Positions 1-64,000 of a stretch of DNA of 64,000 nucleotides are shown here, piece after piece (positions within the stretch are counted from its first letter, which is position 1; the number at the start of each line of letters is the position of its first letter). Where the stretch lies: positions 1-64,000 of the IMG/VR virus record IMGVR_UViG_3300042988_001700; one strand, written 5' to 3'. This DNA comes from a virus. The notes below the pieces were generated by a model that saw only the letters and a program-made list of their open reading frames with translations, searched no databases and had not been told where the DNA came from. Position numbers and translations under genes: made by a program.

Positions 1-925
1 CTCTTCTTAAAGCATTAACGTATTCGTCGTTCGTTTGTCCCTTTATGGCTGTTAGGTTCTCTAACGTTATATCTGCATCAGTAAGTCCTTCTGCAATCAA
101 CTGCCCTTTAAGAATGTCTCCTATGGCCTTCCCTTCGTTTAGCTTGTTGATGGCGTTATTGTATAGGGTAAGATTCTTTCCGAGATCCTGGGCGAGCTTT
201 TGCTGCTTTCTGGTGTTTTCCTGTATCGCTGGCAAGTTGTCGGTCGTTCGCTTACTTGTCGCTGAAATGTGTTGTTTCTTTAAGGCGTTTGCCCTATTAA
301 GATCATCGTTGACGCTCTTAAAAGCCCCAAACGCGGCCTGAACGTCTTTAGCGATAGGGGTTTCGGGTGCAATGGCGAATGTGTTTGAGACGACTTCTGA
401 TCGGTAGGCGTCAGCCGGTGCACCAGCTATCATCTGTCTTTGGCGAGTTTCTCCTGATATCGCATTTGCTTTTGCAACATCTTCTCTAAATTTTTGAACT
501 CCAGTATATACTGCCTGGTAATACTGGTGCGGAAGGAATTGCCCGGTTTCTTGGTCGTAGAACAACTCTTTTGGCGGTATCCAAGAGTCGATTCCCTGAC
601 CATGAGTATCTTTGTCATCCTTGTACGTTTCTACTGCGCTTTTATAAATGCCATCGGCAGCCTTTGTTCCAGAAGCAAGAAGCTGTTCGTACATTCCGCG
701 CATTCTCTTTTGAGCATCGCGGCGCTGTTGATCTATTGCCGCCTGGGTAGCGACTTGTTGGTTTGCAGCATTACCAAGCACAGACTTTTCGGCAAACGAC
801 TTATACGCTGGCATAGGAATAGGCTGCGATATAGGTTCCTGAGAAGGAAACGTCTTCTCAAGATTTGGATACTTCGAAGTCGGCATAAAAGTTATTGTTG
901 TAGAGGGAACTGCTGCTGTGGGCAT
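1..925 (-). CDS. Probable internal virion/ejection protein, partial (runs off left end)
   Basis: Not in ORF track. ATG at 925 just after the stop of 927..2000; frame MPTAAVPSTTITFMPTSKYP... stays open to base 1. Ala/Gln-rich and helical; follows two similar genes. Confidence 0.6.
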   Translation of the reverse strand, partial: MPTAAVPSTTITFMPTSKYPNLEKTFPSQEPISQPIPMPAYKSFAEKSVLGNAANQQVATQAAIDQQRRDAQKRMRGMYEQLLASGTKAADGIYKSAVETYKDDKDTHGQGIDSWIPPKELFYDQETGQFLPHQYYQAVYTGVQKFREDVAKANAISGETRQRQMIAGAPADAYRSEVVSNTFAIAPETPIAKDVQAAFGAFKSVNDDLNRANALKKQHISATSKRTTDNLPAIQENTRKQQKLAQDLGKNLTLYNNAINKLNEGKAIGDILKGQLIAEGLTDADITLENLTAIKGQTNDEYVNALRR

Positions 926-926
926 A

Positions 927-2000
927 TTATTTACTCCATCTTGCCAAACGTGATTGTCTGTTTTGGCTGCTCGTTGCGCCCGGAGAAGTCAACGCTGAAA
1001 CAAGGTTGTTTCTCATAGCAGTAACAGCGGCCAATTTTTTTGAATTTGCATTTTCAATATCTTTTAAAGCCGTATCCGAAGTTGCTTTTCTTCTAGCTAT
1101 ATCTGAATTTACCAAAGCCTCTTGCTGTGCTATAATTCTCGAATTTCTGTTATACGTCCAGACGGCAAGCTCTCTCTCGTACTTCTCCAAAGCCTGCTTG
1201 CGAGCCTCTCTGTCAGCTTCAATAGCGTCATTGTATCCGAATATACCCTGAATAAGCCCGATTCCTGCATTGACAACTCCACCAACAATTCCGCCAGTTT
1301 TCAGGCCATTAACAAATCCATCTGTGCTTTTACCCCATATATAATTTACTTGATCATCACTGGCACCGAACATCTTTGCAAGGTATCCGGCTGGGTTAAT
1401 GAAGTCTTGAGTCGAAACGTCGGTATTCTTTCCACTTTTTGAGGCTGCCGATCCAGCACCAACACCAGCCATTGTGGTTCCCGGGCTAGCTCCGCCAGAT
1501 AAAACAGTTGAAACAGCGCCACCTATTAATCCAGTATTCGGATTGTTAATAAGTGTTTTTTTGTCCAATGAACTACCAATTTTTCCAAACGTACTCCCTT
1601 TTATTCCAGCCCCAACGACTGATGGCATGTTTGCGAGATAGTCGTCTATGAACGGTTTTGTTTCGCTCCCTGGGACCATCCAATATTTACCTTCTTCTTG
1701 CCATTTTGCTAATTTCGAATTGTATTCATTAAGAGCCGTCTCGGGGTTCTTTGCCATGTTGGAAGCAAGAACGTTTCCTCCAATATCTTTTACTTGTTTC
1801 CACAGCTCGGTCCCGAAAGAACTTTCGCTTTTTGCTGTTTCTGGCGTTATTTCATAAGTTGCAGCTTTGTTTTTTGCCATATCTATAGTTTCGCCATTAC
1901 CGCCAGACACAGGCTTATCAGATACGCTTGCTGATGGTGTTTTGAGAGAATCATTAATACTTGTAAGGCTAACAGATGGTTTTATTGTTACAACGGCCAT
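927..2000 (-). CDS. Probable internal virion (ejection/pilot) protein
   Basis: Gly/Ala-rich hydrophobic segments (GGIVGGVVNAGIGLIQGIFG) followed by a coiled coil; lies downstream of tail genes, as in podoviruses. Confidence 0.5.
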   Translation of the reverse strand: MAVVTIKPSVSLTSINDSLKTPSASVSDKPVSGGNGETIDMAKNKAATYEITPETAKSESSFGTELWKQVKDIGGNVLASNMAKNPETALNEYNSKLAKWQEEGKYWMVPGSETKPFIDDYLANMPSVVGAGIKGSTFGKIGSSLDKKTLINNPNTGLIGGAVSTVLSGGASPGTTMAGVGAGSAASKSGKNTDVSTQDFINPAGYLAKMFGASDDQVNYIWGKSTDGFVNGLKTGGIVGGVVNAGIGLIQGIFGYNDAIEADREARKQALEKYERELAVWTYNRNSRIIAQQEALVNSDIARRKATSDTALKDIENANSKKLAAVTAMRNNLVSALTSPGATSSQNRQSRLARWSK

Positions 2001-2014
2001 ATTTAATTTCTCCC

Positions 2015-5000
2015 TTAAAATTTACCCTTGATTGATTCTGGGTATGTATCAAAAGTTAATTTTACTTGTTTCCCGTCGGCGTCGTAAACAATAAACGGTT
2101 GAGCATAGCTTGTTACATTTAGAGTAACGCCCTGGGTATGAGCGGCTTTTCCAACACTTACCGGATCGCCAAACAATGAATTTTTTGCTGGGATAGTATA
2201 GGTATATCCGTTATATACAAAAGAACTTCCCCTGTTATCTTCTGCCCATGTTTTGAACTCGTTGTTAAACGATACTGTAGTTCCATCAGACTTATTTGGC
2301 TCGTAAATTGTATCGTTAAACCTTGTTCTAAAACTCCAATTTTCTCCGCCATTACTACCATTTGTTTTGTATTCTTTTGATCCAGTGTTTCCGTTTCTCT
2401 GGTCGTCCGACATAACAAATTTTTCGGGCGGTTTTACTACCGTTGCGTCGATAACGGAGTCAGGGATCTTACCTTGTGATGGATCTATTTTTGAGGTGTC
2501 AATTTGATATGTTTTCTGGTCTACATACGGCTTGAATTCTTCAGTAAAATTCAATATTTTCCCATCGTCTCCTATTCTGTATTTTGATCCATCTCCCCAT
2601 GCTGATTGGAATTCGGATAGATTCATCGGGGAACCCTTGATTGCCGTACTTAACTGCATGTAGATATTTCTTGCGTCAAGTCCACTCGATTTTTTGATAG
2701 AAGTATTTCCATCCTTATCGTACACCAAGAATTGACCGGCTGGAATAGGTGTATTTTCGTCTCCCTGTTGGCTTCCCGCTGGATATGTCCCGGCTGAAAA
2801 GTTGTCGGCTATGTTATCCTGAACGTCTCCACCGTTACCATCGAAATAGGTCTTCCAATCGCCCGATTCATACGCGGCATTATAATCAGTCATGTTATTA
2901 AAGACGGTCCCTTGCGCAACCTTTGTCGTTCCAAATTTATCTTTTAGGAATGATTGAATATCGGGATATCCCTTTTTTTTGGAATAATCTTCTCTCTCAG
3001 AAGCAGTTGCATCATTCCACGCTGCTTGGGCTGCGCCAAACGTTATTTGCGACTTTTCTCCGGTTACTGCGTCGGTATATTCAAATGGTTTTCCATTAAC
3101 CTTAACGACTTGGTTGTCGTATCCATCAGGTTTGTTTCCTTCGGTATCATAAGAAATATTGTTTCCGTTGAAATCGGTAAATTTAAAGTATGTGTCGGGA
3201 TCATTCCACGGCCAATCTATTACGGCACCCTCAAGCACTTTTCCATCAGAATCAATTTGCCCCTTATTGTTCAGCTCCTCTATAGTAGCAATCGCCATAC
3301 CTTCCCATCCCGGGGTGTCTTTCATATTTTCAAGAGAAGAAGAATAATTATATTTCCACTTTTCAAAGATAGCTTTTGATTCCGTCTTGGCATATCCAGT
3401 ATCCCAAACCTTATTGATATAGTCGTTGATTTTCTGTTGGTCGTTAATATTTTCAGACAGTGGATCTATCCCAAGGAATCCCGCTGCGGCGTTTCTGATC
3501 TTATTATCATTTAGAACAAAAGCATGTCCACCCTGAACGTCTTCGGTCCCGAACGTTTCAAAAGCATTACCAATCAGCTTTTCAAGATTCCCGGCGAATG
3601 TATCAGTATTTCCGACCTGATAGGCATTAATTCTGTTCTGTATTTCAGCGGTTATTGCCGCTTTTCCTTCTGGCGTTTTATCATCGGCGTTTATAGCAGA
3701 AGCAACGTCGGATCTTATTGTGGCATCGTTCGCTATTTCGTCAAAAGAGTTCTTTCCGCCACTATAAAGCATCGCGATTCGACTTGTTATTGAATTGTTG
3801 GATGAAGCATCGACTTCGCTTTGACGTTTTAGATCAAGATATTTCCGCTCTTTAATAAGCTCGGAAAGGTCTGGCGGTGTTCCGCCAAACTTCTGAACGT
3901 ACATATCCTGAAGAGTTTTAAGACCTTCAGGAGTGGTTGGATCGTAATAATTAAGCGCCCTCGTCCAGTCAGCGTCCCTTGTCGTCTGGTTGAATTTTTC
4001 GGCTGTTTGACCGTAATTAAAAACGTCTTTGGCTGCATTCTGAGCATTTGACATCTGGCTTTCAGCTATTGTTCCAAGCAGGTTCGAGCGCCCGGTGTTG
4101 CTTGTTCTATCAACCTCAAACATAAGTCGGCGTTTCGCGCTGTCTGACATATTTGGATCATTCGATATCTTTGAATATGTCGCCCTTGAATTGGCCGCGT
4201 CAGCCGCGTCGTAATTCATAAGAAGCCTATCGGCAATCAATTTGTCTGTTGGACTCATACCGTTCATTACATCGACCAGCTTCTTATAAGCGTCTTCGTA
4301 TCCCGTTTTAAACTGACTATCATCCAGCTTTACAGGCTCAACGGGTGTGGGAGCAGGAGCTGGTGCCGGGGTGACGGGTGTCTGGTCGATTGGAATAGTA
4401 ATTTGTGGAGTAACATTATTCGTATCGGTCTTTGTTCCTGTGACCATCTTTGAAACGTCCGTCGTTACGGGTGCCCCAATGGTCATCTGCGGAACAATAG
4501 GAGTGGTTGGAGTAACGGCACCTATCGCTGTTTTTGTCTCTACAGGTGGCTTCGGTAATGCGAGAGAAGGGTTATCCATTATCCTTTGAAGGTCGTTTGG
4601 CGCTACGGTAGCCGGTGAATTATATGAGTTAAAGACTGGCGGAAGAATGGAATTTGTCGGTGTTGTTGGGTTAATTACTTCGTTTGGAACTGTTTTTGGT
4701 GGCGTGTAATTTGCGTAAGAAGGAATCATATCAAGGTTATGCTGTTCGGTTGGGTTTAATCCACCCTCTTTAAACCCGGGCAAGCCATTTTTCTCAATCT
4801 GTGAAAGTTGTCGTTGCTGATCTTCTGTTTTTGGGACAACCAACCCCTTGGTTTGATCGGCTGGAATTATCTGTCTTCCGCCAATAACGTCAAAACCAAG
4901 TTCTCCCTCATGATAGACTGCCGGTTTCTTCCCCGAAAAATCAATTGCTGCCGGTTTGTCTGGTTCAACTACACCATTCGCCCCGGAACCAGTGTAAAAA

Positions 5001-5137
5001 GGAGCATTGTTCTGCATAGCTCCATTAAATGGGATCGTATTTCCATTCCGCCTACCCCCGGAGCCTATAATCGTAACCTGGTCAGGCACCGCCTTCGTCT
5101 GCTTCATGTAATCTTTAGCCCATTTTGGTCTATCCAT
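2015..5137 (-). CDS. Large probable internal virion protein, 1040 aa
   Basis: Pro/Thr-rich N-terminal third, helical middle, GFKEGGLN motif; gene position. Confidence 0.5.
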   Translation of the reverse strand: MDRPKWAKDYMKQTKAVPDQVTIIGSGGRRNGNTIPFNGAMQNNAPFYTGSGANGVVEPDKPAAIDFSGKKPAVYHEGELGFDVIGGRQIIPADQTKGLVVPKTEDQQRQLSQIEKNGLPGFKEGGLNPTEQHNLDMIPSYANYTPPKTVPNEVINPTTPTNSILPPVFNSYNSPATVAPNDLQRIMDNPSLALPKPPVETKTAIGAVTPTTPIVPQMTIGAPVTTDVSKMVTGTKTDTNNVTPQITIPIDQTPVTPAPAPAPTPVEPVKLDDSQFKTGYEDAYKKLVDVMNGMSPTDKLIADRLLMNYDAADAANSRATYSKISNDPNMSDSAKRRLMFEVDRTSNTGRSNLLGTIAESQMSNAQNAAKDVFNYGQTAEKFNQTTRDADWTRALNYYDPTTPEGLKTLQDMYVQKFGGTPPDLSELIKERKYLDLKRQSEVDASSNNSITSRIAMLYSGGKNSFDEIANDATIRSDVASAINADDKTPEGKAAITAEIQNRINAYQVGNTDTFAGNLEKLIGNAFETFGTEDVQGGHAFVLNDNKIRNAAAGFLGIDPLSENINDQQKINDYINKVWDTGYAKTESKAIFEKWKYNYSSSLENMKDTPGWEGMAIATIEELNNKGQIDSDGKVLEGAVIDWPWNDPDTYFKFTDFNGNNISYDTEGNKPDGYDNQVVKVNGKPFEYTDAVTGEKSQITFGAAQAAWNDATASEREDYSKKKGYPDIQSFLKDKFGTTKVAQGTVFNNMTDYNAAYESGDWKTYFDGNGGDVQDNIADNFSAGTYPAGSQQGDENTPIPAGQFLVYDKDGNTSIKKSSGLDARNIYMQLSTAIKGSPMNLSEFQSAWGDGSKYRIGDDGKILNFTEEFKPYVDQKTYQIDTSKIDPSQGKIPDSVIDATVVKPPEKFVMSDDQRNGNTGSKEYKTNGSNGGENWSFRTRFNDTIYEPNKSDGTTVSFNNEFKTWAEDNRGSSFVYNGYTYTIPAKNSLFGDPVSVGKAAHTQGVTLNVTSYAQPFIVYDADGKQVKLTFDTYPESIKGKF

Positions 5138-5156
5138 AATGCTCCCTTATACTGTT

Positions 5157-5573
5157 TTACTTGTCCGATGTGCTTTTTTCAGAAATCAAAGGAAACATCC
5201 ATTCCCCGTAAAGAGAGGGAACGCCCTTTTCCTTTTTAAACAAATCGGGACTTATCGGATAAATTTCAACTTCAACTTTTTCGTCAAGATACTTGTCGTT
5301 GTTGTCAATATCAGCCTTAAACTGTTCGACAACGGAATCGTAAATGTCTTTCGGGCGACCGCTTTCGCATCCCATCTCCTTAAGCCGATCCCGAAACGCC
5401 TTAAGATTGACATCTTCCCCCTCGCGAACACTTTTGGCTTCAGGTTCAAGATACCGCTTATTGCGAGACAAACAATAGACGAATTCTCCTGAATACTGGA
5501 CATTCGTATTAAGAGTCCCGACAACGCCACTCGAAGACTGAACTACATCTCTTTTCGATAACGAGATTTTCAT
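5157..5573 (-). CDS. Hypothetical protein, possibly fibre assembly chaperone
   Basis: AGGAGAG RBS; directly downstream of the giant fibre gene. Confidence 0.45.
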   Translation of the reverse strand: MKISLSKRDVVQSSSGVVGTLNTNVQYSGEFVYCLSRNKRYLEPEAKSVREGEDVNLKAFRDRLKEMGCESGRPKDIYDSVVEQFKADIDNNDKYLDEKVEVEIYPISPDLFKKEKGVPSLYGEWMFPLISEKSTSDK

Positions 5574-5660
5574 ACTCTCTCCTTTAATTGTTTAAACGCA
5601 ACACTACTAATATAGTAATAAATTAATTCATGCCTTTCGTTTTATGATAAAAATATCATA

Positions 5661-8600
5661 TCAATTGAAATGAACATTTATAAACGTTAGTGCCCCGTTG
5701 GCAGATCCGTTTGCCTCTGGGTGTCCACACTCTCTCCAGTGCTGAACGGTTGATGGTGTATTTTCTTGTGTTACCCTACCAGAAGTGCTTGTTGATACAG
5801 AGCAAACATACCCCATTGTTAGTGTTAGTCCTGCTTCCGGAAGAGCTTCTGCTCTACCAGAACAGACAATCCAGACAGAGTTTCCGCTTGTTGCGTCAGC
5901 ATAAACAATTCCAATAGGCATATCGGCTGAATTTCCACTGGTCGGGCACTTATAAACCCTTCCACCTGTTCCACCCTGAAGAAAGCAAACAACTTCTCCT
6001 TTTGCGAGATTTTCTCCAGCAGTGTACAATATCGCCCTTCCGCCTTCATCTGTTTCCATCGTTCTTGAACCGATATATACCTTTGGGCTTGTTAATGATA
6101 TTGAAGTTGCATGTGTTATTGTCGCGCAAGTAATCGTTCCGTCAACCTGAAGACCTCCCGCAAGATAACTTTTTGCTGCCCACGCCGAATAAATAGGGTA
6201 TTGATTAGTTACGGTTGCTTCTCCATCGGCAACATTAGGAGACTCAATTTTGATACCGTAACTATTTATTATAGTGCTGGTGGTTGTGTTGTGGTATGGC
6301 CTAAGTCTTATTCCGTATGAATTTGTTGTTGTAGCTGTACTGCCGCCAGGATAGGTGTAGGCGTGACCATGATATATCAACAATCCCGTTAGTGCGTCTA
6401 GCGATCCATTATCATCTGGATACCCCCTTAGTACCACTATTTCGGCACCAGCAAAAGCTCCATTTACTCCATTTGTAACCGTTTTCCCTGACGATATTGA
6501 TATATCAGCTATTATATAAAACGGATTTACATATTTAGTTGTAATATCGTTTGTAAAAACGCCTTTGTTTGATAGGGTTAATCCATACGGGGTATTATTT
6601 GTTGTTTCAGAATCTATGTATGTATAGGATAATAGCCTTAAAGAAGATCCGTTATCAACGATATTGCTATCACCGACAGCACCAGTTGCTCCTGTAGTGT
6701 ATTTAAGTAAATAGTTATCGGTTCCCGTTCCAGAAACACCGCCCATATCAACAATCAATTCAGCCGGGGTTCTAAAATCAATATTGTTAGCCGAATCAAG
6801 CGTTAATATTTTTGAAGCCGTTGTTCCCTCATTAACGGGACTTACATAATTCAATATTCCAGTATAACCTATTTTGAATCTTTCGATAGGCCCACTGTTA
6901 TTATTGTCGGAAGTACAAAAAGAAAAATACGTCGGACGACCACTTCCGCCGAAATCAGCAGCAGCCTTTACGTCGATTCTCGCGCACTCACCAATACCAT
7001 AGGTGCTGGAATCCCTAGACCTAACAACAAAGCTCCCCAAATATTTTGACGACGTTATATCTGTGTCGCCACACTCTAAAACTACTTTTGAATAAGTTCC
7101 CCAATCATTATATACCCATAAGTACGGACCCCTAACCTCAACAGAACCATCGTAATCAATAAACATTGCGAGGTGGTCGGTTTCGCTAAATCCATCGTGA
7201 GTATAAAATTGGTGTCGAGTATAATCGCTGGCAGTAGATGATATTGAATAATAGTTCGCGTTTCTAAAATCAGTATCTTCTATCTCCATTTCAATACCGA
7301 GCCACGAATCGGTTGCAACGTTTCGAACCTCAAACGAATGCGTAGGTGAAGGAGAATTTATCCCAAAACACTTGTTGAATAAAGAAAAATACCCCTCATC
7401 TGTTAATGTTGGGCTTAACAAACTAAATGTTGCCAATGAACTATTGGCAGCCGCCGCACTATGCTCTATGGTGAATGCGCCCCTTCCGTTAGAGGAAGCG
7501 TGCGTTAGTGTTCCAGAAGCATTATGATAAGCATTAAACCCTATGTATCCGAGAGTATCGTTTCCTGTCCCTGGCGATTGATCTATCATTATTTGGTTTC
7601 TTGCAGTAGCGATATTTTGAACTATATGAACTCTAGCAAGAGGAGTAACTGTTCCTATTCCAAAATTTCCACCATTTAACATTGTGGCCAAGGCTTTGTT
7701 ATCTTCTTGATTCATTAAATACCAAGAAGTTGAACCAGAATATGAATAGTTAATTGTCGCACTGGCAAAACCATATTTTATAGTTTCAAAATTAAGAAAA
7801 TAGTTAAGAGCAAGAGAAGTGCTTCCACCAAAAACTTGAAATCTATACGACGGGTCTCCGCACACACCAACATTTCCATTTCCGCGAATTGAAACTATAG
7901 GAGAAGATATTGAAGTTGTGTCCCACAAAGAAACATTTAATTGTGTTTTACCATAATCCGAATCTTCATATTTTTGAAGACCGAAATTTGCCTGCATTCT
8001 CTGGACGGGGTCATTCTCAAATCTCTGAATAATAAATATGTCTTCGTTGGCTAAAAGTTGGTGGGTAGATGGAACCTGTGTGCCATTTACTTGTAATTTT
8101 GCTAATGGAGAAAGAGTATTTATACCAATCCCACTACTTGGGGTTATATACACAAAACTATTTGATACAGAATCAGAACCTATAAATATTCCAGTAGATG
8201 TATTGTCAAGAATATATCCAGCAGATATGGGGACACTTGTTGGCGTTGATCCATCACCAATACCAAAATCAATTGCTCTTCCACCAGACCCCGACGTTCC
8301 AACCCTCAATGCGTTAGATCCTGCGGCTGCGGTATATACTTTTAATATTGCATCAGACGCAGCTACACCTATTCCAACCATCGTTCCGGCTGCGTCGGTG
8401 TATATATTTGAATCGCCTAAAGTAGAAGTTGTTGCAAAACGAGGAATTCTGTATTGAGTTCCAGATAAAGCCCCAGCTCCTCCGATATCAGATAGAATTT
8501 CGGCTCCTGTTCTGTATTTTAATTGACCAGAACTTGAAACTATTATTTTATCAACATCAGTAGTTTCGTGAGCTATTGATCCTAAAGTCAAGTCCCCGGC

Positions 8601-11600
8601 ATTTGTCAAAGACATTGGATATCCTGCAACGGCGCTATTATCTATTGCCGTCGAAGTGATCCAATAGAAGGAATTAGATGTATGACCGAATCCACAATAC
8701 AAATTATCAGATGATTTATCCCAAAGCATTACGCTATCATTGGTATTAAAATACAAAGATTTTAACCATCCTGCTGTTGTCCAAGATGAACTGGAACCTA
8801 AAGATAGCCTTACGTTCGAATCGGGAGTTGCCCCTATTCCAACAAAATTATTTGAATAGATTCCGCCAGCAGCAACTATAGATAATTGTCCTGCATTTGA
8901 TACGCTGAAATCGGAGTAATATGTAGCAGAACCATTATCTACATTATATGTGAGCCTTAAACAATCTCCCGTAGCAGAATTAATCTCTACCTGCTTATCA
9001 GGAGCAGATGTATTAAACCCGAAATATCCGCTTCCAATAAATCTTCCTAAAAGTGTATTATTGTTTGTAAAATCAATAACGGGTTTTGTTGTTGTTATTG
9101 CCGTTATTGTTGTTCCGTTTTGTTTTGATCCTCTGATATTTATTGCAGCCACTGTTTGTCCTAAACCATCAGTTGCACCAAGTATTCCAAATAACATTAC
9201 GGGGTTTCTATCATCTTCTGAAGTGGCCCCCATAATAGTAGCACCACCCTTTGATGTGTCTTGTGTATCTATACTAAAAAAAGCATGTGTGGGCAATACT
9301 GTCGTTATTCCATGTGTTAATCCATCACATGTAAGACTGAACCAATGAGTAGCGTCATCGGATGCCCTTCTGAGTTCTACAAAAGAAACAGGTGTAGGTG
9401 CCCCAATACCAACACGTCCATTGCTACGTATAGAAACAAGCGGAGAAGATATCGAAGTTGTATCCCACAGAGAAATGTTTAATTGAGTTTTTCCATAACT
9501 ACCAGTTTCATATTTTTGAAGACCGAAATTTGCCTGCATTCTCTGGACGGGGTCATTCTCCCATTTCTGCAAAATAAAAATATCTTCATTTGCTATTAAC
9601 TCTTCGTCACTTGTTACTATTGTTCCATTTGCTTGTAATTTTGCTAATGGAGAAAGAGTATTTACACCAATACCAGCGCTCGGGGTTATATATAAATAGC
9701 TATTTGATATAGTTGCCGAACCTATAAATATTCCGGTAGAAGTGTTGTCAAGTATATACCCGGCAGACACTGGAACGCTTGCCGGGGTTGATCCGTCTCC
9801 AATCCCAAAATCAATTGCTCTACCACCAGATCCTGACGTTCCTATTCGTAAAGCGTTGGACCCCGAAGCTGCGGTATACACTTTTAATATCGCGTCAGAT
9901 GCAGCTACACCTATTCCGACCATCGTTCCCGCTGCATCGGTGTATATATTTGAATCTCCCAGCGTACTCGTTGTAGCGAATCTTGGGATTCGGTATTGCG
10001 TTCCAGCTATTGCGCTTGCCGGGGCGATTCCAAGCGTTGATAGCGATTGGTATTTAACGTCTGTTCCATCACTCGAAACAATTGTACCAATAGTTCCCAA
10101 AGCAAGTTTTGTCCACTTTGGTGTTGATCCAATTCCAGCTATTAAATCTCCACGGCTAACAGTTCCACCAGTAGTATCATAATGATATATTGACAGCAAG
10201 TTGTGTGTTGTTGGTTTCCAAGTTTCTGGCGCTGCGTGAACATGGTCTCGCCTTGCAGCGGTTGACGCGCTCCCGGCAAGCGCGGTATCGTTTTCTGTAA
10301 TCGTACTCGGAACAGTAGCGTCAAACAATGCTTTGTATCCAGGCTCAACATCTCCATAGGCAACACCAACATAGTTTATTAATCCAGTTGTTGGAACGCT
10401 AATAGCCATACCAGCCCATGCCGGTGACGCCCCTTGCGCCGTTATCATCATTCCTCTTGCAATTGATATCCCGGCTATAGCGGTAAGGTCTGCGTCGGCG
10501 GCTTGCGCTCCGACATCACTATACGTTAAACCGTGAGCTGCCCATACAATATCAGTTCCATTTGATTTTATAAAATACCCATTAGTACCTAATGCTAACT
10601 TTTTCCACTTTACCGTTTCCTCTTGTGCAGTAATAAGATCACCACGAACGGGAGAACCTGTTATCGTATCTGGGTGAGAACTTGACAACAAATCGTGGTC
10701 TGTTACCGGGGTTGTTCCGTCTGAAGCTATTGTTATTTGACTATCTGTATGAGTTACCGTTACACCGGTGCTTCCAATAATGCTTTTGTATGCCCAAGAG
10801 TTACCGGCTGCATTCACTGCAACAACATTGTTTGAAGATCCTATTCCGGTCAATCCGCCAACAGATAGCGTTCTGTCTTCCGACAATAAGCCACCGCCGG
10901 ATATTGGAGATATAGTATTTAAAGTTATCGGATTCGCGTCTATTCTCGTCCTATAATACGACCCTGTTCCAATATAGGAAAATGAATAATCACTCATTAT
11001 TTCGAACGTATCATTTTCGGCAAGAATCGCGGAAGGACCAAGAACAGCTCTTTTTGCCGTCAAAAAAGACCCGTCAAGAAGATCTGTTGTTCCAAGATTC
11101 TGGAAATATTCTCCTATTTTAATTTGAGAAGTTGGACCCGAACTCGGACTCGCAGATGGACTTGCCGACATGCTGTGCGAAGGACTCGATGATGGTGACG
11201 GAGAAGAAGATGGGCTTGACGATATACTTGCCGATGGAGATTGACTTGGGCTATGCGACGGACTCGCGGATCTACTTGTCGAAGGACTCGAAGACGGGCT
11301 TGAAGATGGAGACGAAGAAACGCTTGTCGATGGGCTACTCGACGGTGACTGTCCAGACGGGCTTGTTGACGGGCTACTTGACGGGCTTGACGAAGGTGAT
11401 GGTGAAGACGACGGGCTTAATGATGGCGACGCGCTGGCGCTTGAAGACAAAGAAGAACTCGGACTAGAAGACGGAGACGGGCTTGACGATGGACTACTGC
11501 TCGGACTTGTGCTTGGACTTGCACTTGGAGATAAAGATGGGCTCGGAGACGACGAAGGGCTATTTGACGCACTAATCGACGGACTTGTTGACGGAGACGC

Positions 11601-13322
11601 GCTCGGGCTTGGAGAAGTCGAAGGGCTACTACTCGGTGACGACGAAGGGCTTAAAGACGGAGAACTACTCGGAGAAGGGCTACTCGAAGGACTACTCGAA
11701 GCACTCGACGATGGCGACGCGCTTGGACTGGAAGATGGCGACGGACTCGAAGACGGACTACTACTCGGGCTTACGCTCGGACTTGTACTTGGCGAAGTAG
11801 AGGGACTACTTGATTGACTTGTCGAAGGACTTTCCGATGGGCTGTTTGATATAGACGAACTTGGAGACGGGCTTGCCGAAGGACTCGATGATGGAGAAGT
11901 AGAAGGGCTACTACTCGCGCTTGTCGAAGGCGACGACGACGGGCTGTTTGACGGTGAAGGCGAAGCAGAAGGACTTGACGACGCGCTGGACGATGGCGAA
12001 ATTGACGGTGAAGCTGACGGCGAAGACCCTCCACCAGAAGGGCTTGTGCTTGGCGACGAAGATGGAGACGCGCTTGCCGAAGAAGACGGCGAACTGCTTG
12101 GTGACGGGCTACTACTTGGACTCGCGCTTGGGCTTACACTTGGACTTGCTGAAGGCGATGCAGATGCGCTGCCAGACGGAGAAGATGATGGTGATGGTGA
12201 TGCCGAAGGACTGCTTGACGCGCTACTTGACGGGCTCGTAGAAGGAGAATTTGACGCGCTCGAAGACGGCGAAGAACTTGGGCTCGGAGAAGACGATGGG
12301 CTTGCGCTTATCGAAGAAGATGGAGAACTGCTCGGTGACGGGCTGCTTGACGGGCTATTGGATGGCGAAGAGGATGGACTACTACTTATTGACGACGATG
12401 GAGAGGCTGATGGTGAAGATGATGGCGAAGGACTACTACTTGGGCTTGTAGACGGAGAATTAGATACGCTCGAAGAAGGCGACGAACTCGGGCTTGGCGA
12501 CGACGAAGGGCTTGCTGATGGAGAATTTGAAGCACTACCAGAAGGACTCGAAGATGGCGACGGGCTACTCGACGAACTTGTTGATGGAGAAGCTGATGGC
12601 GAAGCAGAAGGGCTTGCTGACGGGGAAGCACTAGGGCTTGGCGACGACGACGCGCTTGTTGATGGAGAACTTGAAGTGGAAGATCCACCACCGGCAGTAG
12701 ATTTTATACTTATAATATTACACACCCAATTGCTGTTGGCGTGTGTAACTGCACCATAAATGTTCGCGGCAGTAGCAGAGTATATTTTGTAATATAAAGC
12801 CGTAAGACCATTCGCGAAAATAACAGCGGTTGAAGCATCCCCGCCTATAGTTGGACTTGTCCATGAAGCAGAAGCATACGTTTTGTGGCCAGACAAAACT
12901 ATTTCATCATCACCGGTTGTTGATATGGTAGCTGATTGTTGCGAAGTCCCTGTCCCTGTCGCGGTTCCTTTTTGGTCAACCGTAACAGTTTCTCCAGCAT
13001 CCGGGCGAAATTGTGCGACATACAACCCACAATAAGGTGCTGTTCCCGCCGTTCCGACAAATGTTGCGTTGGCATTCGCAGCAGCGTTTAGGATGTATCC
13101 AAACCTTCCTCTTGACCCTCCGGCGTTAGATGTCTGAGCCTCCATCGTAAAGCTGTTTGACCCACCATCATTAACGGTAGCGTCTGTAACATTGCTATCT
13201 TCGTATGCAAGCCAACACACCAAAACGTCTCCAGCAGCAATATTAAGTGCAGCAGCAGTAGATTGTGGGCTTGCGCTTTGGTCAGATGTCGATTTTGCTC
13301 CAGCAATAAAACTAAACGCCAT
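5661..13322 (-). CDS. Giant tail fibre/adhesin (~2550 aa) with Ser/Pro mucin-like stalk
   Basis: Likely start MAFSF at 13322, overlapping the upstream gene end. N-terminal beta-rich domain, ~515-aa S/P/T tract, repeated G-x-V-G-I-G fibre motifs, and a C-terminal AGENLAKGEVV...PIGIVYADATSG (DUF2190-like) domain. Confidence 0.8.
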   Translation of the reverse strand: MAFSFIAGAKSTSDQSASPQSTAAALNIAAGDVLVCWLAYEDSNVTDATVNDGGSNSFTMEAQTSNAGGSRGRFGYILNAAANANATFVGTAGTAPYCGLYVAQFRPDAGETVTVDQKGTATGTGTSQQSATISTTGDDEIVLSGHKTYASASWTSPTIGGDASTAVIFANGLTALYYKIYSATAANIYGAVTHANSNWVCNIISIKSTAGGGSSTSSSPSTSASSSPSPSASPSASPSASPSASPSTSSSSSPSPSSSPSGSASNSPSASPSSSPSPSSSPSSSVSNSPSTSPSSSPSPSSSPSASPSSSISSSPSSSPSNSPSSSPSPSSSPSSSISASPSSSPSPSSSPSSSASNSPSTSPSSSASSSPSASPSPSSSPSGSASASPSASPSVSPSASPSSSPSPSSSPSSSASASPSSSPSTSPSGGGSSPSASPSISPSSSASSSPSASPSPSNSPSSSPSTSASSSPSTSPSSSPSASPSPSSSISNSPSESPSTSQSSSPSTSPSTSPSVSPSSSPSSSPSPSSSPSASPSSSASSSPSSSPSPSSSPSLSPSSSPSSSPSTSPSPSASPSTSPSISASNSPSSSPSPSLSPSASPSTSPSSSPSSSPSPSSSPSSSLSSSASASPSLSPSSSPSPSSSPSSSPSTSPSGQSPSSSPSTSVSSSPSSSPSSSPSTSRSASPSHSPSQSPSASISSSPSSSPSPSSSPSHSMSASPSASPSSGPTSQIKIGEYFQNLGTTDLLDGSFLTAKRAVLGPSAILAENDTFEIMSDYSFSYIGTGSYYRTRIDANPITLNTISPISGGGLLSEDRTLSVGGLTGIGSSNNVVAVNAAGNSWAYKSIIGSTGVTVTHTDSQITIASDGTTPVTDHDLLSSSHPDTITGSPVRGDLITAQEETVKWKKLALGTNGYFIKSNGTDIVWAAHGLTYSDVGAQAADADLTAIAGISIARGMMITAQGASPAWAGMAISVPTTGLINYVGVAYGDVEPGYKALFDATVPSTITENDTALAGSASTAARRDHVHAAPETWKPTTHNLLSIYHYDTTGGTVSRGDLIAGIGSTPKWTKLALGTIGTIVSSDGTDVKYQSLSTLGIAPASAIAGTQYRIPRFATTSTLGDSNIYTDAAGTMVGIGVAASDAILKVYTAASGSNALRIGTSGSGGRAIDFGIGDGSTPASVPVSAGYILDNTSTGIFIGSATISNSYLYITPSAGIGVNTLSPLAKLQANGTIVTSDEELIANEDIFILQKWENDPVQRMQANFGLQKYETGSYGKTQLNISLWDTTSISSPLVSIRSNGRVGIGAPTPVSFVELRRASDDATHWFSLTCDGLTHGITTVLPTHAFFSIDTQDTSKGGATIMGATSEDDRNPVMLFGILGATDGLGQTVAAINIRGSKQNGTTITAITTTKPVIDFTNNNTLLGRFIGSGYFGFNTSAPDKQVEINSATGDCLRLTYNVDNGSATYYSDFSVSNAGQLSIVAAGGIYSNNFVGIGATPDSNVRLSLGSSSSWTTAGWLKSLYFNTNDSVMLWDKSSDNLYCGFGHTSNSFYWITSTAIDNSAVAGYPMSLTNAGDLTLGSIAHETTDVDKIIVSSSGQLKYRTGAEILSDIGGAGALSGTQYRIPRFATTSTLGDSNIYTDAAGTMVGIGVAASDAILKVYTAAAGSNALRVGTSGSGGRAIDFGIGDGSTPTSVPISAGYILDNTSTGIFIGSDSVSNSFVYITPSSGIGINTLSPLAKLQVNGTQVPSTHQLLANEDIFIIQRFENDPVQRMQANFGLQKYEDSDYGKTQLNVSLWDTTSISSPIVSIRGNGNVGVCGDPSYRFQVFGGSTSLALNYFLNFETIKYGFASATINYSYSGSTSWYLMNQEDNKALATMLNGGNFGIGTVTPLARVHIVQNIATARNQIMIDQSPGTGNDTLGYIGFNAYHNASGTLTHASSNGRGAFTIEHSAAAANSSLATFSLLSPTLTDEGYFSLFNKCFGINSPSPTHSFEVRNVATDSWLGIEMEIEDTDFRNANYYSISSTASDYTRHQFYTHDGFSETDHLAMFIDYDGSVEVRGPYLWVYNDWGTYSKVVLECGDTDITSSKYLGSFVVRSRDSSTYGIGECARIDVKAAADFGGSGRPTYFSFCTSDNNNSGPIERFKIGYTGILNYVSPVNEGTTASKILTLDSANNIDFRTPAELIVDMGGVSGTGTDNYLLKYTTGATGAVGDSNIVDNGSSLRLLSYTYIDSETTNNTPYGLTLSNKGVFTNDITTKYVNPFYIIADISISSGKTVTNGVNGAFAGAEIVVLRGYPDDNGSLDALTGLLIYHGHAYTYPGGSTATTTNSYGIRLRPYHNTTTSTIINSYGIKIESPNVADGEATVTNQYPIYSAWAAKSYLAGGLQVDGTITCATITHATSISLTSPKVYIGSRTMETDEGGRAILYTAGENLAKGEVVCFLQGGTGGRVYKCPTSGNSADMPIGIVYADATSGNSVWIVCSGRAEALPEAGLTLTMGYVCSVSTSTSGRVTQENTPSTVQHWRECGHPEANGSANGALTFINVHFN
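7865..10004 (-). repeat. Internal duplication of a ~200-aa fibre module (copies ~9405-10004 and ~7865-8463)
   Basis: Both copies read GTQYRIPRFATTSTLGDSNIYTDAAGTMVGIGVAASDAILKVYTAA...ENDPVQRMQANFGLQKYE...SLWDTTSISSP. Confidence 0.95.
11139..12683 (-). repeat. Low-complexity Ser/Pro/Thr/Ala coding repeat (SSSPS, SASPS, STSPS units)
   Basis: About 515 codons of almost only S, P, T and A; mixed Ser codons, so not a perfect DNA tandem repeat. Confidence 0.95.
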
Positions 13323-13614
13323 AAGTAGCTCTCCATACAATATCCTCAATTTGAGGAATATCTATTTTAGTCACAGATTTACTGCCAGTATTTATTCTAA
13401 ACGATGGTCTATTTGAAGTTGGAATTGAATACGACAATGTATTTCCTGGGGCAACAGTTCTTTCCAATGTCAGCGGAGATATAAGGTAAATACGCAATGT
13501 TTTACTTCCATTGTTAACAGCAGACACACCCGTCATCTTCATAGTAGAATCATTATACGTTATCGTTATTGTACATAATGGATCAAGGTAATCAACTCTA
13601 GTGATAATTGCCAT
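13312..13614 (-). CDS. Hypothetical beta-rich protein, probably virion-associated
   Basis: 100-aa ORF overlapping the fibre start. Confidence 0.5.
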   Translation of the reverse strand: MAIITRVDYLDPLCTITITYNDSTMKMTGVSAVNNGSKTLRIYLISPLTLERTVAPGNTLSYSIPTSNRPSFRINTGSKSVTKIDIPQIEDIVWRATYGV

Positions 13615-13616
13615 AA

Positions 13617-14327
13617 TTAACTTCTTCTACTTGTTGAATGAAAAAGGCTAAATGGATTGTAATCTATGTCACCGCAAAACTTCCCGTTTGGAAACATATA
13701 CACAAGCGGCCGATATTCGGTCCTATTAACCTTTCCGCTTGCTATATTTCTATCCCACACACCCTGAAAGCAGCGGTCTTCTCCCTGCGGATACGGCTTT
13801 CCTATCAAATCTTCTCGGTACATGCCCATGATATCAATAAAAACGCTTTTCTTCATGACGAATTCGTTTGTGTGTGCGGAAACCTTAACACCTCTGTCTT
13901 TAATTCTTTGCTCCGTCAGACCATATTTCTTAAGATCGCTTATATTTTGAGATAAAACGCCATTTCCATCAAGTATTCCGAATTCTCTACGAAAATTCAT
14001 ACGGTCTTCTTTAAGATTCAAGGCGTCAAATATTGCTTCTTTTGGGATAATGTAATCGATATCAGCCATAAGCAAATATTCTCCAGATGCAGCAATGGCA
14101 CCCTTGTTTCTTGCTGGTGCCCAAGTCCATGGTCTTTTGTCGTGAGTTTCAATTATCTTAAAATTTTTCAATTCCGGAAGACAAACTGATAGTAACGCCG
14201 GGTCGCTGCCATCGTCAACGAATATTATCTCTACGTTGTCGGGTAGATTCATTGCTTTATAATGGAGGATCTGTCTATAGACAATTTCATGGCTATTAAG
14301 AACTGGTATTACTATTGAAAGTTTCAC
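13617..14327 (-). CDS. Glycosyltransferase, GT-A fold (GT2 with GT7C-like C-terminus)
   Basis: LSIVIPVLN, IIFVDDGS, ARNKG, DID (DxD), GMYREDL...QGEDRCF. GTG start overlaps the upstream TGA. Confidence 0.85.
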   Translation of the reverse strand: MKLSIVIPVLNSHEIVYRQILHYKAMNLPDNVEIIFVDDGSDPALLSVCLPELKNFKIIETHDKRPWTWAPARNKGAIAASGEYLLMADIDYIIPKEAIFDALNLKEDRMNFRREFGILDGNGVLSQNISDLKKYGLTEQRIKDRGVKVSAHTNEFVMKKSVFIDIMGMYREDLIGKPYPQGEDRCFQGVWDRNIASGKVNRTEYRPLVYMFPNGKFCGDIDYNPFSLFHSTSRRS

Positions 14328-14911
14328 GGTTTTACCCAAAACGCTGTTGGCATTGCTTCTCTTGTACAATACCAAGGATTAATCATGTTACAATGTGTAT
14401 AGCTATCGACCGCCTGAACGACACCAGACCTGAAGAAATGGAAATAATCGTGCGCTGCTACAATTCCTCCGGAACGAACCTTTTTAGACCAGCAGATTAT
14501 ATCCATTGCCGCATGGTCAAAGGTATGGTCACCGTCGATATAAACGAAGTCAAGAGACTCGTCTTCGAATAATTTAACAGCATCCATTGAGAACATTCTC
14601 ATGAATTTAACATTGTGCCCAAGCGTATTTTCTTGGGCTAAAGCAAAATTTCGGTCTTGAGCTTCCAAAGTAACCCTTTTATTGAATGCGCACCAAGGAT
14701 CGACGCACGTCAATTCAATGTTGGGATTTTTTTCACAAAGAACCTTTGCAAACAATCCTCTTTGTGTTCCAACTTCTACTCCTTTATTGAGGCCTATTTC
14801 ACCGAATAACTCAGCAAGATTGTTTCTGTCTCCGCGCGGAGGGCTCCACGGAAGATTGTCTTTTGAACTACGGAATTTAAACTTCCTACAAATTTCTTCA
14901 TGCGTTGTCAT
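14324..14911 (-). CDS. Class I SAM-dependent methyltransferase (Methyltransf_24-like, probable sugar O-methyltransferase)
   Basis: GVEVGTQRG, CVDPW, LDFVYIDGDH, GGIVAAHDY motifs. Confidence 0.85.
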   Translation of the reverse strand: MTTHEEICRKFKFRSSKDNLPWSPPRGDRNNLAELFGEIGLNKGVEVGTQRGLFAKVLCEKNPNIELTCVDPWCAFNKRVTLEAQDRNFALAQENTLGHNVKFMRMFSMDAVKLFEDESLDFVYIDGDHTFDHAAMDIICWSKKVRSGGIVAAHDYFHFFRSGVVQAVDSYTHCNMINPWYCTREAMPTAFWVKP

Positions 14912-15605
14912 AAACTTTTACAATCTCCTTTGCTTTTCCCCAATAAGGTATGTCGTATGCTTTAATTTGTCCATGTTTCTTCCATTTTGTTTTTTGCCTG
15001 TCATCTGTTCCATTCACATGATTAAGTTGAACTATAGCGTTCGTGCAATACCATTCAACCATATTCCGCCGCGATACCCCAAGATTGTTTTCGACCATCT
15101 TGCGGCCAACTTCGCCAACCAAATCATCGCGGCCAAACCCAAAAGGCCATTTCGATTCTCTTTCTTCAAGTGCATCTATAAGATACTCTCTTGGAGCTAT
15201 AAGCGAACAATTACTTATTCTATTTCTTAGGCAGTATATTGGATTGGATTCCCAAGCGAATAGAGACCACCTTGACCTATCGTAACTAACTTCGTCATTT
15301 TTTGGTCTAAATTCTTTAAAATGCTCTGTGGTATAAAGAACGTCGTCTTCGGCTGTCGCAATATATTTGGTTTTTGCCAATTTTGCGCCAATCAATAATT
15401 GGTGATAAATATTCCAATAGCTTTTTTGATTGCTGTCCAAGACATACTCTGTGTCTGAAAATGGAAAAACAAAAGAAGAGTTGCGCGTTATGCAAATAGT
15501 TGGCGTTTTTTCTCCAACAGCTGCTTTTAAATATGACAATTGGAAGTCAATCCATTTTAGCGGCATTTCATTTGCAGTGATATATATGACTGTTATGTCG
15601 TCCAT
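14898..15605 (-). CDS. Putative glycosyltransferase (GT-A fold)
   Basis: ITVIYIT N-terminal strand, KYIATAEDDVLY (EDD motif); lies between GT and MTase genes. Confidence 0.65.
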   Translation of the reverse strand: MDDITVIYITANEMPLKWIDFQLSYLKAAVGEKTPTICITRNSSFVFPFSDTEYVLDSNQKSYWNIYHQLLIGAKLAKTKYIATAEDDVLYTTEHFKEFRPKNDEVSYDRSRWSLFAWESNPIYCLRNRISNCSLIAPREYLIDALEERESKWPFGFGRDDLVGEVGRKMVENNLGVSRRNMVEWYCTNAIVQLNHVNGTDDRQKTKWKKHGQIKAYDIPYWGKAKEIVKVYDNA

Positions 15606-16519
15606 TGATACCCCTCCCACCCTGGCACCGGACCAAACTTCTCTACAAGCCACCGCAATGGCCTATGGGCCTTGTTCCACATTCCGCGTATCCAAAGGTC
15701 TTTTGATCTTTGTCGTGCTATTTTGACCTGTTTGTCGTCCAATGGGTAGGGGAATCCAAAGTCTCCTCCCTGTGTCCTGAATAAATGAGAGTACCAAGTC
15801 TTTTTATTAACCAATTGCTGGCCTCCAGACAACCACGACTTGCATGAAATCTCGGTTCCCATTTGACCCCACGAACCATGTTCTTCGTCAAGCCCACCAA
15901 GATCCCAGAATCTTTTACGGTGCATCATCCAGCAAGCGCCAAGATTCCCCATAACAGGAGCAATATCTTTGTTGCTTTCTTCTCGCTTTTCGTAGTCTTT
16001 CCAATACTGAAAATGGAGATCCGAATCAAATCTCATAAAATCAGAACGCCTATTCAGTCTTGGCTTCCATACCATTTCTCTACTAAAAGTTCCATTTAAC
16101 AAACATTTTGGGCATATCGTCGGAGTAGGACCTTGGTATATTCTTGTTCCACAAGAACTGCATACCCAATCAAAAACGTGCAAATTATATAGTCTTGGGA
16201 CAATGGTACTGTCATAATCACATTCTGAAGTTAATTTTACGTCGAAGCCTTCATCTACAGAACAATGAGCGTCAAGTTTCATTACGAATTTTGATCGAGA
16301 AACTGAAATTCCAATATTTGTAGCCGCACGTTGTCCGACCGATTCGGAAAAATGGAGCATCGTTATTTTTGGATCGTCTTCTATTGGCGTTATTGGCCAG
16401 CATCCATCACAAACTACTATTATTTCCGTATCTCCACGCATGTTTTCAAGAATAGACTTAACGGTTTCACCGAGAAACATCTCGTTTCTACTTGGTATTA
16501 CAACCGACAAATTGTGCAT
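15593..16519 (-). CDS. Glycosyltransferase resembling polypeptide N-acetylgalactosaminyltransferase (GT27-like catalytic domain, no lectin domain)
   Basis: SVVIPSRNE; KLDAHC (DxH motif); GACWMMHRKRFWDLGGLDEEHGSWGQMGTEISCKSWLSGG...YSHLFR parallels the Gal/GalNAc-T motif; CxxC...CxxC insertion. Confidence 0.75.
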   Translation of the reverse strand: MHNLSVVIPSRNEMFLGETVKSILENMRGDTEIIVVCDGCWPITPIEDDPKITMLHFSESVGQRAATNIGISVSRSKFVMKLDAHCSVDEGFDVKLTSECDYDSTIVPRLYNLHVFDWVCSSCGTRIYQGPTPTICPKCLLNGTFSREMVWKPRLNRRSDFMRFDSDLHFQYWKDYEKREESNKDIAPVMGNLGACWMMHRKRFWDLGGLDEEHGSWGQMGTEISCKSWLSGGQQLVNKKTWYSHLFRTQGGDFGFPYPLDDKQVKIARQRSKDLWIRGMWNKAHRPLRWLVEKFGPVPGWEGYQWTT

Positions 16520-16848
16520 TAAACAAGCTCCCTTAGCGCCTCAAGATTTGCTACTCCGGCAGGAACAAGAAATTGAATGGGGTCACTTATCGATTTAACC
16601 ACTCCATCACCAGCCCGGATCTTTATATCAAGAACGTCTGGTTCGTCGTTATATGTTCTTTTCCCATCCCTTATCGCCTGTGTTTTCTTATCAACAAGCC
16701 TTGAATCGTTTCCTTCTGCTACAGTCCCCGCCGTTGTACCAAAAATAGCTGATGCGCTTAATTGCTGGCCAACAATAGTTAAATCAACGCTTGAAGTATC
16801 TACGACCGTAACCGGTTTATGATCGTGAGAAGGATATCTTTTAATCAT
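16519..16848 (-). CDS. Hypothetical virion-associated protein
   Basis: GTTAGTVAEGNDSRL is a tail-fibre-like motif; coupled to neighbours. Confidence 0.5.
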   Translation of the reverse strand: MIKRYPSHDHKPVTVVDTSSVDLTIVGQQLSASAIFGTTAGTVAEGNDSRLVDKKTQAIRDGKRTYNDEPDVLDIKIRAGDGVVKSISDPIQFLVPAGVANLEALRELV

Positions 16849-17171
16849 AGGCTCAACATTCCACTTATTCTGATATTAACGAGTGCTCCAGTTGAATAGC
16901 CGTATATTGTCCCGGCAGACTCAAGTATCTGCCAGGTCCCATACTCAATGTGTTCTGATGGTTCTATAACAAAATCATATAAGAAAAAGTTAGTTATTGA
17001 TGCCGATTCTCCAGGAATAACAAAATTCAAGAATACATGCGCATTAACAGCACCACGATTAACCATTGAAATTTGTTTTATTTCAGCTATTTGTCCGGGC
17101 GGGATAGTCTTCAAAAGGAGACTTGAAACCCCAAGCGTTCCTTGATAAAACATTTTTGGCGTTAGTGGCAT
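16845..17171 (-). CDS. Small beta-sandwich tail-associated protein
   Basis: 108 aa, beta-rich, in the structural operon. Confidence 0.5.
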   Translation of the reverse strand: MPLTPKMFYQGTLGVSSLLLKTIPPGQIAEIKQISMVNRGAVNAHVFLNFVIPGESASITNFFLYDFVIEPSEHIEYGTWQILESAGTIYGYSTGALVNIRISGMLSL

Positions 17172-17172
17172 T

Positions 17173-17409
17173 TTATATTTCCGTACACATTAAGGTGTAT
17201 AATCTGTTCTCTATGCGCTCTCTATCAATATAATCAAGAACATCTCGAATTGAAGATTTATCGTTTTTTACGCTCTCTGTTTTTAATTCTATAGACTTTA
17301 GTCTCGATTCGACCGATAACAATTTCCTATCTAAAATATTATTATCATTCTCAAGATTATTTATTCTTATTGTTGGATCATTATTTATTGAAATTGGATT
17401 ATTTTCCAT
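17173..17409 (-). CDS. Hypothetical coiled-coil protein
   Basis: 78-aa ORF tightly packed in the operon. Confidence 0.5.
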   Translation of the reverse strand: MENNPISINNDPTIRINNLENDNNILDRKLLSVESRLKSIELKTESVKNDKSSIRDVLDYIDRERIENRLYTLMCTEI

Positions 17410-18888
17410 TTAAAACCTCGGGAAAACGATGTTTCCATTTTCGTCTTTTGCGTTGTTGTAATAATACTCCAATGCTTTTGCGCTTATTGCTGAATTTATT
17501 GCAATAATATCAAAAAAATTAGAATTCCCAGTAGGTGTAATTAAAATTATTCCAGACGCGGTTACATTGCTTGCATACCCAAGCGTCCAAGCTCCTTGTG
17601 GGTAATGGATTTGTTCGCTATATTGTGTTATTACTACAGGAACTCCACCGATAGACAGAGAAAATACACCCTGATACCATAGCATTATGGTTCCTGAAGA
17701 CAATGAAACGCTCCCAATATTTTGTGGAATATCAAACGAAATTGCAGAATTGGCTATTTGGTCTGGGCCATACACGTTCCTGTAATACGTTGACAATGAT
17801 ATTGGAATTCCAGTAGCGAGGTTAACTATTTGCTCCCTGTAATCGCCAACTCTCAGCAATGGAATAGAAAACTCTTCTTGGTAATTATCGTGATTCATTA
17901 ACATTTCTGTTGGGTCTGCCGGAGTATCCTGCGAGACGTAGTGTTGCGCTCTTCCCATAATTCTAAAACCAGACATGTTTGCGGTTATTTTTGCCTGAAG
18001 CCTATTACCTTCTGCTTTTTTGTCAAACGATATCATGTGTTTTGGCAAAACAATATCTGTTGCGGATACTTTTACTGTCTCCGGTTCTCCGTCCGCAAGC
18101 ATCGAAACATCAATCGATAACCCATCTGGATATCCGTTGTCATCAAAACCTGTTACATCTCTATTTTCTTCTTTTATTGGCCTTGTATAAAAATAGTTCT
18201 GTAATGCACGCAAGAAAAAGTCTTCTTCCCCGCCAATGTCTTCACCGTACAACACTTCTGGAATTATTTCCGTTCCCCCAGTGTTGTCGGTCCCAACTTT
18301 ATCTTTCCATACCTTTGTAAGGCCGCTTCCATCTGGACCGTCAAACGTAGCTATGTCATACAACATCCCATCCTTACAATCAAGTACCAATAAATGCGGA
18401 TAAAAAGAGTCGTCGTAAATAGAAAGAACACCGCAACGAGCCTCTGGTGTTGGCCAAGAATCTCCAGAGCATTCTGAAAACCCAAGCCCTTGATCAGTAG
18501 TAAACCCAAACCTATAACATCTGTTTGTCTTTGAAACGTCTCTTCCTGTTGATCCCGTGTCCCACCCATATACGGTTATATAATCTTCTTTTACCTCGAT
18601 TTCCGAATTTCCATCCTCGTCGGTGACTGTGTGGCTTACGGTATACACTCCCGGCATAGAATAAACATGTGAAGGATTTTCTTCGGTTGAATACTCTCCG
18701 TCACCAAAAGCCCAAAGATGCGTATACGTTCTCGTTCTTTCCGAAAACACAATGTTAAAAGAATAATATGCCCAAGAAACATGGGTCCTGTCGTCAAACG
18801 AAATTCCAGCAACTGGAACAGGGAGCAATTGCCCCCTGAACGACGAATTTAACGCCTTCCTTCGTTTTTCTTCAGTATCAATAGCCAT
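17410..18888 (-). CDS. Tail protein with C-terminal half of a PKD domain near its N-terminus
   Basis: LWAFGDGEYSTEENPSHVYSMPGVYTVSHTVTDEDG...DYITV matches the PKD signature. Confidence 0.7.
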   Translation of the reverse strand: MAIDTEEKRRKALNSSFRGQLLPVPVAGISFDDRTHVSWAYYSFNIVFSERTRTYTHLWAFGDGEYSTEENPSHVYSMPGVYTVSHTVTDEDGNSEIEVKEDYITVYGWDTGSTGRDVSKTNRCYRFGFTTDQGLGFSECSGDSWPTPEARCGVLSIYDDSFYPHLLVLDCKDGMLYDIATFDGPDGSGLTKVWKDKVGTDNTGGTEIIPEVLYGEDIGGEEDFFLRALQNYFYTRPIKEENRDVTGFDDNGYPDGLSIDVSMLADGEPETVKVSATDIVLPKHMISFDKKAEGNRLQAKITANMSGFRIMGRAQHYVSQDTPADPTEMLMNHDNYQEEFSIPLLRVGDYREQIVNLATGIPISLSTYYRNVYGPDQIANSAISFDIPQNIGSVSLSSGTIMLWYQGVFSLSIGGVPVVITQYSEQIHYPQGAWTLGYASNVTASGIILITPTGNSNFFDIIAINSAISAKALEYYYNNAKDENGNIVFPRF

Positions 18889-19961
18889 TATGGAGCCACC
18901 GATTTCGATCTGGTAAAAGTTACGCCATTGTCATCAAGAGTGTTCTTGCAAATAGGAGTAGTCCCGTTTGCGGCATACAATGTTTGTAGTGTCGCCGTTG
19001 TAGTTATCTTGTTCTTTTGCTGCATGTACAAAAACGATAACACCTCTGAAAGTGTTGGCGTGTCAGAAGGTTCTCCTGCCGACAACTCTGGAATAACATC
19101 TTCTTTTAACGCAACATGCTCAAGAAGGTATTTTACGTTCACAGTGTTTGTTGCGTCAGATAGCCATAATGCAACACCTTGTAACCCTAAACATGTAATA
19201 GTCATTCCGCTTCCGTTTCCGTCACCGCGAAATTCTGCGCCAATTCCGTCAGAATCGGTTCCGGCGAAACATAATAGTCCAGCATCAGAAACTGCTCCGC
19301 CCTCTATGCGCATTCCGGCACCACCAAGAGTTCCTTCTGCTGATATTCCATCGCCATTTCCAAGACCTATTGCTTTTATACCACAACCATCCCCCGTTCC
19401 GCTTCCACCAGTTGTATGTAGACCATCACCAGAGCTTCCTCCACCATAAAGGTATGCCCCGTGACCATCATCGTCTCCACCAGCGCTAAAAAAGCCATGG
19501 CCGGTTCCGTTTCCGCCAAGAACTAATCCATTTCCATTGCCACCTTGAGATTGAAAATATGCTGCGTCTCCATTGTCATTAACAACCATTATTGATTTCA
19601 ATTTCAAGTTAGCATTATAATCACTTGTCGCGTCGCCTTCTATGTGCCTTAAGTCTGCTGCCGCTGACATTTGTATATTGTGCAATTCTCCATAGGCAAC
19701 ACTGCTTATCGCGTATGAAATGTAAATGCTATAAGATTTCCCTTTTACTAAAGATATTTGAAGTCTTTCAGAATACAATCCAAGAGTGTTATCGTCGTCA
19801 AGTTTTGCCATATTTCCAGTATGAATAGGTGTTGCGGTTTCGTCCTCGTATATCCTATACGCGGGAACAGCATCGGAATCGGCAACAGCACCGTTCGCGC
19901 CTTTTGTTAAAACAGAAAACGTAATTGTGTCGCTATCATCCCACGAACCTATGTACATCAT
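18888..19961 (-). CDS. Gly-rich repeat virion protein (possible beta-helix)
   Basis: About 13-aa repeats such as GNGTGHGFFSAGG, GDDDGHGAYLYGG, GSSGDGLHTTGG. Confidence 0.55.
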   Translation of the reverse strand: MMYIGSWDDSDTITFSVLTKGANGAVADSDAVPAYRIYEDETATPIHTGNMAKLDDDNTLGLYSERLQISLVKGKSYSIYISYAISSVAYGELHNIQMSAAADLRHIEGDATSDYNANLKLKSIMVVNDNGDAAYFQSQGGNGNGLVLGGNGTGHGFFSAGGDDDGHGAYLYGGGSSGDGLHTTGGSGTGDGCGIKAIGLGNGDGISAEGTLGGAGMRIEGGAVSDAGLLCFAGTDSDGIGAEFRGDGNGSGMTITCLGLQGVALWLSDATNTVNVKYLLEHVALKEDVIPELSAGEPSDTPTLSEVLSFLYMQQKNKITTTATLQTLYAANGTTPICKNTLDDNGVTFTRSKSVAP

Positions 19962-20170
19962 TTACCCCCATCGGAAGGTGTTTCGGTGCCAAGAAGTTTT
20001 TTAAGAGAATTTTTATAGTCAGATATCTCTTTTTCGAGATTAATTATTTTTTTTGATTGTTCAACAATGGTATTTCCAAGATCAATAATAAGTTTTTTGA
20101 CGTCTCCGTTTTGGGCATCAATCCTAACAATATTCTCGTTTATAATGTCTTTTATCGTTCTTTCCATCAC
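19958..20170 (-). CDS. Small coiled-coil protein
   Basis: Heptad pattern; similar to the upstream 59-aa ORF. Confidence 0.5.
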   Translation of the reverse strand: MMERTIKDIINENIVRIDAQNGDVKKLIIDLGNTIVEQSKKIINLEKEISDYKNSLKKLLGTETPSDGGK

Positions 20171-20346
20171 TGTTTTCCTTCTAATAATTTAATTTTTTCT
20201 GTCAATTGAGAAATTGTTTTTCCCATAATTTTTACTTCATCGTCTTTTTTAATTAACTCATTTCTTAAAAAGATGATAATAGCCGTAGTTTTAGACATAG
20301 AATCAATGGCATCTATTGCAATATCGCTTATTGTTTTTTGTCCCAT
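20167..20346 (-). CDS. Small coiled-coil protein, 59 aa (not in ORF track)
   Basis: MGQKTISDIAIDAIDSMSKTTAIIIFLRNELIKKDDEVKIMGKTISQLTEKIKLLEGKQ fills the gap exactly; its stop overlaps the next start. Confidence 0.6.
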   Translation of the reverse strand: MGQKTISDIAIDAIDSMSKTTAIIIFLRNELIKKDDEVKIMGKTISQLTEKIKLLEGKQ

Positions 20347-20347
20347 A

Positions 20348-20728
20348 TTAAGATACGTTCTTTGCTACGTTTGTTGTTCCAACAACTAAATTTCCATTTT
20401 CGTCAATAAGCGCAATCCTATAAAGTCCTGTTTGGGCATGAGCGTAATTTGCGCTTTCGGCATCGGCCCCATTTAACTTAACCTCTCCGGCGTTCCCTAT
20501 TGATATACCTTCGTCCCCCCCATCGTTACTAAGGAATTGACCCATTAAAGCAATATTGTCGTTTATCCTTGGCCAAAAATAATGAAATACGCCGGAAGAA
20601 TCAACGGCACCGATAGCATAATTCGTTTCTTCCATTCCCCATTGCTGGGTTCTTCCAGTAAAAGCAGATTCAAGTGCTGCCGGTGTTGCTGCGTGAACAA
20701 ATTTTACATCGATATAATAATCTGCCAT
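20348..20728 (-). CDS. Hypothetical virion-associated protein
   Basis: AAGGAG RBS; operon packing. Confidence 0.55.
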   Translation of the reverse strand: MADYYIDVKFVHAATPAALESAFTGRTQQWGMEETNYAIGAVDSSGVFHYFWPRINDNIALMGQFLSNDGGDEGISIGNAGEVKLNGADAESANYAHAQTGLYRIALIDENGNLVVGTTNVAKNVS

Positions 20729-20911
20729 TTATACTCCTTTTTGAATAATCAAATCGTCAGAAGTTCCAACTTGAACTATTCTGTCAGTCGCGTTTCCTGT
20801 TTGAACAAGAAGGCTAAACGTTGTAGTAGAGTCAGTGAATTGCACCAATAAAGAAGCCGGTCCGCTTAACGGGGTAGCCGAAAATTCAGGATCAATTATT
20901 TTAAAACTCAT
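20729..20911 (-). CDS. 60-aa protein carrying the N-terminal strands of a PKD domain
   Basis: PEFSATPLSGPASLLVQFTDST matches the usual PKD N-terminus; ATGA overlap with the upstream gene. Confidence 0.6.
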   Translation of the reverse strand: MSFKIIDPEFSATPLSGPASLLVQFTDSTTTFSLLVQTGNATDRIVQVGTSDDLIIQKGV

Positions 20912-23061
20912 TCTGTATTACCCCAAAAAATATATCCAATATGCTGGTGATACCCAGAAGCGTAAGATGTTTGCATCCTTCTCAACATTTCTGATATTCT
21001 GTCTTTTGCGACATTCTCTCCATACGCTCTATTTGAAAAAGTCCTCATTGCTGGCTCGCTTGTTATTACCATCTCTGTGCTTTGGTCCATAAAAGAGTTT
21101 CCGCCGAAATCCATACATCCAATATTTGGATCTATAATTGATTTCGATGAAATTACCATGTGAGACTCTCCGATATCTTCTATCGTTTGCTGTATAACAG
21201 ATGACGTATCCATTTCGTGTGTTGAATGAAAACACCTTATTACTACAGACTCTTTGTGTGAAACAATATCTATTATTCCGTCTGGAAATATCTCATGCTG
21301 GTCAAGAGAATTATAATACCCAACAAGGTGCTCATACCCTTTTGGGAATTCGCTGTAAAAAATATCCTTTTCACCAGACCTTGCTACCAAAAGAAACGAA
21401 CTGGCAATTGTCCCGATATTACACGGCGGCAACGGCTCCCATGCCCTCTGGTTTAATGGCCAAGCCTTTATTCTCGACCGAAGACCTGGAACTTCGTCTG
21501 AAACTGTATCGCAAAACTTTCTGCTTGTCGGATTCATTGCCGCATATATAGTTGTCGATATTGTCTCGGAATCGTTTACCTCGACGGAAGAAATACTATT
21601 TACCTTTGTAATGTATTTATACTTTCCGTTGCTGCAATAAAGACATTTTCCAACATCTCCCGAAGCAAATTGCATTGTACCAGAAACAAGTGTTACGGTG
21701 TTTAGTAATTGAGTAAAACCAATTACGTCATTCGCGCCAATAGCGTATCCAGTAGACCCCCTCGTCCCACCAGAATACACCGTTCCGTCACTATCCGATA
21801 CAAGCCCAGAAGTTAAATTCGTTATATCATATATCTCAAACACAAGGCCGTCACTCGACTTTATCGAACAATATTTGTCATAGTCAGAGAGAACGTTCTG
21901 TGTAACAGCTATTCCGCCATAAACATCAATCGATAACTCAAACGCCTTGCACACTGGAATATCATTAACCCAAATAAATAATTCTGATTGGTTCGCTACT
22001 TTCTTAACTGCGTCAAACCCAAGAAATCCAGTATCGAGAGGCGCGTAAACCGAATAATGAGTCCAATGTCTTTCCGCTTCAGTTGGAACAACGTCGTCAC
22101 ACGGAACAGTTAGCGACCCAACAGAAACAGGGTGATCAGAACTTATTGGGTATGCAGTAAAAACGCTTCCATAATCTTTATGGTCGGGATCATAAACAAC
22201 AGTTCCAGATTCGCACTCAATATAAACACCAAGCGTTTCCCTGTTTCTTTCCCCTATCCCGTTTAGGCGAGACATTGAATAAGTGTAGTTTCTGCAATAC
22301 GGCGTTAACTCGCCAATAGACCCAGATCCAGTAACCCTTATTGTCGGGACCATTGAATTCATCATAAAAAATAATGACGGGCTTTTTACCAAATCTATTT
22401 TAAAAAGACCATTACTGTTTATCAAAAAAGCATAATTCTCATGCTCTACAATCTTCGACAAAGAATTGTGTGGCTTTTTGTACGATATACAATAAGACTC
22501 TTCCCAAGAAGAAGCGTATGCGTCTGCAACAAAAACCCTTCGATCGATATGAAGTATTATCTTCCTTAGTGTTTTATGTGGATACAATCCATTTACTTGC
22601 CCACGAACAGAACAAAGAGCAGTAGATGTGTGCTCAACAAGCACGTCGTTGACAACCAATATATTATTTCCTATATCGACCTGAGTTATTTTATAGTGCC
22701 TATCTATTCCGCTTAAAATTCCATTTTTAAAAACAAAAAAACTCCCAACATCTTTTTCTGTAAAATCCCACCCCGCTGTAACTGTTATTAAGTTTGCGCT
22801 TTTTGATGCGGTGTAATAATTTCTTTCGACACCAGCGGTAGTCTTGAGGTTTGGTAGTTTCGTATTACTCCACCGCCGCGACCCACCCCTACCCTCAAGA
22901 TACCCTCTGTTTGTAAAATTTTTGAGTTCTCTAATCCCGTTTTCGGGAACATTCCTGGCCGGGCCATCCAAAAACATTCCAGCAGAATGGTCTGATTGTT
23001 TCCTTACTATTCTACGTTCTTTTTGCAGAACGCTTGAAGGATCAAAGTTAGAAGCCGACAT
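20908..23061 (-). CDS. Probable tail nozzle/stabilisation protein
   Basis: GMFLDGPARNVPENGIRELKNF...GYLEGRGGS N-terminus resembles podoviral nozzle proteins; follows the adaptor; beta-rich. Confidence 0.55.
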   Translation of the reverse strand: MSASNFDPSSVLQKERRIVRKQSDHSAGMFLDGPARNVPENGIRELKNFTNRGYLEGRGGSRRWSNTKLPNLKTTAGVERNYYTASKSANLITVTAGWDFTEKDVGSFFVFKNGILSGIDRHYKITQVDIGNNILVVNDVLVEHTSTALCSVRGQVNGLYPHKTLRKIILHIDRRVFVADAYASSWEESYCISYKKPHNSLSKIVEHENYAFLINSNGLFKIDLVKSPSLFFMMNSMVPTIRVTGSGSIGELTPYCRNYTYSMSRLNGIGERNRETLGVYIECESGTVVYDPDHKDYGSVFTAYPISSDHPVSVGSLTVPCDDVVPTEAERHWTHYSVYAPLDTGFLGFDAVKKVANQSELFIWVNDIPVCKAFELSIDVYGGIAVTQNVLSDYDKYCSIKSSDGLVFEIYDITNLTSGLVSDSDGTVYSGGTRGSTGYAIGANDVIGFTQLLNTVTLVSGTMQFASGDVGKCLYCSNGKYKYITKVNSISSVEVNDSETISTTIYAAMNPTSRKFCDTVSDEVPGLRSRIKAWPLNQRAWEPLPPCNIGTIASSFLLVARSGEKDIFYSEFPKGYEHLVGYYNSLDQHEIFPDGIIDIVSHKESVVIRCFHSTHEMDTSSVIQQTIEDIGESHMVISSKSIIDPNIGCMDFGGNSFMDQSTEMVITSEPAMRTFSNRAYGENVAKDRISEMLRRMQTSYASGYHQHIGYIFWGNTE

Positions 23062-23819
23062 TAGCAGATCCTTGATTGTATTTTAGTGTTGTCAGACTGT
23101 GCTCCCCTTGATAATTCTTGGTGAAACCTACTTAACCAAGACGGAATACCTGGCCGGTTCGTATGGAATAGGCTCCATCTATCACCAACCGTTCCATTTT
23201 CTCTTTTCTGTATTGTCCCTATAACGTAGTCCTCAATAGCTTCTTCGTAATATTCTGGGATAATCAACGGAACAGACTCGGATGTCAGCCTTGGAGGCTC
23301 GATAGTGAAACGAATAAAATACTTGTCAGTAGAATCGCCCGGATCTTCCTTAAAAATTATCTTTGCGGAAGTAAGCCCGGTAGCCTCATAGCTATCAACC
23401 GGAATTCCAACAACTGATAGCCGTGAAGTTGCGGTCGAATATGGGTTTTGCCAATAAAACACATACGGTTCGCCAATCCATCTTTTACCATAATCGATAT
23501 TTGTTGAATCAACAAAAACGTCCAAAACAGTTCTTGCCCGAATAGGATAACTGACCCCATTGATAACACGCACCAATGAGGTCACGTTATTCAGGTTTGC
23601 AGCAACAATCTCGTACTCGAATACACCAGCAACAGTTTTAATGTATGGGACCCATCCAAGATTGTCTGTTCCCAAATACCTGAATTGAGGGCCGTCGTAC
23701 CGAAACAGCTTGTCTTGCCCCTTCTGGATAAGAGCAAGAAGGCTTCTTGTTCCAGTGCTTCTGGAATATCCCTCTCTAACCTGGGGAGCGATGTCATCGA
23801 GTAGCGTTTTTGTGCTCAT
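23061..23819 (-). CDS. Probable head-tail adaptor
   Basis: N-terminal helices, and C-terminal PLIIPEYYEEAIEDYV resembling podoviral adaptors; gene position. Confidence 0.55.
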   Translation of the reverse strand: MSTKTLLDDIAPQVREGYSRSTGTRSLLALIQKGQDKLFRYDGPQFRYLGTDNLGWVPYIKTVAGVFEYEIVAANLNNVTSLVRVINGVSYPIRARTVLDVFVDSTNIDYGKRWIGEPYVFYWQNPYSTATSRLSVVGIPVDSYEATGLTSAKIIFKEDPGDSTDKYFIRFTIEPPRLTSESVPLIIPEYYEEAIEDYVIGTIQKRENGTVGDRWSLFHTNRPGIPSWLSRFHQELSRGAQSDNTKIQSRIC

Positions 23820-23822
23820 AAA

Positions 23823-24935
23823 TTATCCGGTTATTACTTCCGGAGCCTGTACAATGCTTGGGATGTACCCCATTGCGCTTTCTCCGGAGCTTTCTGGTTC
23901 ATTTTGTGCGTTAAGAATTGCCGAAATGCACTCGACCTTTGTCGCATTGGAATCAACAAGAATCCCCATTTCGGCGGCAATTGTACGAACGTCGCCGACC
24001 TTCTTTTTCATAAGAGAGTCGCGGGTATGCTTTGTGAGTTCTGTTTTCGAATCGACAACATCTTCGGAATCGTCTTCCGATTTCATGTTACGAATCTGAT
24101 CGATTTCTTCGGGCGAAAGACCGCGAATGACATCAAGAATCTGCTTGCGCATATCAAAAGGAGCGTTCTCCGACATTGTTTCCTGTTCCGGCTCCCTTCG
24201 CGACTTGATAAGAGTATTGACTTTTGGAATAATTTCATTCCGAAATTCACGGCTGGCAGTCCATCCATACGGTTCGCGGGAATACCGTGTAATGAGTTCC
24301 ATGATATCTGACCGCTTGCGCGTCTTCATTCCCTTCTCAATACGGTATTTCTTGTACGGCTGAATTGACACGGGAACCTGGTTCGGACCACGAAGAACCG
24401 TCTCTTCCTGATTAATGAAGTCAATTGCTTCGGCTTCGCTCCAGAAGAAATCAACTTCCTGATTGTTTGTCGGTTTAATAATTTTGTAAATTGGAGCATT
24501 TTCGTTGATAATGTCACGTAGGCACTGAATCTCCATATTGACAATGGATGCACTTATGATTCCGTTTTGCTGGTCCTGCATTTCAATAACACGAATAGCT
24601 GGCTGGTCGGCAAGAATAAGGCGGTTGTGGTAGTAACGATCGTCCGGCATGAACGCCACAAGCGTACCTTTCTTGTCTATCGGATCGAATTTGATTCCGG
24701 CGTCTGAACCGGTGATCCACCTTTCGCTATAGGCAGCATTCGAAGCTCCTTGAGCGAAATTTTCTGTGACAACGACATCGAATGGACCCATAAGAGTTCT
24801 CGAATTCATGTCGGGACATCTCTTAGGATACGCCAAAACAAAAAGGCGTATTCCTGCCATGAGAGCTAAATCGTACTTCTCCGGCGGCTGGTATCCACTG
24901 GCGAACGCTGATCCTGTGCCTTGATTAACCGGCAT
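23823..24935 (-). CDS. Hypothetical protein with C-terminal Rho-N/HeH-like helical domain
   Basis: DSLMKKKVGDVRTIAAEMGI...ATKVECISAIL. Confidence 0.6.
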   Translation of the reverse strand: MPVNQGTGSAFASGYQPPEKYDLALMAGIRLFVLAYPKRCPDMNSRTLMGPFDVVVTENFAQGASNAAYSERWITGSDAGIKFDPIDKKGTLVAFMPDDRYYHNRLILADQPAIRVIEMQDQQNGIISASIVNMEIQCLRDIINENAPIYKIIKPTNNQEVDFFWSEAEAIDFINQEETVLRGPNQVPVSIQPYKKYRIEKGMKTRKRSDIMELITRYSREPYGWTASREFRNEIIPKVNTLIKSRREPEQETMSENAPFDMRKQILDVIRGLSPEEIDQIRNMKSEDDSEDVVDSKTELTKHTRDSLMKKKVGDVRTIAAEMGILVDSNATKVECISAILNAQNEPESSGESAMGYIPSIVQAPEVITG

Positions 24936-24960
24936 CTTCTGTCCTCCTTAAAAAAATATT

Positions 24961-24993
24961 AAACAAAAGGAGTGGGAGTATTTCTCCCACCCC
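24961..24993 (-). terminator. Intrinsic terminator after the major capsid gene
   Basis: Minus strand GGGGTGGGAG-AAATA-CTCCCACTCC then TTTTGTTT. Confidence 0.75.
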
Positions 24994-25006
24994 ACCAATC
25001 ACTTGC

Positions 25007-26377
25007 TTACGAAATGGTCACAATCGGAGCTCGGCTGATAGGAATCAGGCACGAACCCTTCTGAATCTGGGTTGTACTTGCACCATCACCACGGGACGCT
25101 GCATCCTTATCGAACGACGGGATCTGAATCCCGGCACCCAAATAGGCACCACGACCCTGAATCTGGCCGTATTCCGTCGATTCGGAAAGGTTAGTTACCA
25201 GCGGGTCAACAAGGTACTCGGCAAGAGCATTTGCGCCAAGAGCGGCACACATGTCAAACACATAGTTTGTTGCACCGGAAGTATTAGCCCACGCTGAATT
25301 GTTACGGTCATCGTTGTTGCCGGGGTTGACATACCCAACTTTAAGGGTATACGAACCAGCAGAACCGCCAACCGTAAGAGTTGGCATACGAGCGTCTGTA
25401 ACGAAAACAAGCTGCTCAAGCACGCGACCAATCTCGCCAATAAGTTTCGGGCGATCCGGATCTTTGTACTCTGCAACACCCTTGAAATACTCGCCAAGGC
25501 TTCCGGCTTTACCGGGATTCATTGCCCAACCAAGAACACGCGGGGGAATAAGAATGATGTAACTCGGAATACCATCAAGCATAACCGGCTCCATAACAAG
25601 CTGGTCAGTCAGATAATATTTGATCTGCATCATCGTATCAACATTCATAAGCGCCTTGGGTGCCGAACCAGTACCGGAGGCTGCCAGCAACGCAGTGGCA
25701 ATATTAAGCACAAACGTCGAAGATCCGGAATAGGTGCGGCTGGAATAATATCCATCGGTATCAGCGGCACCATTGGTTTTAGTAAGATCGGTAATATCAT
25801 ACGCTGGGTACGAAGATTCTACCAAGTTAGGAATAATCCAGTTCTTATTAAACTGCTGCTTATTGCTGACGGGTGCATTCGTAAGACCCTCGTCATAAGT
25901 AAGCATAAGAGCCTGGTGAATGTGCGTATCACGAAGTTCTGCCATGTACTCTGACAACGCCGGGCCATAAGTTTCGATGTACTTCAGGTAGGCGGTATCG
26001 TTGTAGTCGTATCCCCACTTTTTGTACTTAACGCTTTTCTTGATTTCGTTGTAGAACAACTCCGTCCAAACAAGATCCTGTTCATCTTCGTTGCCAAGCA
26101 TTGCGTTTTCATTGCCGTACTGCGGGGCCTTTTTCAGGGGAGTACGCATCGCAATACGACAGGACTGGCCGGAATCCGGGGCGTTCGTTACCTCCATCCA
26201 AATACCGGCTTTTACGACATTGATAATTCCATCAATGACCTGAATTGCAGTTTTAAGCTGCGTGAAGACGGACGGTCGAATACTGTTCTCGCGAAGACGC
26301 TTCTCGTAACCAATCCGGCGAATTGCGGTTGCATTCATACCGGAAAGGGTGGTCGGTGTACCTGGAACATAAGCCAT
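25007..26377 (-). CDS. Major capsid protein (N4-gp56-like)
   Basis: Follows portal and scaffold, strong RBS (AGAGGAG), followed by a terminator; GQSCRIAMRTPL...MLGNEDEQ segment is typical of this family. Confidence 0.75.
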   Translation of the reverse strand: MAYVPGTPTTLSGMNATAIRRIGYEKRLRENSIRPSVFTQLKTAIQVIDGIINVVKAGIWMEVTNAPDSGQSCRIAMRTPLKKAPQYGNENAMLGNEDEQDLVWTELFYNEIKKSVKYKKWGYDYNDTAYLKYIETYGPALSEYMAELRDTHIHQALMLTYDEGLTNAPVSNKQQFNKNWIIPNLVESSYPAYDITDLTKTNGAADTDGYYSSRTYSGSSTFVLNIATALLAASGTGSAPKALMNVDTMMQIKYYLTDQLVMEPVMLDGIPSYIILIPPRVLGWAMNPGKAGSLGEYFKGVAEYKDPDRPKLIGEIGRVLEQLVFVTDARMPTLTVGGSAGSYTLKVGYVNPGNNDDRNNSAWANTSGATNYVFDMCAALGANALAEYLVDPLVTNLSESTEYGQIQGRGAYLGAGIQIPSFDKDAASRGDGASTTQIQKGSCLIPISRAPIVTIS

Positions 26378-26499
26378 AATATTATCTCCTCTTTAACGGT
26401 TTACTGTTTTAGTTTTGTTCAAACTCCGTGTTGCCACAGATACCGTCATCAAGGTGACTTCGTTCGAAGCGCAATTGTGGATCAAGAAATAACTTGTGG

Positions 26500-27960
26500 C
26501 TATTTCTCTACCAAAACAGGATTCAACTCTTCAGGCCGCATGTTGAAGTGCTTTGCAATCTGCCTTAAAGTATCCTTCTCTGTCTCGCTCCACGACTTTG
26601 AATCTTTGGCCATAAGCGCATTAAACTGCTGCATTGGGAAATTTGCAATATCAAGTTGTCCTTGTCCTTCCCCAACCTTGGTTTCCTGTGCGAACGACTT
26701 ACGATTCTGGATCGCTTTTTCTCGTTTATTCTGCATTTCAACTTGTGATTGAAATTTATCATTCTCGACAAGAAGTGAATTATTCTGAGTTTTTGCTATC
26801 GCCAGAGCAGCATCCCAATCAATTGGAATAAATTCACCTGATTCGTTTCTTGCACCATACTGCTTGCGTATACCCCTTACGGCATACACTTTATTAAGAA
26901 CGTCCATATCAGCGGGAACACTTATCCCCCTCTCGGTAGCTCTTACGCGAAGGTCTTCGCCGTCTTTGTTTGACGCATCCTGATGTAATTGAACAGCCGT
27001 TCGAACGTCGTCGCGAATACTCCGGCCATCATCCTTGTATATTCCACCATTGATCCCTGAAATTAAGGCAATATCTTCCATGTACTTGATAAAATCGCCT
27101 TCTATCTCTTGGATGGTGCGGTCTCCAGAAAACATGTCTGGATATCTTTTCCGGAAGTCCTCGATTTCAGCGTATTCGTTTTTAACCGCCGTCTTCTGGC
27201 TGTTATTAGTAATCTCTGACTGCTGAACACGCTTTACGCTATCGATTTCTCCTCGCAACTCGCTTTTGACTCTCTCGATTTCCTTCTTATTCTCAAGCGC
27301 AGCAAGTTTGATTCTTGCCTCATTGGCAGAAGATATAGCCGCATCCCTATCGGATAGCAACTTCTTATAGTTCGCCATCTTTTCTTCGTCAAAAGCGTCT
27401 TCTCCTGAAGGAATATCTGGCAACGCCGGTATTTCTGGAATAACAATATCAACCGTCTTAACTTCGTCTGTTTGTTCGGGCTGTTTCGTTACATTGTTTT
27501 TGTATCTTTCAAGTTCGGCCTTAAGCGAAGTATTCTCAGACTGAAAAGAACGCACAGACTCTTCAAGAGTAGGTATTTTTTCTTTTCTAAGAAAATCAAT
27601 TGTTCGGTCCTTCTCAACAACACCTTTGTGCATTTCAAGAACAGCTTCGTCTGGGGTTCTGTTTTTGGCATACGTTCCAAGCCATTCCGGTTTTACTTTT
27701 ACAGTAACAACCTCGTCATCGGACGTTACTTCGTCAACGACAACCGGTTCTTTAGGTTCGTCAACTACTTCGTTTTTTGTTTCGGCAGAAACAACTTCTT
27801 CAGTTTTCTCTTCGGGAACAGGAGGAGCAACGGCCCCACTTTCCATAGCGTCAAGATCCTTCAATACCTGCGCAGCAAAGTCGGCATCTGACTCCATAAG
27901 TTTCTTCAGTTCGTCAAAATCCTTGATTTCTGTAACGCCATCGGTTGTGGCTTGTGGCAT
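26500..27960 (-). CDS. Capsid scaffolding protein
   Basis: Acidic coiled-coil protein between portal and capsid. Confidence 0.7.
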   Translation of the reverse strand: MPQATTDGVTEIKDFDELKKLMESDADFAAQVLKDLDAMESGAVAPPVPEEKTEEVVSAETKNEVVDEPKEPVVVDEVTSDDEVVTVKVKPEWLGTYAKNRTPDEAVLEMHKGVVEKDRTIDFLRKEKIPTLEESVRSFQSENTSLKAELERYKNNVTKQPEQTDEVKTVDIVIPEIPALPDIPSGEDAFDEEKMANYKKLLSDRDAAISSANEARIKLAALENKKEIERVKSELRGEIDSVKRVQQSEITNNSQKTAVKNEYAEIEDFRKRYPDMFSGDRTIQEIEGDFIKYMEDIALISGINGGIYKDDGRSIRDDVRTAVQLHQDASNKDGEDLRVRATERGISVPADMDVLNKVYAVRGIRKQYGARNESGEFIPIDWDAALAIAKTQNNSLLVENDKFQSQVEMQNKREKAIQNRKSFAQETKVGEGQGQLDIANFPMQQFNALMAKDSKSWSETEKDTLRQIAKHFNMRPEELNPVLVEK

Positions 27961-27969
27961 AATATCTCC

Positions 27970-30180
27970 TTACCCTTGTGGGGTTTGGGATTGGGTTTGT
28001 AATCCGCTCGGAAGTGAGCGCGGTTCTATATTCGGATTCGAATCTTGTGCACTAATATCGCTCGGGTTTCCGCCTTCTACTGGATACCCTTGGCCCGGAG
28101 AAGGGTTTCCTGCCGGGGGAACAGATTGCGGTTGCTCTTGTGGCTGACCCTGGCCGCCACTAGTCCCCATTGTCTGAACAGGGGCGGGAGGAGGAGGGTT
28201 CTTTGCTGCCTCTAACTGTTTATCCAATTGAATATCCTGTAGCTGAAGTCCTTTTAACTTAACGGTCATTTCATATTCGGCAACCTTTGCTTGAACTATC
28301 TTTGCTTCAATTTCGGTCATCTGTAATTCAAGTTCTTTTTCACCAATAGCTTCCAATGCTTGAATATTTTCTTCGTCAAACGAAGACATCCTCTTTGCCG
28401 CTTCCATTACCATGTACTGAAGTGTTGCCGGTTTATTTGACGGGATATTCTTCATGAATTTGCTGATAGAATCGAGTTCCTCAAGCTTCTGCGTCGGGCT
28501 TTGTTGCTGTTCCGAAATAATTACTTTGTGGCGAATTCTTTTGAGTTCTCGGACATCGTTCTTAATCGCCATGCGGCCATCAGCAAGGGTAATCGGCTCA
28601 TTAAGTGTTACTGACTCTTTCCCCTGATTAAACGTGAATTTACGGGGAAGCGATTCGTTTGAGTACGTATTTGCGCTCTGCATGAAATACGCTTCGTATA
28701 CTTCGTTCCAGAAGATCCTGAGACCGTAATGGATAGTATATAGCTGTTGGTCTGACTGAATCTTAAGCAGCTCGAATAGCTTTCCTGATTCCGAAGCGCC
28801 CGTCTGAAACCCTCTTTGTGCAGGAGTTACCTTGCTTATATGGGGTAGCAAAACATCGACAATGTGGTTTAAATGCTGATACACTTCGCTCGGGAAATCT
28901 GATTTTCTAACGGGGGCTGAAACTGTTTTTCCTTCATCAGATATAAGCCCTGGTCTTACCTCAAAGTTTTCGGTCGGATCGTTTCTCTTTTCGAGAAAGC
29001 GTTTGTATTCCTTGTCGTCCACGAACCCTGACCGGTCAACCAATTGCGCTCCGCCACCTCCTTCTGTCTGTATTTTGTACGTTATAAGGCTTTCGTGATA
29101 GTTTATATTGGTTTGGACATCTTTGATAGAATCAACAATTGAATGAGATTCGCCATTTGCGCGGCTTGCTGACCACCAGAAGAACGGAAGCCGACCGATC
29201 TGTATCTCGGTCCTCCCATCCGCAAGAAGATAGAAATTGCTTATTGTTGGAGAAACGGCTTTGACATAACAAACTTTGTCTGGTCGTTTTTCGGTGTATA
29301 CGTGATCTGGTCTCCACGTAGGATGATACTGGTTGAGCCATGCCGGTTTATCTATATCCTCAATGTCATCAGGTATAATAACTTTGCCGGTTTCTGTCAA
29401 AGCGAATTCGACATCCTTCATCTCGTCTATCACCGAATACTCTTCTATAACCCTGTGCAGCGAACCCCATTTCCCTCCGTCGTGTTCGTTCACGTATGGA
29501 GTTACGCTACTATATGACCCGTATGTATCGCTCTTGTCTTTGTGGAGCGCAATCTCAAGTTTTATCAAATCAGCCTTGTCTTTGTACAGGTCCATTAACT
29601 CTTCATCTGAATACCAAGATTCCTGCCAACACTTACGGCAGCTCTTTGATCCCCAATCTTTCCAATACGGGGTAGCCATCACTGTTCCGGGAAGACAATT
29701 CTTGAATCCTATATTCCCCAACTCGTCGTATTCGTCGGAAATTACCATTTTCATGACTGATTCATGGATTAATCCACCAGTGACCGTTTGAAGGTACGTA
29801 CTATTCCAATCCATGATCTCTTTGTCGGAATACATTGCCTTTTTAATGGAATGCGTCAGACTTGTAATCTCTTCGTTAACCGGATAAAATTCAGGATCAA
29901 AAGGAATCTGCATGATTCCACCAGCGATTGTATCGACAATTGGCTTGATAAAATTATAGGTTAGCATCTGACGGTTCTGATTCAGCATGTAGGCAACGGC
30001 GCTATCAGGCCATTGTCCAAGCCCTAATTCTGGATCGTGCGCCCAATAGAAACGCCAATTTTCAATTTCTCGCCTGAATTTTCTTGTGTAATAGTCTTTT
30101 GCATTGCGCCAACCGTCAAGAATGCTGACGCAACTCTCGTTTGGTTTTGGCTTTAAAATGTCATGTCCTATAGTGATCAA
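27970..30180 (-). CDS. Portal protein (P22-like)
   Basis: GQWPD...LTYNFIKPIVDTIAG, SIVDSIKDVQTNIN, C-terminal coiled coil and Pro/Gln tail. Confidence 0.85.
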   Translation of the reverse strand: MITIGHDILKPKPNESCVSILDGWRNAKDYYTRKFRREIENWRFYWAHDPELGLGQWPDSAVAYMLNQNRQMLTYNFIKPIVDTIAGGIMQIPFDPEFYPVNEEITSLTHSIKKAMYSDKEIMDWNSTYLQTVTGGLIHESVMKMVISDEYDELGNIGFKNCLPGTVMATPYWKDWGSKSCRKCWQESWYSDEELMDLYKDKADLIKLEIALHKDKSDTYGSYSSVTPYVNEHDGGKWGSLHRVIEEYSVIDEMKDVEFALTETGKVIIPDDIEDIDKPAWLNQYHPTWRPDHVYTEKRPDKVCYVKAVSPTISNFYLLADGRTEIQIGRLPFFWWSASRANGESHSIVDSIKDVQTNINYHESLITYKIQTEGGGGAQLVDRSGFVDDKEYKRFLEKRNDPTENFEVRPGLISDEGKTVSAPVRKSDFPSEVYQHLNHIVDVLLPHISKVTPAQRGFQTGASESGKLFELLKIQSDQQLYTIHYGLRIFWNEVYEAYFMQSANTYSNESLPRKFTFNQGKESVTLNEPITLADGRMAIKNDVRELKRIRHKVIISEQQQSPTQKLEELDSISKFMKNIPSNKPATLQYMVMEAAKRMSSFDEENIQALEAIGEKELELQMTEIEAKIVQAKVAEYEMTVKLKGLQLQDIQLDKQLEAAKNPPPPAPVQTMGTSGGQGQPQEQPQSVPPAGNPSPGQGYPVEGGNPSDISAQDSNPNIEPRSLPSGLQTQSQTPQG

Positions 30181-30428
30181 ATATCCAACCTCGCCACTGC
30201 TTCGGTATATACTGTTCGTGACTTCGGAATATCCCTCGAAACAATTCCGCTTGCATCAACAGTATGCCGATATGTGATATTGCATAGGTGACATCTGTGC
30301 TTGCTTATGTTCGGGACATCAATCTGGATCTCTCCAAGATATTGATTGCACACTCTCCCGCCTGGTCGCGATTTTCCCTTTCTTGTTTTACTATCACACT
30401 TGATCTCGTAAAATTTGTTTTTTTCCAT
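30177..30428 (-). CDS. Small zinc-ribbon protein (Mu Com-like)
   Basis: EIKC...CNQYLG...RCHLC. Confidence 0.5.
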   Translation of the reverse strand: MEKNKFYEIKCDSKTRKGKSRPGGRVCNQYLGEIQIDVPNISKHRCHLCNITYRHTVDASGIVSRDIPKSRTVYTEAVARLDI

Positions 30429-30478
30429 ACAGAAAAATCTCCAAGGAGAAAACGCTATTCACCTCAAATATACATATA

Positions 30479-30507
30479 AGTATACTTAAAAAAAATTATA
30501 AAAGCAA
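30479..30507 (-). promoter_or_regulatory. Putative promoter for the head/tail operon
   Basis: TTGCTT-17 bp-TATACT on the minus strand in an AT-rich intergenic gap. Confidence 0.5.
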
Positions 30508-30530
30508 AAAAAAATGAATTAAATTTCTAC

Positions 30531-32009
30531 CTATTGAATTTGTATGTTATTGAAGATACACGATATTGTGTCATTCTCGGATTTCGCATTATTGAGAATG
30601 CTTAAGAATTCGTTGTCTTGCATCAAATTTTTGAACAGAATGCTTTGCTGCGCCGGAAGAGAGTCGATGAATCTTCTCCTGTATTTTCCAAGGTGAATAC
30701 CATGTTCTGACCACAAGTTAACCTGTGAATTCTGTATTTGAAGACCACTTTTCAAAACAATTCTAAGCAACATCTCTTCGTCGTAGGTTTTTGATATCTC
30801 TTGTGTTTCTGATAATACATTTAATTCTTCTCTTCTTGCATCTTGCGTCGCTTCCCACCAGTCTTTTGTTATAAAATGGACCCCGATCATTCGATTGTCT
30901 ATCACGTAATTGTTATAGCACTTAAGACCAAATTTATTCATACAGTCTACGTGCTGCTCGACAAACCCCGGCTCCTCACGCATAAAAAGAATGTCGATAT
31001 CGGTTAAAAGAGCATAATCATACTTCTCAAGGCAGTCGGAACTGTAATATAGGAAGCGCACTGCTGGTGCCTTATCATTATTCATTCCGGATATGTCGAA
31101 TGTCTTAACATCGTATTCTGGGTATGCCTTTTTGGCACAATATTCAAACATTTTGACATAACTTTTCATTTTTTCATCATAGAAAGCAGCTATACATACC
31201 TTTTTTGCCATCTGTTTTTCTGGATATATGTCTTTAAGCATAATTTTATACCGTTCTTGCTTACTCGGAATGCGCCAGTCGGGGTGACTTGTGCAAAAAC
31301 CTTTTGGAATCCTATGCTTTTTTAAATATTCTTCATAAAAAAACCCTGTGTTTTCATTACGACACCCCTCGAAGTCATCAGAAATGCAATTGGTATCAAT
31401 ATGTGACCCCTCAAGTGTTCCAGTGTGCTGTATGAAAGATGGCGAACACACAAGTATAGGAATATTTGATTTTCCGACAAGTTCACAAACCGAATAATCC
31501 CATCCATTCCTTGATTTTATTTGTGCAATAGAAGGAACGATTATCTTTTCCCAGATATTTCTTGATATTAGCATCCCAAGACCACCAAGAATATGCTTAA
31601 AATTCAATCCAAGATAATATGATTTAACAGAAGGGTATGTTTGTAGATTGCACAATCCAATTAGGTTAGAAGATATGTCGATTGAAGATATAATGTTATT
31701 TGTATTACTCCACCACCACGGCCTGAACTCACAATCGGAGTCTATCACAACGACAGAACTGGCACCAAATTCAGAAAACGCTCTCGATATTGCGTTTATG
31801 TTGTTTAAATCAACACCAAGGTGCGATTCGCCTTCAACGAATACCGATTCTGGTATCCTGCTTGTTATCTTTTTAACGAGAACGACATCGTTAGAGCAAT
31901 CGTCAAAAACAATCAACCGCTCTGGTCTTGGACTGGATTTAAGATAGCTATCTATGGTCTTTTCGAGAAGCACTTCGCGATTGTGTGTGGTCATTATCGC
32001 TATATTCAA
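30531..32009 (-). CDS. Two-domain glycosyltransferase (GT2 plus a second GT-A-like domain)
   Basis: VFDDCS, VIDSD, FIQHTG in domain 1; RFL...LLTDIDIL and DEEML in domain 2. Confidence 0.75.
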   Translation of the reverse strand: MNIAIMTTHNREVLLEKTIDSYLKSSPRPERLIVFDDCSNDVVLVKKITSRIPESVFVEGESHLGVDLNNINAISRAFSEFGASSVVVIDSDCEFRPWWWSNTNNIISSIDISSNLIGLCNLQTYPSVKSYYLGLNFKHILGGLGMLISRNIWEKIIVPSIAQIKSRNGWDYSVCELVGKSNIPILVCSPSFIQHTGTLEGSHIDTNCISDDFEGCRNENTGFFYEEYLKKHRIPKGFCTSHPDWRIPSKQERYKIMLKDIYPEKQMAKKVCIAAFYDEKMKSYVKMFEYCAKKAYPEYDVKTFDISGMNNDKAPAVRFLYYSSDCLEKYDYALLTDIDILFMREEPGFVEQHVDCMNKFGLKCYNNYVIDNRMIGVHFITKDWWEATQDARREELNVLSETQEISKTYDEEMLLRIVLKSGLQIQNSQVNLWSEHGIHLGKYRRRFIDSLPAQQSILFKNLMQDNEFLSILNNAKSENDTISCIFNNIQIQ

Positions 32010-32932
32010 AGCCCAGCCTCTTCGAGCATCGCCCTATATCTTGATTGTTTGCTTGGAATTTTCCAATCAGGATGTATTGGACCGTAATCAACAGGAATTC
32101 TGTATTTTGCCAACAGTTCTTTCCCTACTCTTGCAAGTCCAATCCCTGAAACATCACCAAACGATACGCCGTATTCCTCAAGTTTTTTGCCAAACAATTT
32201 TTTGAACATCAAATAATCACCGGTTATCTTAATAGGAGCCTGAGAGGCTTTTAATGACTCTATTAAAAAGCAATCTTTTTCTTTTTTGCTTGCCAACCAT
32301 CTTTCAAACACTTCTTTCCCATTGGAATAATCCTGTTCGGCATAGTTGTATACCGAATCTTTAGCCGACAACCCAAAGGCATGGTGCCGGTGTTCGACTA
32401 TCACATCGGGAAGATAGGTTAAGATGTTTGTTTCGAATCCTATACTTACAAGCCAATTGTCTACCCAGCTATGCTTGTATTCTGGTGGAAAAAAATATCC
32501 CAATCCCCGAACTACTGAGCCAGAACACATCGTCGCAGTTGGCAAGTTTTCTGTTTTTCCGTAAGCTATTGCGAATCCATTATTTTTTCTCGTTATGGCA
32601 TCGATCATCTTCATATCCCATCCCTGGGTGATAAAAACATGATCGTCATTTACTTCAGAATAAAAATCAGCATCAAATAATAGGTCGGTTGAAAGATAGT
32701 TGAGCACTTCGACCATGCACCGGTCTTTACCATATACAATGTCAACACAACTCATTCCAGAAAGGTCAATCTTTTTGTACGACTCCACCATTGGATCATT
32801 CTCATAAACGTATGCCACCAAGAAAGAATTGGCTCCCTCTTTGGTTTCAACGAACGATTTCGCCATACGAAGAAATATCTCCGGGCGAGACCTGGAAGAA
32901 CACATGGTAATCAAAGTCATTTTATTTTTCAT
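32006..32932 (-). CDS. Glycosyltransferase (GT2-like)
   Basis: VNDDHVFITQGWD, HSWVDNWL, VIVEHRH; paralogue of 37187..37945. Confidence 0.75.
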   Translation of the reverse strand: MKNKMTLITMCSSRSRPEIFLRMAKSFVETKEGANSFLVAYVYENDPMVESYKKIDLSGMSCVDIVYGKDRCMVEVLNYLSTDLLFDADFYSEVNDDHVFITQGWDMKMIDAITRKNNGFAIAYGKTENLPTATMCSGSVVRGLGYFFPPEYKHSWVDNWLVSIGFETNILTYLPDVIVEHRHHAFGLSAKDSVYNYAEQDYSNGKEVFERWLASKKEKDCFLIESLKASQAPIKITGDYLMFKKLFGKKLEEYGVSFGDVSGIGLARVGKELLAKYRIPVDYGPIHPDWKIPSKQSRYRAMLEEAGL

Positions 32933-33764
32933 AGATTTCAACGCTGCACCTTCCAGTAACAAGATCAGGAGAAAGTTTTTCTTTCAAATCGCATGGGTTG
33001 CACAGACCGTAATTTGAGCATTTTCTGAAGCTATCATCAATATCCAAATACTTATCAGTAACACTCGCTATGCTTCTTTCATCTGAATAAAGATCGCGGT
33101 GACACACATAAATATTCCCCTCCGGCCCAATAAGCAGTTCGCTTGTCCTGCACATGCAATCTTTTTTGTTTCCATTCAATGCGCTGTAATACTTGTAGTT
33201 TCCATAAAGGCGGTCTCTATAATACCCAAGGAAGTCACGAACGAAAAAATACACTCCGACCCGCCTACAGATCTCGGTCATCATGACGTTTGCAGAAAGA
33301 TTCTCCGGATGGTTAAGCCCGAATATTCCAACACTATACCCTGCGGCCATAAGATCGCATGCGGTTTGCGCGATAACGGTCGCTTCCATAGACTTCACAT
33401 GGTAACTCATTCTTATAGATTTATACTCTGGTCCCTTCTTTGTGAATTTGTTCACAGGTGCATTTTTAATGAATTCACGTACATCGAATTGGCCATTCGT
33501 CAAAAGGTCTATGGTTGTTCCTTCTTTAATCCCATTTACTATTTCATAAAATCCATCGTGAATGGTTGGCTCTCCTCCGCCAAGAGTAATTGGTAATCCA
33601 TTGGTATTGATTTTGTTCAATGACGATATCCACTCTTTTGCGGATAGTTCGTCTCGCGCTCTTGTTACCCCTGAATAGGAATTGACACAATACTTACACG
33701 AAAGATTACATCGTAGTGTTAGGTACGCTTCGATATACGAATAGCTTCTTGGAATTAATATCAT
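32922..33764 (-). CDS. Radical SAM enzyme with C-terminal Cys-rich (SPASM/twitch-like) domain
   Basis: CNLSCKYC, GGGEP, C...IGPEGNIYVC...C...CNPCD. Start MILIP overlaps the upstream stop. Confidence 0.85.
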   Translation of the reverse strand: MILIPRSYSYIEAYLTLRCNLSCKYCVNSYSGVTRARDELSAKEWISSLNKINTNGLPITLGGGEPTIHDGFYEIVNGIKEGTTIDLLTNGQFDVREFIKNAPVNKFTKKGPEYKSIRMSYHVKSMEATVIAQTACDLMAAGYSVGIFGLNHPENLSANVMMTEICRRVGVYFFVRDFLGYYRDRLYGNYKYYSALNGNKKDCMCRTSELLIGPEGNIYVCHRDLYSDERSIASVTDKYLDIDDSFRKCSNYGLCNPCDLKEKLSPDLVTGRCSVEIYEK

Positions 33765-35017
33765 TTCATGAACCTCCTGACTATTTCTTCTGCCTTGTTG
33801 ATTAGGATTTCTTGTTTTTCCATGCCTATGGGGGAAGGAATAACGAAGCCCGGGGAAGGGTTGTTGAAATATTCTTTCCACAAGTCCTTGTCGTACACGC
33901 CCGATTTTACCAGATCGAAATAATACTTTGTGTCAGGCTCCGGGAATAAAACATTAACGTATGGAATTGCTATCTTAAGTTTTTCAATCTTTTCAGGCAA
34001 AGAATCGATATAATCTTTGGTCTCAACTGGTGTGCCTATGATGAAATAGGAAACAATTTCTATTTCGTTGTCATTCATAACGCGACAGAAGTCTTCGATA
34101 TCTTTTACTGTCTGATTTTTCCCCATCCATTTCAAACAACGGTTATCAAGAGACTCTATTCCAACATGAATTCGTTTCATCCCAAGTCTTTTCATTCTCG
34201 GGACCAGAGAATAATCAAATTTTACTTGGCCGCGAATGCTCCACTCTGTGTTTATTCCTCTATTCTCAATTTCGTCAAGGAAGCCAACAACGTGAGACCG
34301 CCTTATGTTGAAATTGTCGTCCATGATATGAATGGATTCGGCACCAAGCGTAAGCATAGACTGTATTTCGTGCGCTATCGTGTTTGGGTTCTTCCACTGA
34401 ACAGTTTTTCCTTGGACTGTACAGAACGTGCACTTATTTGGACACCCAACGCTGCTAAACATTGACATGCGCCTGGACGATTCGAACAAAACTTTACCAG
34501 AATAGAAATATTTCTCGTAATCAATGAGGCTTCGGTTGGGGAATTTTATGTCATTAATGTTTGTGGTGCAATGTACGACAACACCTCTTTGGGGATCTTC
34601 TATCCAAGCAGCAAAGTCATTGTCTGCCAAACCACCGACGAAAACAGCATCGGCACCACGTTTAATTATATCATCATGATAAACAGTACAGTGTGGACCG
34701 CCAACAACTATGTATTCGGCCTTTATTTTGGGCATAATTGAATATAGGGCAAAAGAACGCCTAGATACAGCGCTGAATCCTACGATATCGGCCTTTTCTG
34801 CGTTTATCTTGTCGATAGTCTGCTTTATTGTCAGATTGTCGAACAGTGGATCTATGATAACAACCTCATGGCCACGAAGATTCGATGCAAGAGAAAGAAG
34901 TCCAAGGGGAATATATTTAACTGCTGCCGGTTGCACTGCCTTGGGAGTAATCCAACTTTGGTATTCTCCCTCACTCGGAAGCGTTGATAGGACTATTTTA
35001 AACTTTCTTTTCATCAT
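33761..35017 (-). CDS. Cobalamin-binding radical SAM enzyme (class B methyltransferase-like)
   Basis: PLGLLSLAS, VVGGPHCT (B12 domain), GCPNKCTFC, DDNF, GIES, FIIGTPVET. Confidence 0.9.
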   Translation of the reverse strand: MMKRKFKIVLSTLPSEGEYQSWITPKAVQPAAVKYIPLGLLSLASNLRGHEVVIIDPLFDNLTIKQTIDKINAEKADIVGFSAVSRRSFALYSIMPKIKAEYIVVGGPHCTVYHDDIIKRGADAVFVGGLADNDFAAWIEDPQRGVVVHCTTNINDIKFPNRSLIDYEKYFYSGKVLFESSRRMSMFSSVGCPNKCTFCTVQGKTVQWKNPNTIAHEIQSMLTLGAESIHIMDDNFNIRRSHVVGFLDEIENRGINTEWSIRGQVKFDYSLVPRMKRLGMKRIHVGIESLDNRCLKWMGKNQTVKDIEDFCRVMNDNEIEIVSYFIIGTPVETKDYIDSLPEKIEKLKIAIPYVNVLFPEPDTKYYFDLVKSGVYDKDLWKEYFNNPSPGFVIPSPIGMEKQEILINKAEEIVRRFMK

Positions 35018-35018
35018 T

Positions 35019-35552
35019 TTAACACTCAAGATCGTATAGTCCGCGATAATCAACTATCATCGAATTACCGTTATTGTTCCCAATAGCCTTTGCGTAATAC
35101 TTTTCGATATCCTCACATTTCCGGCACCTTGTCACACATGTATTGTCGGTATTCTGGTCAAACAGATCGGAAAAATCCTGAAGATGTTGGATGCCCGGGT
35201 CGAATGGTTTGTTGTCCCCAACGATCGCCCGGATAATAACGCATGGGTTGTATCTGCCATGGGACAACTCAAATATCTTGTCCATGTGATTTATTATTTG
35301 GTCGGATGCAAGCAGCATAAAGTCATGCCGCTCGAATATTAACACCGGTTTCATACCTGCCATCGACAAACCAGTTGCCATTCCAGCCATAAGCGCCTCA
35401 GCAACAGGCATTTCAATTATCTGTACCGTTGACACCCCTGCCATGGTCCCATAGCATCTTGACCCGTTCTTGAGATTATATCCTATGAATACTCTCTTAG
35501 GATCGGTTGCCAGTTCAAGCATTTGCTTGTGCAGCGCTTCTTTGTACTTCAT
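35019..35552 (-). CDS. ThDP-dependent enzyme, E1-beta/transketolase pyrimidine-binding domain (short)
   Basis: EMPVAEALMAGMATGLS, DFMLLASDQIINH, GIQHLQD; lacks the usual C-terminal domain. Confidence 0.85.
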   Translation of the reverse strand: MKYKEALHKQMLELATDPKRVFIGYNLKNGSRCYGTMAGVSTVQIIEMPVAEALMAGMATGLSMAGMKPVLIFERHDFMLLASDQIINHMDKIFELSHGRYNPCVIIRAIVGDNKPFDPGIQHLQDFSDLFDQNTDNTCVTRCRKCEDIEKYYAKAIGNNNGNSMIVDYRGLYDLEC

Positions 35553-36166
35553 TACATGTGCCTTTCATTGGTTCCGTAAGCTGGTACGAATTTACCGGTT
35601 TGACAGTGCGGCCATTTGCGCTCGTAATAATATCGACTAACACACGATGGCCAATCTATCGTAAATTCATTAATTCTCTCTAACGCTGTGGTACAAACGC
35701 TCAAACCATTGTCTTCGATTATGAACGTGCATGGTAGTTTCCATGCTTCAACATATCTCACTGATTCATAGAAGACACCTTCGTCTTCGGCTCCATCTCC
35801 AACAAAAACATATACGTGCTCTGTTCCTCCGCGCATTTGGATTGCCTTTGCCACACCAACTGCGATAGGGCAACACCCGGCAACTATTGACGACGAAAAG
35901 AAATTGCATGAATTGTCCATAATGTGCATGCTATTACCGGCCAATATCCACCGCTCAAGAGTAACTGGATTTCCACTCTTTAGAAGGTAGTGGTAATGGC
36001 TCCTCCACGAAGAGAACACCCAATCCTGCTTTCCGATGCCCTTGAATATCTCAATTAGCTGTGTTTCGTTTCCTCCGGATAGATGAATCGGGTAAGGAAT
36101 CTTCCCGGCATGGAATAAATCAACGATATTCTGTTCAAACGCTATCAGATCCTCTTTTTTCATCAT
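35552..36166 (-). CDS. ThDP-dependent enzyme, E1-alpha-like subunit (short)
   Basis: HLSGGNE, SSWRSHYH, SSIVAG, GDGA...EDN ThDP-binding motif. Confidence 0.9.
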   Translation of the reverse strand: MMKKEDLIAFEQNIVDLFHAGKIPYPIHLSGGNETQLIEIFKGIGKQDWVFSSWRSHYHYLLKSGNPVTLERWILAGNSMHIMDNSCNFFSSSIVAGCCPIAVGVAKAIQMRGGTEHVYVFVGDGAEDEGVFYESVRYVEAWKLPCTFIIEDNGLSVCTTALERINEFTIDWPSCVSRYYYERKWPHCQTGKFVPAYGTNERHM

Positions 36167-36426
36167 TTTTTAATCTTCTTTTGGTGAACAAGTTTTACTT
36201 TTGCAACAAATTTAGAATTTTTCTTCTCTTGTTTTATGAACATACGTTCGCTATAATTAGGTTTTCCGTATGTAATAACAATCTGATTCTTTCCTCTCTT
36301 TGTTGCCCGTATTCTTTGCTTTGGATTTTCTATCGGGTAACAAAACACAGTAGCGCTTCGTATTCCCGGAATCATAACAGCCTCTATTGCCTCTATAAAA
36401 TCTTTTCTTGAAAACGAATGAAACAT
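36163..36426 (-). CDS. Small basic hypothetical protein
   Basis: AGGGGAAG RBS; ATGA coupling to the E1-alpha gene. Confidence 0.55.
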   Translation of the reverse strand: MFHSFSRKDFIEAIEAVMIPGIRSATVFCYPIENPKQRIRATKRGKNQIVITYGKPNYSERMFIKQEKKNSKFVAKVKLVHQKKIKK

Positions 36427-36438
36427 ACTTCCCCTTTA

Positions 36439-37209
36439 TTAGATTTTAATATTTGCGCAAGAAGCTGGAATCTGTTCTGGGCGAACTACGACAACTCCCT
36501 GCCATATATTTTCGCAGCCCTTAATATAATGACTTATTGAACCACTCGGTAGAGTATCCCACACATTTCTTTTCCATTCATCGATATTAACCGAAGAGTA
36601 TTCATCCTTGTCACCAATAATGCTATTAGCAATCTTCTCTGCTATGTCTTCAAAACTTCTCCTCACCATAGCGAAATGGAATATCGGGTTTATTATGTGC
36701 GCTCTTGGAATAACCGTATTGTAACGTATTCCCTGGTAATCCATGGATGAACGCACGAACACAACCGGAGTTACTTCCCCGGCACCTACTATACGATAAA
36801 ATTGGCTTTTTATATACGTGTCCATGTTAGCGCTGATAGAATTCAAGCACTGGCTATTAAACAGCACGTCCATAGCGTTTTCCCATACAGATTCGGTCCA
36901 CACTTCGTCAGAATCAACCAGCTGGACCCAATCACAACAAGGAATGTTCTTGCGTATATAATCCATCCCAACCGTATATTGTTCTGCCTGGCTACGTGTT
37001 GAAATGTCAATAACATGGATTTTGTTCATCCAATCATTTTTTTTCTTCCAATCAAGAACGACCGAAAGCGTATCGTTTCCCGGCTTTCCAGACCAACTTA
37101 TATCCGACGAAACGAAAATCATCTTATGAACATGGTGGTAATTTGACATTATGCTTGGAATGAGAAATTCGTTTCCCCTCCATATTTTATAAAGGGAGAC
37201 GAGCTTCAC
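36439..37209 (-). CDS. Putative glycosyltransferase (GT2-like)
   Basis: DWVQLVDSDEVW (DxDE), IFHFAMVR. Confidence 0.7.
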   Translation of the reverse strand: MKLVSLYKIWRGNEFLIPSIMSNYHHVHKMIFVSSDISWSGKPGNDTLSVVLDWKKKNDWMNKIHVIDISTRSQAEQYTVGMDYIRKNIPCCDWVQLVDSDEVWTESVWENAMDVLFNSQCLNSISANMDTYIKSQFYRIVGAGEVTPVVFVRSSMDYQGIRYNTVIPRAHIINPIFHFAMVRRSFEDIAEKIANSIIGDKDEYSSVNIDEWKRNVWDTLPSGSISHYIKGCENIWQGVVVVRPEQIPASCANIKI

Positions 37210-37945
37210 TTGATATTCCCTTCTTTATTCTTTCGATGCAATCTGCTTTATCTATGGCACCCCAAAGCCTCATACCTTCCATAGCTGCATCGTAATTGCT
37301 TTCGGAATACGTTTCCTTTAGGTTTGCGTCATCCGTTACTGAGTCGCAGCCAAGCAAGTGCTTTATCTTAACCTCCGGAACGAACACTATTCCATTTTCC
37401 AGCGATAGGCCAAGATCCTTGGTATACATATCAAGTCCACGATGGTTCAATGTTCTTGGATAAACATATCCAATAGCATCGACGAACTTCCATGACCAAA
37501 TCTCTGCGCCCGGGTGCTGCCATGTGTACCAATCATCGTTCAACATATCGTCACCGCAACACCATCCCCAACCGTTCGACACTTCCATGTATCTTTTAAT
37601 GAGTATTGAATCCCAATTCTGGGTAAGATACAAATGATCGTCGCAGATTATTTGATAGTACGGGATCTCTCTATACATGGAGAACACCACATGGTTCACG
37701 ACTTCTCGTAAGCATCGATGGCGACCGATAACATAATTCAATTCGAATCCGAATCTTTCCTTATGTCCCGCGATCAACTTTTTATAGTTGTCTATCTGCG
37801 GATCGTCGTTGTGGAGATACACAAATATCTGTGTTTTGTCATCCGCCCTCTTCACATAGAACGTTTCAAGCATATCGAAGAGCATTTCTGGCCGCCGGAA
37901 CGATGAACAGATCGACAAAAGTCTGGTATTGTACTTGTCTATCAT
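37187..37945 (-). CDS. Glycosyltransferase (GT2-like)
   Basis: ICDDHLYLTQNWD, VKIKHL; paralogue of 32006..32932. Confidence 0.7.
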   Translation of the reverse strand: MIDKYNTRLLSICSSFRRPEMLFDMLETFYVKRADDKTQIFVYLHNDDPQIDNYKKLIAGHKERFGFELNYVIGRHRCLREVVNHVVFSMYREIPYYQIICDDHLYLTQNWDSILIKRYMEVSNGWGWCCGDDMLNDDWYTWQHPGAEIWSWKFVDAIGYVYPRTLNHRGLDMYTKDLGLSLENGIVFVPEVKIKHLLGCDSVTDDANLKETYSESNYDAAMEGMRLWGAIDKADCIERIKKGISSEARLPL

Positions 37946-37946
37946 A

Positions 37947-39035
37947 TTAAATAAAATTCAAATTTATAGGTTTATTCAGGTAGTCATAACAGAACTTATT
38001 GGTCGAATCCAACCGGCAGGACCCGCGACACTGCTTGTGGACATCGAAATTGTCTCGCATCTTGGATATCACATCCCAATAGTGCTGGCTCTCGAATATT
38101 GTCTTCAATGAACTCTCATGCACATTCCCGAACTTGTAATCTTTGAACTCGGGCTTATCTCCGAACATGAATCCGCACGGATACCAATCGCCATTACCGC
38201 TAATTTCAGAGATAAATGGAACACTCTTGCATCCGGTGTACGGGCGAACGCCTTTCTGGTGCATTATATTCCACTTGACTATGACATCTGTCTTATTTGT
38301 TGATAGGCGCTCACACATCATTAGTGCCTGCTGCGTTTCCGGGGAATCATATTCCTTTAAGTCGAAATTTCCGATTCCTGATTCATCGTCCGGGATAGAA
38401 CACTGCTTGATAACGAAGTAATCAACGCCAAGGCCAACTGCTAATCTCGACTCCAGTACCATTTCTTCTCGCATTGTGGTTGGAACGAATACCGACTGCA
38501 TGCCAATCTCGCAATCGTATTCATATTTCATCTTGACGCGAACGATCCTCTTGATATTCTCAACTACCTTGTCAAAATAGTCTCTCCCGTGAACCTCATT
38601 GTATCCCTCCCTTGTCCCGGCGCTGATACAGAAGCGCATCCACTTGCACGAAGAAAGAATTTTGTGACACTTTTCCTCGTCGTTTATCAAAAATCCGTTT
38701 GTCGATATCGCCATATCAAGCCCGATGTTCTTGGCAAGGTCAAGAGCGTCATACAAATACGGATTGCAAGTCGGCTCCCCGTCACCAATAAAAGCTATCG
38801 ACTTTACCCCGATGTCCTTTGCATCCCATATTGTTTGAAGCAGCGGCTCTTTTTCAATGAATACCTTTTGAACATCTTGATATTTGCCATAGCAGAAAAC
38901 ACATGCCACATTACAGAATTTAGCAATTCCCATATCAATGTGTATAGGCGCAACTCTCCTGCCCTTGTCAAAATGTTCAATAACTCGGTCCATGTGCCAT
39001 AGCAGTTTAGTAGAATCGTGCATTCTCTTGTCCAT
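37947..39035 (-). CDS. Radical SAM/SPASM enzyme
   Basis: CNVACVFC, GDGEPT, C...ISGNGDWYPC...FGNVHE...CRGSCR. Confidence 0.9.
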   Translation of the reverse strand: MDKRMHDSTKLLWHMDRVIEHFDKGRRVAPIHIDMGIAKFCNVACVFCYGKYQDVQKVFIEKEPLLQTIWDAKDIGVKSIAFIGDGEPTCNPYLYDALDLAKNIGLDMAISTNGFLINDEEKCHKILSSCKWMRFCISAGTREGYNEVHGRDYFDKVVENIKRIVRVKMKYEYDCEIGMQSVFVPTTMREEMVLESRLAVGLGVDYFVIKQCSIPDDESGIGNFDLKEYDSPETQQALMMCERLSTNKTDVIVKWNIMHQKGVRPYTGCKSVPFISEISGNGDWYPCGFMFGDKPEFKDYKFGNVHESSLKTIFESQHYWDVISKMRDNFDVHKQCRGSCRLDSTNKFCYDYLNKPINLNFI

Positions 39036-39235
39036 TAAATATGCCTTTCCGGGATATCGTTCATAGGAATAACCGTGTGATTCTCGTCCTCATAAACATC
39101 TTTTGGCGTGCAGCTCTTTTCAATATCACTCAGTATTCCCCGTGACCAAGCTGCAAAAAACACTGCTACGGCAGCGAACGCACCAACACCAATACACAAA
39201 ACAACAACTCCGTCAGATATCCGATCCATCACCAT
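39035..39235 (-). CDS. Small membrane protein
   Basis: Single hydrophobic segment. Confidence 0.45.
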   Translation of the reverse strand: MVMDRISDGVVVLCIGVGAFAAVAVFFAAWSRGILSDIEKSCTPKDVYEDENHTVIPMNDIPERHI

Positions 39236-39575
39236 CCCCCAATAGTTTTTTTATATATCCACAACGCTCAGCGAAACGCTCTAAAAGTCTATTGTTGTTA
39301 AATGCTATGAATAGATTTTCCAGTTCGGTATGAATTTTATTAAACTTTTTTTCGTTAGGAAAACTTGTGCTCACCGGAACACTATCGGGAGACTTGGCTT
39401 TGTAAAAACGATGTGTTTTTTTTGCAATGAGTTTTGGATTTACGTGAGTATTGCATTTGTAAAATTCTTCTCCCGGCGCATTTATATCACCAATAATATC
39501 ATCGACACCATTGGCTATATCAGAAATAAATTTTGCGCTATTATCAAGCTGGGATAGTTTTGCTTTTTTCTTCAC
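39213..39575 (-). CDS. Hypothetical protein
   Basis: Operon packing. Confidence 0.45.
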   Translation of the reverse strand: MKKKAKLSQLDNSAKFISDIANGVDDIIGDINAPGEEFYKCNTHVNPKLIAKKTHRFYKAKSPDSVPVSTSFPNEKKFNKIHTELENLFIAFNNNRLLERFAERCGYIKKLLGDGDGSDI

Positions 39576-40176
39576 TTTTCATTCCCTCAAATATTGATAG
39601 AACTTCATTGTTTAACAATGATGTATTGGCTGGATCAATGATCCATCTCCCATCAAGAAACTGTATTCCAAGCTTATCATCATAATTACAGACAAGGCGA
39701 AATTTTTTATCCACACGGAACTCTCTGCCAGCCTCAAGTCGCGAATCAAACTTTGGAATAACAATCTGTTCTCTCATTATCTTCTCATTCCAATCATTGA
39801 CGGCATCTTCCATAGTATCTTTAGAGTCTGACCGCAGGTAACAATCTGCTCTTCCGCAAAAAACAGCGTATCTTACCTTGTCAGAGCACTCTGATTTTTC
39901 TACCTCAATATGCGGGGAAATTCCACAATGACAAAGCATTTTTGGAGTATAATCTTTCAACGTTTTATCCTCTTCCTCTTTCTTTTTCTTTTCCAAATAC
40001 AAAATATTATTATTCCACAAAGCAACTGCTGAAGCAATGGAACTTTTGCTTTCTGCAATAATTCCACAATTTTCATTAAGGCACATAACAGTAAACAAAG
40101 AACTTTGACCAAACACCTCTTTTCTTTTACAAACGTTCGGCGTCGATCCGCAAATACATTTAGAAACATCAGCCAT
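39544..40176 (-). CDS. Protein with two tandem Lar-like (restriction alleviation) zinc domains
   Basis: CICG...VMCLNENCG...AVALWNN and CHCG...VFCGRADC...AVNDWNE. Confidence 0.6.
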   Translation of the reverse strand: MADVSKCICGSTPNVCKRKEVFGQSSLFTVMCLNENCGIIAESKSSIASAVALWNNNILYLEKKKKEEEDKTLKDYTPKMLCHCGISPHIEVEKSECSDKVRYAVFCGRADCYLRSDSKDTMEDAVNDWNEKIMREQIVIPKFDSRLEAGREFRVDKKFRLVCNYDDKLGIQFLDGRWIIDPANTSLLNNEVLSIFEGMKSEEKSKTIPA

Positions 40177-40268
40177 AATATACCCCTAAATCAAAAATGT
40201 CCGGGAGAAGTCCATATTGAAGGGAAAGGAATAACCTTCAATGGAGGCATGGACCCTCCCGGTGAATT

Positions 40269-40772
40269 TTACGCTTCCCATCTGCTTTCGTCGATCATCT
40301 TGCCCCACTTGTATATCCTTCGAATAGTCACACGCGCATTGATCTCTTCATCAACGCACTTGATTCCGGCATTGACCAGAACTTTTCGTATGGCGAACAC
40401 TGGCTTAATGAAAATAATCGAAATGATCAAACTAAGAATATTGAACGGCATACAGATCGCCCGGATGAACCAAGCCTTTTCTCCAAGCTTTTTCTCAACG
40501 CCCTTAACCAACCAAGCCATGGCAAGGAAGTACACTATACGATCAACCATCTTTATGTATATCATCGGCGTAAGTATCTCAGCCAAAGCCATTGTGGCCG
40601 CATTTACGTTGACGTTACGTACATCAAGGAAGTGTTTCTGCATGCTGGCTCGCTTACGAGCGCGTTTTTCTGCATCCTGCCGGGCAAGAAGATATTTCTT
40701 CTTCTCTTCCATCGTCATATCCTTGACTGCTTTCACAGTGTTGGATCTTTTCATTTTCCTTTCAAAACTCAC
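40269..40772 (-). CDS. Hypothetical membrane-associated protein
   Basis: GGAGGG RBS; hydrophobic segments. Confidence 0.5.
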   Translation of the reverse strand: MSFERKMKRSNTVKAVKDMTMEEKKKYLLARQDAEKRARKRASMQKHFLDVRNVNVNAATMALAEILTPMIYIKMVDRIVYFLAMAWLVKGVEKKLGEKAWFIRAICMPFNILSLIISIIFIKPVFAIRKVLVNAGIKCVDEEINARVTIRRIYKWGKMIDESRWEA

Positions 40773-40781
40773 AATACCCTC

Positions 40782-40976
40782 CTAATCGTGTTTGTTCTCA
40801 CACATAGCGGATGGCGGGTCAATGTATGCCCACCAAGCAACATGATTAAAAAATGGAAATCCAGAACTTGCCGTAGTTAGATTGTATCTTCTATTCGGCC
40901 TTATCATTGGATCATTCGAAAGAGTTACGATCAAACGCCCATCTTCGGGTTTTTCGCTTGCAGGAAACCAATCCAT
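40782..40976 (-). CDS. DUF551-like small phage protein
   Basis: W-x-P-x-SEKPE...VAWWAYI. Confidence 0.5.
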   Translation of the reverse strand: MDWFPASEKPEDGRLIVTLSNDPMIRPNRRYNLTTASSGFPFFNHVAWWAYIDPPSAMCENKHD

Positions 40977-41176
40977 TACTTTATCACAATCCCATGTGTT
41001 TTAACCGACCGACGAGCAGCGCGTTCTGCGTCTCGCTGTTTCATTCGCTCTTTAATCTCCGGAGCATCATTCCAATCTATCCTTCCAAACCTTTCATCCC
41101 ATTCTTCGTCCGAACAATCCCGGTTGAGAGAACATTCCCCTCTTGACGCAAATTTATTCAACCGTTTCCGACCCAC
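40976..41176 (-). CDS. Hypothetical protein
   Basis: AGGAGG RBS; coupled to the next gene. Confidence 0.5.
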   Translation of the reverse strand: MGRKRLNKFASRGECSLNRDCSDEEWDERFGRIDWNDAPEIKERMKQRDAERAARRSVKTHGIVIK

Positions 41177-41190
41177 GATACACCCTCCTG

Positions 41191-41361
41191 TTATTTTGTT
41201 TTCAGCGCTTCTGGCTTAACCATATCAACCACAGTCTTCTCCACCATCTTTCGGTACGATGTATTGTACTTGATCGTGTTTCCGAACGTCCAAATTCCAT
41301 AGATACCGAATCCGATGCAAAAAAGAATAAGAACTACAACAAAAGCATAAAAAACTTTCAT
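41191..41361 (-). CDS. Small membrane protein
   Basis: Start MKVFYAF after AGAGG; N-terminal transmembrane helix. Confidence 0.5.
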   Translation of the reverse strand: MKVFYAFVVVLILFCIGFGIYGIWTFGNTIKYNTSYRKMVEKTVVDMVKPEALKTK

Positions 41362-41577
41362 AATTTTCCTCTCTTTACCAATCAGTTGGATAAAAAATTG
41401 GAAGAACATGCCTTACTATTTTGCATATCCACCAACAACAAGAGGCCAATAAAACAATAAAAACAAAAAGGGCGATATGCAACAACCTGTTACTTCGCCC
41501 TGACACTTCTTTAGATTTATTACACATAATTTCCTTTTGCATACTAATATAACAAATCTCGTTATAAGTATACAACT

Positions 41578-41937
41578 TTATTTCATTTTTTTTGTTTTCC
41601 TTAGCTCTCTGGGTATCATGGTATAATCTGAAGATTTCTCAACGCGCTCTCCAGCCTCTTTTCCTGACTTCTTTATGGACTCAGAAACTTCACGCTTCGC
41701 CTTCTCCATGTCCATACTGCCAGCGCCTTCGTTCATACCTCCGTTTTTGTAGCTATTGACTTTTGTCGGCTTTGCATTACCAGCTTTCTGGTGTGCTGCT
41801 GCGGTTGCAATTTGCTGCGCATGCGCCATGCTGCGGGGCGTTGCGTTCCCGATTTTGCCGGTCTCTTTGTATTTGTCGATCATGTCACCGATATTTCCGC
41901 CTATTGTCTCTATTGAACTACCTGTTTTCAATGGCAT
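41578..41937 (-). CDS. Small basic phage protein (MPLK... type)
   Basis: AGGAGG RBS; MPLKTGSS...AQQIATAAA; YKNGGMN motif. Confidence 0.6.
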   Translation of the reverse strand: MPLKTGSSIETIGGNIGDMIDKYKETGKIGNATPRSMAHAQQIATAAAHQKAGNAKPTKVNSYKNGGMNEGAGSMDMEKAKREVSESIKKSGKEAGERVEKSSDYTMIPRELRKTKKMK

Positions 41938-41946
41938 AGTTACCTC

Positions 41947-42189
41947 CTACTTCTTGTTAAGTCCACCACATTTAAAACCCTGGATTGCGTTTCCCTGTTT
42001 AGCTCTCGGAACGCTACCGTTTCCCCGGGTTGTCATATAATCTCTCAACGTGAACGCTTTGGGACCTGCTTGCGCCACCTTTTGAACTGGCTGCACCGCT
42101 GGCGTGTTCGATATTGTCTCGATCGGCAGTGGTCGTCTCTGGATCTTAATCGGCATGATTCCCTCCTTAGTGTGAGTTAAACCATCCAT
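41947..42189 (-). CDS. Small basic protein (likely start MPIK after AAGGAGG)
   Basis: RBS present; C-terminal GFKCGGLN motif. Confidence 0.55.
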   Translation of the reverse strand: MDGLTHTKEGIMPIKIQRRPLPIETISNTPAVQPVQKVAQAGPKAFTLRDYMTTRGNGSVPRAKQGNAIQGFKCGGLNKK

Positions 42190-45100
42190 CCGTCTTTTTG
42201 TGTTCTGTCACCTACTATTGACGGTGGTCTTTCTGGCGGGAGGGGAACCCCATCATTATATAATTTTCCCTCTTTTGCCCGTCTTTCTACGTCCTGAAAA
42301 TATGCTGTGCCTTGATATGAGTACGGTTTTAATTTCTTTAGTGCCGGTTCAATCTTTCCCTGCTCCCACAGGATAGATACAACATTACAAAATGCTCTTG
42401 CAAGCAGGTGTCCACTTTCTGGCTTAGTATCATTCATGGTCCAAGAACTCATTTGCCGTGAGAAATTCTGGCAACAATCATGTATTAACAGTTTTCCACG
42501 CTCTAAAATCCTTTGACCGTACAGTATTGCACCATTTTCATCATACCGCACGTTCTTACGAAGAGTTATTCTGTACTTTCGGTATGCGCTGCGCATGTCT
42601 CCGCTGCCTGTCTTACTGAACATTTCGTCATTAGCATACCATTCCCAGCCCTGCAAATTGCGATACAAATTTCCAGTTGTCTTCCTGATGGATGAAATCA
42701 GTGAGGAGATAACGCGCTCTGGTGCCGGTGATCCAAATAGAAATTCATCAAAAACTATCAGTCTTCCGGTCTTTGCAGTCCAAACCATGAACAGAACACC
42801 AGTATTCTGCGCGCTATCGGTCCACTGGCTGACTATTAACCGCGTACCATTGTCTAAATTGTCCCAACCAATAACAAAATTCGAAGTATCGCCCCTATAA
42901 TCCTTGAACACTCGATTCCCAGACGTAAGCAACTTATACGCTCCCGACACACCATCTATTTGATCCCGCTTCCCAAGAGGAAATGCGCCTGCTTCTGATA
43001 GAAACGACTGATTCCACGGGCCGCGCAATAAAAACACATGTCCATTTTCAGCCAGAGCACACCACGGACGCGCTCTTTCTGTTTTCTCCCCTGTCGGAGT
43101 ATCGGCATATACAACGCGATCGGGGAGAACGTTTTTCTTGAAGTGCATTGTAACAAATTTTCCAGCGCTCCCCTTTTCTTCTTCGATTCCGACCTCAACA
43201 ACTCTCCCGTCACGATCAGCGCATAGCCGTACCTTGGTCTCAGTGACAGCCGGGGTTGTCCTAAAATGTTCTACGTCTGCTATATACAAATCAGCGCCAT
43301 ATAAACCAACCTTTGGACCGGCAGTCCAATCCGGATTTTTCCCGGGCTTCACCTCGCTTGCAGCAAAATCCCAATATCTCAGCCACTTTATACCATCTGG
43401 GGCTTGGTCTACAATCTTAAACCATTCAGGCTTAAACATTCCGCCCTTATAGCTGATATTCCAGTTGCCATGTAACAGTCTCTCCTTGGTAACAGCATCC
43501 TGTGCGCTTAGAGTGCTTTTGTATGATGGATCAGCACTTGGGTTGTCGTCTAATGTAGCAGCGATAAACGTAAAACTCTTTGGCGGCTGCCCGTCCTCAT
43601 CTCTCCAGTCCTCCGGAACCCATATCACCTTGTCGTCCTGAACTGTCATGTATCTGATTACCCCGGAGCGCTCTTGGATAGCATATCCTGTGTCTGGATC
43701 GATCCACCAATCAACTAACTCACGCACCCAACCTCCAATTGGATCGTCCTTGTCTGTCGGGTTGGTTGTTGCCCTCACATAGCACGGGCCGACATATTCG
43801 TCTGGACGCCGGGACCTTGTCACCAAATACCAGAACTGAGCCCTAGAATTCCCCGTCCAACAACACCTTCCATTTACTCGAATATAAAAATTATTGTTAT
43901 CTTCTACTTCTGGACAATAAACCTTACCTGAATACTTTTCAGTATACCAATCGTTTGGCTTTGTCTGACAATGTGACCGCTCAGATACAGATATTCTCCA
44001 CACATCAAACCCAGACTTAGTTCTATGATACGACTTTGTGGCAACAAGTCCCAAGTTAAACGCCATTATCTGTAAATCGTCAATAAGACCAGAGCTACAT
44101 AGCCCAATTGTTATTCCTTTTGACTTGTTTATATATCCATCACCACCAACAAAGCAATCCCAAAAAAGGCGTTGCTGTCTTTTTGAGGACCCCAACAACC
44201 ATTTTGGCAATCTTCTTTCGTGCTGATTTCCGTATGGTTTTAACAAATCATATAGCTGTCGGCTACATATAATAAACGATCCATCTTTTCTGTATTTCCA
44301 CCGATAGCCCAACTCGTCAAGAATGTCACTTATTTCTTTGACATGTTCAATTTTTGTCTGTCGTATATTGACTATCCTACTATTTGTTCTATTTTTCATG
44401 GGGAACGCGCACCCCTCAGAAAAATACCAACCAAGAAACTTTATCCAAACATCAATATTCAACTTATTAATGGAATTAGAATTTTTACCGTGACCACGCC
44501 AATTCGGCATATCAAGTAAAACATCATCAACTTCATTCCCTATAAAATTACCAGACCTTGGAATGTAACATCCTTTTGTTACCTCTTGTGCCTTTCTGAA
44601 TTTCCACTCGGTTCTTTTGTTCGAAGAAACCATCACATTATGATTAGGTGTTACCCTAAAGGATACTCCGTTACGCTGTTTTATACACTTTAAATCGCCA
44701 TCGTAATTAAATGCGTGTAGTTGTTTTATTTTTTTGTATTCGATATCCCAACTATGATTCAACGAGGCGGCCTTGTCACCATTGGATAAATCCTTAATAT
44801 TTTTCCACCCCGAATCTGTTAAAACATCAGTATCTTCCGTCAAACAAAAATGTGTTAGCTCGTCAAAACCGATAAAAGGATATTGCGCACCCTGGTGGTC
44901 GAACCTATTCTTCTCATGCTCCAAATGAGAAAAAGCTATTTTTGCTCCTGAAGGAAACCTGTGCGTCAACTTCCCCTCAATCGGTACGGCTCCCTGGGAT
45001 CGATATAGATTAACAGATGTGTCCCATAGCCCACCACCAATTGTAACTTGCTTGGATGTTCGGCGAAACGTGACGCCGTTGAAGGCGGGGTCGGCAACAT

Positions 45101-46322
45101 TGCGTAATGGATCAAGAAGAAGGCAAAACGAATTATGCGTTACAATGAAGTCATTGCACATATACAGGCCGTTTGGATTCGACACTGTTATGCAGCGCAT
45201 CGGAACAGTATTCCCGGTTCTCTCAACCGATACCACGCGACGATACATTTTTAATTGCTGATTCAACCCCTGAAGAACAGACTTCTTTCGCTCTATACGA
45301 AACAACTTCTCCGGCTGCGGATGCTTAATGTATAGCCGATATGATGTATGGCAATACACTTTTTCGCCGTTTGCGTCACGGTAGAACGGTTCTTTAGGAG
45401 TTATTACGACCGTAGAGCCAAGAGACCTCAGAATAAACGCTACATCATCGGCTAACTGCTTGCTGGAAGATGAATATTCGATATATCCATCCTTTTCGAC
45501 GTGTCCATCAGTATCAAGCAGACCTTGAATTATAGAATATCTATCATTAATCGACGCCCACTTGAATGCGTCCGGGATAAACTTCTCATGCGACCGCCTG
45601 TTATCCAGACCATATAAGCGCATTATAGCAAGCAAATCCTTGCGGCTGTCGCCAATAAAATTGAATTTATACCCCAACCCACCTTTAACACTGCCGGTTA
45701 GGTTATAAACACCTAAAATTTCTTCATAATGAGGGACATCGTCACGATGAATATCAAAAGTTATCGTATTTTTTCGCAGACACCCATTCCCAAGTAACGC
45801 CCCCATAGCGTAAGGATTAATACCAAAATCAAAATCGTCAATAGCAGCAAAACATTGTTCCTTGCACACTGGAATTAGCGGCCAATTAGGTCTTTCTCCA
45901 ACCGATTCTTGCTCAACAGCCCTATCGCACCACTTTTTTAACCGTAGAGTATCGATTACTTTGCCAGAAGACTCTCCAAATATTCTTTTACCATTAACCT
46001 TTATACCTTTTCCAGATCTCCAAGCTAACCACAAATGCTCTGGACCACACAAAGCACTGGTATAATCGTGAAAAGTTATTCTATACTCTTCATCATTAAC
46101 AATGGGATGAACACACTCAACTATTCCAATACTTCCATCAGGATTATTTATAGAGTCACCAACGTTAATGTTAATTAGCTTCTTAACCCCGTAAGGCGTT
46201 ATTATATCAGAAGTTAATGGTGCTCGTTTGCCCGGTCCCGCAGAGCCACCAAAAATTGCTATATCGGCTGTGCAAGAAAGAAATGCTGTTTGCGGTCCTG
46301 GATGTGGAGAAATCTGACCCAC
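42177..46322 (-). CDS. terL: Terminase large subunit with two inteins (predicted 683 aa after splicing)
   Basis: PHPGPQ, Walker A GGSAGPGK|S, Walker B FIGFDELTHF|S, ATTNP, nuclease RYWDFA...DWTAG...DQIDG. Confidence 0.95.
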   Translation of the reverse strand: MGQISPHPGPQTAFLSCTADIAIFGGSAGPGKRAPLTSDIITPYGVKKLININVGDSINNPDGSIGIVECVHPIVNDEEYRITFHDYTSALCGPEHLWLAWRSGKGIKVNGKRIFGESSGKVIDTLRLKKWCDRAVEQESVGERPNWPLIPVCKEQCFAAIDDFDFGINPYAMGALLGNGCLRKNTITFDIHRDDVPHYEEILGVYNLTGSVKGGLGYKFNFIGDSRKDLLAIMRLYGLDNRRSHEKFIPDAFKWASINDRYSIIQGLLDTDGHVEKDGYIEYSSSSKQLADDVAFILRSLGSTVVITPKEPFYRDANGEKVYCHTSYRLYIKHPQPEKLFRIERKKSVLQGLNQQLKMYRRVVSVERTGNTVPMRCITVSNPNGLYMCNDFIVTHNSFCLLLDPLRNVADPAFNGVTFRRTSKQVTIGGGLWDTSVNLYRSQGAVPIEGKLTHRFPSGAKIAFSHLEHEKNRFDHQGAQYPFIGFDELTHFCLTEDTDVLTDSGWKNIKDLSNGDKAASLNHSWDIEYKKIKQLHAFNYDGDLKCIKQRNGVSFRVTPNHNVMVSSNKRTEWKFRKAQEVTKGCYIPRSGNFIGNEVDDVLLDMPNWRGHGKNSNSINKLNIDVWIKFLGWYFSEGCAFPMKNRTNSRIVNIRQTKIEHVKEISDILDELGYRWKYRKDGSFIICSRQLYDLLKPYGNQHERRLPKWLLGSSKRQQRLFWDCFVGGDGYINKSKGITIGLCSSGLIDDLQIMAFNLGLVATKSYHRTKSGFDVWRISVSERSHCQTKPNDWYTEKYSGKVYCPEVEDNNNFYIRVNGRCCWTGNSRAQFWYLVTRSRRPDEYVGPCYVRATTNPTDKDDPIGGWVRELVDWWIDPDTGYAIQERSGVIRYMTVQDDKVIWVPEDWRDEDGQPPKSFTFIAATLDDNPSADPSYKSTLSAQDAVTKERLLHGNWNISYKGGMFKPEWFKIVDQAPDGIKWLRYWDFAASEVKPGKNPDWTAGPKVGLYGADLYIADVEHFRTTPAVTETKVRLCADRDGRVVEVGIEEEKGSAGKFVTMHFKKNVLPDRVVYADTPTGEKTERARPWCALAENGHVFLLRGPWNQSFLSEAGAFPLGKRDQIDGVSGAYKLLTSGNRVFKDYRGDTSNFVIGWDNLDNGTRLIVSQWTDSAQNTGVLFMVWTAKTGRLIVFDEFLFGSPAPERVISSLISSIRKTTGNLYRNLQGWEWYANDEMFSKTGSGDMRSAYRKYRITLRKNVRYDENGAILYGQRILERGKLLIHDCCQNFSRQMSSWTMNDTKPESGHLLARAFCNVVSILWEQGKIEPALKKLKPYSYQGTAYFQDVERRAKEGKLYNDGVPLPPERPPSIVGDRTQKDGWMV
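43848..44846 (-). mobile_element. Intein 2 just after TerL Walker B (333 aa, LAGLIDADG endonuclease)
   Basis: Begins CLTEDTDVLT, block B VTPNH, FLGWYFSEG / CFVGGDG, ends WTGN|S. Confidence 0.9.
45132..46226 (-). mobile_element. Intein 1 in TerL Walker A (365 aa, LAGLIDADG endonuclease, class 3 signature)
   Basis: Begins RAPLTSDIITPYG, ends FIVTHN|S; EHLW, MRCITV and VTHN give the WCT triad; PYAMGALLGNG and IIQGLLDTDG. Confidence 0.9.
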
Positions 46323-46328
46323 GGAATC

Positions 46329-46961
46329 TTATTCCTTTTGTTTTTTCGAAGCAGCAGCTATAACCCTAGCTGACTCTTTCCCGTTAGATGGAAGGATTAT
46401 CAAATTGGTTTCCACCTTAACGGACGGACCTTCTGGCTTTTCAAGTCCAAGCATGCGAGCTAACCGGTCAAGAGACTTGTCCTTATCGTAGGTTTCAAGC
46501 TTTAGCTCTGCCAAATCAACATCGATCTTGACCTCACCATTGGTTGTCGTTCGCGTGCGACACTTGGAAGATATGCTCTTTACAAGCCTGGTATCTATTT
46601 CTGACACTGGCTTTATCTTAACGCCTCTCTCGTCATAGGTATAGAAGTCCCCGGCATTGCTAAAGGCGTGTAGCGCTGTTTCCTCGACCACTCGGTCACG
46701 TAATGCGGCAAAGTGCGCACCAGTATCGGCTCTAAGCCTGGCTATCTCTTCCTTTATGTGTGGCATGTTAAGTAACTCGTAAGCAATAGTCGTAGCAGAA
46801 TGCTCTGAATAGCCTGCCTGCTTTGCTGACCGTGCACCATTAAAGCACAGGATGTATTTCTGACAAAACAGCCGTTGTTGATCGTTTAATCCCTTTTTAC
46901 GCGGCTTTCCAACTTTTTTTTTCGAAACTTTTTTGGAAATGGTGTTTTGTACTGTCTTCAT
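46329..46961 (-). CDS. terS: Terminase small subunit
   Basis: LNDQQRLFCQKY...NGARSAKQAGYS...AYELLNMPHI; directly upstream of TerL. Confidence 0.9.
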   Translation of the reverse strand: MKTVQNTISKKVSKKKVGKPRKKGLNDQQRLFCQKYILCFNGARSAKQAGYSEHSATTIAYELLNMPHIKEEIARLRADTGAHFAALRDRVVEETALHAFSNAGDFYTYDERGVKIKPVSEIDTRLVKSISSKCRTRTTTNGEVKIDVDLAELKLETYDKDKSLDRLARMLGLEKPEGPSVKVETNLIILPSNGKESARVIAAASKKQKE

Positions 46962-46966
46962 AACCC

Positions 46967-47305
46967 CTATAATACATCCTTTTTGGGTGATTGTGCAACT
47001 TTTTCTTCTTTTAAATAGCTATCTGCTTTTACTATTATATCCCTTATGCGCCTATACTCTTTGTCTAAGAACGCTATTTTTTCTTTCTTCATGAAAGATT
47101 CGCTGTCGAACGATTTTTTTTTGGACTTAATAGCTGCGTCTATTTGAATCTTTCGGAATTTATTATCAGCAATCCCAAAATAAGCGTTAAGCAGCTCTTT
47201 GATTGCCGAATCAGCTTTGTCATTAAAATACTTGGTTGAATTGAGAAGGCAATCACTATGCCAACCAACTATCATTGCCCGGGAGTTATTTCTTTTCTGT
47301 TTCAT
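46967..47305 (-). CDS. Hypothetical protein
   Basis: Operon packing. Confidence 0.45.
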   Translation of the reverse strand: MKQKRNNSRAMIVGWHSDCLLNSTKYFNDKADSAIKELLNAYFGIADNKFRKIQIDAAIKSKKKSFDSESFMKKEKIAFLDKEYRRIRDIIVKADSYLKEEKVAQSPKKDVL

Positions 47306-47474
47306 TTATTTTACCATCACCATTCTCTACATATTCAATGTCAACAGGCACGCACGCCTTACAATACTTTCGACGGTCTTGCTTGCAATCAAGTAATTCT
47401 TCATGCGGCAATTCGTGTGGACATCCTTCACACCATATTGCGAATGTTTTTATTTTTGGACATTTCATCATCAT
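47286..47474 (-). CDS. Small Cys-rich protein
   Basis: KCPK...WCEGCPHELPHEE...C...YCKACVPVD; duplicate of the C-terminal part of the upstream ORF. Confidence 0.6.
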   Translation of the reverse strand: MMMKCPKIKTFAIWCEGCPHELPHEELLDCKQDRRKYCKACVPVDIEYVENGDGKINETEKK

Positions 47475-48271
47475 AATTTTCTATTCCTTTTAACATTAGC
47501 ACTCCTTATGATTTTTAGTTCATATTCACGCTCTTCAACCATAGAATTCCACCTGTTGACCTTTTCTTGGTATTCAGCTACCTTTTCCTTTGCTATCTTT
47601 AAATGACGAAGACACATTTCTTCACGCGTTTCTTCGCGCTCGTCGTCAACAGGAACACACATACTGCAATATTTATTAACTGATTTTTTGCAATCGGACT
47701 TTTCTTCGTGAGGCAACTCATGATCGCACCCTGCACACCACTCCGTTTTCTTTTTTGGGCATTTCATCATCATTTTTTTTTCTTCTCCTTTTTTCATAAA
47801 GCACACCCAATGGGTTTTTTGCGCTTTACCTGATGGATGGCCAAAAAGAGGCTTCTGGTCGGTGCACCTTAGTATGTTTCTGAGAGGAATATCACACTCA
47901 TTCCATTTAAAAACCAGTATTCCGCTTGGTTTGAGCACTCTAAAGCATTCTGAGAATCCTTTTTCGATATCCTCCGTCCACGTTTGCCGATCAAGCGCTC
48001 CATAGCACTTAGCCATGTAGCTTTTTTCTCCAAGGAAAAGGTGTGGTGGATCGAAAACCACAAGCTTGAAAGTTTCGTCTGGGATATCCATATTGCGGAA
48101 GTCCATTACTCTATCAGGCTGGCAGCTTCTTACCCTCCCATGTATTCCGTTACCAACAATCTCCGGCGGCATCGTGCGCTTGTCTATAAAAAGAACATCT
48201 GGGTTGTGCTTGTCGAACCAAAACGCCCGGCCACCACAGCACGCATCTAAAATATCTGGATAGTACGTCAT
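47471..48271 (-). CDS. Class I SAM-dependent methyltransferase (probable DNA amino-MTase), in frame with a Cys-rich module
   Basis: Start MTYYP after GGAGG; ILDACCG, VVFDPPH, FRVLKPSGILVFKW. Confidence 0.8.
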   Translation of the reverse strand: MTYYPDILDACCGGRAFWFDKHNPDVLFIDKRTMPPEIVGNGIHGRVRSCQPDRVMDFRNMDIPDETFKLVVFDPPHLFLGEKSYMAKCYGALDRQTWTEDIEKGFSECFRVLKPSGILVFKWNECDIPLRNILRCTDQKPLFGHPSGKAQKTHWVCFMKKGEEKKMMMKCPKKKTEWCAGCDHELPHEEKSDCKKSVNKYCSMCVPVDDEREETREEMCLRHLKIAKEKVAEYQEKVNRWNSMVEEREYELKIIRSANVKRNRKL

Positions 48272-48495
48272 ACCTCCCAATACCCTTCGATTAAGCCATA
48301 AACAGTATACTCGTCGCCGTTCGAATCCTTGCATACCATCCTGCTTACATTTTGGAGCCAGACGATATACTTTCCCTCCGGCTCTTTTACGACAACCGGA
48401 TACCATGCGAACCATTGGTGCCAATCGTATTTGTTTTTCGTCCGAATCTTCAGTTTCACAATAAAACCCTTTGAATGAGTTATGAGGAATTTCAT
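48268..48495 (-). CDS. Hypothetical phage protein
   Basis: WHQWFAWYPV motif seen in small phage proteins. Confidence 0.55.
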   Translation of the reverse strand: MKFLITHSKGFIVKLKIRTKNKYDWHQWFAWYPVVVKEPEGKYIVWLQNVSRMVCKDSNGDEYTVYGLIEGYWEV

Positions 48496-48713
48496 TACCT
48501 TTTCACCTTGAATGGATTTTTACGATCAAACCCCCGATGCCCCAAAGACTCGGAGGAAACAATTATGTCTTCATACATTTTAATGTATTGCGCCTCTTCC
48601 AATAACCAATTTCCTGCCATTGCTTGCTTTGCGCATGCGGCCAAATATCGCTTGTGCATCTTACTCAGCAGGGCTTTATGTTTAGAGATAGATTCGATCA
48701 TTTCCCCTCCCAA
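48495..48713 (-). CDS. Hypothetical protein
   Basis: Operon coupling. Confidence 0.45.
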   Translation of the reverse strand: MGGEMIESISKHKALLSKMHKRYLAACAKQAMAGNWLLEEAQYIKMYEDIIVSSESLGHRGFDRKNPFKVKR

Positions 48714-49312
48714 ACTCCGTTAAAATAAGCCGGAACTGTCCCCGCGTGTATCGGAGTGTGGTTGACCATCAATTGGCCAGTAGCTCCATAGCTCCACTCG
48801 ATTTCGTCATACCTCCACACACGGCCATCTTTGTGAAACACATACACGAACCCGGCAATATTCCGAACCGTAAGCCCAACCGATTCCATGTGTTTGCGGA
48901 ATACTGGCGGCTCCTGATTGTTGTGGTCTGGAATTAAAACCGGTTCGTTGGAACCACGGCCAAGCGCGTCTTCGACGTCCAATGGTATCTGGAGACTGGG
49001 GCGTCTATTGTTCACCGCTTTCATAAGATAATCAACGATATTATAAACACTCCCATCTTTGATAGAATCAATCCCAGAATTGTATTCATCTATCTTATCG
49101 GGAGATTTAATAGCCACAAAAGCCTCTAAACACTCCTTACACCTCTGTGTCCAGCCCATCCCCCACTTGGTAACATCAAGCACACAACCAAATAATCGGC
49201 ACTCAACCTGCATACCCAATTTTGATATGCCAAGATATTTGCAGAATTTTCCTGGCTCAGAAGCACAATTCTTCTCTCCACACTCTATTTCGTCAGTCCT
49301 CACGTATTTCAT
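48698..49312 (-). CDS. Hypothetical protein with Cys-rich N-terminus
   Basis: AAGGTG RBS; six Cys in the first 65 aa. Confidence 0.5.
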   Translation of the reverse strand: MKYVRTDEIECGEKNCASEPGKFCKYLGISKLGMQVECRLFGCVLDVTKWGMGWTQRCKECLEAFVAIKSPDKIDEYNSGIDSIKDGSVYNIVDYLMKAVNNRRPSLQIPLDVEDALGRGSNEPVLIPDHNNQEPPVFRKHMESVGLTVRNIAGFVYVFHKDGRVWRYDEIEWSYGATGQLMVNHTPIHAGTVPAYFNGVWEGK

Positions 49313-49415
49313 ATTACACCTTTTGTCACATTATTTTAACATTGAAAGGCTTAAAATCTTATTCCAGACCGAAGATTTCTTCCATTTTTAGGCAAAAAAT
49401 AATCCGAATTTCACA

Positions 49416-49805
49416 TTAACCCTCTAAAACACTTCTTTCTTTATCCAAATCGCGGTTCAAAACAGCGTTGTAATCAAATTTTAACGGGAAGCGAGCCTTT
49501 AGCTTGTCGATATTCATCTGCATTACCTGATCGAACGATGACCCGATAGCCCGAAGAGCGAGTGCTGCATACCAGCAGATATCTCCCAATTCTTCTTTTA
49601 GGTTGACGATATCCAGATTGTCGTTATAAAATAGATGTCTCTTGATTGAATCAGCGAATTCACCTGTCTCAGTCGTAAGTCCAAGTGCAGCATGTAACAG
49701 ATCAACCAATGTACTGCAATTATCGACGAGTTTAATGGCAACATCGGCGCACTGTTCCGGATCGGCGGTCCTGGCTGACTGCTTGAGATATTCTTCGTTT
49801 GTCAT
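49416..49805 (-). CDS. MazG-like nucleotide pyrophosphohydrolase
   Basis: HAALGLTTETGEFAD...KEELGDICWY...NIDKLKARFP. Confidence 0.9.
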   Translation of the reverse strand: MTNEEYLKQSARTADPEQCADVAIKLVDNCSTLVDLLHAALGLTTETGEFADSIKRHLFYNDNLDIVNLKEELGDICWYAALALRAIGSSFDQVMQMNIDKLKARFPLKFDYNAVLNRDLDKERSVLEG

Positions 49806-50149
49806 AAAAACCTTATGTCCTCGTTTTTAACTGAAATTGTTTTTCCATCCACCAACTCAACGATTCCACACAGCGCTTTTTCAGCATCCTTGTAATACCC
49901 GCAGAATCTCCCGACCACATTTCCGTTGCTAAATACGCATTCTACTATTACAATGTCATATTTACCAACCCACGGAGGCATACCAAGCCATACGTGGTGA
50001 GGAATACCATCCAAGTATTTTTTAGCGTCAGAGGAACCGCTACTCAGGATTTTCATCTCAGAGTCCCCGAAATGTAGTGGTGCGCAACAAAAGAGGAGCG
50101 ATATCGTTGAAATATCGCCCCGGCAGGAATATATACGATTACCGAACAT
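49802..50149 (-). CDS. Hypothetical protein (true start probably internal, MKIL)
   Basis: ATGA coupling to the MazG-like gene. Confidence 0.4.
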   Translation of the reverse strand: MFGNRIYSCRGDISTISLLFCCAPLHFGDSEMKILSSGSSDAKKYLDGIPHHVWLGMPPWVGKYDIVIVECVFSNGNVVGRFCGYYKDAEKALCGIVELVDGKTISVKNEDIRFL

Positions 50150-50771
50150 TCTGAAAAGTCATTTTCTTAAAAGCTTTTTGCTGGCTCGGTGTCATGAAAG
50201 TCTTCCGACCAAGAGCATCATACCGAACCAAGCTTTTGGTGGATAGCTTAATAGCCGTCACCCCCTTACCTGCAAGTACCGGCGTACTGGCGTATTGCTT
50301 AGCTATAGGTGTAGACTTATAGGTAATTACGGAATACCTGCCGTATATCACCTGAGTCTCCATAATTTGATACTTATACCCAAACCCCGGATTTATCCCG
50401 GAACTATTTGGCGCTGCCGAATCATACTGAACATACCCGTAAACATCGCTGCCTCGCCTAAGCATCTGGGTGATTTTATTATTTTGGAATCCCCATGATT
50501 GCATGTAAGAACTGATAACGATATTGCTCTGGGTAAAATCGGGATTATACACCTTATTGTTGTAAAAAATCCATTCCGGCTGGACCCCCAACGAGCGAAC
50601 CATATTGTCATAGGTTTGCCGGTCCTTGATAACGACATTGGTTGTCGGGAAATAGCTCCCGCTTTCGGTCATCGAGAACACGGTGGTGAACGGGACAATA
50701 CGCTGGGCATTGATAGCGAAAATCGATCCAACCAGCAAAATGAGAGTAAAAACACATAAAAACTTACGCAC
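50139..50771 (-). CDS. Secreted protein with PrcB-C-like domain and YDALGR C-terminal motif
   Basis: AGGAGG RBS; signal peptide MRKFLCVFTLILLVGSIFA; PDFTQSNIV...GYKYQI; VRYDALGRK. Confidence 0.55.
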   Translation of the reverse strand: MRKFLCVFTLILLVGSIFAINAQRIVPFTTVFSMTESGSYFPTTNVVIKDRQTYDNMVRSLGVQPEWIFYNNKVYNPDFTQSNIVISSYMQSWGFQNNKITQMLRRGSDVYGYVQYDSAAPNSSGINPGFGYKYQIMETQVIYGRYSVITYKSTPIAKQYASTPVLAGKGVTAIKLSTKSLVRYDALGRKTFMTPSQQKAFKKMTFQNVR

Positions 50772-50891
50772 TTGAACCTCCTGTAAAATTAAAGTTTATG
50801 GAAAAAATACTTAAACACGAAATGCGCCAGCACTCCCCCTAAGAATCCGGCGGAAACAATAATACCAACAAACAAACATGCAAAAAACATA

Positions 50892-51608
50892 TCACTTACC
50901 ATTGCGACGACCTCCCAAGGATGAACGCAGGCTCTCTTCGAGCCACGCACTATATTGGTCTTTTGATTCACCACCGCGCAGCAATATTCCTCTGCTACTA
51001 TTTGACATGTGAAGCGGATGGCGAACAAGCCTTTGGTGCGCCCGATCAATGACTACTACCTTCTTTTCCTTCGCCTTAATATAGGCATAAAGAACAGCAA
51101 CGTCAAAATTATCAACATCACCTTCCTGCAACCGGACAATTCCCTTACGGCCATCCTTTAATATGACGATAGTGATGGGATGTCCGGTCCGACCACTCGA
51201 CCGAATAATTTTCGATATTTTGGGAAACCGACCGATGAAATACTCGCGACTCGATTCCTCTTTGGATTTTCCGAGAGTGCTTTTTAAAGCATCCTCAACC
51301 ATCGTAGAAGTAGGATCAACTTTCATTCCGCGATACTCTTTGTATTCCGATTCAAGAACAAGCTCTTTCTTATCGCAAAACCACATGTTCTTAATAGATT
51401 TATCAACAACCGGAATTCTATTATTAGAATCCCCATAAACAAAACCGCCACAGCAATGCCCGCCAGTGAATCCATCAAACGCAACAGCAAAAGAGATATC
51501 TTCAGAAAGACTCGCATAAGCAGAATACCCAACAACAACACCACGCATACCACCATTAACACAAGTGTTTGGAACAACACAAACAACCCTATCACCAATC
51601 TTAAACAT
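50892..51608 (-). CDS. Hypothetical phage protein
   Basis: GGAGG RBS; MFKIGDRV KOW-like start. Confidence 0.6.
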   Translation of the reverse strand: MFKIGDRVVCVVPNTCVNGGMRGVVVGYSAYASLSEDISFAVAFDGFTGGHCCGGFVYGDSNNRIPVVDKSIKNMWFCDKKELVLESEYKEYRGMKVDPTSTMVEDALKSTLGKSKEESSREYFIGRFPKISKIIRSSGRTGHPITIVILKDGRKGIVRLQEGDVDNFDVAVLYAYIKAKEKKVVVIDRAHQRLVRHPLHMSNSSRGILLRGGESKDQYSAWLEESLRSSLGGRRNGK

Positions 51609-51876
51609 CTTTCCTCCCGGTTAAAATGCCTCCCCTAAAAAAACCGATAATAGAGGAGGCTAAAAATGTATTTCAAGATACCACAGAGTATTTAGGTAAA
51701 CCCGCTGGTATACCCCATATTGTAAGGCAAAACAGGCAACACCGGAACACTTACAACGCCACGCCAACGAACTGGACCCCGGAAATCCAAAAAGCGACAA
51801 TAGTCAAAATCCGGAATACAATACTCAAAATTAATACCATCAGAACCACAAAAGGCACCAGCAACCAAAAAAAATA

Positions 51877-52029
51877 TCACTTACTCGCCTTGTTAACCGT
51901 AAACCGAACAGCCTCACGAACCTCCTGCGCGTTGCTGAAACCATAACGCTCCAGCAAAATTCTCGCGCTATCCGGCGTCATGTAACACGACATAAAATTT
52001 CCCTTTTCCTCTAACGGTTCACCAGACAT
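51877..52029 (-). CDS. 50-aa hypothetical protein, possibly DNA-binding (not in ORF track)
   Basis: GGAGG RBS after the promoter at 52074-52102; MSGEPLEEKGNFMSCYMTPDSARILLERYGFSNAQEVREAVRFTVNKASK. Confidence 0.5.
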   Translation of the reverse strand: MSGEPLEEKGNFMSCYMTPDSARILLERYGFSNAQEVREAVRFTVNKASK

Positions 52030-52073
52030 AAAACCCTCCAGTTTTAATTGTTAACCACAAAAACAACAGTACA

Positions 52074-52102
52074 AATATAACTACCGCAAATTATAATGTC
52101 AA
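52074..52102 (-). promoter_or_regulatory. Sigma70-type promoter
   Basis: TTGACA-17 bp-TATATT. Confidence 0.75.
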
Positions 52103-52112
52103 TAAAAATAAA

Positions 52113-52421
52113 TTATTTATTTTCAGATATTTTCTTCAGTCGGCCAACGTATTCAGAGAAATAAATGGGATACAATGACGGCTGACAACACTCCATATCG
52201 CTAACAACACAATCGATTTCAGAGCCATAAACATGCTTCTGATATGCGCACCCATGAAGGAACATATTGAAAGCATCGTTTGTCTTTCCATCATTATACC
52301 AACCATACCCAGCGGGAATATGTTCGCGCTCCCGAATAGTCGGCTTTTCGAACCGCATCCCGGCAGCGACCTTTTCAAACATCGCCATTGCTTCATCGAA
52401 TTCTTTTGAATATGCTTTCAC
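52113..52421 (-). CDS. Hypothetical phage protein
   Basis: GGGAG RBS; YNDGKTNDAFNMFLHG. Confidence 0.55.
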   Translation of the reverse strand: MKAYSKEFDEAMAMFEKVAAGMRFEKPTIREREHIPAGYGWYNDGKTNDAFNMFLHGCAYQKHVYGSEIDCVVSDMECCQPSLYPIYFSEYVGRLKKISENK

Positions 52422-52423
52422 AA

Positions 52424-52762
52424 TTAAAACTCCCCCCTATAAATGCGAGATTCAAATCGCGCTCTTATCCTTGGCGGAAGATCATGCTCACGGACGATAA
52501 AATTTCCGTTAAGCAATATTTGGGCGCGTCGATACCAAGTCAAATCCCTTAACTCTCGAATAACCAACCCTCCGCGTTTATTGATTTTGTCGTTGATTAT
52601 CTCCAAATATTCTTGACGAATCTTTTCACCATTAGCAGGCCACCATCCCTTAATCGATCTGGAAAACATCAATTCAGGATTGTCCTTTGCCTTCTGAATC
52701 GCCTTGATAAAATCAGGTATCGACATACGAAACCCGTCCATTGTTAGCGCAATCGTTTTCAT
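52424..52762 (-). CDS. Hypothetical protein
   Basis: AGGAG RBS. Confidence 0.55.
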   Translation of the reverse strand: MKTIALTMDGFRMSIPDFIKAIQKAKDNPELMFSRSIKGWWPANGEKIRQEYLEIINDKINKRGGLVIRELRDLTWYRRAQILLNGNFIVREHDLPPRIRARFESRIYRGEF

Positions 52763-52797
52763 ATTACTCCTATAGGGGATTTCTCCCCCGGTTGGTG

Positions 52798-52986
52798 TTA
52801 GTCTATCTCTGGATCGTATGCGCCTTCATTGGCAAGAGCAATACTCTCCTCCTGGTCGGCGACCGAATTGCTTCTACAATGGTCAGGAGTGTTGCCGATA
52901 TCACACCCATGGTTTTCACAGAAAAAAGCGCACGCGCTATTGACACTACGACTGCCATTAACCGTCTTGCAATATTCGTTACCCAT
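52798..52986 (-). CDS. Small Cys-rich hypothetical protein
   Basis: AAGGAG RBS; first gene after the leftward promoter. Confidence 0.5.
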   Translation of the reverse strand: MGNEYCKTVNGSRSVNSACAFFCENHGCDIGNTPDHCRSNSVADQEESIALANEGAYDPEID

Positions 52987-53027
52987 ACTAACTCCTTAAA
53001 AATTGTTAAAAACTAATCGCGTCAATA

Positions 53028-53056
53028 AATATAACCATTCCTATTTATAATGTCAA
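53028..53056 (-). promoter_or_regulatory. Leftward sigma70-type promoter
   Basis: TTGACA-17 bp-TATATT. Confidence 0.75.
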
Positions 53057-53099
53057 TAGCAAATCACAAAAAATATTTTATTTATTTTAGGAAAATGTA

Positions 53100-53128
53100 T
53101 TGACAGTATTAAAATAAGTAGTTATATT
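53100..53128 (+). promoter_or_regulatory. Rightward sigma70-type promoter of the divergent operon
   Basis: TTGACA-17 bp-TATATT. Confidence 0.8.
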
Positions 53129-53170
53129 ATATGACAAGTTAAGGTTATAAACAACAATCAAGGAGATAGT

Positions 53171-53380
53171 ATGACGCCACCAGTAATCAAAAGAAACAGA
53201 AAGTCTATCGATGTCAAGTTAAGGGTAATAGCGCGATATGCAAGCGGCGATTTCGCAGAAAGCGACATGGATGTTCGCGTTCCAATTGCTCTTCTTGGTG
53301 AAAATATGATTGAATCTGCGATTGCCTTGGCTAAGAAGCATACCGAAAAAAAACTTATTAACTTTGTCCGTTTCGCATAA
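53171..53380 (+). CDS. Hypothetical protein
   Basis: AAGGAG RBS downstream of the promoter. Confidence 0.6.
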   Translation: MTPPVIKRNRKSIDVKLRVIARYASGDFAESDMDVRVPIALLGENMIESAIALAKKHTEKKLINFVRFA

Positions 53381-53389
53381 GGAGTAATC

Positions 53390-53599
53390 ATGGCAACAGA
53401 ATCCGTCGGTGTTAGTGGTTGTGTTAGTGAATACACGAAGGTAGAACGTATTGCGGAAATTGACCGGGTGATATATGAAGTCAGAAGAATGATCGTTGAC
53501 GAAGAATATTATCCTTCCGACCTTAGAAACTATCCTATTCTTACTAAATTAAATACTTATTTAGAAAAACTTAACGCTATGAAAAAGGAGCTTGCATGA
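53390..53599 (+). CDS. Hypothetical protein
   Basis: TAAGGAG RBS. Confidence 0.6.
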   Translation: MATESVGVSGCVSEYTKVERIAEIDRVIYEVRRMIVDEEYYPSDLRNYPILTKLNTYLEKLNAMKKELA

Positions 53600-53934
53600 A
53601 CACCAACGAACCAATTTTAACTGAAGAGAAGATTGACTTTGTTGACCCATTCACCATCTACGGAATTGACGAAAAAAGCAACCCCAAGAAAATAAAGTAT
53701 AGCGAACTGATATTAATCGAAGACGGTCTTCTCGCTCGCACGGAAAAATCGGGAAGCGAAGGATGGTATGTCGAAGTAGCCCGGTGGAACGAAACAAATC
53801 AATCGTATCAAAGATTCTGCTTCTTGAAGCTTTTCGATCAATCCGACGCCGACGAAATAACTAATGCTATAAACTATCAGTTCCGCAGCGACCTTTGCGC
53901 CCTAATACACTCTTTACAGAATTATGGGGAATAA
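53596..53934 (+). CDS. Hypothetical protein
   Basis: AAGGAG RBS, ATGA overlap. Confidence 0.6.
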   Translation: MNTNEPILTEEKIDFVDPFTIYGIDEKSNPKKIKYSELILIEDGLLARTEKSGSEGWYVEVARWNETNQSYQRFCFLKLFDQSDADEITNAINYQFRSDLCALIHSLQNYGE

Positions 53935-53938
53935 CACC

Positions 53939-54133
53939 ATGGCCAAGAAAAAGTCTCCTACGGTCATTCTAACGCCTTCAGACGTAACATTGGAAATGTG
54001 CAAGAAGTCTGCCTTTGGATGCCGTAATTGTCTCTGGAATAGCTGCGAATGTACTTTGGGATCAAATTTCGTTCCCGAAGTAGCGTTCAATGGCAAATAC
54101 GCAACCTGCAAATCATACGCATACTACAATTAA
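53939..54133 (+). CDS. Small Cys-rich protein
   Basis: MAKKK start; CRNCLWNSCEC. Confidence 0.5.
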   Translation: MAKKKSPTVILTPSDVTLEMCKKSAFGCRNCLWNSCECTLGSNFVPEVAFNGKYATCKSYAYYN

Positions 54134-54144
54134 AGGAGGGTGAC

Positions 54145-54345
54145 GTGATCAAAAAGGAAAAAGCTATCCTGTGCGCTGCTTTAGCAATGGCGGAGCCGGT
54201 TGAGGACCCGGCAACCATCCAAGCGCACAAAGCATGGTCGAATACAGTCTACAACCTATTGATACGCAAGATAATCAAAGATGAAGACATGGAAAAAACA
54301 AGGTTTCATTATTATGCTACTCACCGTTTCCCGGAAGGATTCTAA
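54145..54345 (+). CDS. Hypothetical protein
   Basis: AAGGAGG RBS then GTG. Confidence 0.5.
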   Translation: MIKKEKAILCAALAMAEPVEDPATIQAHKAWSNTVYNLLIRKIIKDEDMEKTRFHYYATHRFPEGF

Positions 54346-54346
54346 A

Positions 54347-54667
54347 ATGGAAAACAGGACCGACCCTATTCAGATGTCAAACGAAGAAGAAGATCGCTAT
54401 CTCGACCTCGTTGTTAAGGCAACCGTTAAAAAGCCAAAAACCATGGCTCAACTCAAAGCAGAAAACCATGGATTTATCAAAAACGATGCTGACCTGGCTG
54501 CCATCGTCGCAATCAATCGCTTTCAGCAGATCCTTGTACGGTGCGGCAATGGCCGTTTCTTATGCCCGGCGCAGGACGTTAAAATTTTCACTGATATCAT
54601 AGACAAAAGCGAAGACAATTATGTGCGGGACATATCGTTCCCGGCAGTAGATTGTGGTGGAAAATAA
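54347..54667 (+). CDS. Hypothetical protein
   Basis: MENRTD start after AAGGA. Confidence 0.55.
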   Translation: MENRTDPIQMSNEEEDRYLDLVVKATVKKPKTMAQLKAENHGFIKNDADLAAIVAINRFQQILVRCGNGRFLCPAQDVKIFTDIIDKSEDNYVRDISFPAVDCGGK

Positions 54668-54882
54668 TGAGTTTTCCCGAACACTGGCTCCAGCTCATAA
54701 AGGAGTCTGGAATTCCACTGCAAACGATCAGCCTTCAAATGGGGTGGAGGAAACAAAGACTCCACCAATTGGTAAAACCCAATCGAACGTATAGATTGCG
54801 TGAGGGTGAGTATAAAAAACTATTGCCATACATAACTCAATTGGAGGAAGAAAGTGACAAAAAAAAACCTACTCCTGATTAA
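54667..54882 (+). CDS. Small helix-turn-helix protein (Cro/XRE-like)
   Basis: IKESGIPLQTISLQMGWRKQRLHQLV. Confidence 0.55.
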   Translation: MSFPEHWLQLIKESGIPLQTISLQMGWRKQRLHQLVKPNRTYRLREGEYKKLLPYITQLEEESDKKKPTPD

Positions 54883-55345
54883 TGTTGTCGAATGTATCGC
54901 CGAAGACATTCCCACTTGCCCTTACATCAGGACAATAGAAATTGCTCAGCGCCACATAGATGAAATGATAGAAAAAATCAAAAAGGAAATTAAATTATAA
55001 TGTGTTATGGACTTGGTTGTAAATGGGAAATCAAAGGAGTCGGGGAGCATGCCGGTGAATGCAGAAAACCAAGAAACGAAGAATGCCCAGAAAAAGAATC
55101 GGATGGCGACCGCCAACAAGAACCCGAATAGTTAGCCTGCCTAACGGGTATCTTGTGGCGATCACCACATTTTACCCTTTTTTATCTATTAAAAAACAAT
55201 CCGCATGTAGCCATTACCATACCAACGCCAAAACCAATCATGTGCGAAGCAGCTACGCTGTTTCTTGAAATACATCTACCAATTATTGATATACCCATAA
55301 CAGATGCCACAAAAACACCAACAATCTGAATAATTGGAACAATCA

Positions 55346-55792
55346 TCATGCACCCTCCTTTAAAATTTGACTTCTTGCACCACGGCACGCCATTCCGTTC
55401 CACATAGACGGCCCCTTACACAAAAACCGCAATGAGCATGTGTTACAAGTAAAAGCGCTATCAGGAGAAACGGCAGTTTTATCGTTCTGAACCGCCACCA
55501 CGGCTCTATTTTCAAACGACCTGTTTATTGCATTGCTTAAGTCTTCCATGGCCTTCAATGCGGTTTCCCTTGCGCTATCTATCTCGTCGGAGGGGGTGAG
55601 GCATTCTCGTATTGCTTCGTGTTCTGAACCAGAAGAAGAATCACCATCCAAAACCTTTTGAATCATCCGCAAGGCATCGGCAACCAAAACAAGATGGTCA
55701 GCAAAAGCAATATGCAAAGAATCGTTTGAAGATTGCCTCAACACTTCGGCAGCATCGATAACTCTGGTATGAACGTAATTTAAACCCATCAT
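55346..55792 (-). CDS. Hypothetical protein
   Basis: GAGG RBS; helical with a Cys-containing tail. Confidence 0.55.
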   Translation of the reverse strand: MMGLNYVHTRVIDAAEVLRQSSNDSLHIAFADHLVLVADALRMIQKVLDGDSSSGSEHEAIRECLTPSDEIDSARETALKAMEDLSNAINRSFENRAVVAVQNDKTAVSPDSAFTCNTCSLRFLCKGPSMWNGMACRGARSQILKEGA

Positions 55793-55816
55793 ACATTAAC
55801 CCTCGTAATACTTTCT

Positions 55817-56617
55817 TTACGATAATAAGTATCCACCCCACTGGCGAGCCATCTCCCTGGCTATGCCACTATACGTTTTTGCTCGCAAAGCAGCCCGCTC
55901 TTTGCTTGGACCCAACTTATTCTGGCCAGATGGCGTTTGATTGCTCCAGACTGGTTTCCCCAAGAAAGTATCCTTGCAAGCGAATTCGTATCCATTCACA
56001 GTAACGATTCGTATTCCTTCTTCGTGAGGACCAACGCATTCACAATCCGAATAGTGTTCACCATGCTCAGAGCACCATGGCTCGTCACAGCATGGACACA
56101 ACGGAAGATCGGAAGCATAAACAACCGGCTTAAAATTTTTTGGAGGAATTATTACTGTATGCTCTAACTTCGGAAACCCTTTAAGCCACAAGCATGTTTG
56201 TTTACTGGCATCGTCGCCAAAAAACCACGGCTGAACAATCTGGTCTGGCTTGCGGATCGATTTACTTAAAGCGCCAATTGGATTCTCTATTGCAATATGA
56301 CCACAATTGGCATCCCATATAGAAAAAACAAATTCCTTTGCCTGCTCAGTAAGACGCGGATCGCGCAACCCTCTCGTTGTCCAGTGCATACCACTCGAAC
56401 AAAGATAGGTGCACGGAGGAAAAGCTATTATAGCATCCCAATGATATTCATCTAATATTGGCAAAACATCATCCTGAAAATGCCATTCCGCATGCTCCCC
56501 GCTTGTAGGAAGAATATCGCACGAATACGCCGTAAAACCAAGCTTACGGAATTCACTGCATACCACCTGAGATTCTTCGCACGCGATTAAAACATTAAAA
56601 TCTTTTGCGCATTTCAT
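55817..56617 (-). CDS. DNA cytosine-5 methyltransferase-like protein with Cys/His-rich insertion
   Basis: VLIACEESQ, SCDI, AFPPCTYL (PC motif), IENPIG (ENV-like), KQTCLW. Confidence 0.75.
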   Translation of the reverse strand: MKCAKDFNVLIACEESQVVCSEFRKLGFTAYSCDILPTSGEHAEWHFQDDVLPILDEYHWDAIIAFPPCTYLCSSGMHWTTRGLRDPRLTEQAKEFVFSIWDANCGHIAIENPIGALSKSIRKPDQIVQPWFFGDDASKQTCLWLKGFPKLEHTVIIPPKNFKPVVYASDLPLCPCCDEPWCSEHGEHYSDCECVGPHEEGIRIVTVNGYEFACKDTFLGKPVWSNQTPSGQNKLGPSKERAALRAKTYSGIAREMARQWGGYLLS

Positions 56618-56625
56618 AAAAACAC

Positions 56626-57063
56626 CTAATTACCATTTATTGTTTTAGCATGACCCAAAATACTTTTTATGTCACACTTAATACTATCAGGACTAAGCGC
56701 CCTCGTCCAACCACAAGCAATAGCAACGATGTCTTCGGGAAGCTTTTCTAATTCACCACTATTTGTCGCAGAATTAATTATCTTCGGCAAGACAATTATT
56801 GCTACAGCCTCTTTTGTTGTTGGAATCATCATTGAAGAACCAATACATAAAAAACAGAAAATAGCAGAAATAATAGACCACCGCGCAATCGAATGTTTAA
56901 TTTTAGTTTTTTCAGTATCAGGCAAATCGCATTCATTTTCGAATACCGTCATAATAAAAATCCAAGTAGCAATATTTACCATTATGACAGTTACACCAAT
57001 ACCCCTTACAAGCCCAATCATAGCATCTAACTTAAGCAAAAAATAAATATCTAAAGCACTCAT
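56626..57063 (-). CDS. Membrane protein
   Basis: Two hydrophobic segments; IPTTKEAVAIIVLP. Confidence 0.6.
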   Translation of the reverse strand: MSALDIYFLLKLDAMIGLVRGIGVTVIMVNIATWIFIMTVFENECDLPDTEKTKIKHSIARWSIISAIFCFLCIGSSMMIPTTKEAVAIIVLPKIINSATNSGELEKLPEDIVAIACGWTRALSPDSIKCDIKSILGHAKTINGN

Positions 57064-57086
57064 ATTTTAACAACCCCTTGTTTTAA

Positions 57087-57332
57087 TTAAAATATTACAT
57101 ATTGCCCGGTTTTTGCCATCACATATCGAACGAAAGAGCGAACATGAGCACATTCCAATTTATCTCCAGAATGCGCAACCTCCCATTCTTTATAAATCTT
57201 TTCCATATCAATACGAGAATCGCTTGTCTCTTTGACATAATCACGGATCTCTTGTAACGCCTCGCGATACGAAACCCCCACATGTTGATCAACCAGACTT
57301 TGCAAAGCAGCTTGAGCTATCGCTATACCCAC
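57087..57332 (-). CDS. Hypothetical protein
   Basis: GGAGG RBS. Confidence 0.55.
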   Translation of the reverse strand: MGIAIAQAALQSLVDQHVGVSYREALQEIRDYVKETSDSRIDMEKIYKEWEVAHSGDKLECAHVRSFVRYVMAKTGQYVIF

Positions 57333-57361
57333 ATTAACCTCCGTATAAAAATTGAATTACT

Positions 57362-57476
57362 AAACTTTGTTGGTGCGCCCTTTTGAACGGCTTTTAAGCA
57401 CCGTCTACTATTTATGGACCCGTTAACTCCCGGCCCACGGGCCAAGTGGCGGGATTAGAGCACACCAACGAAATTT
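57362..57476 (-). ncRNA. Putative structured non-coding element, copy A
   Basis: Long closing inverted repeat (AAATTTCGTTGGTGTGCTC / GGGCGCACCAACAAAGTTT) enclosing CCACTTG-hairpin-AGTTAACGGGTCC, which is also found at 60120-60167. Confidence 0.5.
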
Positions 57477-57494
57477 AACACCAGCAAAATCTAT

Positions 57495-57567
57495 AGTCCC
57501 CCACCGGAATCGAACCGGCCCGTCACGGAAGTACTACCTCCGATTCCATCACCAGAATGTGAAGGAC
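57495..57567 (-). tRNA. tRNA-like element (73 nt, apparent anticodon AGT; atypical or pseudo)
   Basis: Acceptor GTCCTTC/GGGGGAC, T-arm GCCGG-TTCGATT-CCGGT, D stem ATTC/GAAT, anticodon arm CGGAG-GTAGTAC-TTCCG; lacks U8 and encoded CCA. Confidence 0.5.
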
Positions 57568-57689
57568 ACACATTGACACCTTGTGTGGTGCGGAACACGC
57601 TACAGAAGAGCCTTTGACCATCCACCACCAAAGGAATCAGAGCATCGGCAGTTGGAGTCAACCGTTTCCGCACCATACAAGGCACCAAA

Positions 57690-57902
57690 CTATTCAAAAC
57701 AAACACTGTTAAATCCATTTTCACAATTAACACCTTCAAGCCAATACCGCGTGTGCCAATTGTGGATCTCAACGCGCTCAATAGTGTATTGAGATCCAAC
57801 CTCCAAAACACCACGCGGATCTGAAACGCTGCTAACCTTTGCCTGTTCGTCGCTGCAACCAGTATAAGTTACAACGCTTCCGCTATCCTTAATTCCTCCC
57901 AT
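57690..57902 (-). CDS. Hypothetical phage protein
   Basis: GGAGG RBS; LEVGSQYTI...FNSVCFE. Confidence 0.6.
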   Translation of the reverse strand: MGGIKDSGSVVTYTGCSDEQAKVSSVSDPRGVLEVGSQYTIERVEIHNWHTRYWLEGVNCENGFNSVCFE

Positions 57903-58000
57903 AATCCCTCCAGATTAAATTTACGCTGCCGGAAAAGTGTCTTGTGGTGCGCCAGTCTACTTTTCCCCCGCGCACAGGATATTTAAGCAGCAACAATACA

Positions 58001-58029
58001 AATATAACTTGTGCCAATTATAATTGCAA
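58001..58029 (-). promoter_or_regulatory. Sigma70-type promoter
   Basis: TTGCAA-17 bp-TATATT with the same GTTATATT -10 context as the other promoters. Confidence 0.55.
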
Positions 58030-58314
58030 CTTAGTTATGGGAGTATCTTCAAAAACATGATACACGAAATTTCCATTATCCATCTGTATTGTTCCAACGT
58101 ATTCACCTTCCATTCTTTCTCGGGATTCTCCAGTAACGTAAATCGTAAACGTGCGCTCCTGCTTAATAACTGAATCGGTGTCTGGGACTAAAAACCATAT
58201 AGCAGCTCTTTCTTTTTGGTTTTGGACACATAATATTTTTGATCCAATCGGAACAAATATAAAGTTCTTTTCGGGATGGTCTAAATAAAACTTATAAATT
58301 GATTTCATGAGCAC
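58018..58314 (-). CDS. Conserved-looking small phage protein
   Basis: MKSIYKF...ILCVQNQ...YVGTIQ...VYHVFE; AGGAGAG RBS. Confidence 0.65.
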   Translation of the reverse strand: MLMKSIYKFYLDHPEKNFIFVPIGSKILCVQNQKERAAIWFLVPDTDSVIKQERTFTIYVTGESRERMEGEYVGTIQMDNGNFVYHVFEDTPITKLQL

Positions 58315-58319
58315 TCTCC

Positions 58320-58781
58320 TTAGTGTGGTATTTTGTGGGTTGGAGGAAAATACACGATGTCCATATTAAATTCACGTTCTGACATAACGTCTATTGTTAT
58401 ACTAACCCCTTTTGACAAAGCATATTCTTTTACTTCATCCGGAATTACACTTTCCTTTGGAAGCAGCAATGTACTTCCTTCTAAAGGCAAGCGTTTCGTT
58501 TCGTAAAACTCTACTAAATCATCGATGTATTGTTTGTTTATTAACATTAAGCAACCTATTTTATTTTTTGACTTTTCTATACATTGGATAGTACGCTGTT
58601 TTATTCCAACGTTTTCCAACCGAAACAGTATTTCCAATAACTTTAAAAGAATCCTCTCTTGCAACATAATCGTCGGGAAGAATAACATCCCCCTTGCGTA
58701 ACGCAATATAGGTTGGGTCTTCGGGATATGAAATCTTCCTTTCGCGGATTCCTTCAACCACAGGCAGCACAGCATCTCCAC
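58320..58781 (-). CDS. Hypothetical protein (true start probably MLINK, after the end of 58561..58860)
   Basis: The N-terminal part overlaps 58561..58860; the C-terminal part fills the gap. Confidence 0.4.
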   Translation of the reverse strand: MEMLCCLWLKESAKGRFHIPKTQPILRYARGMLFFPTIMLQERILLKLLEILFRLENVGIKQRTIQCIEKSKNKIGCLMLINKQYIDDLVEFYETKRLPLEGSTLLLPKESVIPDEVKEYALSKGVSITIDVMSEREFNMDIVYFPPTHKIPH

Positions 58782-58860
58782 CGCCAGCGACCAAACCAGC
58801 CATATGAAATTGGCGCAACTCTATATCACTAATAGCAAACCATTCCATTTTACTCTCCAT
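58561..58860 (-). CDS. Hypothetical protein
   Basis: GGAG RBS. Confidence 0.5.
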   Translation of the reverse strand: MESKMEWFAISDIELRQFHMAGLVAGGGDAVLPVVEGIRERKISYPEDPTYIALRKGDVILPDDYVAREDSFKVIGNTVSVGKRWNKTAYYPMYRKVKK

Positions 58861-58871
58861 TCTCCATTTAC

Positions 58872-59336
58872 CTACAATTTAATACCCTTCGAACTACACA
58901 GGTCAGTAGGGTCAAGGCACAGACCAGATTCGGTTGCGCTACGATAACGGCAAATTGCATCAGGACAACCGCAAGTTCTATCTACAACTACTTGGCTTCT
59001 CGATGAATCGCAAGTTATCTCTTTGCCGATCTGTTTAATCCACCCACGTACCTGGCGAGCATCACGGCCATTTCCGGCACGATCGCACCCTTTTGAAAAA
59101 GCCTCCATATCTTCAAGCATTTTTTGTATTTTTGTGGCTGGTGCCGGAACAGAAATTCCTTTCGGCTTAGATTCCTTCTGACCATTGACCCACACCTGCA
59201 ATAATTCGATAATGGCATTAGCGTCGTTAGTGGACTCTATATTAACGGCGGTCCACTGATACCCGTTGTGGGTGATACGAAGACACCAATCGCCATACCT
59301 ATCACATTCCATTTCACACCTAAACTTGTTCGACAT
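58872..59336 (-). CDS. Hypothetical protein with Cys-rich tail
   Basis: Operon packing. Confidence 0.5.
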   Translation of the reverse strand: MSNKFRCEMECDRYGDWCLRITHNGYQWTAVNIESTNDANAIIELLQVWVNGQKESKPKGISVPAPATKIQKMLEDMEAFSKGCDRAGNGRDARQVRGWIKQIGKEITCDSSRSQVVVDRTCGCPDAICRYRSATESGLCLDPTDLCSSKGIKL

Positions 59337-59339
59337 ACA

Positions 59340-59597
59340 CTAAACCCCTTTATTGTTACTTAACTGTCTACTCCACCGCTCTATGTGAGCAGAGGCATGT
59401 ATTGGTTCGCTATCGGCATGTTTTACAGCAAAATCGTGCATCTCGGAAGAAACCTCCAATGCGCTGTTGTGCGATAAGTTTTGAACAACCGCCAGTTCTG
59501 CGCGAATTGCTTCCATCGCCCTGCGCAAAGCCATTGGCCTCATTTGTGGAAGCTCGACATCGACTATCTCAAGTGCTTTTTCTAAGTTCATTCCCAT
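59340..59597 (-). CDS. Hypothetical cassette-like gene
   Basis: GGAGG RBS and ATG shortly after the GTTGGTT box at 59633-59639. Confidence 0.55.
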   Translation of the reverse strand: MGMNLEKALEIVDVELPQMRPMALRRAMEAIRAELAVVQNLSHNSALEVSSEMHDFAVKHADSEPIHASAHIERWSRQLSNNKGV

Positions 59598-59662
59598 GAG
59601 CGCCTCCGAACATAAAAATGACAAAAACTTTCAACCAACGTTCCGCAAACCCGCAAGCCGTA

Positions 59663-59932
59663 TTAAAGTGAAAACCTGCTGCCGCACTCTGGACAGAAAT
59701 TCCACACGACGCTCACTCCACTCCCACCACAAACCTGACATGGCTTGAATTGCGTGTTAGGCGTAGTGCCCAACTCCACAGTTTTAAGAGCGCGAATTTG
59801 ATCGCACAAAATAGCAAAGTTGTCATAATGATAAGCCATAGATTGACCGAGCGACTCTCGAACCTTGTTCTCCGCCACCATACCATCGCGCTCTGTTATC
59901 AAAGCCTGTAATTCTATAAAGTTGTTTTCCAC
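59663..59932 (-). CDS. Hypothetical cassette-like gene with C-terminal CxxC...CxxC
   Basis: AGGAG RBS then GTG after the GTTGGGC box; C-terminus encoded inside an attC-like site. Confidence 0.55.
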   Translation of the reverse strand: MENNFIELQALITERDGMVAENKVRESLGQSMAYHYDNFAILCDQIRALKTVELGTTPNTQFKPCQVCGGSGVSVVWNFCPECGSRFSL

Positions 59933-60212
59933 GATCGCGCTCCTATAAGTTAAAGGAATTTCGCCCAACGTTTTCCGCACTCCAGAACGTGAGGTATTTT
60001 ACCAGTAGAGCTACCCCGCATTTTGGGCTGCGGTTGTTGTAAGATGTATGCGGTTCTTCCATAATTTTCAGCGCGGCTAATACTCGTTCTACACTTTCTC
60101 CGGCAGTGTTGCCATCATGGGACCCGTTAACTACGAGATGTTGGTTATCCCCTTACGGGACAAGTGGGGGCCGCGCCTACAATTTCAAAGAACCGCATAT
60201 TTCTTACAACGT

Positions 60213-60470
60213 TCAGCCAACACTGCGCGACAGTTTGCGCGACGGATGCACTGAACACTCCGCACCCATACACGCACCGTTAAATCGCATATACCCACAA
60301 TTCTTACCATATAAAGCGCAAATTTCGACGCTTGGCTTGTTGGACGCTGCAAACTTTTTTTCCAAATAAAGCCAGGCCGCTTTCGCTGCTTGTTTCTGCG
60401 CAATAGGATAGCACAGCCAATCGTGTTTTTGCTTCCACCACTCTTCGAAACGCTCATCTTCAGCGGCCAT
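60213..60470 (-). CDS. Hypothetical cassette-like gene
   Basis: GGAG RBS then ATG (MAAEDERFEEWW) after the GTTGGAA box. Confidence 0.55.
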   Translation of the reverse strand: MAAEDERFEEWWKQKHDWLCYPIAQKQAAKAAWLYLEKKFAASNKPSVEICALYGKNCGYMRFNGACMGAECSVHPSRKLSRSVG

Positions 60471-60525
60471 AAGAACTCCAAAGAAAAAGTTTATTGCATT
60501 CCAACTTGACAAATGTATGCCGTGC

Positions 60526-60732
60526 TTACACTACTGGTTTCCATTTAGCACAAACACCTGCCTGCATGCTACATTCTTTATTGCCACAACTGATGCAGCA
60601 TGGCATACTTTGTTTGTTGGTTGACTGTTGAGCGAGTACAGCGGTTTTCAGAGTTTGCCACTCCTCGCAATCGCGAACAAGAACGTACTGTGATAAAAAC
60701 TTTTCAAACATACCAACCTCTATGTCTAACAC
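60526..60732 (-). CDS. Hypothetical cassette-like gene
   Basis: AGGAG RBS then GTG after the GTTGGTT box; Cys-rich tail inside an attC-like site. Confidence 0.55.
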   Translation of the reverse strand: MLDIEVGMFEKFLSQYVLVRDCEEWQTLKTAVLAQQSTNKQSMPCCISCGNKECSMQAGVCAKWKPVV

Positions 60733-60792
60733 GGTAAACTCCTACGAAAAAATTTAAGAGCGAAATCGCAACCAACTTGACAAAGTGTGCCA

Positions 60793-62391
60793 TTAACCAC
60801 ATTTAATTTCAATATCATCAAAAACAACCGGAATCAACTCTTTAAACTTTTTAAGCATCGGAATCGTAAGCTCAAGCATCTGAGGATGTGGCTTTCCACT
60901 TTCCCCGGCAGCACGCAACTTAAAAAACTTGCGCCACTCCCTCAAATTTGCAGTTAAAAACATCTCGGTCTTTGTGCTCCTATTCAGGACCGACCGCGCC
61001 ATCTGGGGAGATTCACCAAGCTCTATCAATTTAAGATAGCTCTTTTCAGCGCTCTTGCACGCATCAATCCATACCGAAGCCGATTCCGGGTTCTTAAAAT
61101 GCTCAATAGGATCAATGAACGTAACTGAATTATCAAATTTGTCCTTTGAATAGTTGCAGTTATGAACAACGACACCGTTAGACACAAAATTTTTAAAATC
61201 AGACATAACAGACACATCATAAACATCTACAAACCCAACCGATTCTATTGATACAATTTTATCAAAAAATATAGTTTCCAAATTTTTCGAATGAATTCTA
61301 AAATGACACGAAGCACAAGTAGTTATTAAATTCTCTACAGCATTATTATTGCGATCACCATCTACGTGATGAACATTTAGTCCAGTTTCAGAAGAGCATA
61401 TTTCGCATTTGTTTTTTTGTATTTTTCTATAAGACCCTTTTCCAAGTTTATACAATCTATCTTTTTTTTGTTTTCCAGTATAACGACCCTCATTCCAATG
61501 GTTTTCACGTAAAGAATTTATTTGTCTTTTTACCCTTTCGTCCGAACCGTCCAACCCAGCGTTCCAAGGTTTTCTGCCAATATTAAAATAGCTTTTTGGT
61601 TTTTTTGGCAACTTATGTTTTCTAACCCAACTCTTAATAGCAGACAACCCAAAGCCAAACTCTCTACTTATATCTACTGCCGTTTTGTTCAACACATTAT
61701 ACTGGTTATATAGCCAATCCCTGTTCTTATAAAGAAGACAAGACCCATTTACGGCGACGCATCCACCAACAAGCAACTCCTTGACTGCCACATATCCGTA
61801 ATCAGTATATATTTTATGATCAGCAGTAGCTACAATAGAATACCCCAAAAAAGTATTTATTTTAATAACAGGCTTTACTCCAGAATAAAAAATATCGTTG
61901 ATTTTACAAAATTGCAACTCTCCAGTGCGCTCATTATATTGACGTATTCCAATTCTTTTCCACGAACCATTACAAGAATTTATCTTCTTTTTATACAAAT
62001 CACTTAGCGTTAATCCATAATGAGGATTTTTTGTGGTTAGTTTCATGTTTCCAGCAACACAGTATCTCGTACTTTCTTGCGATACCCCCGGATTCCATTC
62101 CATATCGAATACAAAATCGTCATCAACATGGACAAGCCGATGCCTAGTCCACTCCTGGCTCACGCCAAGGTCGCAAATAACCTTGACACTAACAGAAACA
62201 TGCTCAAGCATCGATTCGTGCCCACCGTCTATCGCGTGACTTTTAACAAAAGAATACGCAGGGTTTATTCCCGGCAAACAACCATCTTTAGAAGACTTGT
62301 AACAGGTCCTTCCGGCCTCCTCAATATGATTAAGAGCAATAAATCCCGGAAATAACATTTTTACAGTGAACTCAGAAAGCATAATATTCAT
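60793..62391 (-). CDS. thyX: Flavin-dependent thymidylate synthase with intein
   Basis: IEEAGRTCYKS, GHESMLEH, RHR...SQESTRY|CNY, ARSVL, ANLREWRKFFKLR, HPQM. Start MNIML overlaps the upstream stop. Confidence 0.92.
   Translation of the reverse strand: MNIMLSEFTVKMLFPGFIALNHIEEAGRTCYKSSKDGCLPGINPAYSFVKSHAIDGGHESMLEHVSVSVKVICDLGVSQEWTRHRLVHVDDDFVFDMEWNPGVSQESTRYCVAGNMKLTTKNPHYGLTLSDLYKKKINSCNGSWKRIGIRQYNERTGELQFCKINDIFYSGVKPVIKINTFLGYSIVATADHKIYTDYGYVAVKELLVGGCVAVNGSCLLYKNRDWLYNQYNVLNKTAVDISREFGFGLSAIKSWVRKHKLPKKPKSYFNIGRKPWNAGLDGSDERVKRQINSLRENHWNEGRYTGKQKKDRLYKLGKGSYRKIQKNKCEICSSETGLNVHHVDGDRNNNAVENLITTCASCHFRIHSKNLETIFFDKIVSIESVGFVDVYDVSVMSDFKNFVSNGVVVHNCNYSKDKFDNSVTFIDPIEHFKNPESASVWIDACKSAEKSYLKLIELGESPQMARSVLNRSTKTEMFLTANLREWRKFFKLRAAGESGKPHPQMLELTIPMLKKFKELIPVVFDDIEIKCG
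61159..62061 (-). mobile_element. Intein in ThyX (301 aa) with HNH homing endonuclease
   Basis: Begins CVAGN, block B ATADH, CEIC...HHVDGDRNNN...NLITTCASCH, ends VYDVSV...VVVHN|C. Confidence 0.92.
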
Positions 62392-62990
62392 CGTACACCA
62401 ACCTCGTCGGACAACAAGAGTATTAACGCACTGATCTTTCCCATACAGTCCCAAGCCTTCCTGATGTGCGCCTGAATGCTTCCGCGACTATTTTCACCAG
62501 CAGCACTTCTAACCACGGTCAACTTCTCTGATTCTATTTGATATATAAGGCACAGCCTTTCACACGCTCTAACAACACTGGTAGTGTCTTGATATTTATT
62601 AAGCAATAACCAGTGCATATAGCGTATCTGATCATCACAATCCATTTCAGCCGTCTTCTTGTATAAAACATTCGAATACAATAGCGACCGAACAGCGGCA
62701 ATATCACGATCGAATTGGTCTATAACTATACCCTCCGGGCTTTTTGGATCTATTGTCACCATCCGCATAGACACATTGGCAGAAGGAACAGCGACCGGAT
62801 CTTTTTTTGCACGATCAAGCGCAATAGAATCATCAAGACGCTTCTTTTCGACAGAAGCCTTATAAGCAGCTTCAGCATCACCAAAACCAGAAACATCGAT
62901 AGCAGGAACGCGACGATTCATAACCACCGAACCATCACCAGAGAAAGACACCAACGAAAAGCACAAAACAAACAAAAAAACCTTAAACAT
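62388..62990 (-). CDS. Secreted/periplasmic hypothetical protein
   Basis: GGAGG RBS; signal peptide MFKVFLFVLCFSLVSFS. Confidence 0.6.
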   Translation of the reverse strand: MFKVFLFVLCFSLVSFSGDGSVVMNRRVPAIDVSGFGDAEAAYKASVEKKRLDDSIALDRAKKDPVAVPSANVSMRMVTIDPKSPEGIVIDQFDRDIAAVRSLLYSNVLYKKTAEMDCDDQIRYMHWLLLNKYQDTTSVVRACERLCLIYQIESEKLTVVRSAAGENSRGSIQAHIRKAWDCMGKISALILLLSDEVGVR

Positions 62991-63154
62991 AAAACCTCCA
63001 AAAAAAATAAATTAAAAAAACGTGTATGCTACGTTCAGTGTGGCGTGCTATTTAGATCCAGCATTCCCGGAACAGAACACGCACCGCATAAGTCGTCACC
63101 TATTTTTTCACCAGCACCTATAGTCGCATACACATTAGATATTAACATGCCATT

Positions 63155-63183
63155 AATATAACTAATGGAGATTATATTGTCAA
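63155..63183 (-). promoter_or_regulatory. Sigma70-type promoter
   Basis: TTGACA-17 bp-TATATT. Confidence 0.75.
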
Positions 63184-63207
63184 GTTACTTGTTTTCTATT
63201 TTAAAAT

Positions 63208-63285
63208 AAAAAAAGCCCTTGCTTTTCACTATCCTACGCACGCTCTCCGGCGGGTATATTTCCATAGGATTAGATACGCAAGGGC
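63208..63285 (-). terminator. Long hairpin ending in a T tract (terminator or structured RNA)
   Basis: GCCCTTGC...ATCCTA...TAGGAT...GCAAGGGC-TTTTTTT on the minus strand. Confidence 0.55.
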
Positions 63286-63309
63286 ACCTACACAGGCACT
63301 ACTGGCCGT

Positions 63310-64000
63310 TTATTTTGTCAACATAGTAATAACATGACGAACATTTACCGCTGCAACGCGAAGCCACATTGAATGATCATGGTCGGTATCGGCAAACTTG
63401 TCAGCGGCAATACCAAGTTCGCAAGCGATTATGTTCAGTGTTTCGACAGCCTCTTCGTTTCCCTTGGAAGACAAAGCCTTTATCTCGTCCAACTTTTTTT
63501 TGGCAGCAATCTCTGAATTGCGCTTTTCGTCTTCGACGCGCTTTCTTTCGATAGCAGCATTCCTTTCTGCCAATTCTCTTTGCGCCTTTATTTCAGCATC
63601 AGCCTTTGCCTTCTGGTCGCGAAGAAGCTTTTCGGACGCCTCTTTTTGACGATTGATTTCTGCTTCTGCATCTTGCCTTGCCTTTTGCGCTTCCATTTTA
63701 GCCTGAGCCTCCTTGCGCATAGCCTCTCTTTCGGCAGCCTCTCTTTCATGGCGCTCTTTTGCTATAACGCGCTCTCGCTCTTCGGCCTCACGACGCAACC
63801 GATCATTTTCGAGCTGCATGGCGTACCTGGCTTCCGCCTCCGCCTTTTCTTTTGCAACGCGCTCATGCTCTAAGCGTGCTGCCTCGACATCAGCCAACCG
63901 CTTTTCCTCCTGCTTGGCAAGTATCTCGACGTACTTTTCCTGCTTCTCAAGGTACTCTTCTATCGGCTCTATCAATTCAGTCAATGTTTTGGCTATTCGG
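63310..64000 (-). CDS. Coiled-coil phage protein, partial (5' end outside window)
   Basis: E/R/K/A-rich; LIEPIEEYLEKQE; frame open to the window end. Confidence 0.65.
   Translation of the reverse strand, partial: RIAKTLTELIEPIEEYLEKQEKYVEILAKQEEKRLADVEAARLEHERVAKEKAEAEARYAMQLENDRLRREAEERERVIAKERHEREAAEREAMRKEAQAKMEAQKARQDAEAEINRQKEASEKLLRDQKAKADAEIKAQRELAERNAAIERKRVEDEKRNSEIAAKKKLDEIKALSSKGNEEAVETLNIIACELGIAADKFADTDHDHSMWLRVAAVNVRHVITMLTK

Follow-up and report, generated by a model that had tools for sequence, protein, structure and literature searches.

The phage studied here belongs to an uncultured virus from a freshwater metagenome, and its genome is complete (98.5 kb, with direct terminal repeats). 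The window, by which we mean the whole stretch of 64,000 nucleotides that was analysed (positions 1 to 64,000 of IMG/VR record IMGVR_UViG_3300042988_001700), contains within the late (structural) operon an accessory module of 11.7 kb, at approximately 5157-16848 on the minus strand, with the following demonstrated gene anatomy. The upstream edge is a 109-aa ORF (16519..16848, minus strand, like all features below), followed by genes for a GT27-like GT-A glycosyltransferase (GT) of 308 aa (15593..16519), a second GT-A glycosyltransferase (14898..15605; 235 aa, counted from its ATG at 15605), a class I SAM-dependent methyltransferase (14324..14911) and a GT2-family GT-A glycosyltransferase of 252 aa from a TTG (13617..14375). 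A 100-aa ORF with no family and no relatives in related loci (13312..13614) lies between these enzymes and a giant fibre-like protein (5661..13349; 2,562 aa from a TTG, with a probable ATG at 13322), and a 138-aa ORF (5157..5573) forms the downstream edge. The stops and starts of the cassette genes upstream of the fibre overlap, in an operon-like manner, and the fibre gene is flanked by conserved structural-module genes on the same strand, inside the late structural operon. The three GT-A enzymes and the methyltransferase that the original prediction had placed upstream of the fibre are all there. Cassette proteins match GT-A or methyltransferase families only, and a hydropathy scan revealed no TM-like segment in any of them; judged from their sequences, these enzymes are soluble. 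Among sequencing runs, full-length copies of the phage occur in its probable source sample, a freshwater metagenome, and no RNA run containing phage sequence is listed among those runs.

The fibre reading frame is uninterrupted and specifies a 212-aa N-terminal domain, a Ser/Pro tract of 535 aa (residues 213-747, encoded at 11109..12713) and a C-terminal part of 1,815 aa. A fibre with a Ser/Pro stalk of about 515 residues had been predicted; the tract exists, at 535 residues, but the C-terminal part had been overlooked. This part contains an internal duplication, in which aa 1108-1373 resemble aa 1622-1891 with 67.5% identity. The tract is Thr-poor, with 319 Ser (60%), 114 Pro (21%), 35 Ala and 19 Thr (3.6%). 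Since the autocorrelation of Ser is positive at every even lag, the tract has a Ser-X register, and this (Ser-X)n tract is the candidate O-glycan acceptor. All six Ser codons are in use, and Tandem Repeats Finder detected nothing in the tract DNA beyond micro-arrays of 2-3 copies, indicating that the repeat is maintained at the protein level. An origin of the tract as a DNA-repeat artefact was ruled out by this codon scrambling together with the lack of a DNA tandem repeat. The 98.5-kb genome encodes no long (Ser-X)n protein other than the fibre.

We searched the fibre for a signal peptide or a TM segment and found neither. Compared with Pfam and PHROGs, whole and in pieces, it gave nothing above noise (best phrog_23837, E 3.7e-4), and tblastn against 50,697 GenBank phage records returned no match for either its N-terminal domain or its C-terminal part. 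With no virion-family match above noise, the fibre is putatively assigned to the virion from the position of its gene, its size and its architecture. In a protein atlas, the N-terminal domain of the fibre and the second GT were placed only in unnamed viral clusters.

By sequence and by predicted structure, the product of ORF 15593-16519 is a clear relative of the GT27 polypeptide GalNAc-transferases (ppGalNAc-Ts). The best PDB sequences found by phmmer were GalNAc-T10, T9 and T2 (E 1.7e-6). A family profile of 39 sequences matched GalNAc-T1 at E 2e-20 along nearly its full length (profile positions 4-274), and its 16 best matches were all GT27, whereas other GT2 enzymes were matched by the N-terminal half only, at around 1e-9. 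When the AF2 model of the enzyme (pLDDT 94.2) was compared with the PDB using Foldseek, the approximately 50 best matches were all ppGalNAc-Ts (E about 4e-17, TM 0.6-0.69). The best matches in sequence and structure are therefore of the predicted kind, and not glycan- or DNA-acting GTs; identity to the eukaryotic GT27 enzymes is approximately 18-22%.

In mouse GalNAc-T1, Asp209, His211 and His344 are functionally important (PMC4202792). This Mn2+ triad aligns to D83, H85 and H245 of the phage enzyme, and among the 39 family members D83 and H85 never vary and conservation of H245 is at least 90%. The motifs that had been claimed for this ORF, namely the DxH within LDAHC, FWDLGGLDE, GSWG, EISCKSWLSGG and SHLFR, were all found in its sequence. 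The Gal/GalNAc-T-like motif of the phage enzyme, WGQMGTEISCKSWLSGG, aligns with WGGENLEISFRIWQCGG of GT27 with replacement of the GEN triplet, and its residues E223, K227, W229 and G232 are at least 90% conserved in the family. Together, these comparisons demonstrate the family and fold of the enzyme and the conservation of its metal triad. Between the two motif regions, at aa ~118-147, the protein carries a CxxC...CxxC Zn-ribbon insert; it ends at 308 aa without a lectin domain and has no hydrophobic segment (maximum 19-residue hydropathy 0.63) and no membrane anchor. A tblastn search with the enzyme found no match in the 50,697 GenBank phage records. The family is large (more than 2,800 matches at 90% clustering; 262 clusters at 50% identity, E ≤1e-30), and identity of the enzyme across loci is 45-86%.

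The second GT belongs to no Pfam family and has an E86-x-D88 that is invariant. Many relatives in other phages carry it joined to the C-terminus of the GT27-like domain, as a single protein of approximately 535-570 aa, and these natural fusions suggest that the first two GTs work together. The methyltransferase (Methyltransf_24, with a weak match to TylF sugar-O-methyltransferase) recurs together with the GT27-like gene, in 32 of the 43 viral loci. The GT2 gene, which 8 of the 43 related loci contain, has an alternative GTG start at 14327 that overlaps the methyltransferase stop.

Both statistically and in evolution, the GT27-like gene is coupled to long tracts. A tract of at least 100 aa of (S/T-X)n type is found in 25 of the 26 viral GT loci of at least 15 kb, in agreement with the predicted linkage between homologues of the enzyme and Ser-rich proteins, and in 25 of the 33 genome loci of at least 15 kb. 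Every tract ORF (87/87) is on the strand of the GT27-like gene, and in 63 of 71 loci a tract ORF lies downstream; the remaining neighbour genes are not common to the loci. For the converse scan we used 96 viral records chosen by DNA pattern, with pattern-matching loci that lack a tract as controls. Long tract and GT were both present in 11 records, 7 had the tract only, 1 the GT only and 77 neither (Fisher p 4e-9, uncorrected for relatedness of the records). The 7 records with a long tract only are all fragments, 13-59% complete, and among records at least 90% complete the corresponding counts were 4, 0, 0 and 17 (p 1.7e-4, likewise uncorrected for relatedness).

A sister phage (G504), whose genome is complete, provides a natural experiment. 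Its MCP is 78% and its portal approximately 65% identical to those of the phage studied here, and the genes flanking the module are conserved, but 5160-16875 of the window is missing en bloc, including both edge ORFs. We looked for a GT27-like gene and a tract in the sister genome and neither was present: fibre and cassette are absent together. Outside the tract, the tract-bearing proteins have no detectable similarity to one another, and jackhmmer comparison of their N-terminal domains revealed no shared family. Given the 45-86% identity of the enzyme, this means that the same enzyme pairs with many unrelated heads. Among the heads seen in other phages are a GDSL esterase bearing a CE2_N domain and a domain rich in glycine, presumably of the kinds found on phage fibres. 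Many tract proteins start with 'MA(I/V)...' and have the tract near residue 210, a resemblance that is unexplained.

The GT27-like family also occurs sporadically in genomes of Patescibacteria, again adjoining tract genes. There the pair lies in chromosomes of approximately 0.8-1.1 Mb and is preceded by sugar genes of UDP-HexNAc type, a carbamoyltransferase gene and genes for TylF-type methyltransferases; no phage hallmark gene was found up to 8 kb away on either side. The sugar genes beside these cellular homologues are the only hint on the donor sugar. A further sample of 400 Patescibacteria genomes yielded only 6 with the GT27-like gene; it is therefore accessory in this group and does not identify the host of the phage. 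The host is prokaryotic; searches with the portal protein gave no match in a sample of 401 Patescibacteria genomes or in 5 GT-carrying genomes, a result that is uninformative on host.

Three known systems invite comparison. With GT27 enzymes (e.g. PDB 1XHB, 2FFU, 2D7I) the phage enzyme shares the GT-A catalytic domain, the metal triad of DxH plus a distal His and the WG..E.S.K.W..GG...H.FR motif, and a dense Ser/Pro-rich tract is its likely acceptor. Unlike them, it has no ricin-type lectin domain, membrane anchor or secretory pathway and is predicted to be cytoplasmic and soluble; it carries the Zn-ribbon insert, and its relatives are often fused to a second GT-A instead of a lectin. The candidate acceptor is a Thr-poor (Ser-X)n tract and not a Pro/Thr/Ser mucin domain. 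The 'mucin' label of the original prediction therefore calls for qualification, with regard both to the acceptor and to the missing lectin domain and membrane anchor of the enzyme.

By analogy, the style of the repeat appears to have more in common with the serine-rich-repeat glycoproteins (SRRPs) of bacteria than with mucin. The SRRPs of Gram-positive bacteria (Fap1, GspB, PsrP, SraP) have a long Ser-X stalk that carries a binding domain and is served by dedicated GTs, soluble and cytoplasmic, encoded beside the substrate gene; an initiating GT-B pair, GtfA/GtfB, is followed by several GT-A enzymes that extend the glycan, and export and attachment involve accessory SecA2/SecY2, a signal peptide and an LPXTG anchor. 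The phage resembles them in its alternating Ser-X tract (535 aa, 60% Ser), in having genes for GTs predicted to be soluble and cytoplasmic adjoining the candidate substrate gene, and in having several GT-A enzymes, which would lengthen the glycan. It differs in that it has no GtfA/GtfB-type pair, accessory Sec, signal peptide or LPXTG anchor, its candidate initiating enzyme is GT27-like, and the system is phage-borne. Mycobacteriophages Che8, Corndog and Myrna, according to the statement in PMC12619734 that cites Freeman et al. 2023, use phage GTs, and in some cases methyltransferases, to modify their own structural proteins, with glycans at the C-termini of capsid and tail-tube subunits. The phage studied here also carries GTs and a methyltransferase among its structural genes; relative to the sites named in that statement, its candidate site differs in being a fibre repeat tract of several hundred residues.

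We propose that the module combines a substrate gene with the genes of the enzymes that modify the substrate. In the explanation that we favour, and consider probable, the cassette glycosylates the (Ser-X)n tract of a virion fibre to give a glycan brush. In the scheme that follows we infer the glycosylation itself, which sugar is used, in what order the enzymes act, that the fibre is on the virion, and its biological role. The GT27-like enzyme, using its DxH...H Mn2+ site, would start O-glycosylation on tract serines in the cytoplasm of the infected cell, the first sugar probably being a HexNAc from a UDP-sugar. The adjacent GT-A enzyme and the GT2 enzyme would lengthen the glycan, and the methyltransferase would O-methylate it. 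The product would be an extended, protease-resistant brush on the particle fibre, holding the 212-aa N-terminal domain apart from the 1,815-aa C-terminal part. A search of the literature found no report of a glycan, glycopeptide or activity for any member of the GT27-like family, nor any account in which a GT27-like enzyme from a phage or a prokaryote is paired with proteins of the serine-repeat kind.

The tract could be glycosylated by the cassette and yet serve elsewhere, as the stalk of an adhesin on the infected or lysogenised cell, the module being an 'auxiliary' one for the host surface. The GT-plus-tract pairs in Patescibacteria chromosomes, near sugar-nucleotide genes and away from phage hallmarks, are in line with this, as is the lack of a match between the fibre and any virion family. 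Further, phages of ultra-small bacteria have surface-modification and lectin genes that were read as aids to host adhesion (preprint 10.1101/2025.02.25.640227). We nevertheless consider a host-surface role unlikely: the fibre gene lies on the same strand as the conserved structural-module genes on either side of it, within the late structural operon, the fibre has neither signal peptide nor membrane segment, nothing pointing to an integrase or to lysogeny was noticed in the window, and the GDSL esterase/CE2_N and glycine-rich heads of tract proteins are presumably of phage-fibre kinds.

It is likewise improbable that the tract is an unmodified flexible linker while the GTs have some other target, such as glycans of the host envelope, a lipid-linked oligosaccharide or a different virion protein. 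Polyserine linkers do occur in some secreted glycoside hydrolases, phage GT2 enzymes are usually annotated as O-antigen conversion (ORF 13617-14375 is phrog_841, so labelled) and PHROGs calls the methyltransferase family 'DNA methyltransferase'. But such a linker leaves unexplained both the joint gain and loss of the GT27-like gene and long tracts and the fact that the closest solved relatives of the enzyme are all peptide-acting, and the cassette enzymes, being soluble by prediction, have none of the membrane segments seen in lipid-carrier enzymes of GtrB type. That the tract receives another modification (e.g. phosphorylation) or is fast-evolving low-complexity filler, linked to the enzyme only by shared ancestry of a mobile block, seems to us very improbable. 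The block does move as a unit, and the co-occurrence counts are phylogenetically uncorrected; against this, the tract proteins are unrelated outside the tract while the enzyme remains 45-86% identical across loci, and the codon scrambling indicates selection on the protein sequence.

To our knowledge, mucin-type O-glycosylation has been treated as a eukaryotic invention, and we know of phage virion glycosylation from a few mycobacteriophages only. Here, a large GT27-like family is linked to stalks of serine repeats that occur on many unrelated proteins of phages and Patescibacteria. Given the kinship of one cassette enzyme with the animal enzymes that start mucin glycosylation, the fibre is probably sugar-coated. 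If glycosylation of the tracts is real, sugar-coated fibres would be borne by many environmental phages, which would affect adsorption, resistance to proteases and grazing, and the contacts of particles with surfaces. GalNAc-T-like enzymes that are small and soluble, have no lectin domain and accept a simple repeat would, if this is true, be useful in glycoengineering, and the family would help in asking about the origin of the eukaryotic GalNAc-Ts. It is possible, although we put this forward tentatively and with some doubt, that the GT27-like enzyme and the (Ser-X)n 'glyco-stalk' form a mobile, self-contained protein O-glycosylation system, common to environmental phages and ultra-small prokaryotes and attachable to many unrelated heads, and that the enzyme family is a prokaryotic/viral sister group, and perhaps even the origin, of the eukaryotic mucin-type initiating enzymes.

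Finally, a second sugar-tailoring cluster is found at 30.5-39 kb. It places glycan chemistry elsewhere in the phage as well, and we counted it against the explanation that we favour.

The viral record is complete, with 98,488 bp and direct terminal repeats of 127 bp, and the window covers its first 64 kb. Almost all of its genes lie on the minus strand, and the presence of a P22-type portal (window 27970-30180), a major head protein (25007-26377) and a large terminase of 1,381 aa (42177-46322, minus strand) identifies it as a tailed phage. The public sequencing runs holding the full-length sequence are freshwater metagenomes only, probably from the source sample. Terminase matches fall in separated stretches of the terminase ORF and unrelated PHROGs are matched in between, which suggests, as judged from sequence, inserted elements such as inteins.

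The fibre ORF (5661-13349, minus strand) is a single unbroken frame of 2,562 aa, with the ATG at 13322 as its probable start. A 212-aa N-terminal domain is followed by the serine tract (aa 213-747, window 11109-12713) and by 1,815 more residues, which contain a duplication (aa 1108-1373 and 1622-1891, 67.5% identity). The tract comprises 319 Ser, 114 Pro, 35 Ala and 19 Thr, and its Ser autocorrelation is about +0.5 at all even lags and about -0.5 at all odd lags, showing that serine locally occupies every second position. Since all six Ser codons are heavily used and Tandem Repeats Finder detects only micro-arrays of 2-3 copies, the repeat is maintained at the protein level. The fibre tract is the only long tract of its kind in the whole genome.

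In the direction of transcription the cassette genes precede the fibre, with overlaps between stop and start codons. From a 109-aa ORF at the upstream end they run, all on the minus strand, through the GT27-like enzyme (15593-16519), a 235-aa protein (14898-15605), a Methyltransf_24 methyltransferase (14324-14911), a GT2 enzyme (13617-14375) and a 100-aa ORF (13312-13614) adjoining the fibre; no cassette protein has membrane-like segments. The 235-aa protein matched no Pfam, PHROG or NCBIfam family. Predicted together with 14 homologues it adopts a GT-A fold (pLDDT 89), with the WrtF fucosyltransferase and SpsA as best matches and an invariant E86-x-D88 at the position of the DxD motif. The three GT-A enzymes and one methyltransferase that the original prediction placed upstream of the fibre are thus correct. 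In 5 related loci the 235-aa protein forms the C-terminal part of a fusion with the GT27-like domain, which explains the abundant enzyme forms of ~535 aa.

Pfam recognises only the N-terminal half of the GT27-like enzyme, as Glycos_transf_2, and a single-sequence search of all PDB sequences places GalNAc-T10, T9 and T2 on top. A family profile built from 39 members aligns with GalNAc-T1 over positions 4-274 (E 2e-20); its 16 best matches are all GT27, whereas ordinary GT2 enzymes align over the first ~90 residues only, at about 1e-9. When the AlphaFold model (pLDDT 94.2, pTM 0.92) is compared with the PDB by Foldseek, the ~50 top matches are exclusively polypeptide GalNAc-transferases, as expected from the GalNAc-transferase relationship originally proposed for this ORF. 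Asp209, His211 and His344 are important residues of mouse GalNAc-T1 (PMC4202792). Counted along the alignment, their counterparts are D83 and H85, invariant in the family, and H245, nearly so. The enzyme differs from GT27 in its sequence identity of only about 20%, in lacking the lectin domain and the anchor, and in carrying a CxxC...CxxC insert at aa ~118-147, which a minority of relatives lack. The family is a large one: 2,893 matches are counted after clustering at 90%, and those with E ≤1e-30 form 262 clusters at 50% identity. Among catalogued viral proteins (BFVD) there is just one close structural relative, and our search of GenBank phage records found none.

The enzyme and the tract occur together in other viruses. 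Of the 26 viral enzyme loci spanning 15 kb or more, 25 encode a (S/T-X)n stretch ≥100 aa long, and viral tract ORFs lie on the strand of the enzyme in every case (43/43). Typical sequences are SPSASVSPSASV, SPSLSPSVSPS and SPSESPSAS, and the globular parts of the tract-bearing proteins are mutually unrelated (for example, a GDSL esterase with a CE2_N domain, or a glycine-rich domain). The 43 viral loci also carry the methyltransferase (32/43), the second GT-A (26/43) and the GT2 (8/43), and no further window gene recurs in them. For the converse test we used a degenerate DNA pattern for SPSxSxSPS... to screen the viral collection, sorted 120 loci by true tract presence and searched the enzyme profile against 96 whole records. 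The enzyme was found in 12 records, all of them with a tract. Tracts ≥100 aa long were present in 11 records with the enzyme and in 7 without, these 7 being fragments (13-59% complete); the remaining 78 contained one enzyme, whose 66-aa tract lies in an ORF truncated by the locus end. The association (Fisher p 4e-9), in counts that ignore relatedness, bears out the anticipated linkage of enzyme homologues to Ser-rich phage proteins, and restricting the table to records of at least 90% completeness gives 4/0/0/17 (p 1.7e-4, likewise ignoring relatedness). Many tract proteins (L177, L189, L220, L229, L231, L234, L235, L244, L030 and the fibre, with its N-domain at window 12714-13322) begin with 'MA(I/V)(A/S)...' and enter the tract at residue ~205-230; jackhmmer detects no sequence similarity among their ~210-aa N-domains, which may have a common fold.

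The closest complete relative found, the sister phage G504 (87,553 bp, terminal repeats), shares 78% identity in the major head protein and about 65% in the portal. Window 5160-16875 is wholly absent from it. Synteny is kept on both flanks, and the site is occupied by small unrelated ORFs spanning about 4 kb; a GT27-like gene and (Ser-X)n tracts are both missing from G504. By this comparison of sequences, fibre and enzymes are one module, gained or lost together.

Enzyme relatives among 185,579 species genomes come mostly from Patescibacteria MAGs (Woesebacteria, Levybacteria, WWE3, Saccharibacteria, Paceibacterota and others), with some from DPANN archaea and from various other bins whose taxon labels may be unreliable; five enzyme-carrying genomes checked measure 0.8-1.1 Mb. 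The enzyme is sporadic in Patescibacteria (6 of 400 further sampled genomes). Every genome locus with a long tract (39/39) has a tract ORF downstream of the enzyme and in the same orientation. The upstream genes in CP066693.1, a complete Woesebacteria chromosome, encode a Polysacc_synt_2 dehydratase and two epimerase-family enzymes (one of the UDP-GlcNAc 2-epimerase family, the other an NAD-dependent epimerase/dehydratase), together with a carbamoyltransferase and four methyltransferases, and a second chromosome carries a TylF-type methyltransferase. These cellular neighbourhoods hint at HexNAc-derived, methylated glycans and show that the system extends beyond phages. In some Patescibacteria chromosomes, such as CP066693.1 (L233, 10436-14231) and L236 (11719-16495), the tract gene appears split into 2-3 successive ORFs that differ in frame and all begin within the repeat, which could reflect assembly frameshifts or real breaks in the repeat. 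The same module is found in OZ246401.1 (L231) and other ~0.9-Mb TPA records named 'uncultured Gammaproteobacteria', labels that look unreliable.

We favour, as the probable reading, a substrate-plus-enzymes module for putative cytoplasmic O-glycosylation of a serine-repeat stalk located on the virion, in which a homologue of mucin-type GalNAc-transferases would be the initiating enzyme. The proposed acceptor is nearer to bacterial serine-rich-repeat glycoproteins than to Thr/Pro-rich mucins. That the same putative chemistry serves a host-surface adhesin instead seems unlikely, and we give equally little weight to the tract being a simple linker while the enzymes act on something else; other readings account for what is left. 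Our full-text literature search found no description of a GT27-like enzyme paired with serine-repeat proteins.

Between portal and terminase lies a second sugar-related cluster (30531-39035, minus strand), with a GT2 enzyme, three radical-SAM enzymes (one B12-binding, one SPASM) and minimal thiamine-dependent E1 alpha/beta subunits, which may tailor sugars used on the fibre. Past the window end, a single ORF of 5,858 aa (genome 80255-97828, minus strand) shares only a ~340-aa stretch with G504. Finally, a 492-aa PKD-domain protein (17410-18888, minus strand), 58% identical in G504, is encoded ~0.6 kb beyond the upstream end of the module.

Follow-up and report, generated by a model that had tools for sequence, protein, structure and literature searches.

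In shufflons and invertible tail-fibre segments (Rci, Gin, Cin), inversion occurs between identical short repeats within one gene. In CTX-phi, the attP(+) site is folded single-stranded DNA, and the host XerCD inserts the complete genome of the phage at the dif site of the host. Two other types of element have been described in phages. PeSLs of T4-like phages consist of a sigma-70 promoter and a terminator-like stem-loop and are thought to work through homologous recombination (Arbiol et al. 2010, PMC2839356; Comeau et al. 2014, PMC4122927). CALINs that are recombined by IntI1 have also been found in phages (Qi et al. 2023, PMC9892861).

Here we describe, from sequence analysis, five small hairpin-bounded gene units in the complete 98-kb genome of a freshwater phage, of which a stretch of 64,000 nucleotides (the window) was analysed. 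Our searches found no published description of phage cassette arrays with a GTTG core. The preferred reading of these units, which we regard as moderately probable, is that they form an array without a recombinase, belonging to an integron-like cassette system that is specific to phages and mobilised in trans.

Results

Organization of the array

The five units are co-directional on the minus strand (60776-59340) and each is opened by a GTTG box (Table 1). Four of the five contain an ORF, in each case a small orphan, while unit 3 (60210-60036) is ORF-less and has a very stable fold. A Shine-Dalgarno (SD) sequence and a start codon lie 3' of each GTTG box with the exception of unit 3. An earlier note on this DNA had placed GTT and AAC boxes here and had described a ribosome binding site and a short gene after each GTT box, with one gene-less unit; all of these features are present on the minus strand. 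The AACGTTG/CAAGTTGG boxes are clustered at the array and are found nowhere else in the 98-kb genome. A second hairpin, J, extends from the CAAC box of a unit to the next GTTG, and ORFs 1, 2 and 4 extend across the CAAC box to a stop codon within the loop of J. On the coding strand, the array boundaries contain no sigma-70-like promoter and no intrinsic terminator.

Table 1 Features of the array and of the solitary unit
Feature	Position	Strand	Remarks
Orphan right-arm half-site	60777..60792	minus	TGGCACACTTTGTCAA; ThyX stop codon (60795-60793) to first GTTG
GTTG boxes	60776, 60505, 60210, 59969, 59639	minus	unit starts
Cassette 1	60506..60776	minus	5' box GTTGGTTG at 60776-60769
ORF1	60732-60526	minus	68 aa, central motif WQTLKTAVLAQQSTNKQSMP
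CAAC box, unit 1	60623-60616	minus	CAACCAAC
Cassette 2	60211..60505	minus	5' box GTTGGA at 60505-60500
ORF2	60470-60213	minus	85 aa
CAAC box, unit 2	60344-60339	minus	TCCAAC
J2 hairpin	~60336 to 60216	minus	followed by spacer TGAAC
Cassette 3	59970..60210	minus	no normal ORF; rod 60210-60036
CAAC box, unit 3	60044-60036	minus	TCTTACAAC
J3	60035-59970	minus	
Cassette 4	59640..59969	minus	5' box GTTGGGCG at 59969-59962
ORF4	59932-59663	minus	89 aa, zinc-ribbon tail
CAAC box, unit 4	59763-59756	minus	CGCCTAAC
J4 arms	59754-59742 and 59659-59644	minus	
Unit 5, terminal, degenerate	59340..59639	minus	5' box GTTGGTTG at 59639-59632
ORF5	59597-59340	minus	85 aa
Solitary short hairpin unit	57382..57472	minus	3' of tRNA-Thr, bounded by GTTGGTGTGC and GCGCACCAAC

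The orphan half-site upstream of the first unit is 93% complementary to the left arm of J1 at 60613-60600 (inverted repeat I5, direct repeat D5). In cassette 1, the 3' arm (60660-60624) pairs with the SD region. The arms of J1 (60613-60602 and 60521-60509) contain one bulged A and show compensatory changes relative to the contigs L006 and L009, and the J1 loop codes for a Cys-rich tail. The rod of cassette 3 is composed of helix P1 (GTTGTAAGA/TCTTACAAC), an AA/CA loop, the 12-bp helix P2, helix P3 (GGCGCGGC/GCCGCGC) and a structured core. As RNA, unit 3 folds with -73.5 kcal/mol (z -6.6); it has no match in Rfam and its core pattern was not found in viral contigs, while the solitary unit has two exact 12-nt blocks in common with this core. 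In cassette 4, TTATAGGAGCGCGA is paired with TCGCGCTCTTAAAA (inverted repeat I6). Unit 5 contains a bare CAAC only (59469-59466), with no convincing partner box and no closing hairpin.

The cargo ORFs have a common helix-linker-Cys-tail layout and no detectable similarity to one another. Searches of Pfam and PHROGs gave weak zinc-ribbon matches only, among them ORF4 (Pfam), and no relative of the WQTLK family was found in 185,579 prokaryote species genomes. The Rfam search returned nothing at E ≤ 1 except one chance snoRNA match, and the ORF-less cargos gave no meaningful MAFFT alignment. The phage itself has neither a DNA match nor a protein match in the INPHARED phage collection, and its portal relatives (L002-L005) lack the ThyX region. 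The stretch is contained in a single sequencing sample, that of the freshwater source, with no RNA run among the matches listed; two sequencing runs with small shares contribute scattered 151-nt pieces of it.

Units are closed by a covarying stem

The start of a unit is complementary to its own end at 8 of 8 positions in unit 1, 6 of 6 in unit 2, 9 of 9 in unit 3, where the pairing extends to 21 of 23 (inverted repeat I1), and 7 of 8 with one G.T in unit 4. The box of the following unit is not complementary (mean 1.9 of 5). The claim that each AAC box complements the GTT box of its own unit is thus borne out for units 1-4, and unit 5 has no convincing partner. What had been taken for a 7-nt insertion footprint, however, is the base of a conserved, covarying stem of 20-30 bp. 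This stem consists of 9 bp, a 2x2 AA/CA loop and 11-13 bp, and covaries strongly across units. Unit 3 fully matches the unit-spanning pattern GTTG-N5, AA, T... / ...A, CA, N5-CAAC; units 1, 2 and 4 keep a core stem of 6-8 bp together with inner pairing to the SD region.

When 18 units were aligned end to end, 95.8% of the combinations over 16 stem pairs were standard pairs, compared to 66.5% in shuffles (0/500) and 35-45% with the partner slid, and the covariation score was 0.73 versus 0.15 in the control. In a curated set of 37 units, Watson-Crick pairs make up 92% or more at most of positions 5-9 and 12-21, and 76-81% at positions 8 and 9; all four pair types occur at most of these positions. 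The pairing percentages are inflated by the partial selection of units for complementarity. In an unbiased test that used the 5' pattern alone, only 16 cases were usable; 5 of them had a partner with a score of 15/19 or more, compared to none in each control set of 16. Mismatches within the stem are not clearly biased towards either strand (9 are of the G.T type and 7-15 of the A.C type). The reading frame of CAAC differs from unit to unit, hence the motif acts at the nucleotide level; a protein-motif reading of the CAAC (Asn) box was rejected on the same ground. We also rejected ACGTTG...TTATAGG as a sufficient promoter explanation: it leaves the covariation of the 3' arm unexplained and its spacing does not fit sigma-70.

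Four imperfect hairpins had been reported in the array. Hairpin 1 is clear, while hairpins 2-4 contain short stems only. Folded as single-stranded DNA, hairpin 1 alone is somewhat more stable than shuffled sequences (z -1.9); the others lie near 0, with J2-J4 no better than their shuffles. Support for the array therefore comes from comparison and not from folding energy.

Unrelated phages share units whose homology breaks at the cores

The same design recurs in dozens of uncultivated phage contigs, where we counted about 120 units compared to 5 in a reversed-sequence control. The arrays are co-directional, clustered and limited to one region per genome. The genomes G000, G005 (168 kb) and G006 (219 kb, 33% GC) have almost no proteins in common, yet carry related units. 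By contrast, the units are virtually absent from the 185,579 prokaryote species genomes, where they occur on three MAG contigs only.

The units have spread horizontally. The same unit can be found unchanged between unrelated flanking sequences, with homology ending at the AACGTTG or CAAC cores. L006 and L007 contain a 286-bp unit that is 99.7% identical from GTTG to ACGTTGG between unrelated flanks; L006 and L035 have a 121-bp tail module in common, from AAC to GTTGG; and two adjacent units of L072 are found separately in L035 and L007, overlapping at ACGTTGGT. Inside arrays, about 15 of 17 homology ends lie at cores, whereas ends outside arrays do not. Exchange at the GTT boxes, which the earlier note had proposed to look for in related phages, is therefore seen: both whole units and hairpin-encoded tails are swapped with breakpoints inside the AACGTTG/CAAC cores, at the resolution of the conserved 7-nt core as a whole. 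For the window array, homology of unit 1 to L006, L007 and L009 begins exactly at 60776, and its arms recur in the recombinase-bearing array of L103 (3' arm 91%). Units 3 and 4 have only arms in common with L029 and L041, respectively. In assembled contigs we saw no circle, excision product or population polymorphism for the window cassettes. The joints 60040/60748, 60055/60191 and 59790/60610, with 21-36 letters on the shorter side, were discarded as excision evidence because they possibly come from other genomes or inverted repeats.

A Xer-like recombinase precedes three arrays

A Xer-like tyrosine recombinase of 268-298 aa (PF00589, 3e-35) is encoded in L103/G037 (10226-11122 of L103), L194/G013 (2298-1456 of L194, minus strand) and L302 (3989-4795), the three contigs on which the recombinase link rests. 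In each, the gene is on the same strand as the array and ends 7-50 nt before the first unit. The best solved relatives of this enzyme are archaeal XerA-type proteins, and IntI4 gives a local match only (9e-14). A two-sequence profile search revealed no further recombinase-linked arrays, and none of 80 more distant metagenome Xer homologues is accompanied by an array. Other core types are hinted at by L300 and L301. Among 33 array-bearing viral records, 31 lack the recombinase, eight of them at least 90% complete.

It had been suggested that the window array is served by a host IntI or by a recombinase encoded outside the window. The window does lack such a gene, but so does the rest of the complete 98-kb genome, in which searches with PF00589 (E ≤ 1) and with the Xer-like profile A5 (positive control G037) gave no match. 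Serine recombinases, Y1 transposases and reverse transcriptases are likewise missing from it and from all five genomes searched for them. The enzyme present in other phages is Xer-like, and IntI was found in neither the window phage nor any array-bearing phage searched. Units swapped at their cores in unrelated phages, together with a Xer-like enzyme before three arrays, thus point to a phage gene-swapping system that is integron-like but non-classical.

Discussion

An unlikely alternative is that the arms are RNA elements in which the 5' leader and SD fold onto the unit's own coding region, with effects on translation, stability or RNase III-type processing, and that modules are shuffled by homologous or microhomology recombination between conserved arms, as for the T4-like PeSLs. 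Adjacency of the recombinase would then be incidental, and most array-bearing phages do lack the enzyme. The SD region is indeed paired in units 1 and 4 (GGAGTTTACC with GGCAAACTCT; I6), but the third helix of many units is situated upstream of the SD and leaves it uncovered, so SD sequestration is not general. Likewise, the fold of unit 3 and the T.G juxtapositions conserved at stem positions 24-25 on the coding strand only would suit an RNA, yet in-stem mismatches show no G.U excess. Loop contents are replaced while arms are kept: exchange of tails or loops alone is not predicted by a simple integron mechanism and is explained equally well by arm-arm recombination. However, the sole invariant sequence is 4-7 nt, too short for homologous recombination, and it is there that about 15 of 17 breakpoints fall; moreover, homologous recombinases abut the first unit in three unrelated contigs.

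The array could also be a fragment of a canonical integron (CALIN) with true attC sites from a bacterial integron that are recombined by a host IntI, which we consider very unlikely. The cassette-like array on which this idea is based stands: units are co-directional with AAC...GTT inverse cores, the cassette start complements its own distal inverse core, breakpoints lie within AACGTTG, and hairpin lengths (83-142 nt) are inside the attC range. A CALIN is defined by two or more attC sites, as recognized by the attC model, in 4 kb without intI; here four hairpins lie within 1.2 kb with no integrase, their status as attC being model-dependent. Phage CALINs recombined by IntI1 have moreover been reported (PMC9892861). 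The sites, however, are not canonical attC and the linked enzyme is not IntI. The boxes mostly depart from the attC core consensus: GTTRRRY is matched by one of five GTT boxes (GTTGGGC) and RYYYAAC by two of four AAC boxes (GTCCAAC, GCCTAAC), and the fourth base of the GTT box is always G. In integrons the ORF lies upstream of a compact attC, whereas ORFs 1, 2 and 4 cross CAAC and pass through the hairpins; attC sites also lack the long covarying outer stem. The intI gene, which encodes a tyrosine recombinase marked by an extra domain specific to IntI, is absent here and from all array-bearing phages searched, the linked Xer-like enzyme matches IntI4 only locally, and the units are nearly absent from prokaryote genomes.

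Miniature foldback elements, either MITE-like or PATEs of the IS200/IS605 type, with GTTG...CAAC terminal inverted repeats, AAC-adjacent insertion and a transposase acting in trans, are highly improbable. Stem A, the unit-closing stem, would be the inverted repeat, AAC is present at both ends of several units and some exchange points are at CAAC. Against this, the identical L006/L007 block continues past CAAC to the next GTTG, flanks show no consistent target duplications, arrays are strictly co-directional and clustered, and none of the five genomes encodes a reverse transcriptase, a serine recombinase or a Y1 transposase. It is scarcely credible that a single small gene was duplicated locally in tandem together with its upstream region and that the box complementarity arose by chance: there are two copies of TTTGTCAAGTTGG and three of AACGTTG in 1.2 kb and the ORFs are alike in layout, but they have no detectable similarity to one another, identical architecture with different sequences is found in dozens of unrelated phages, and the census, the L006/L007 block and covariation far above controls contradict it.

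In the integron-like system that we favor, a cassette spans one GTTG core to the next. On the single strand, its first ~25-45 nt form stem A (helices of 9 bp and 11-13 bp separated by an AA/CA internal loop, frequently with a third helix) with a CAAC-ending segment 130-230 nt downstream, and J extends from CAAC to the next AAC-GTTG. In a circle closed at the cores, stem A and J would be joined into a single long, imperfect hairpin centred on the GTTG/CAAC core. A tyrosine recombinase may recognize this folded site and exchange strands within the AACGTTG core and also at CAAC. Whole cassettes, or hairpin-encoded C-terminal tails alone, could thus be excised, inserted and swapped between co-infecting phages. 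The window array would be a passive record; as the enzyme is absent from the window phage, it could be rearranged only in trans, by a phage with a Xer-like recombinase or by a host enzyme.

We tentatively suggest that this is a phage-run exchange of cassettes with a compact Xer-like recombinase and translated hairpins, in which whole genes, protein fronts and tails, and structured RNAs are traded between unrelated phages. If so, phages would possess an inbuilt means of shuffling domains among rapidly evolving accessory proteins, which possibly have anti-defence roles. Should the mechanism hold, integron-type gene capture would extend beyond bacteria and IntI, with unrelated virulent and jumbo phages drawing tiny cassettes from one shared pool by means of structure-specific sites and a recombinase of another clade. 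It would partly explain orphan-gene mosaicism in phage early regions, and would provide a natural case in which recombination sites are at the same time coding sequence and their use swaps protein tails. A recombinase that is both new and compact would become available together with its site. Candidates for host-takeover or counter-defence functions would be found in the cargo, which comprises a structured RNA and orphan proteins with zinc-ribbon tails.

The array resembles integrons and CALINs in its co-directional row of small, mostly promoterless cassettes, in imperfect hairpins that are conserved by shape and contain AAC...GTT cores, an unpaired spacer and a bulged base, in the complementarity of first bases to the unit's own distal core, in exchange at the GTT core and in the lack of the enzyme from many arrays. 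It differs in having neither IntI nor a recognizable attI; where an enzyme is present, it is compact, Xer-like and in the same direction as the array. Unlike in attC, the GTTG core is at the outer end of a covarying stem of 9 bp, a 2x2 loop and 11-13 bp. There are two hairpin tiers, ORFs are translated through the site, and hairpin loops encode protein tails that also swap alone. Finally, the arrays are found in phage contigs and are essentially missing from bacterial genomes. As in PeSLs, the plastic regions of virulent phages contain small orphan genes flanked by short conserved structured motifs, which match the end points of insertions, deletions and replacements. PeSLs have, however, the promoter and terminator that the minus-strand array boundaries lack, whereas the units described here have long-range pairing within the unit, an invariant core of 4-7 nt and, beside some arrays, a dedicated recombinase. 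As in CTX-phi and other mobile elements that exploit Xer, a Xer-type recombinase would act on an intrastrand hairpin and not on a plain duplex, but the substrates would be small cassettes in phage arrays, their sites do not resemble dif, and the recombinase is encoded by phages, most of which lack it. As in shufflons, site-specific recombination would exchange C-terminal coding ends; unlike in shufflons, the hairpin sequence differs from module to module, and the modules travel from gene to gene and from genome to genome.

Setting and architecture of the array

The phage record is 98,488 bp in length with direct terminal repeats, has a GC content of 42% and is rated complete in IMG/VR; the window covers its first 64 kb. 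All long ORFs of the window are on the minus strand and portal, major head protein and terminase are encoded in it; no relative of this phage was found in the INPHARED phage collection. The large terminase ORF spans 1381 aa (42177-46322, minus strand) and probably harbors one or more inteins, since its PHROG terminase matches fall in separate stretches and the remainder matches families typical of intein-bearing proteins. The array is located between the ThyX gene and the gene for a 154-aa orphan, and its boxes are confined to this one cluster of the genome.

The array consists of five units on the minus strand, each the stretch from one GTTG core to the next, with GTTG boxes that open at 60776, 60505, 60210, 59969 and 59639 and are preceded by CAA (two of five) or AAC (three of five). 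The earlier note had described a ribosome-binding site and short gene after every GTT box but one, and this arrangement held: in four units a small ORF follows a Shine-Dalgarno sequence, and unit 3 (60210-60036) has neither. Its second claim, that the start of a unit complements the box at its own distal end, was borne out in four units (GTTGGTTG/CAACCAAC, GTTGGA/TCCAAC, GTTGTAAGA/TCTTACAAC, GTTGGGCG/CGCCTAAC; stem A); no such CAAC-ended partner was found for the start of unit 5. A second inverted repeat runs from each CAAC box to just short of the next GTTG (hairpins J1-J4), most clearly with arms 60613-60602 and 60521-60509 and one bulged A. In single-stranded-DNA folding only the first of the four hairpins was somewhat better than shuffles (z -1.9) and the other three were not. 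The fold of the entire unit 3 has an energy of -73.5 kcal/mol (z -6.6). ORFs 1, 2 and 4 cross the CAAC box and have their stop codons within the second hairpin, so that its loop encodes a Cys-rich tail. The coding strand showed no sigma-70-like promoter or intrinsic terminator at any array boundary, and no Rfam family matched the array.

Features of the window and array-linked recombinases
Feature	Location	Coordinates	Strand	Details
ThyX (Thy1) gene	Window	60793-62454	minus	Interrupted by intein with HNH endonuclease domain; array begins 16 nt past stop codon
Small ORF with Shine-Dalgarno	Window, unit 1	60732-60526	minus	
Small ORF with Shine-Dalgarno	Window, unit 2	60470-60213	minus	
Small ORF with Shine-Dalgarno	Window, unit 4	59932-59663	minus	
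Small ORF with Shine-Dalgarno	Window, unit 5	59597-59340	minus	
Short hairpin-bounded element	Window	57382-57472	minus	Directly 3' of tRNA-Thr(AGU) at 57567-57495
Tyrosine recombinase	L103/G037			298 aa; PF00589, 3e-35; end 37 nt ahead of first unit
Homologue	L194/G013			280 aa; 34% identical, 7e-53; end ~45 nt ahead of first unit
Homologue	L302			268 aa; end 7 nt ahead of first unit of at least 5

Three further observations concern the window units. Unit 3 and the short hairpin-bounded element beside the tRNA have two exact 12-nt blocks in common, CACTTGNCCCGT and GTTAACGGGTCC, which occur genome-wide only at these two loci; CCCGT and ACGGG may pair, and this could be cargo in the form of a small structured RNA, for which Rfam gave no family match. 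A 39-codon ORF (59943-60062, minus strand) begins with an ATG in the 3' arm of unit 3, crosses that unit's CAAC box and J3, and extends to the 5' arm of unit 4; it may have no meaning or may be a frame that encodes a tail only. Finally, the lambda boxA-like octamer CGCTCTTA occurs on the coding strand within unit arms at 60762 and 59792 (minus strand), probably by chance, and the whole genome has two further copies on the opposite strand.

The same design in other viral contigs

ORF1 and its two database relatives have only a central stretch in common, (E/A)WQTLKTAVLAQQ(S/T)TNKQ(S/I)MP, with unrelated N- and C-terminal parts. A search with this stretch revealed arrays in G005 (168 kb), in G006 (219 kb) and in contigs of 61 kb and 6 kb, and a DNA pattern derived from the 5' arm, used as the next search, recovered many more. 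On these loci a simple unit detector (GTTG...CAAC, with minima of 6 perfect pairs and 17/24) found ~120 units, compared to 5 in reversed sequences. The common stem consists of GTTG-N5, an invariant AA facing CA, a T-A pair and 10-12 more pairs, and is frequently extended by a loop with TT(A/G)TAGG facing TA(A/T)GGAAG, beyond which lies a GC-rich third helix. Over the 16 outer pairs of an 18-unit alignment, 95.8% of cells are paired, compared to 66.5% in shuffles (0/500) and 35-45% with slid partners; these percentages are inflated, as complementarity partly guided the choice of units, which could not create the register-specific signal. Double-sided changes number 85 against 28 expected, and stem mismatches (9 of G.T type, 7-15 of A.C type) reveal no strand bias. 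In most ORFs the reading frame divides the CAAC box as xxC-AAC, but in one G006 unit as CAA-CAC, which rules out a codon motif and identifies the box as a nucleotide motif.

The window phage, G005 and G006 each gather their units into one cluster. Among prokaryotes (185,579 species, one genome each) units are essentially absent, being found in three MAG contigs only, which are probably phage DNA; the set contains no relative of the unit-1 type (WQTLK family).

In the G006 locus, a WQTLK-family unit (L009, ~4104-4200, plus strand) carries a tandem duplication of ~47 nt that includes the CAAC box together with the left arm of J and truncates the ORF; it may be a scar of recombination or slippage at the core. 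Arrays not preceded by another unit open with TA directly before GTTG, often making TAG (L018 ~3780-3842 and 10410-10471, plus strand; L027; L103 11123-11159), immediately after a terminator-like GC hairpin and T-run. In one 213-kb phage, two arrays have the same such hairpin ahead of them.

Units shared between unrelated phages, with breakpoints at the cores

The window phage, G005 and G006 have almost no proteins in common. A 286-bp unit is 99.7% identical between L006 (in G005) and the contig L007 within unrelated surrounding DNA, the identity beginning at GTTG and ending at ACGTTGG. L035 has only a 121-bp tail module in common with L006, which starts with the AAC of a CAAC box and stops at the GTTGG that follows, and two neighboring units of L072 are found apart, in L035 and L007, with homology blocks that overlap within ACGTTGGT. 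Homology of window unit 1 to L006, L007 and L009 starts exactly at 60776, window units 3 and 4 have their arms alone in common with L029 and L041, and in the source metagenome 60598-60660 and 59975-60039 are present in other contigs with unlike flanks. Breakpoints at the GTT boxes, the check proposed earlier, were indeed observed: ~15 of 17 homology ends inside arrays fall in (A)ACGTTG or CAAC cores, whereas those outside arrays do not. Because the core is conserved on both sides, the crossover is resolvable no finer than its 7 nt.

Recombinases adjoining arrays

The earlier note had proposed a host IntI or a recombinase outside the window. The window encodes none, and no tyrosine recombinase, serine recombinase, Y1 transposase or reverse transcriptase was found in the complete genome, nor in G005, G006 and G009, which are complete or nearly so. 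A PF00589 protein is present in only 2 of 33 further array-bearing viral records. Three contigs in all link recombinase and array (L103, L194 and L302), and the two are co-directional in each. Archaeal XerA-type proteins are the closest solved relatives of the array-linked recombinase (full-length match, 1.7e-30), and IntI4 gives a local match only (9e-14); 80 more distant metagenome Xer homologues were without arrays. One L103 unit and window unit 1 have 3' arms of 91% identity, which ties the window array to a recombinase-bearing one.

The first unit after the L302 recombinase gene (4802-5017, plus strand) lacks an ORF and has a structured core and a long inner helix, placing a structured RNA in the first array position. 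The viral contigs L300 (1313-2185) and L301 (3127-3237, both plus strand) encode related Xer-like recombinases downstream of unit-spanning stems with other cores (such as GCAGGTATATTTAG... and GGTATTGCCGAAGG...); these may point to sister systems that use sites of other types.

Model for cassette exchange

A cassette closed on itself at the cores would bring together 3' arm, CAAC, J hairpin, AAC, GTTG and 5' arm as a single long, imperfect hairpin that has the core in its middle, which would explain why the start of a unit matches its own distal box. The same logic relates an integron cassette to its attC site. We infer that the array represents such cassettes in their linear, integrated state, and that they would be exchanged by a structure-recognizing tyrosine recombinase acting in trans. 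The main alternative assigns the stems a function in the mRNA, with conserved arms that merely steer general recombination, as proposed for the promoter-early stem-loops (PeSLs) of T4-like phages. The paired Shine-Dalgarno region of units 1 and 4 is consistent with this alternative, and swaps of tails or loop contents alone fit both explanations equally well, but the invariant core of 4-7 nt and the recombinases adjoining arrays are better accommodated by cassette exchange. The mRNA and exchange functions could also coexist.

Comparison with known systems

We found no description of a phage GTTG-core cassette system in the literature. The closest described systems are integrons and CALINs (attC clusters without an integrase), and PeSLs are the other comparator; 17 CALINs and IntI1-recombinable attC sites have been reported in phages (PMC9892861). 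The arrays described here differ in four respects: in the recombinase clade, in a site composed of a GTTG core, two hairpin tiers and a long outer stem, in translation that passes through the site, and in their restriction to phages.
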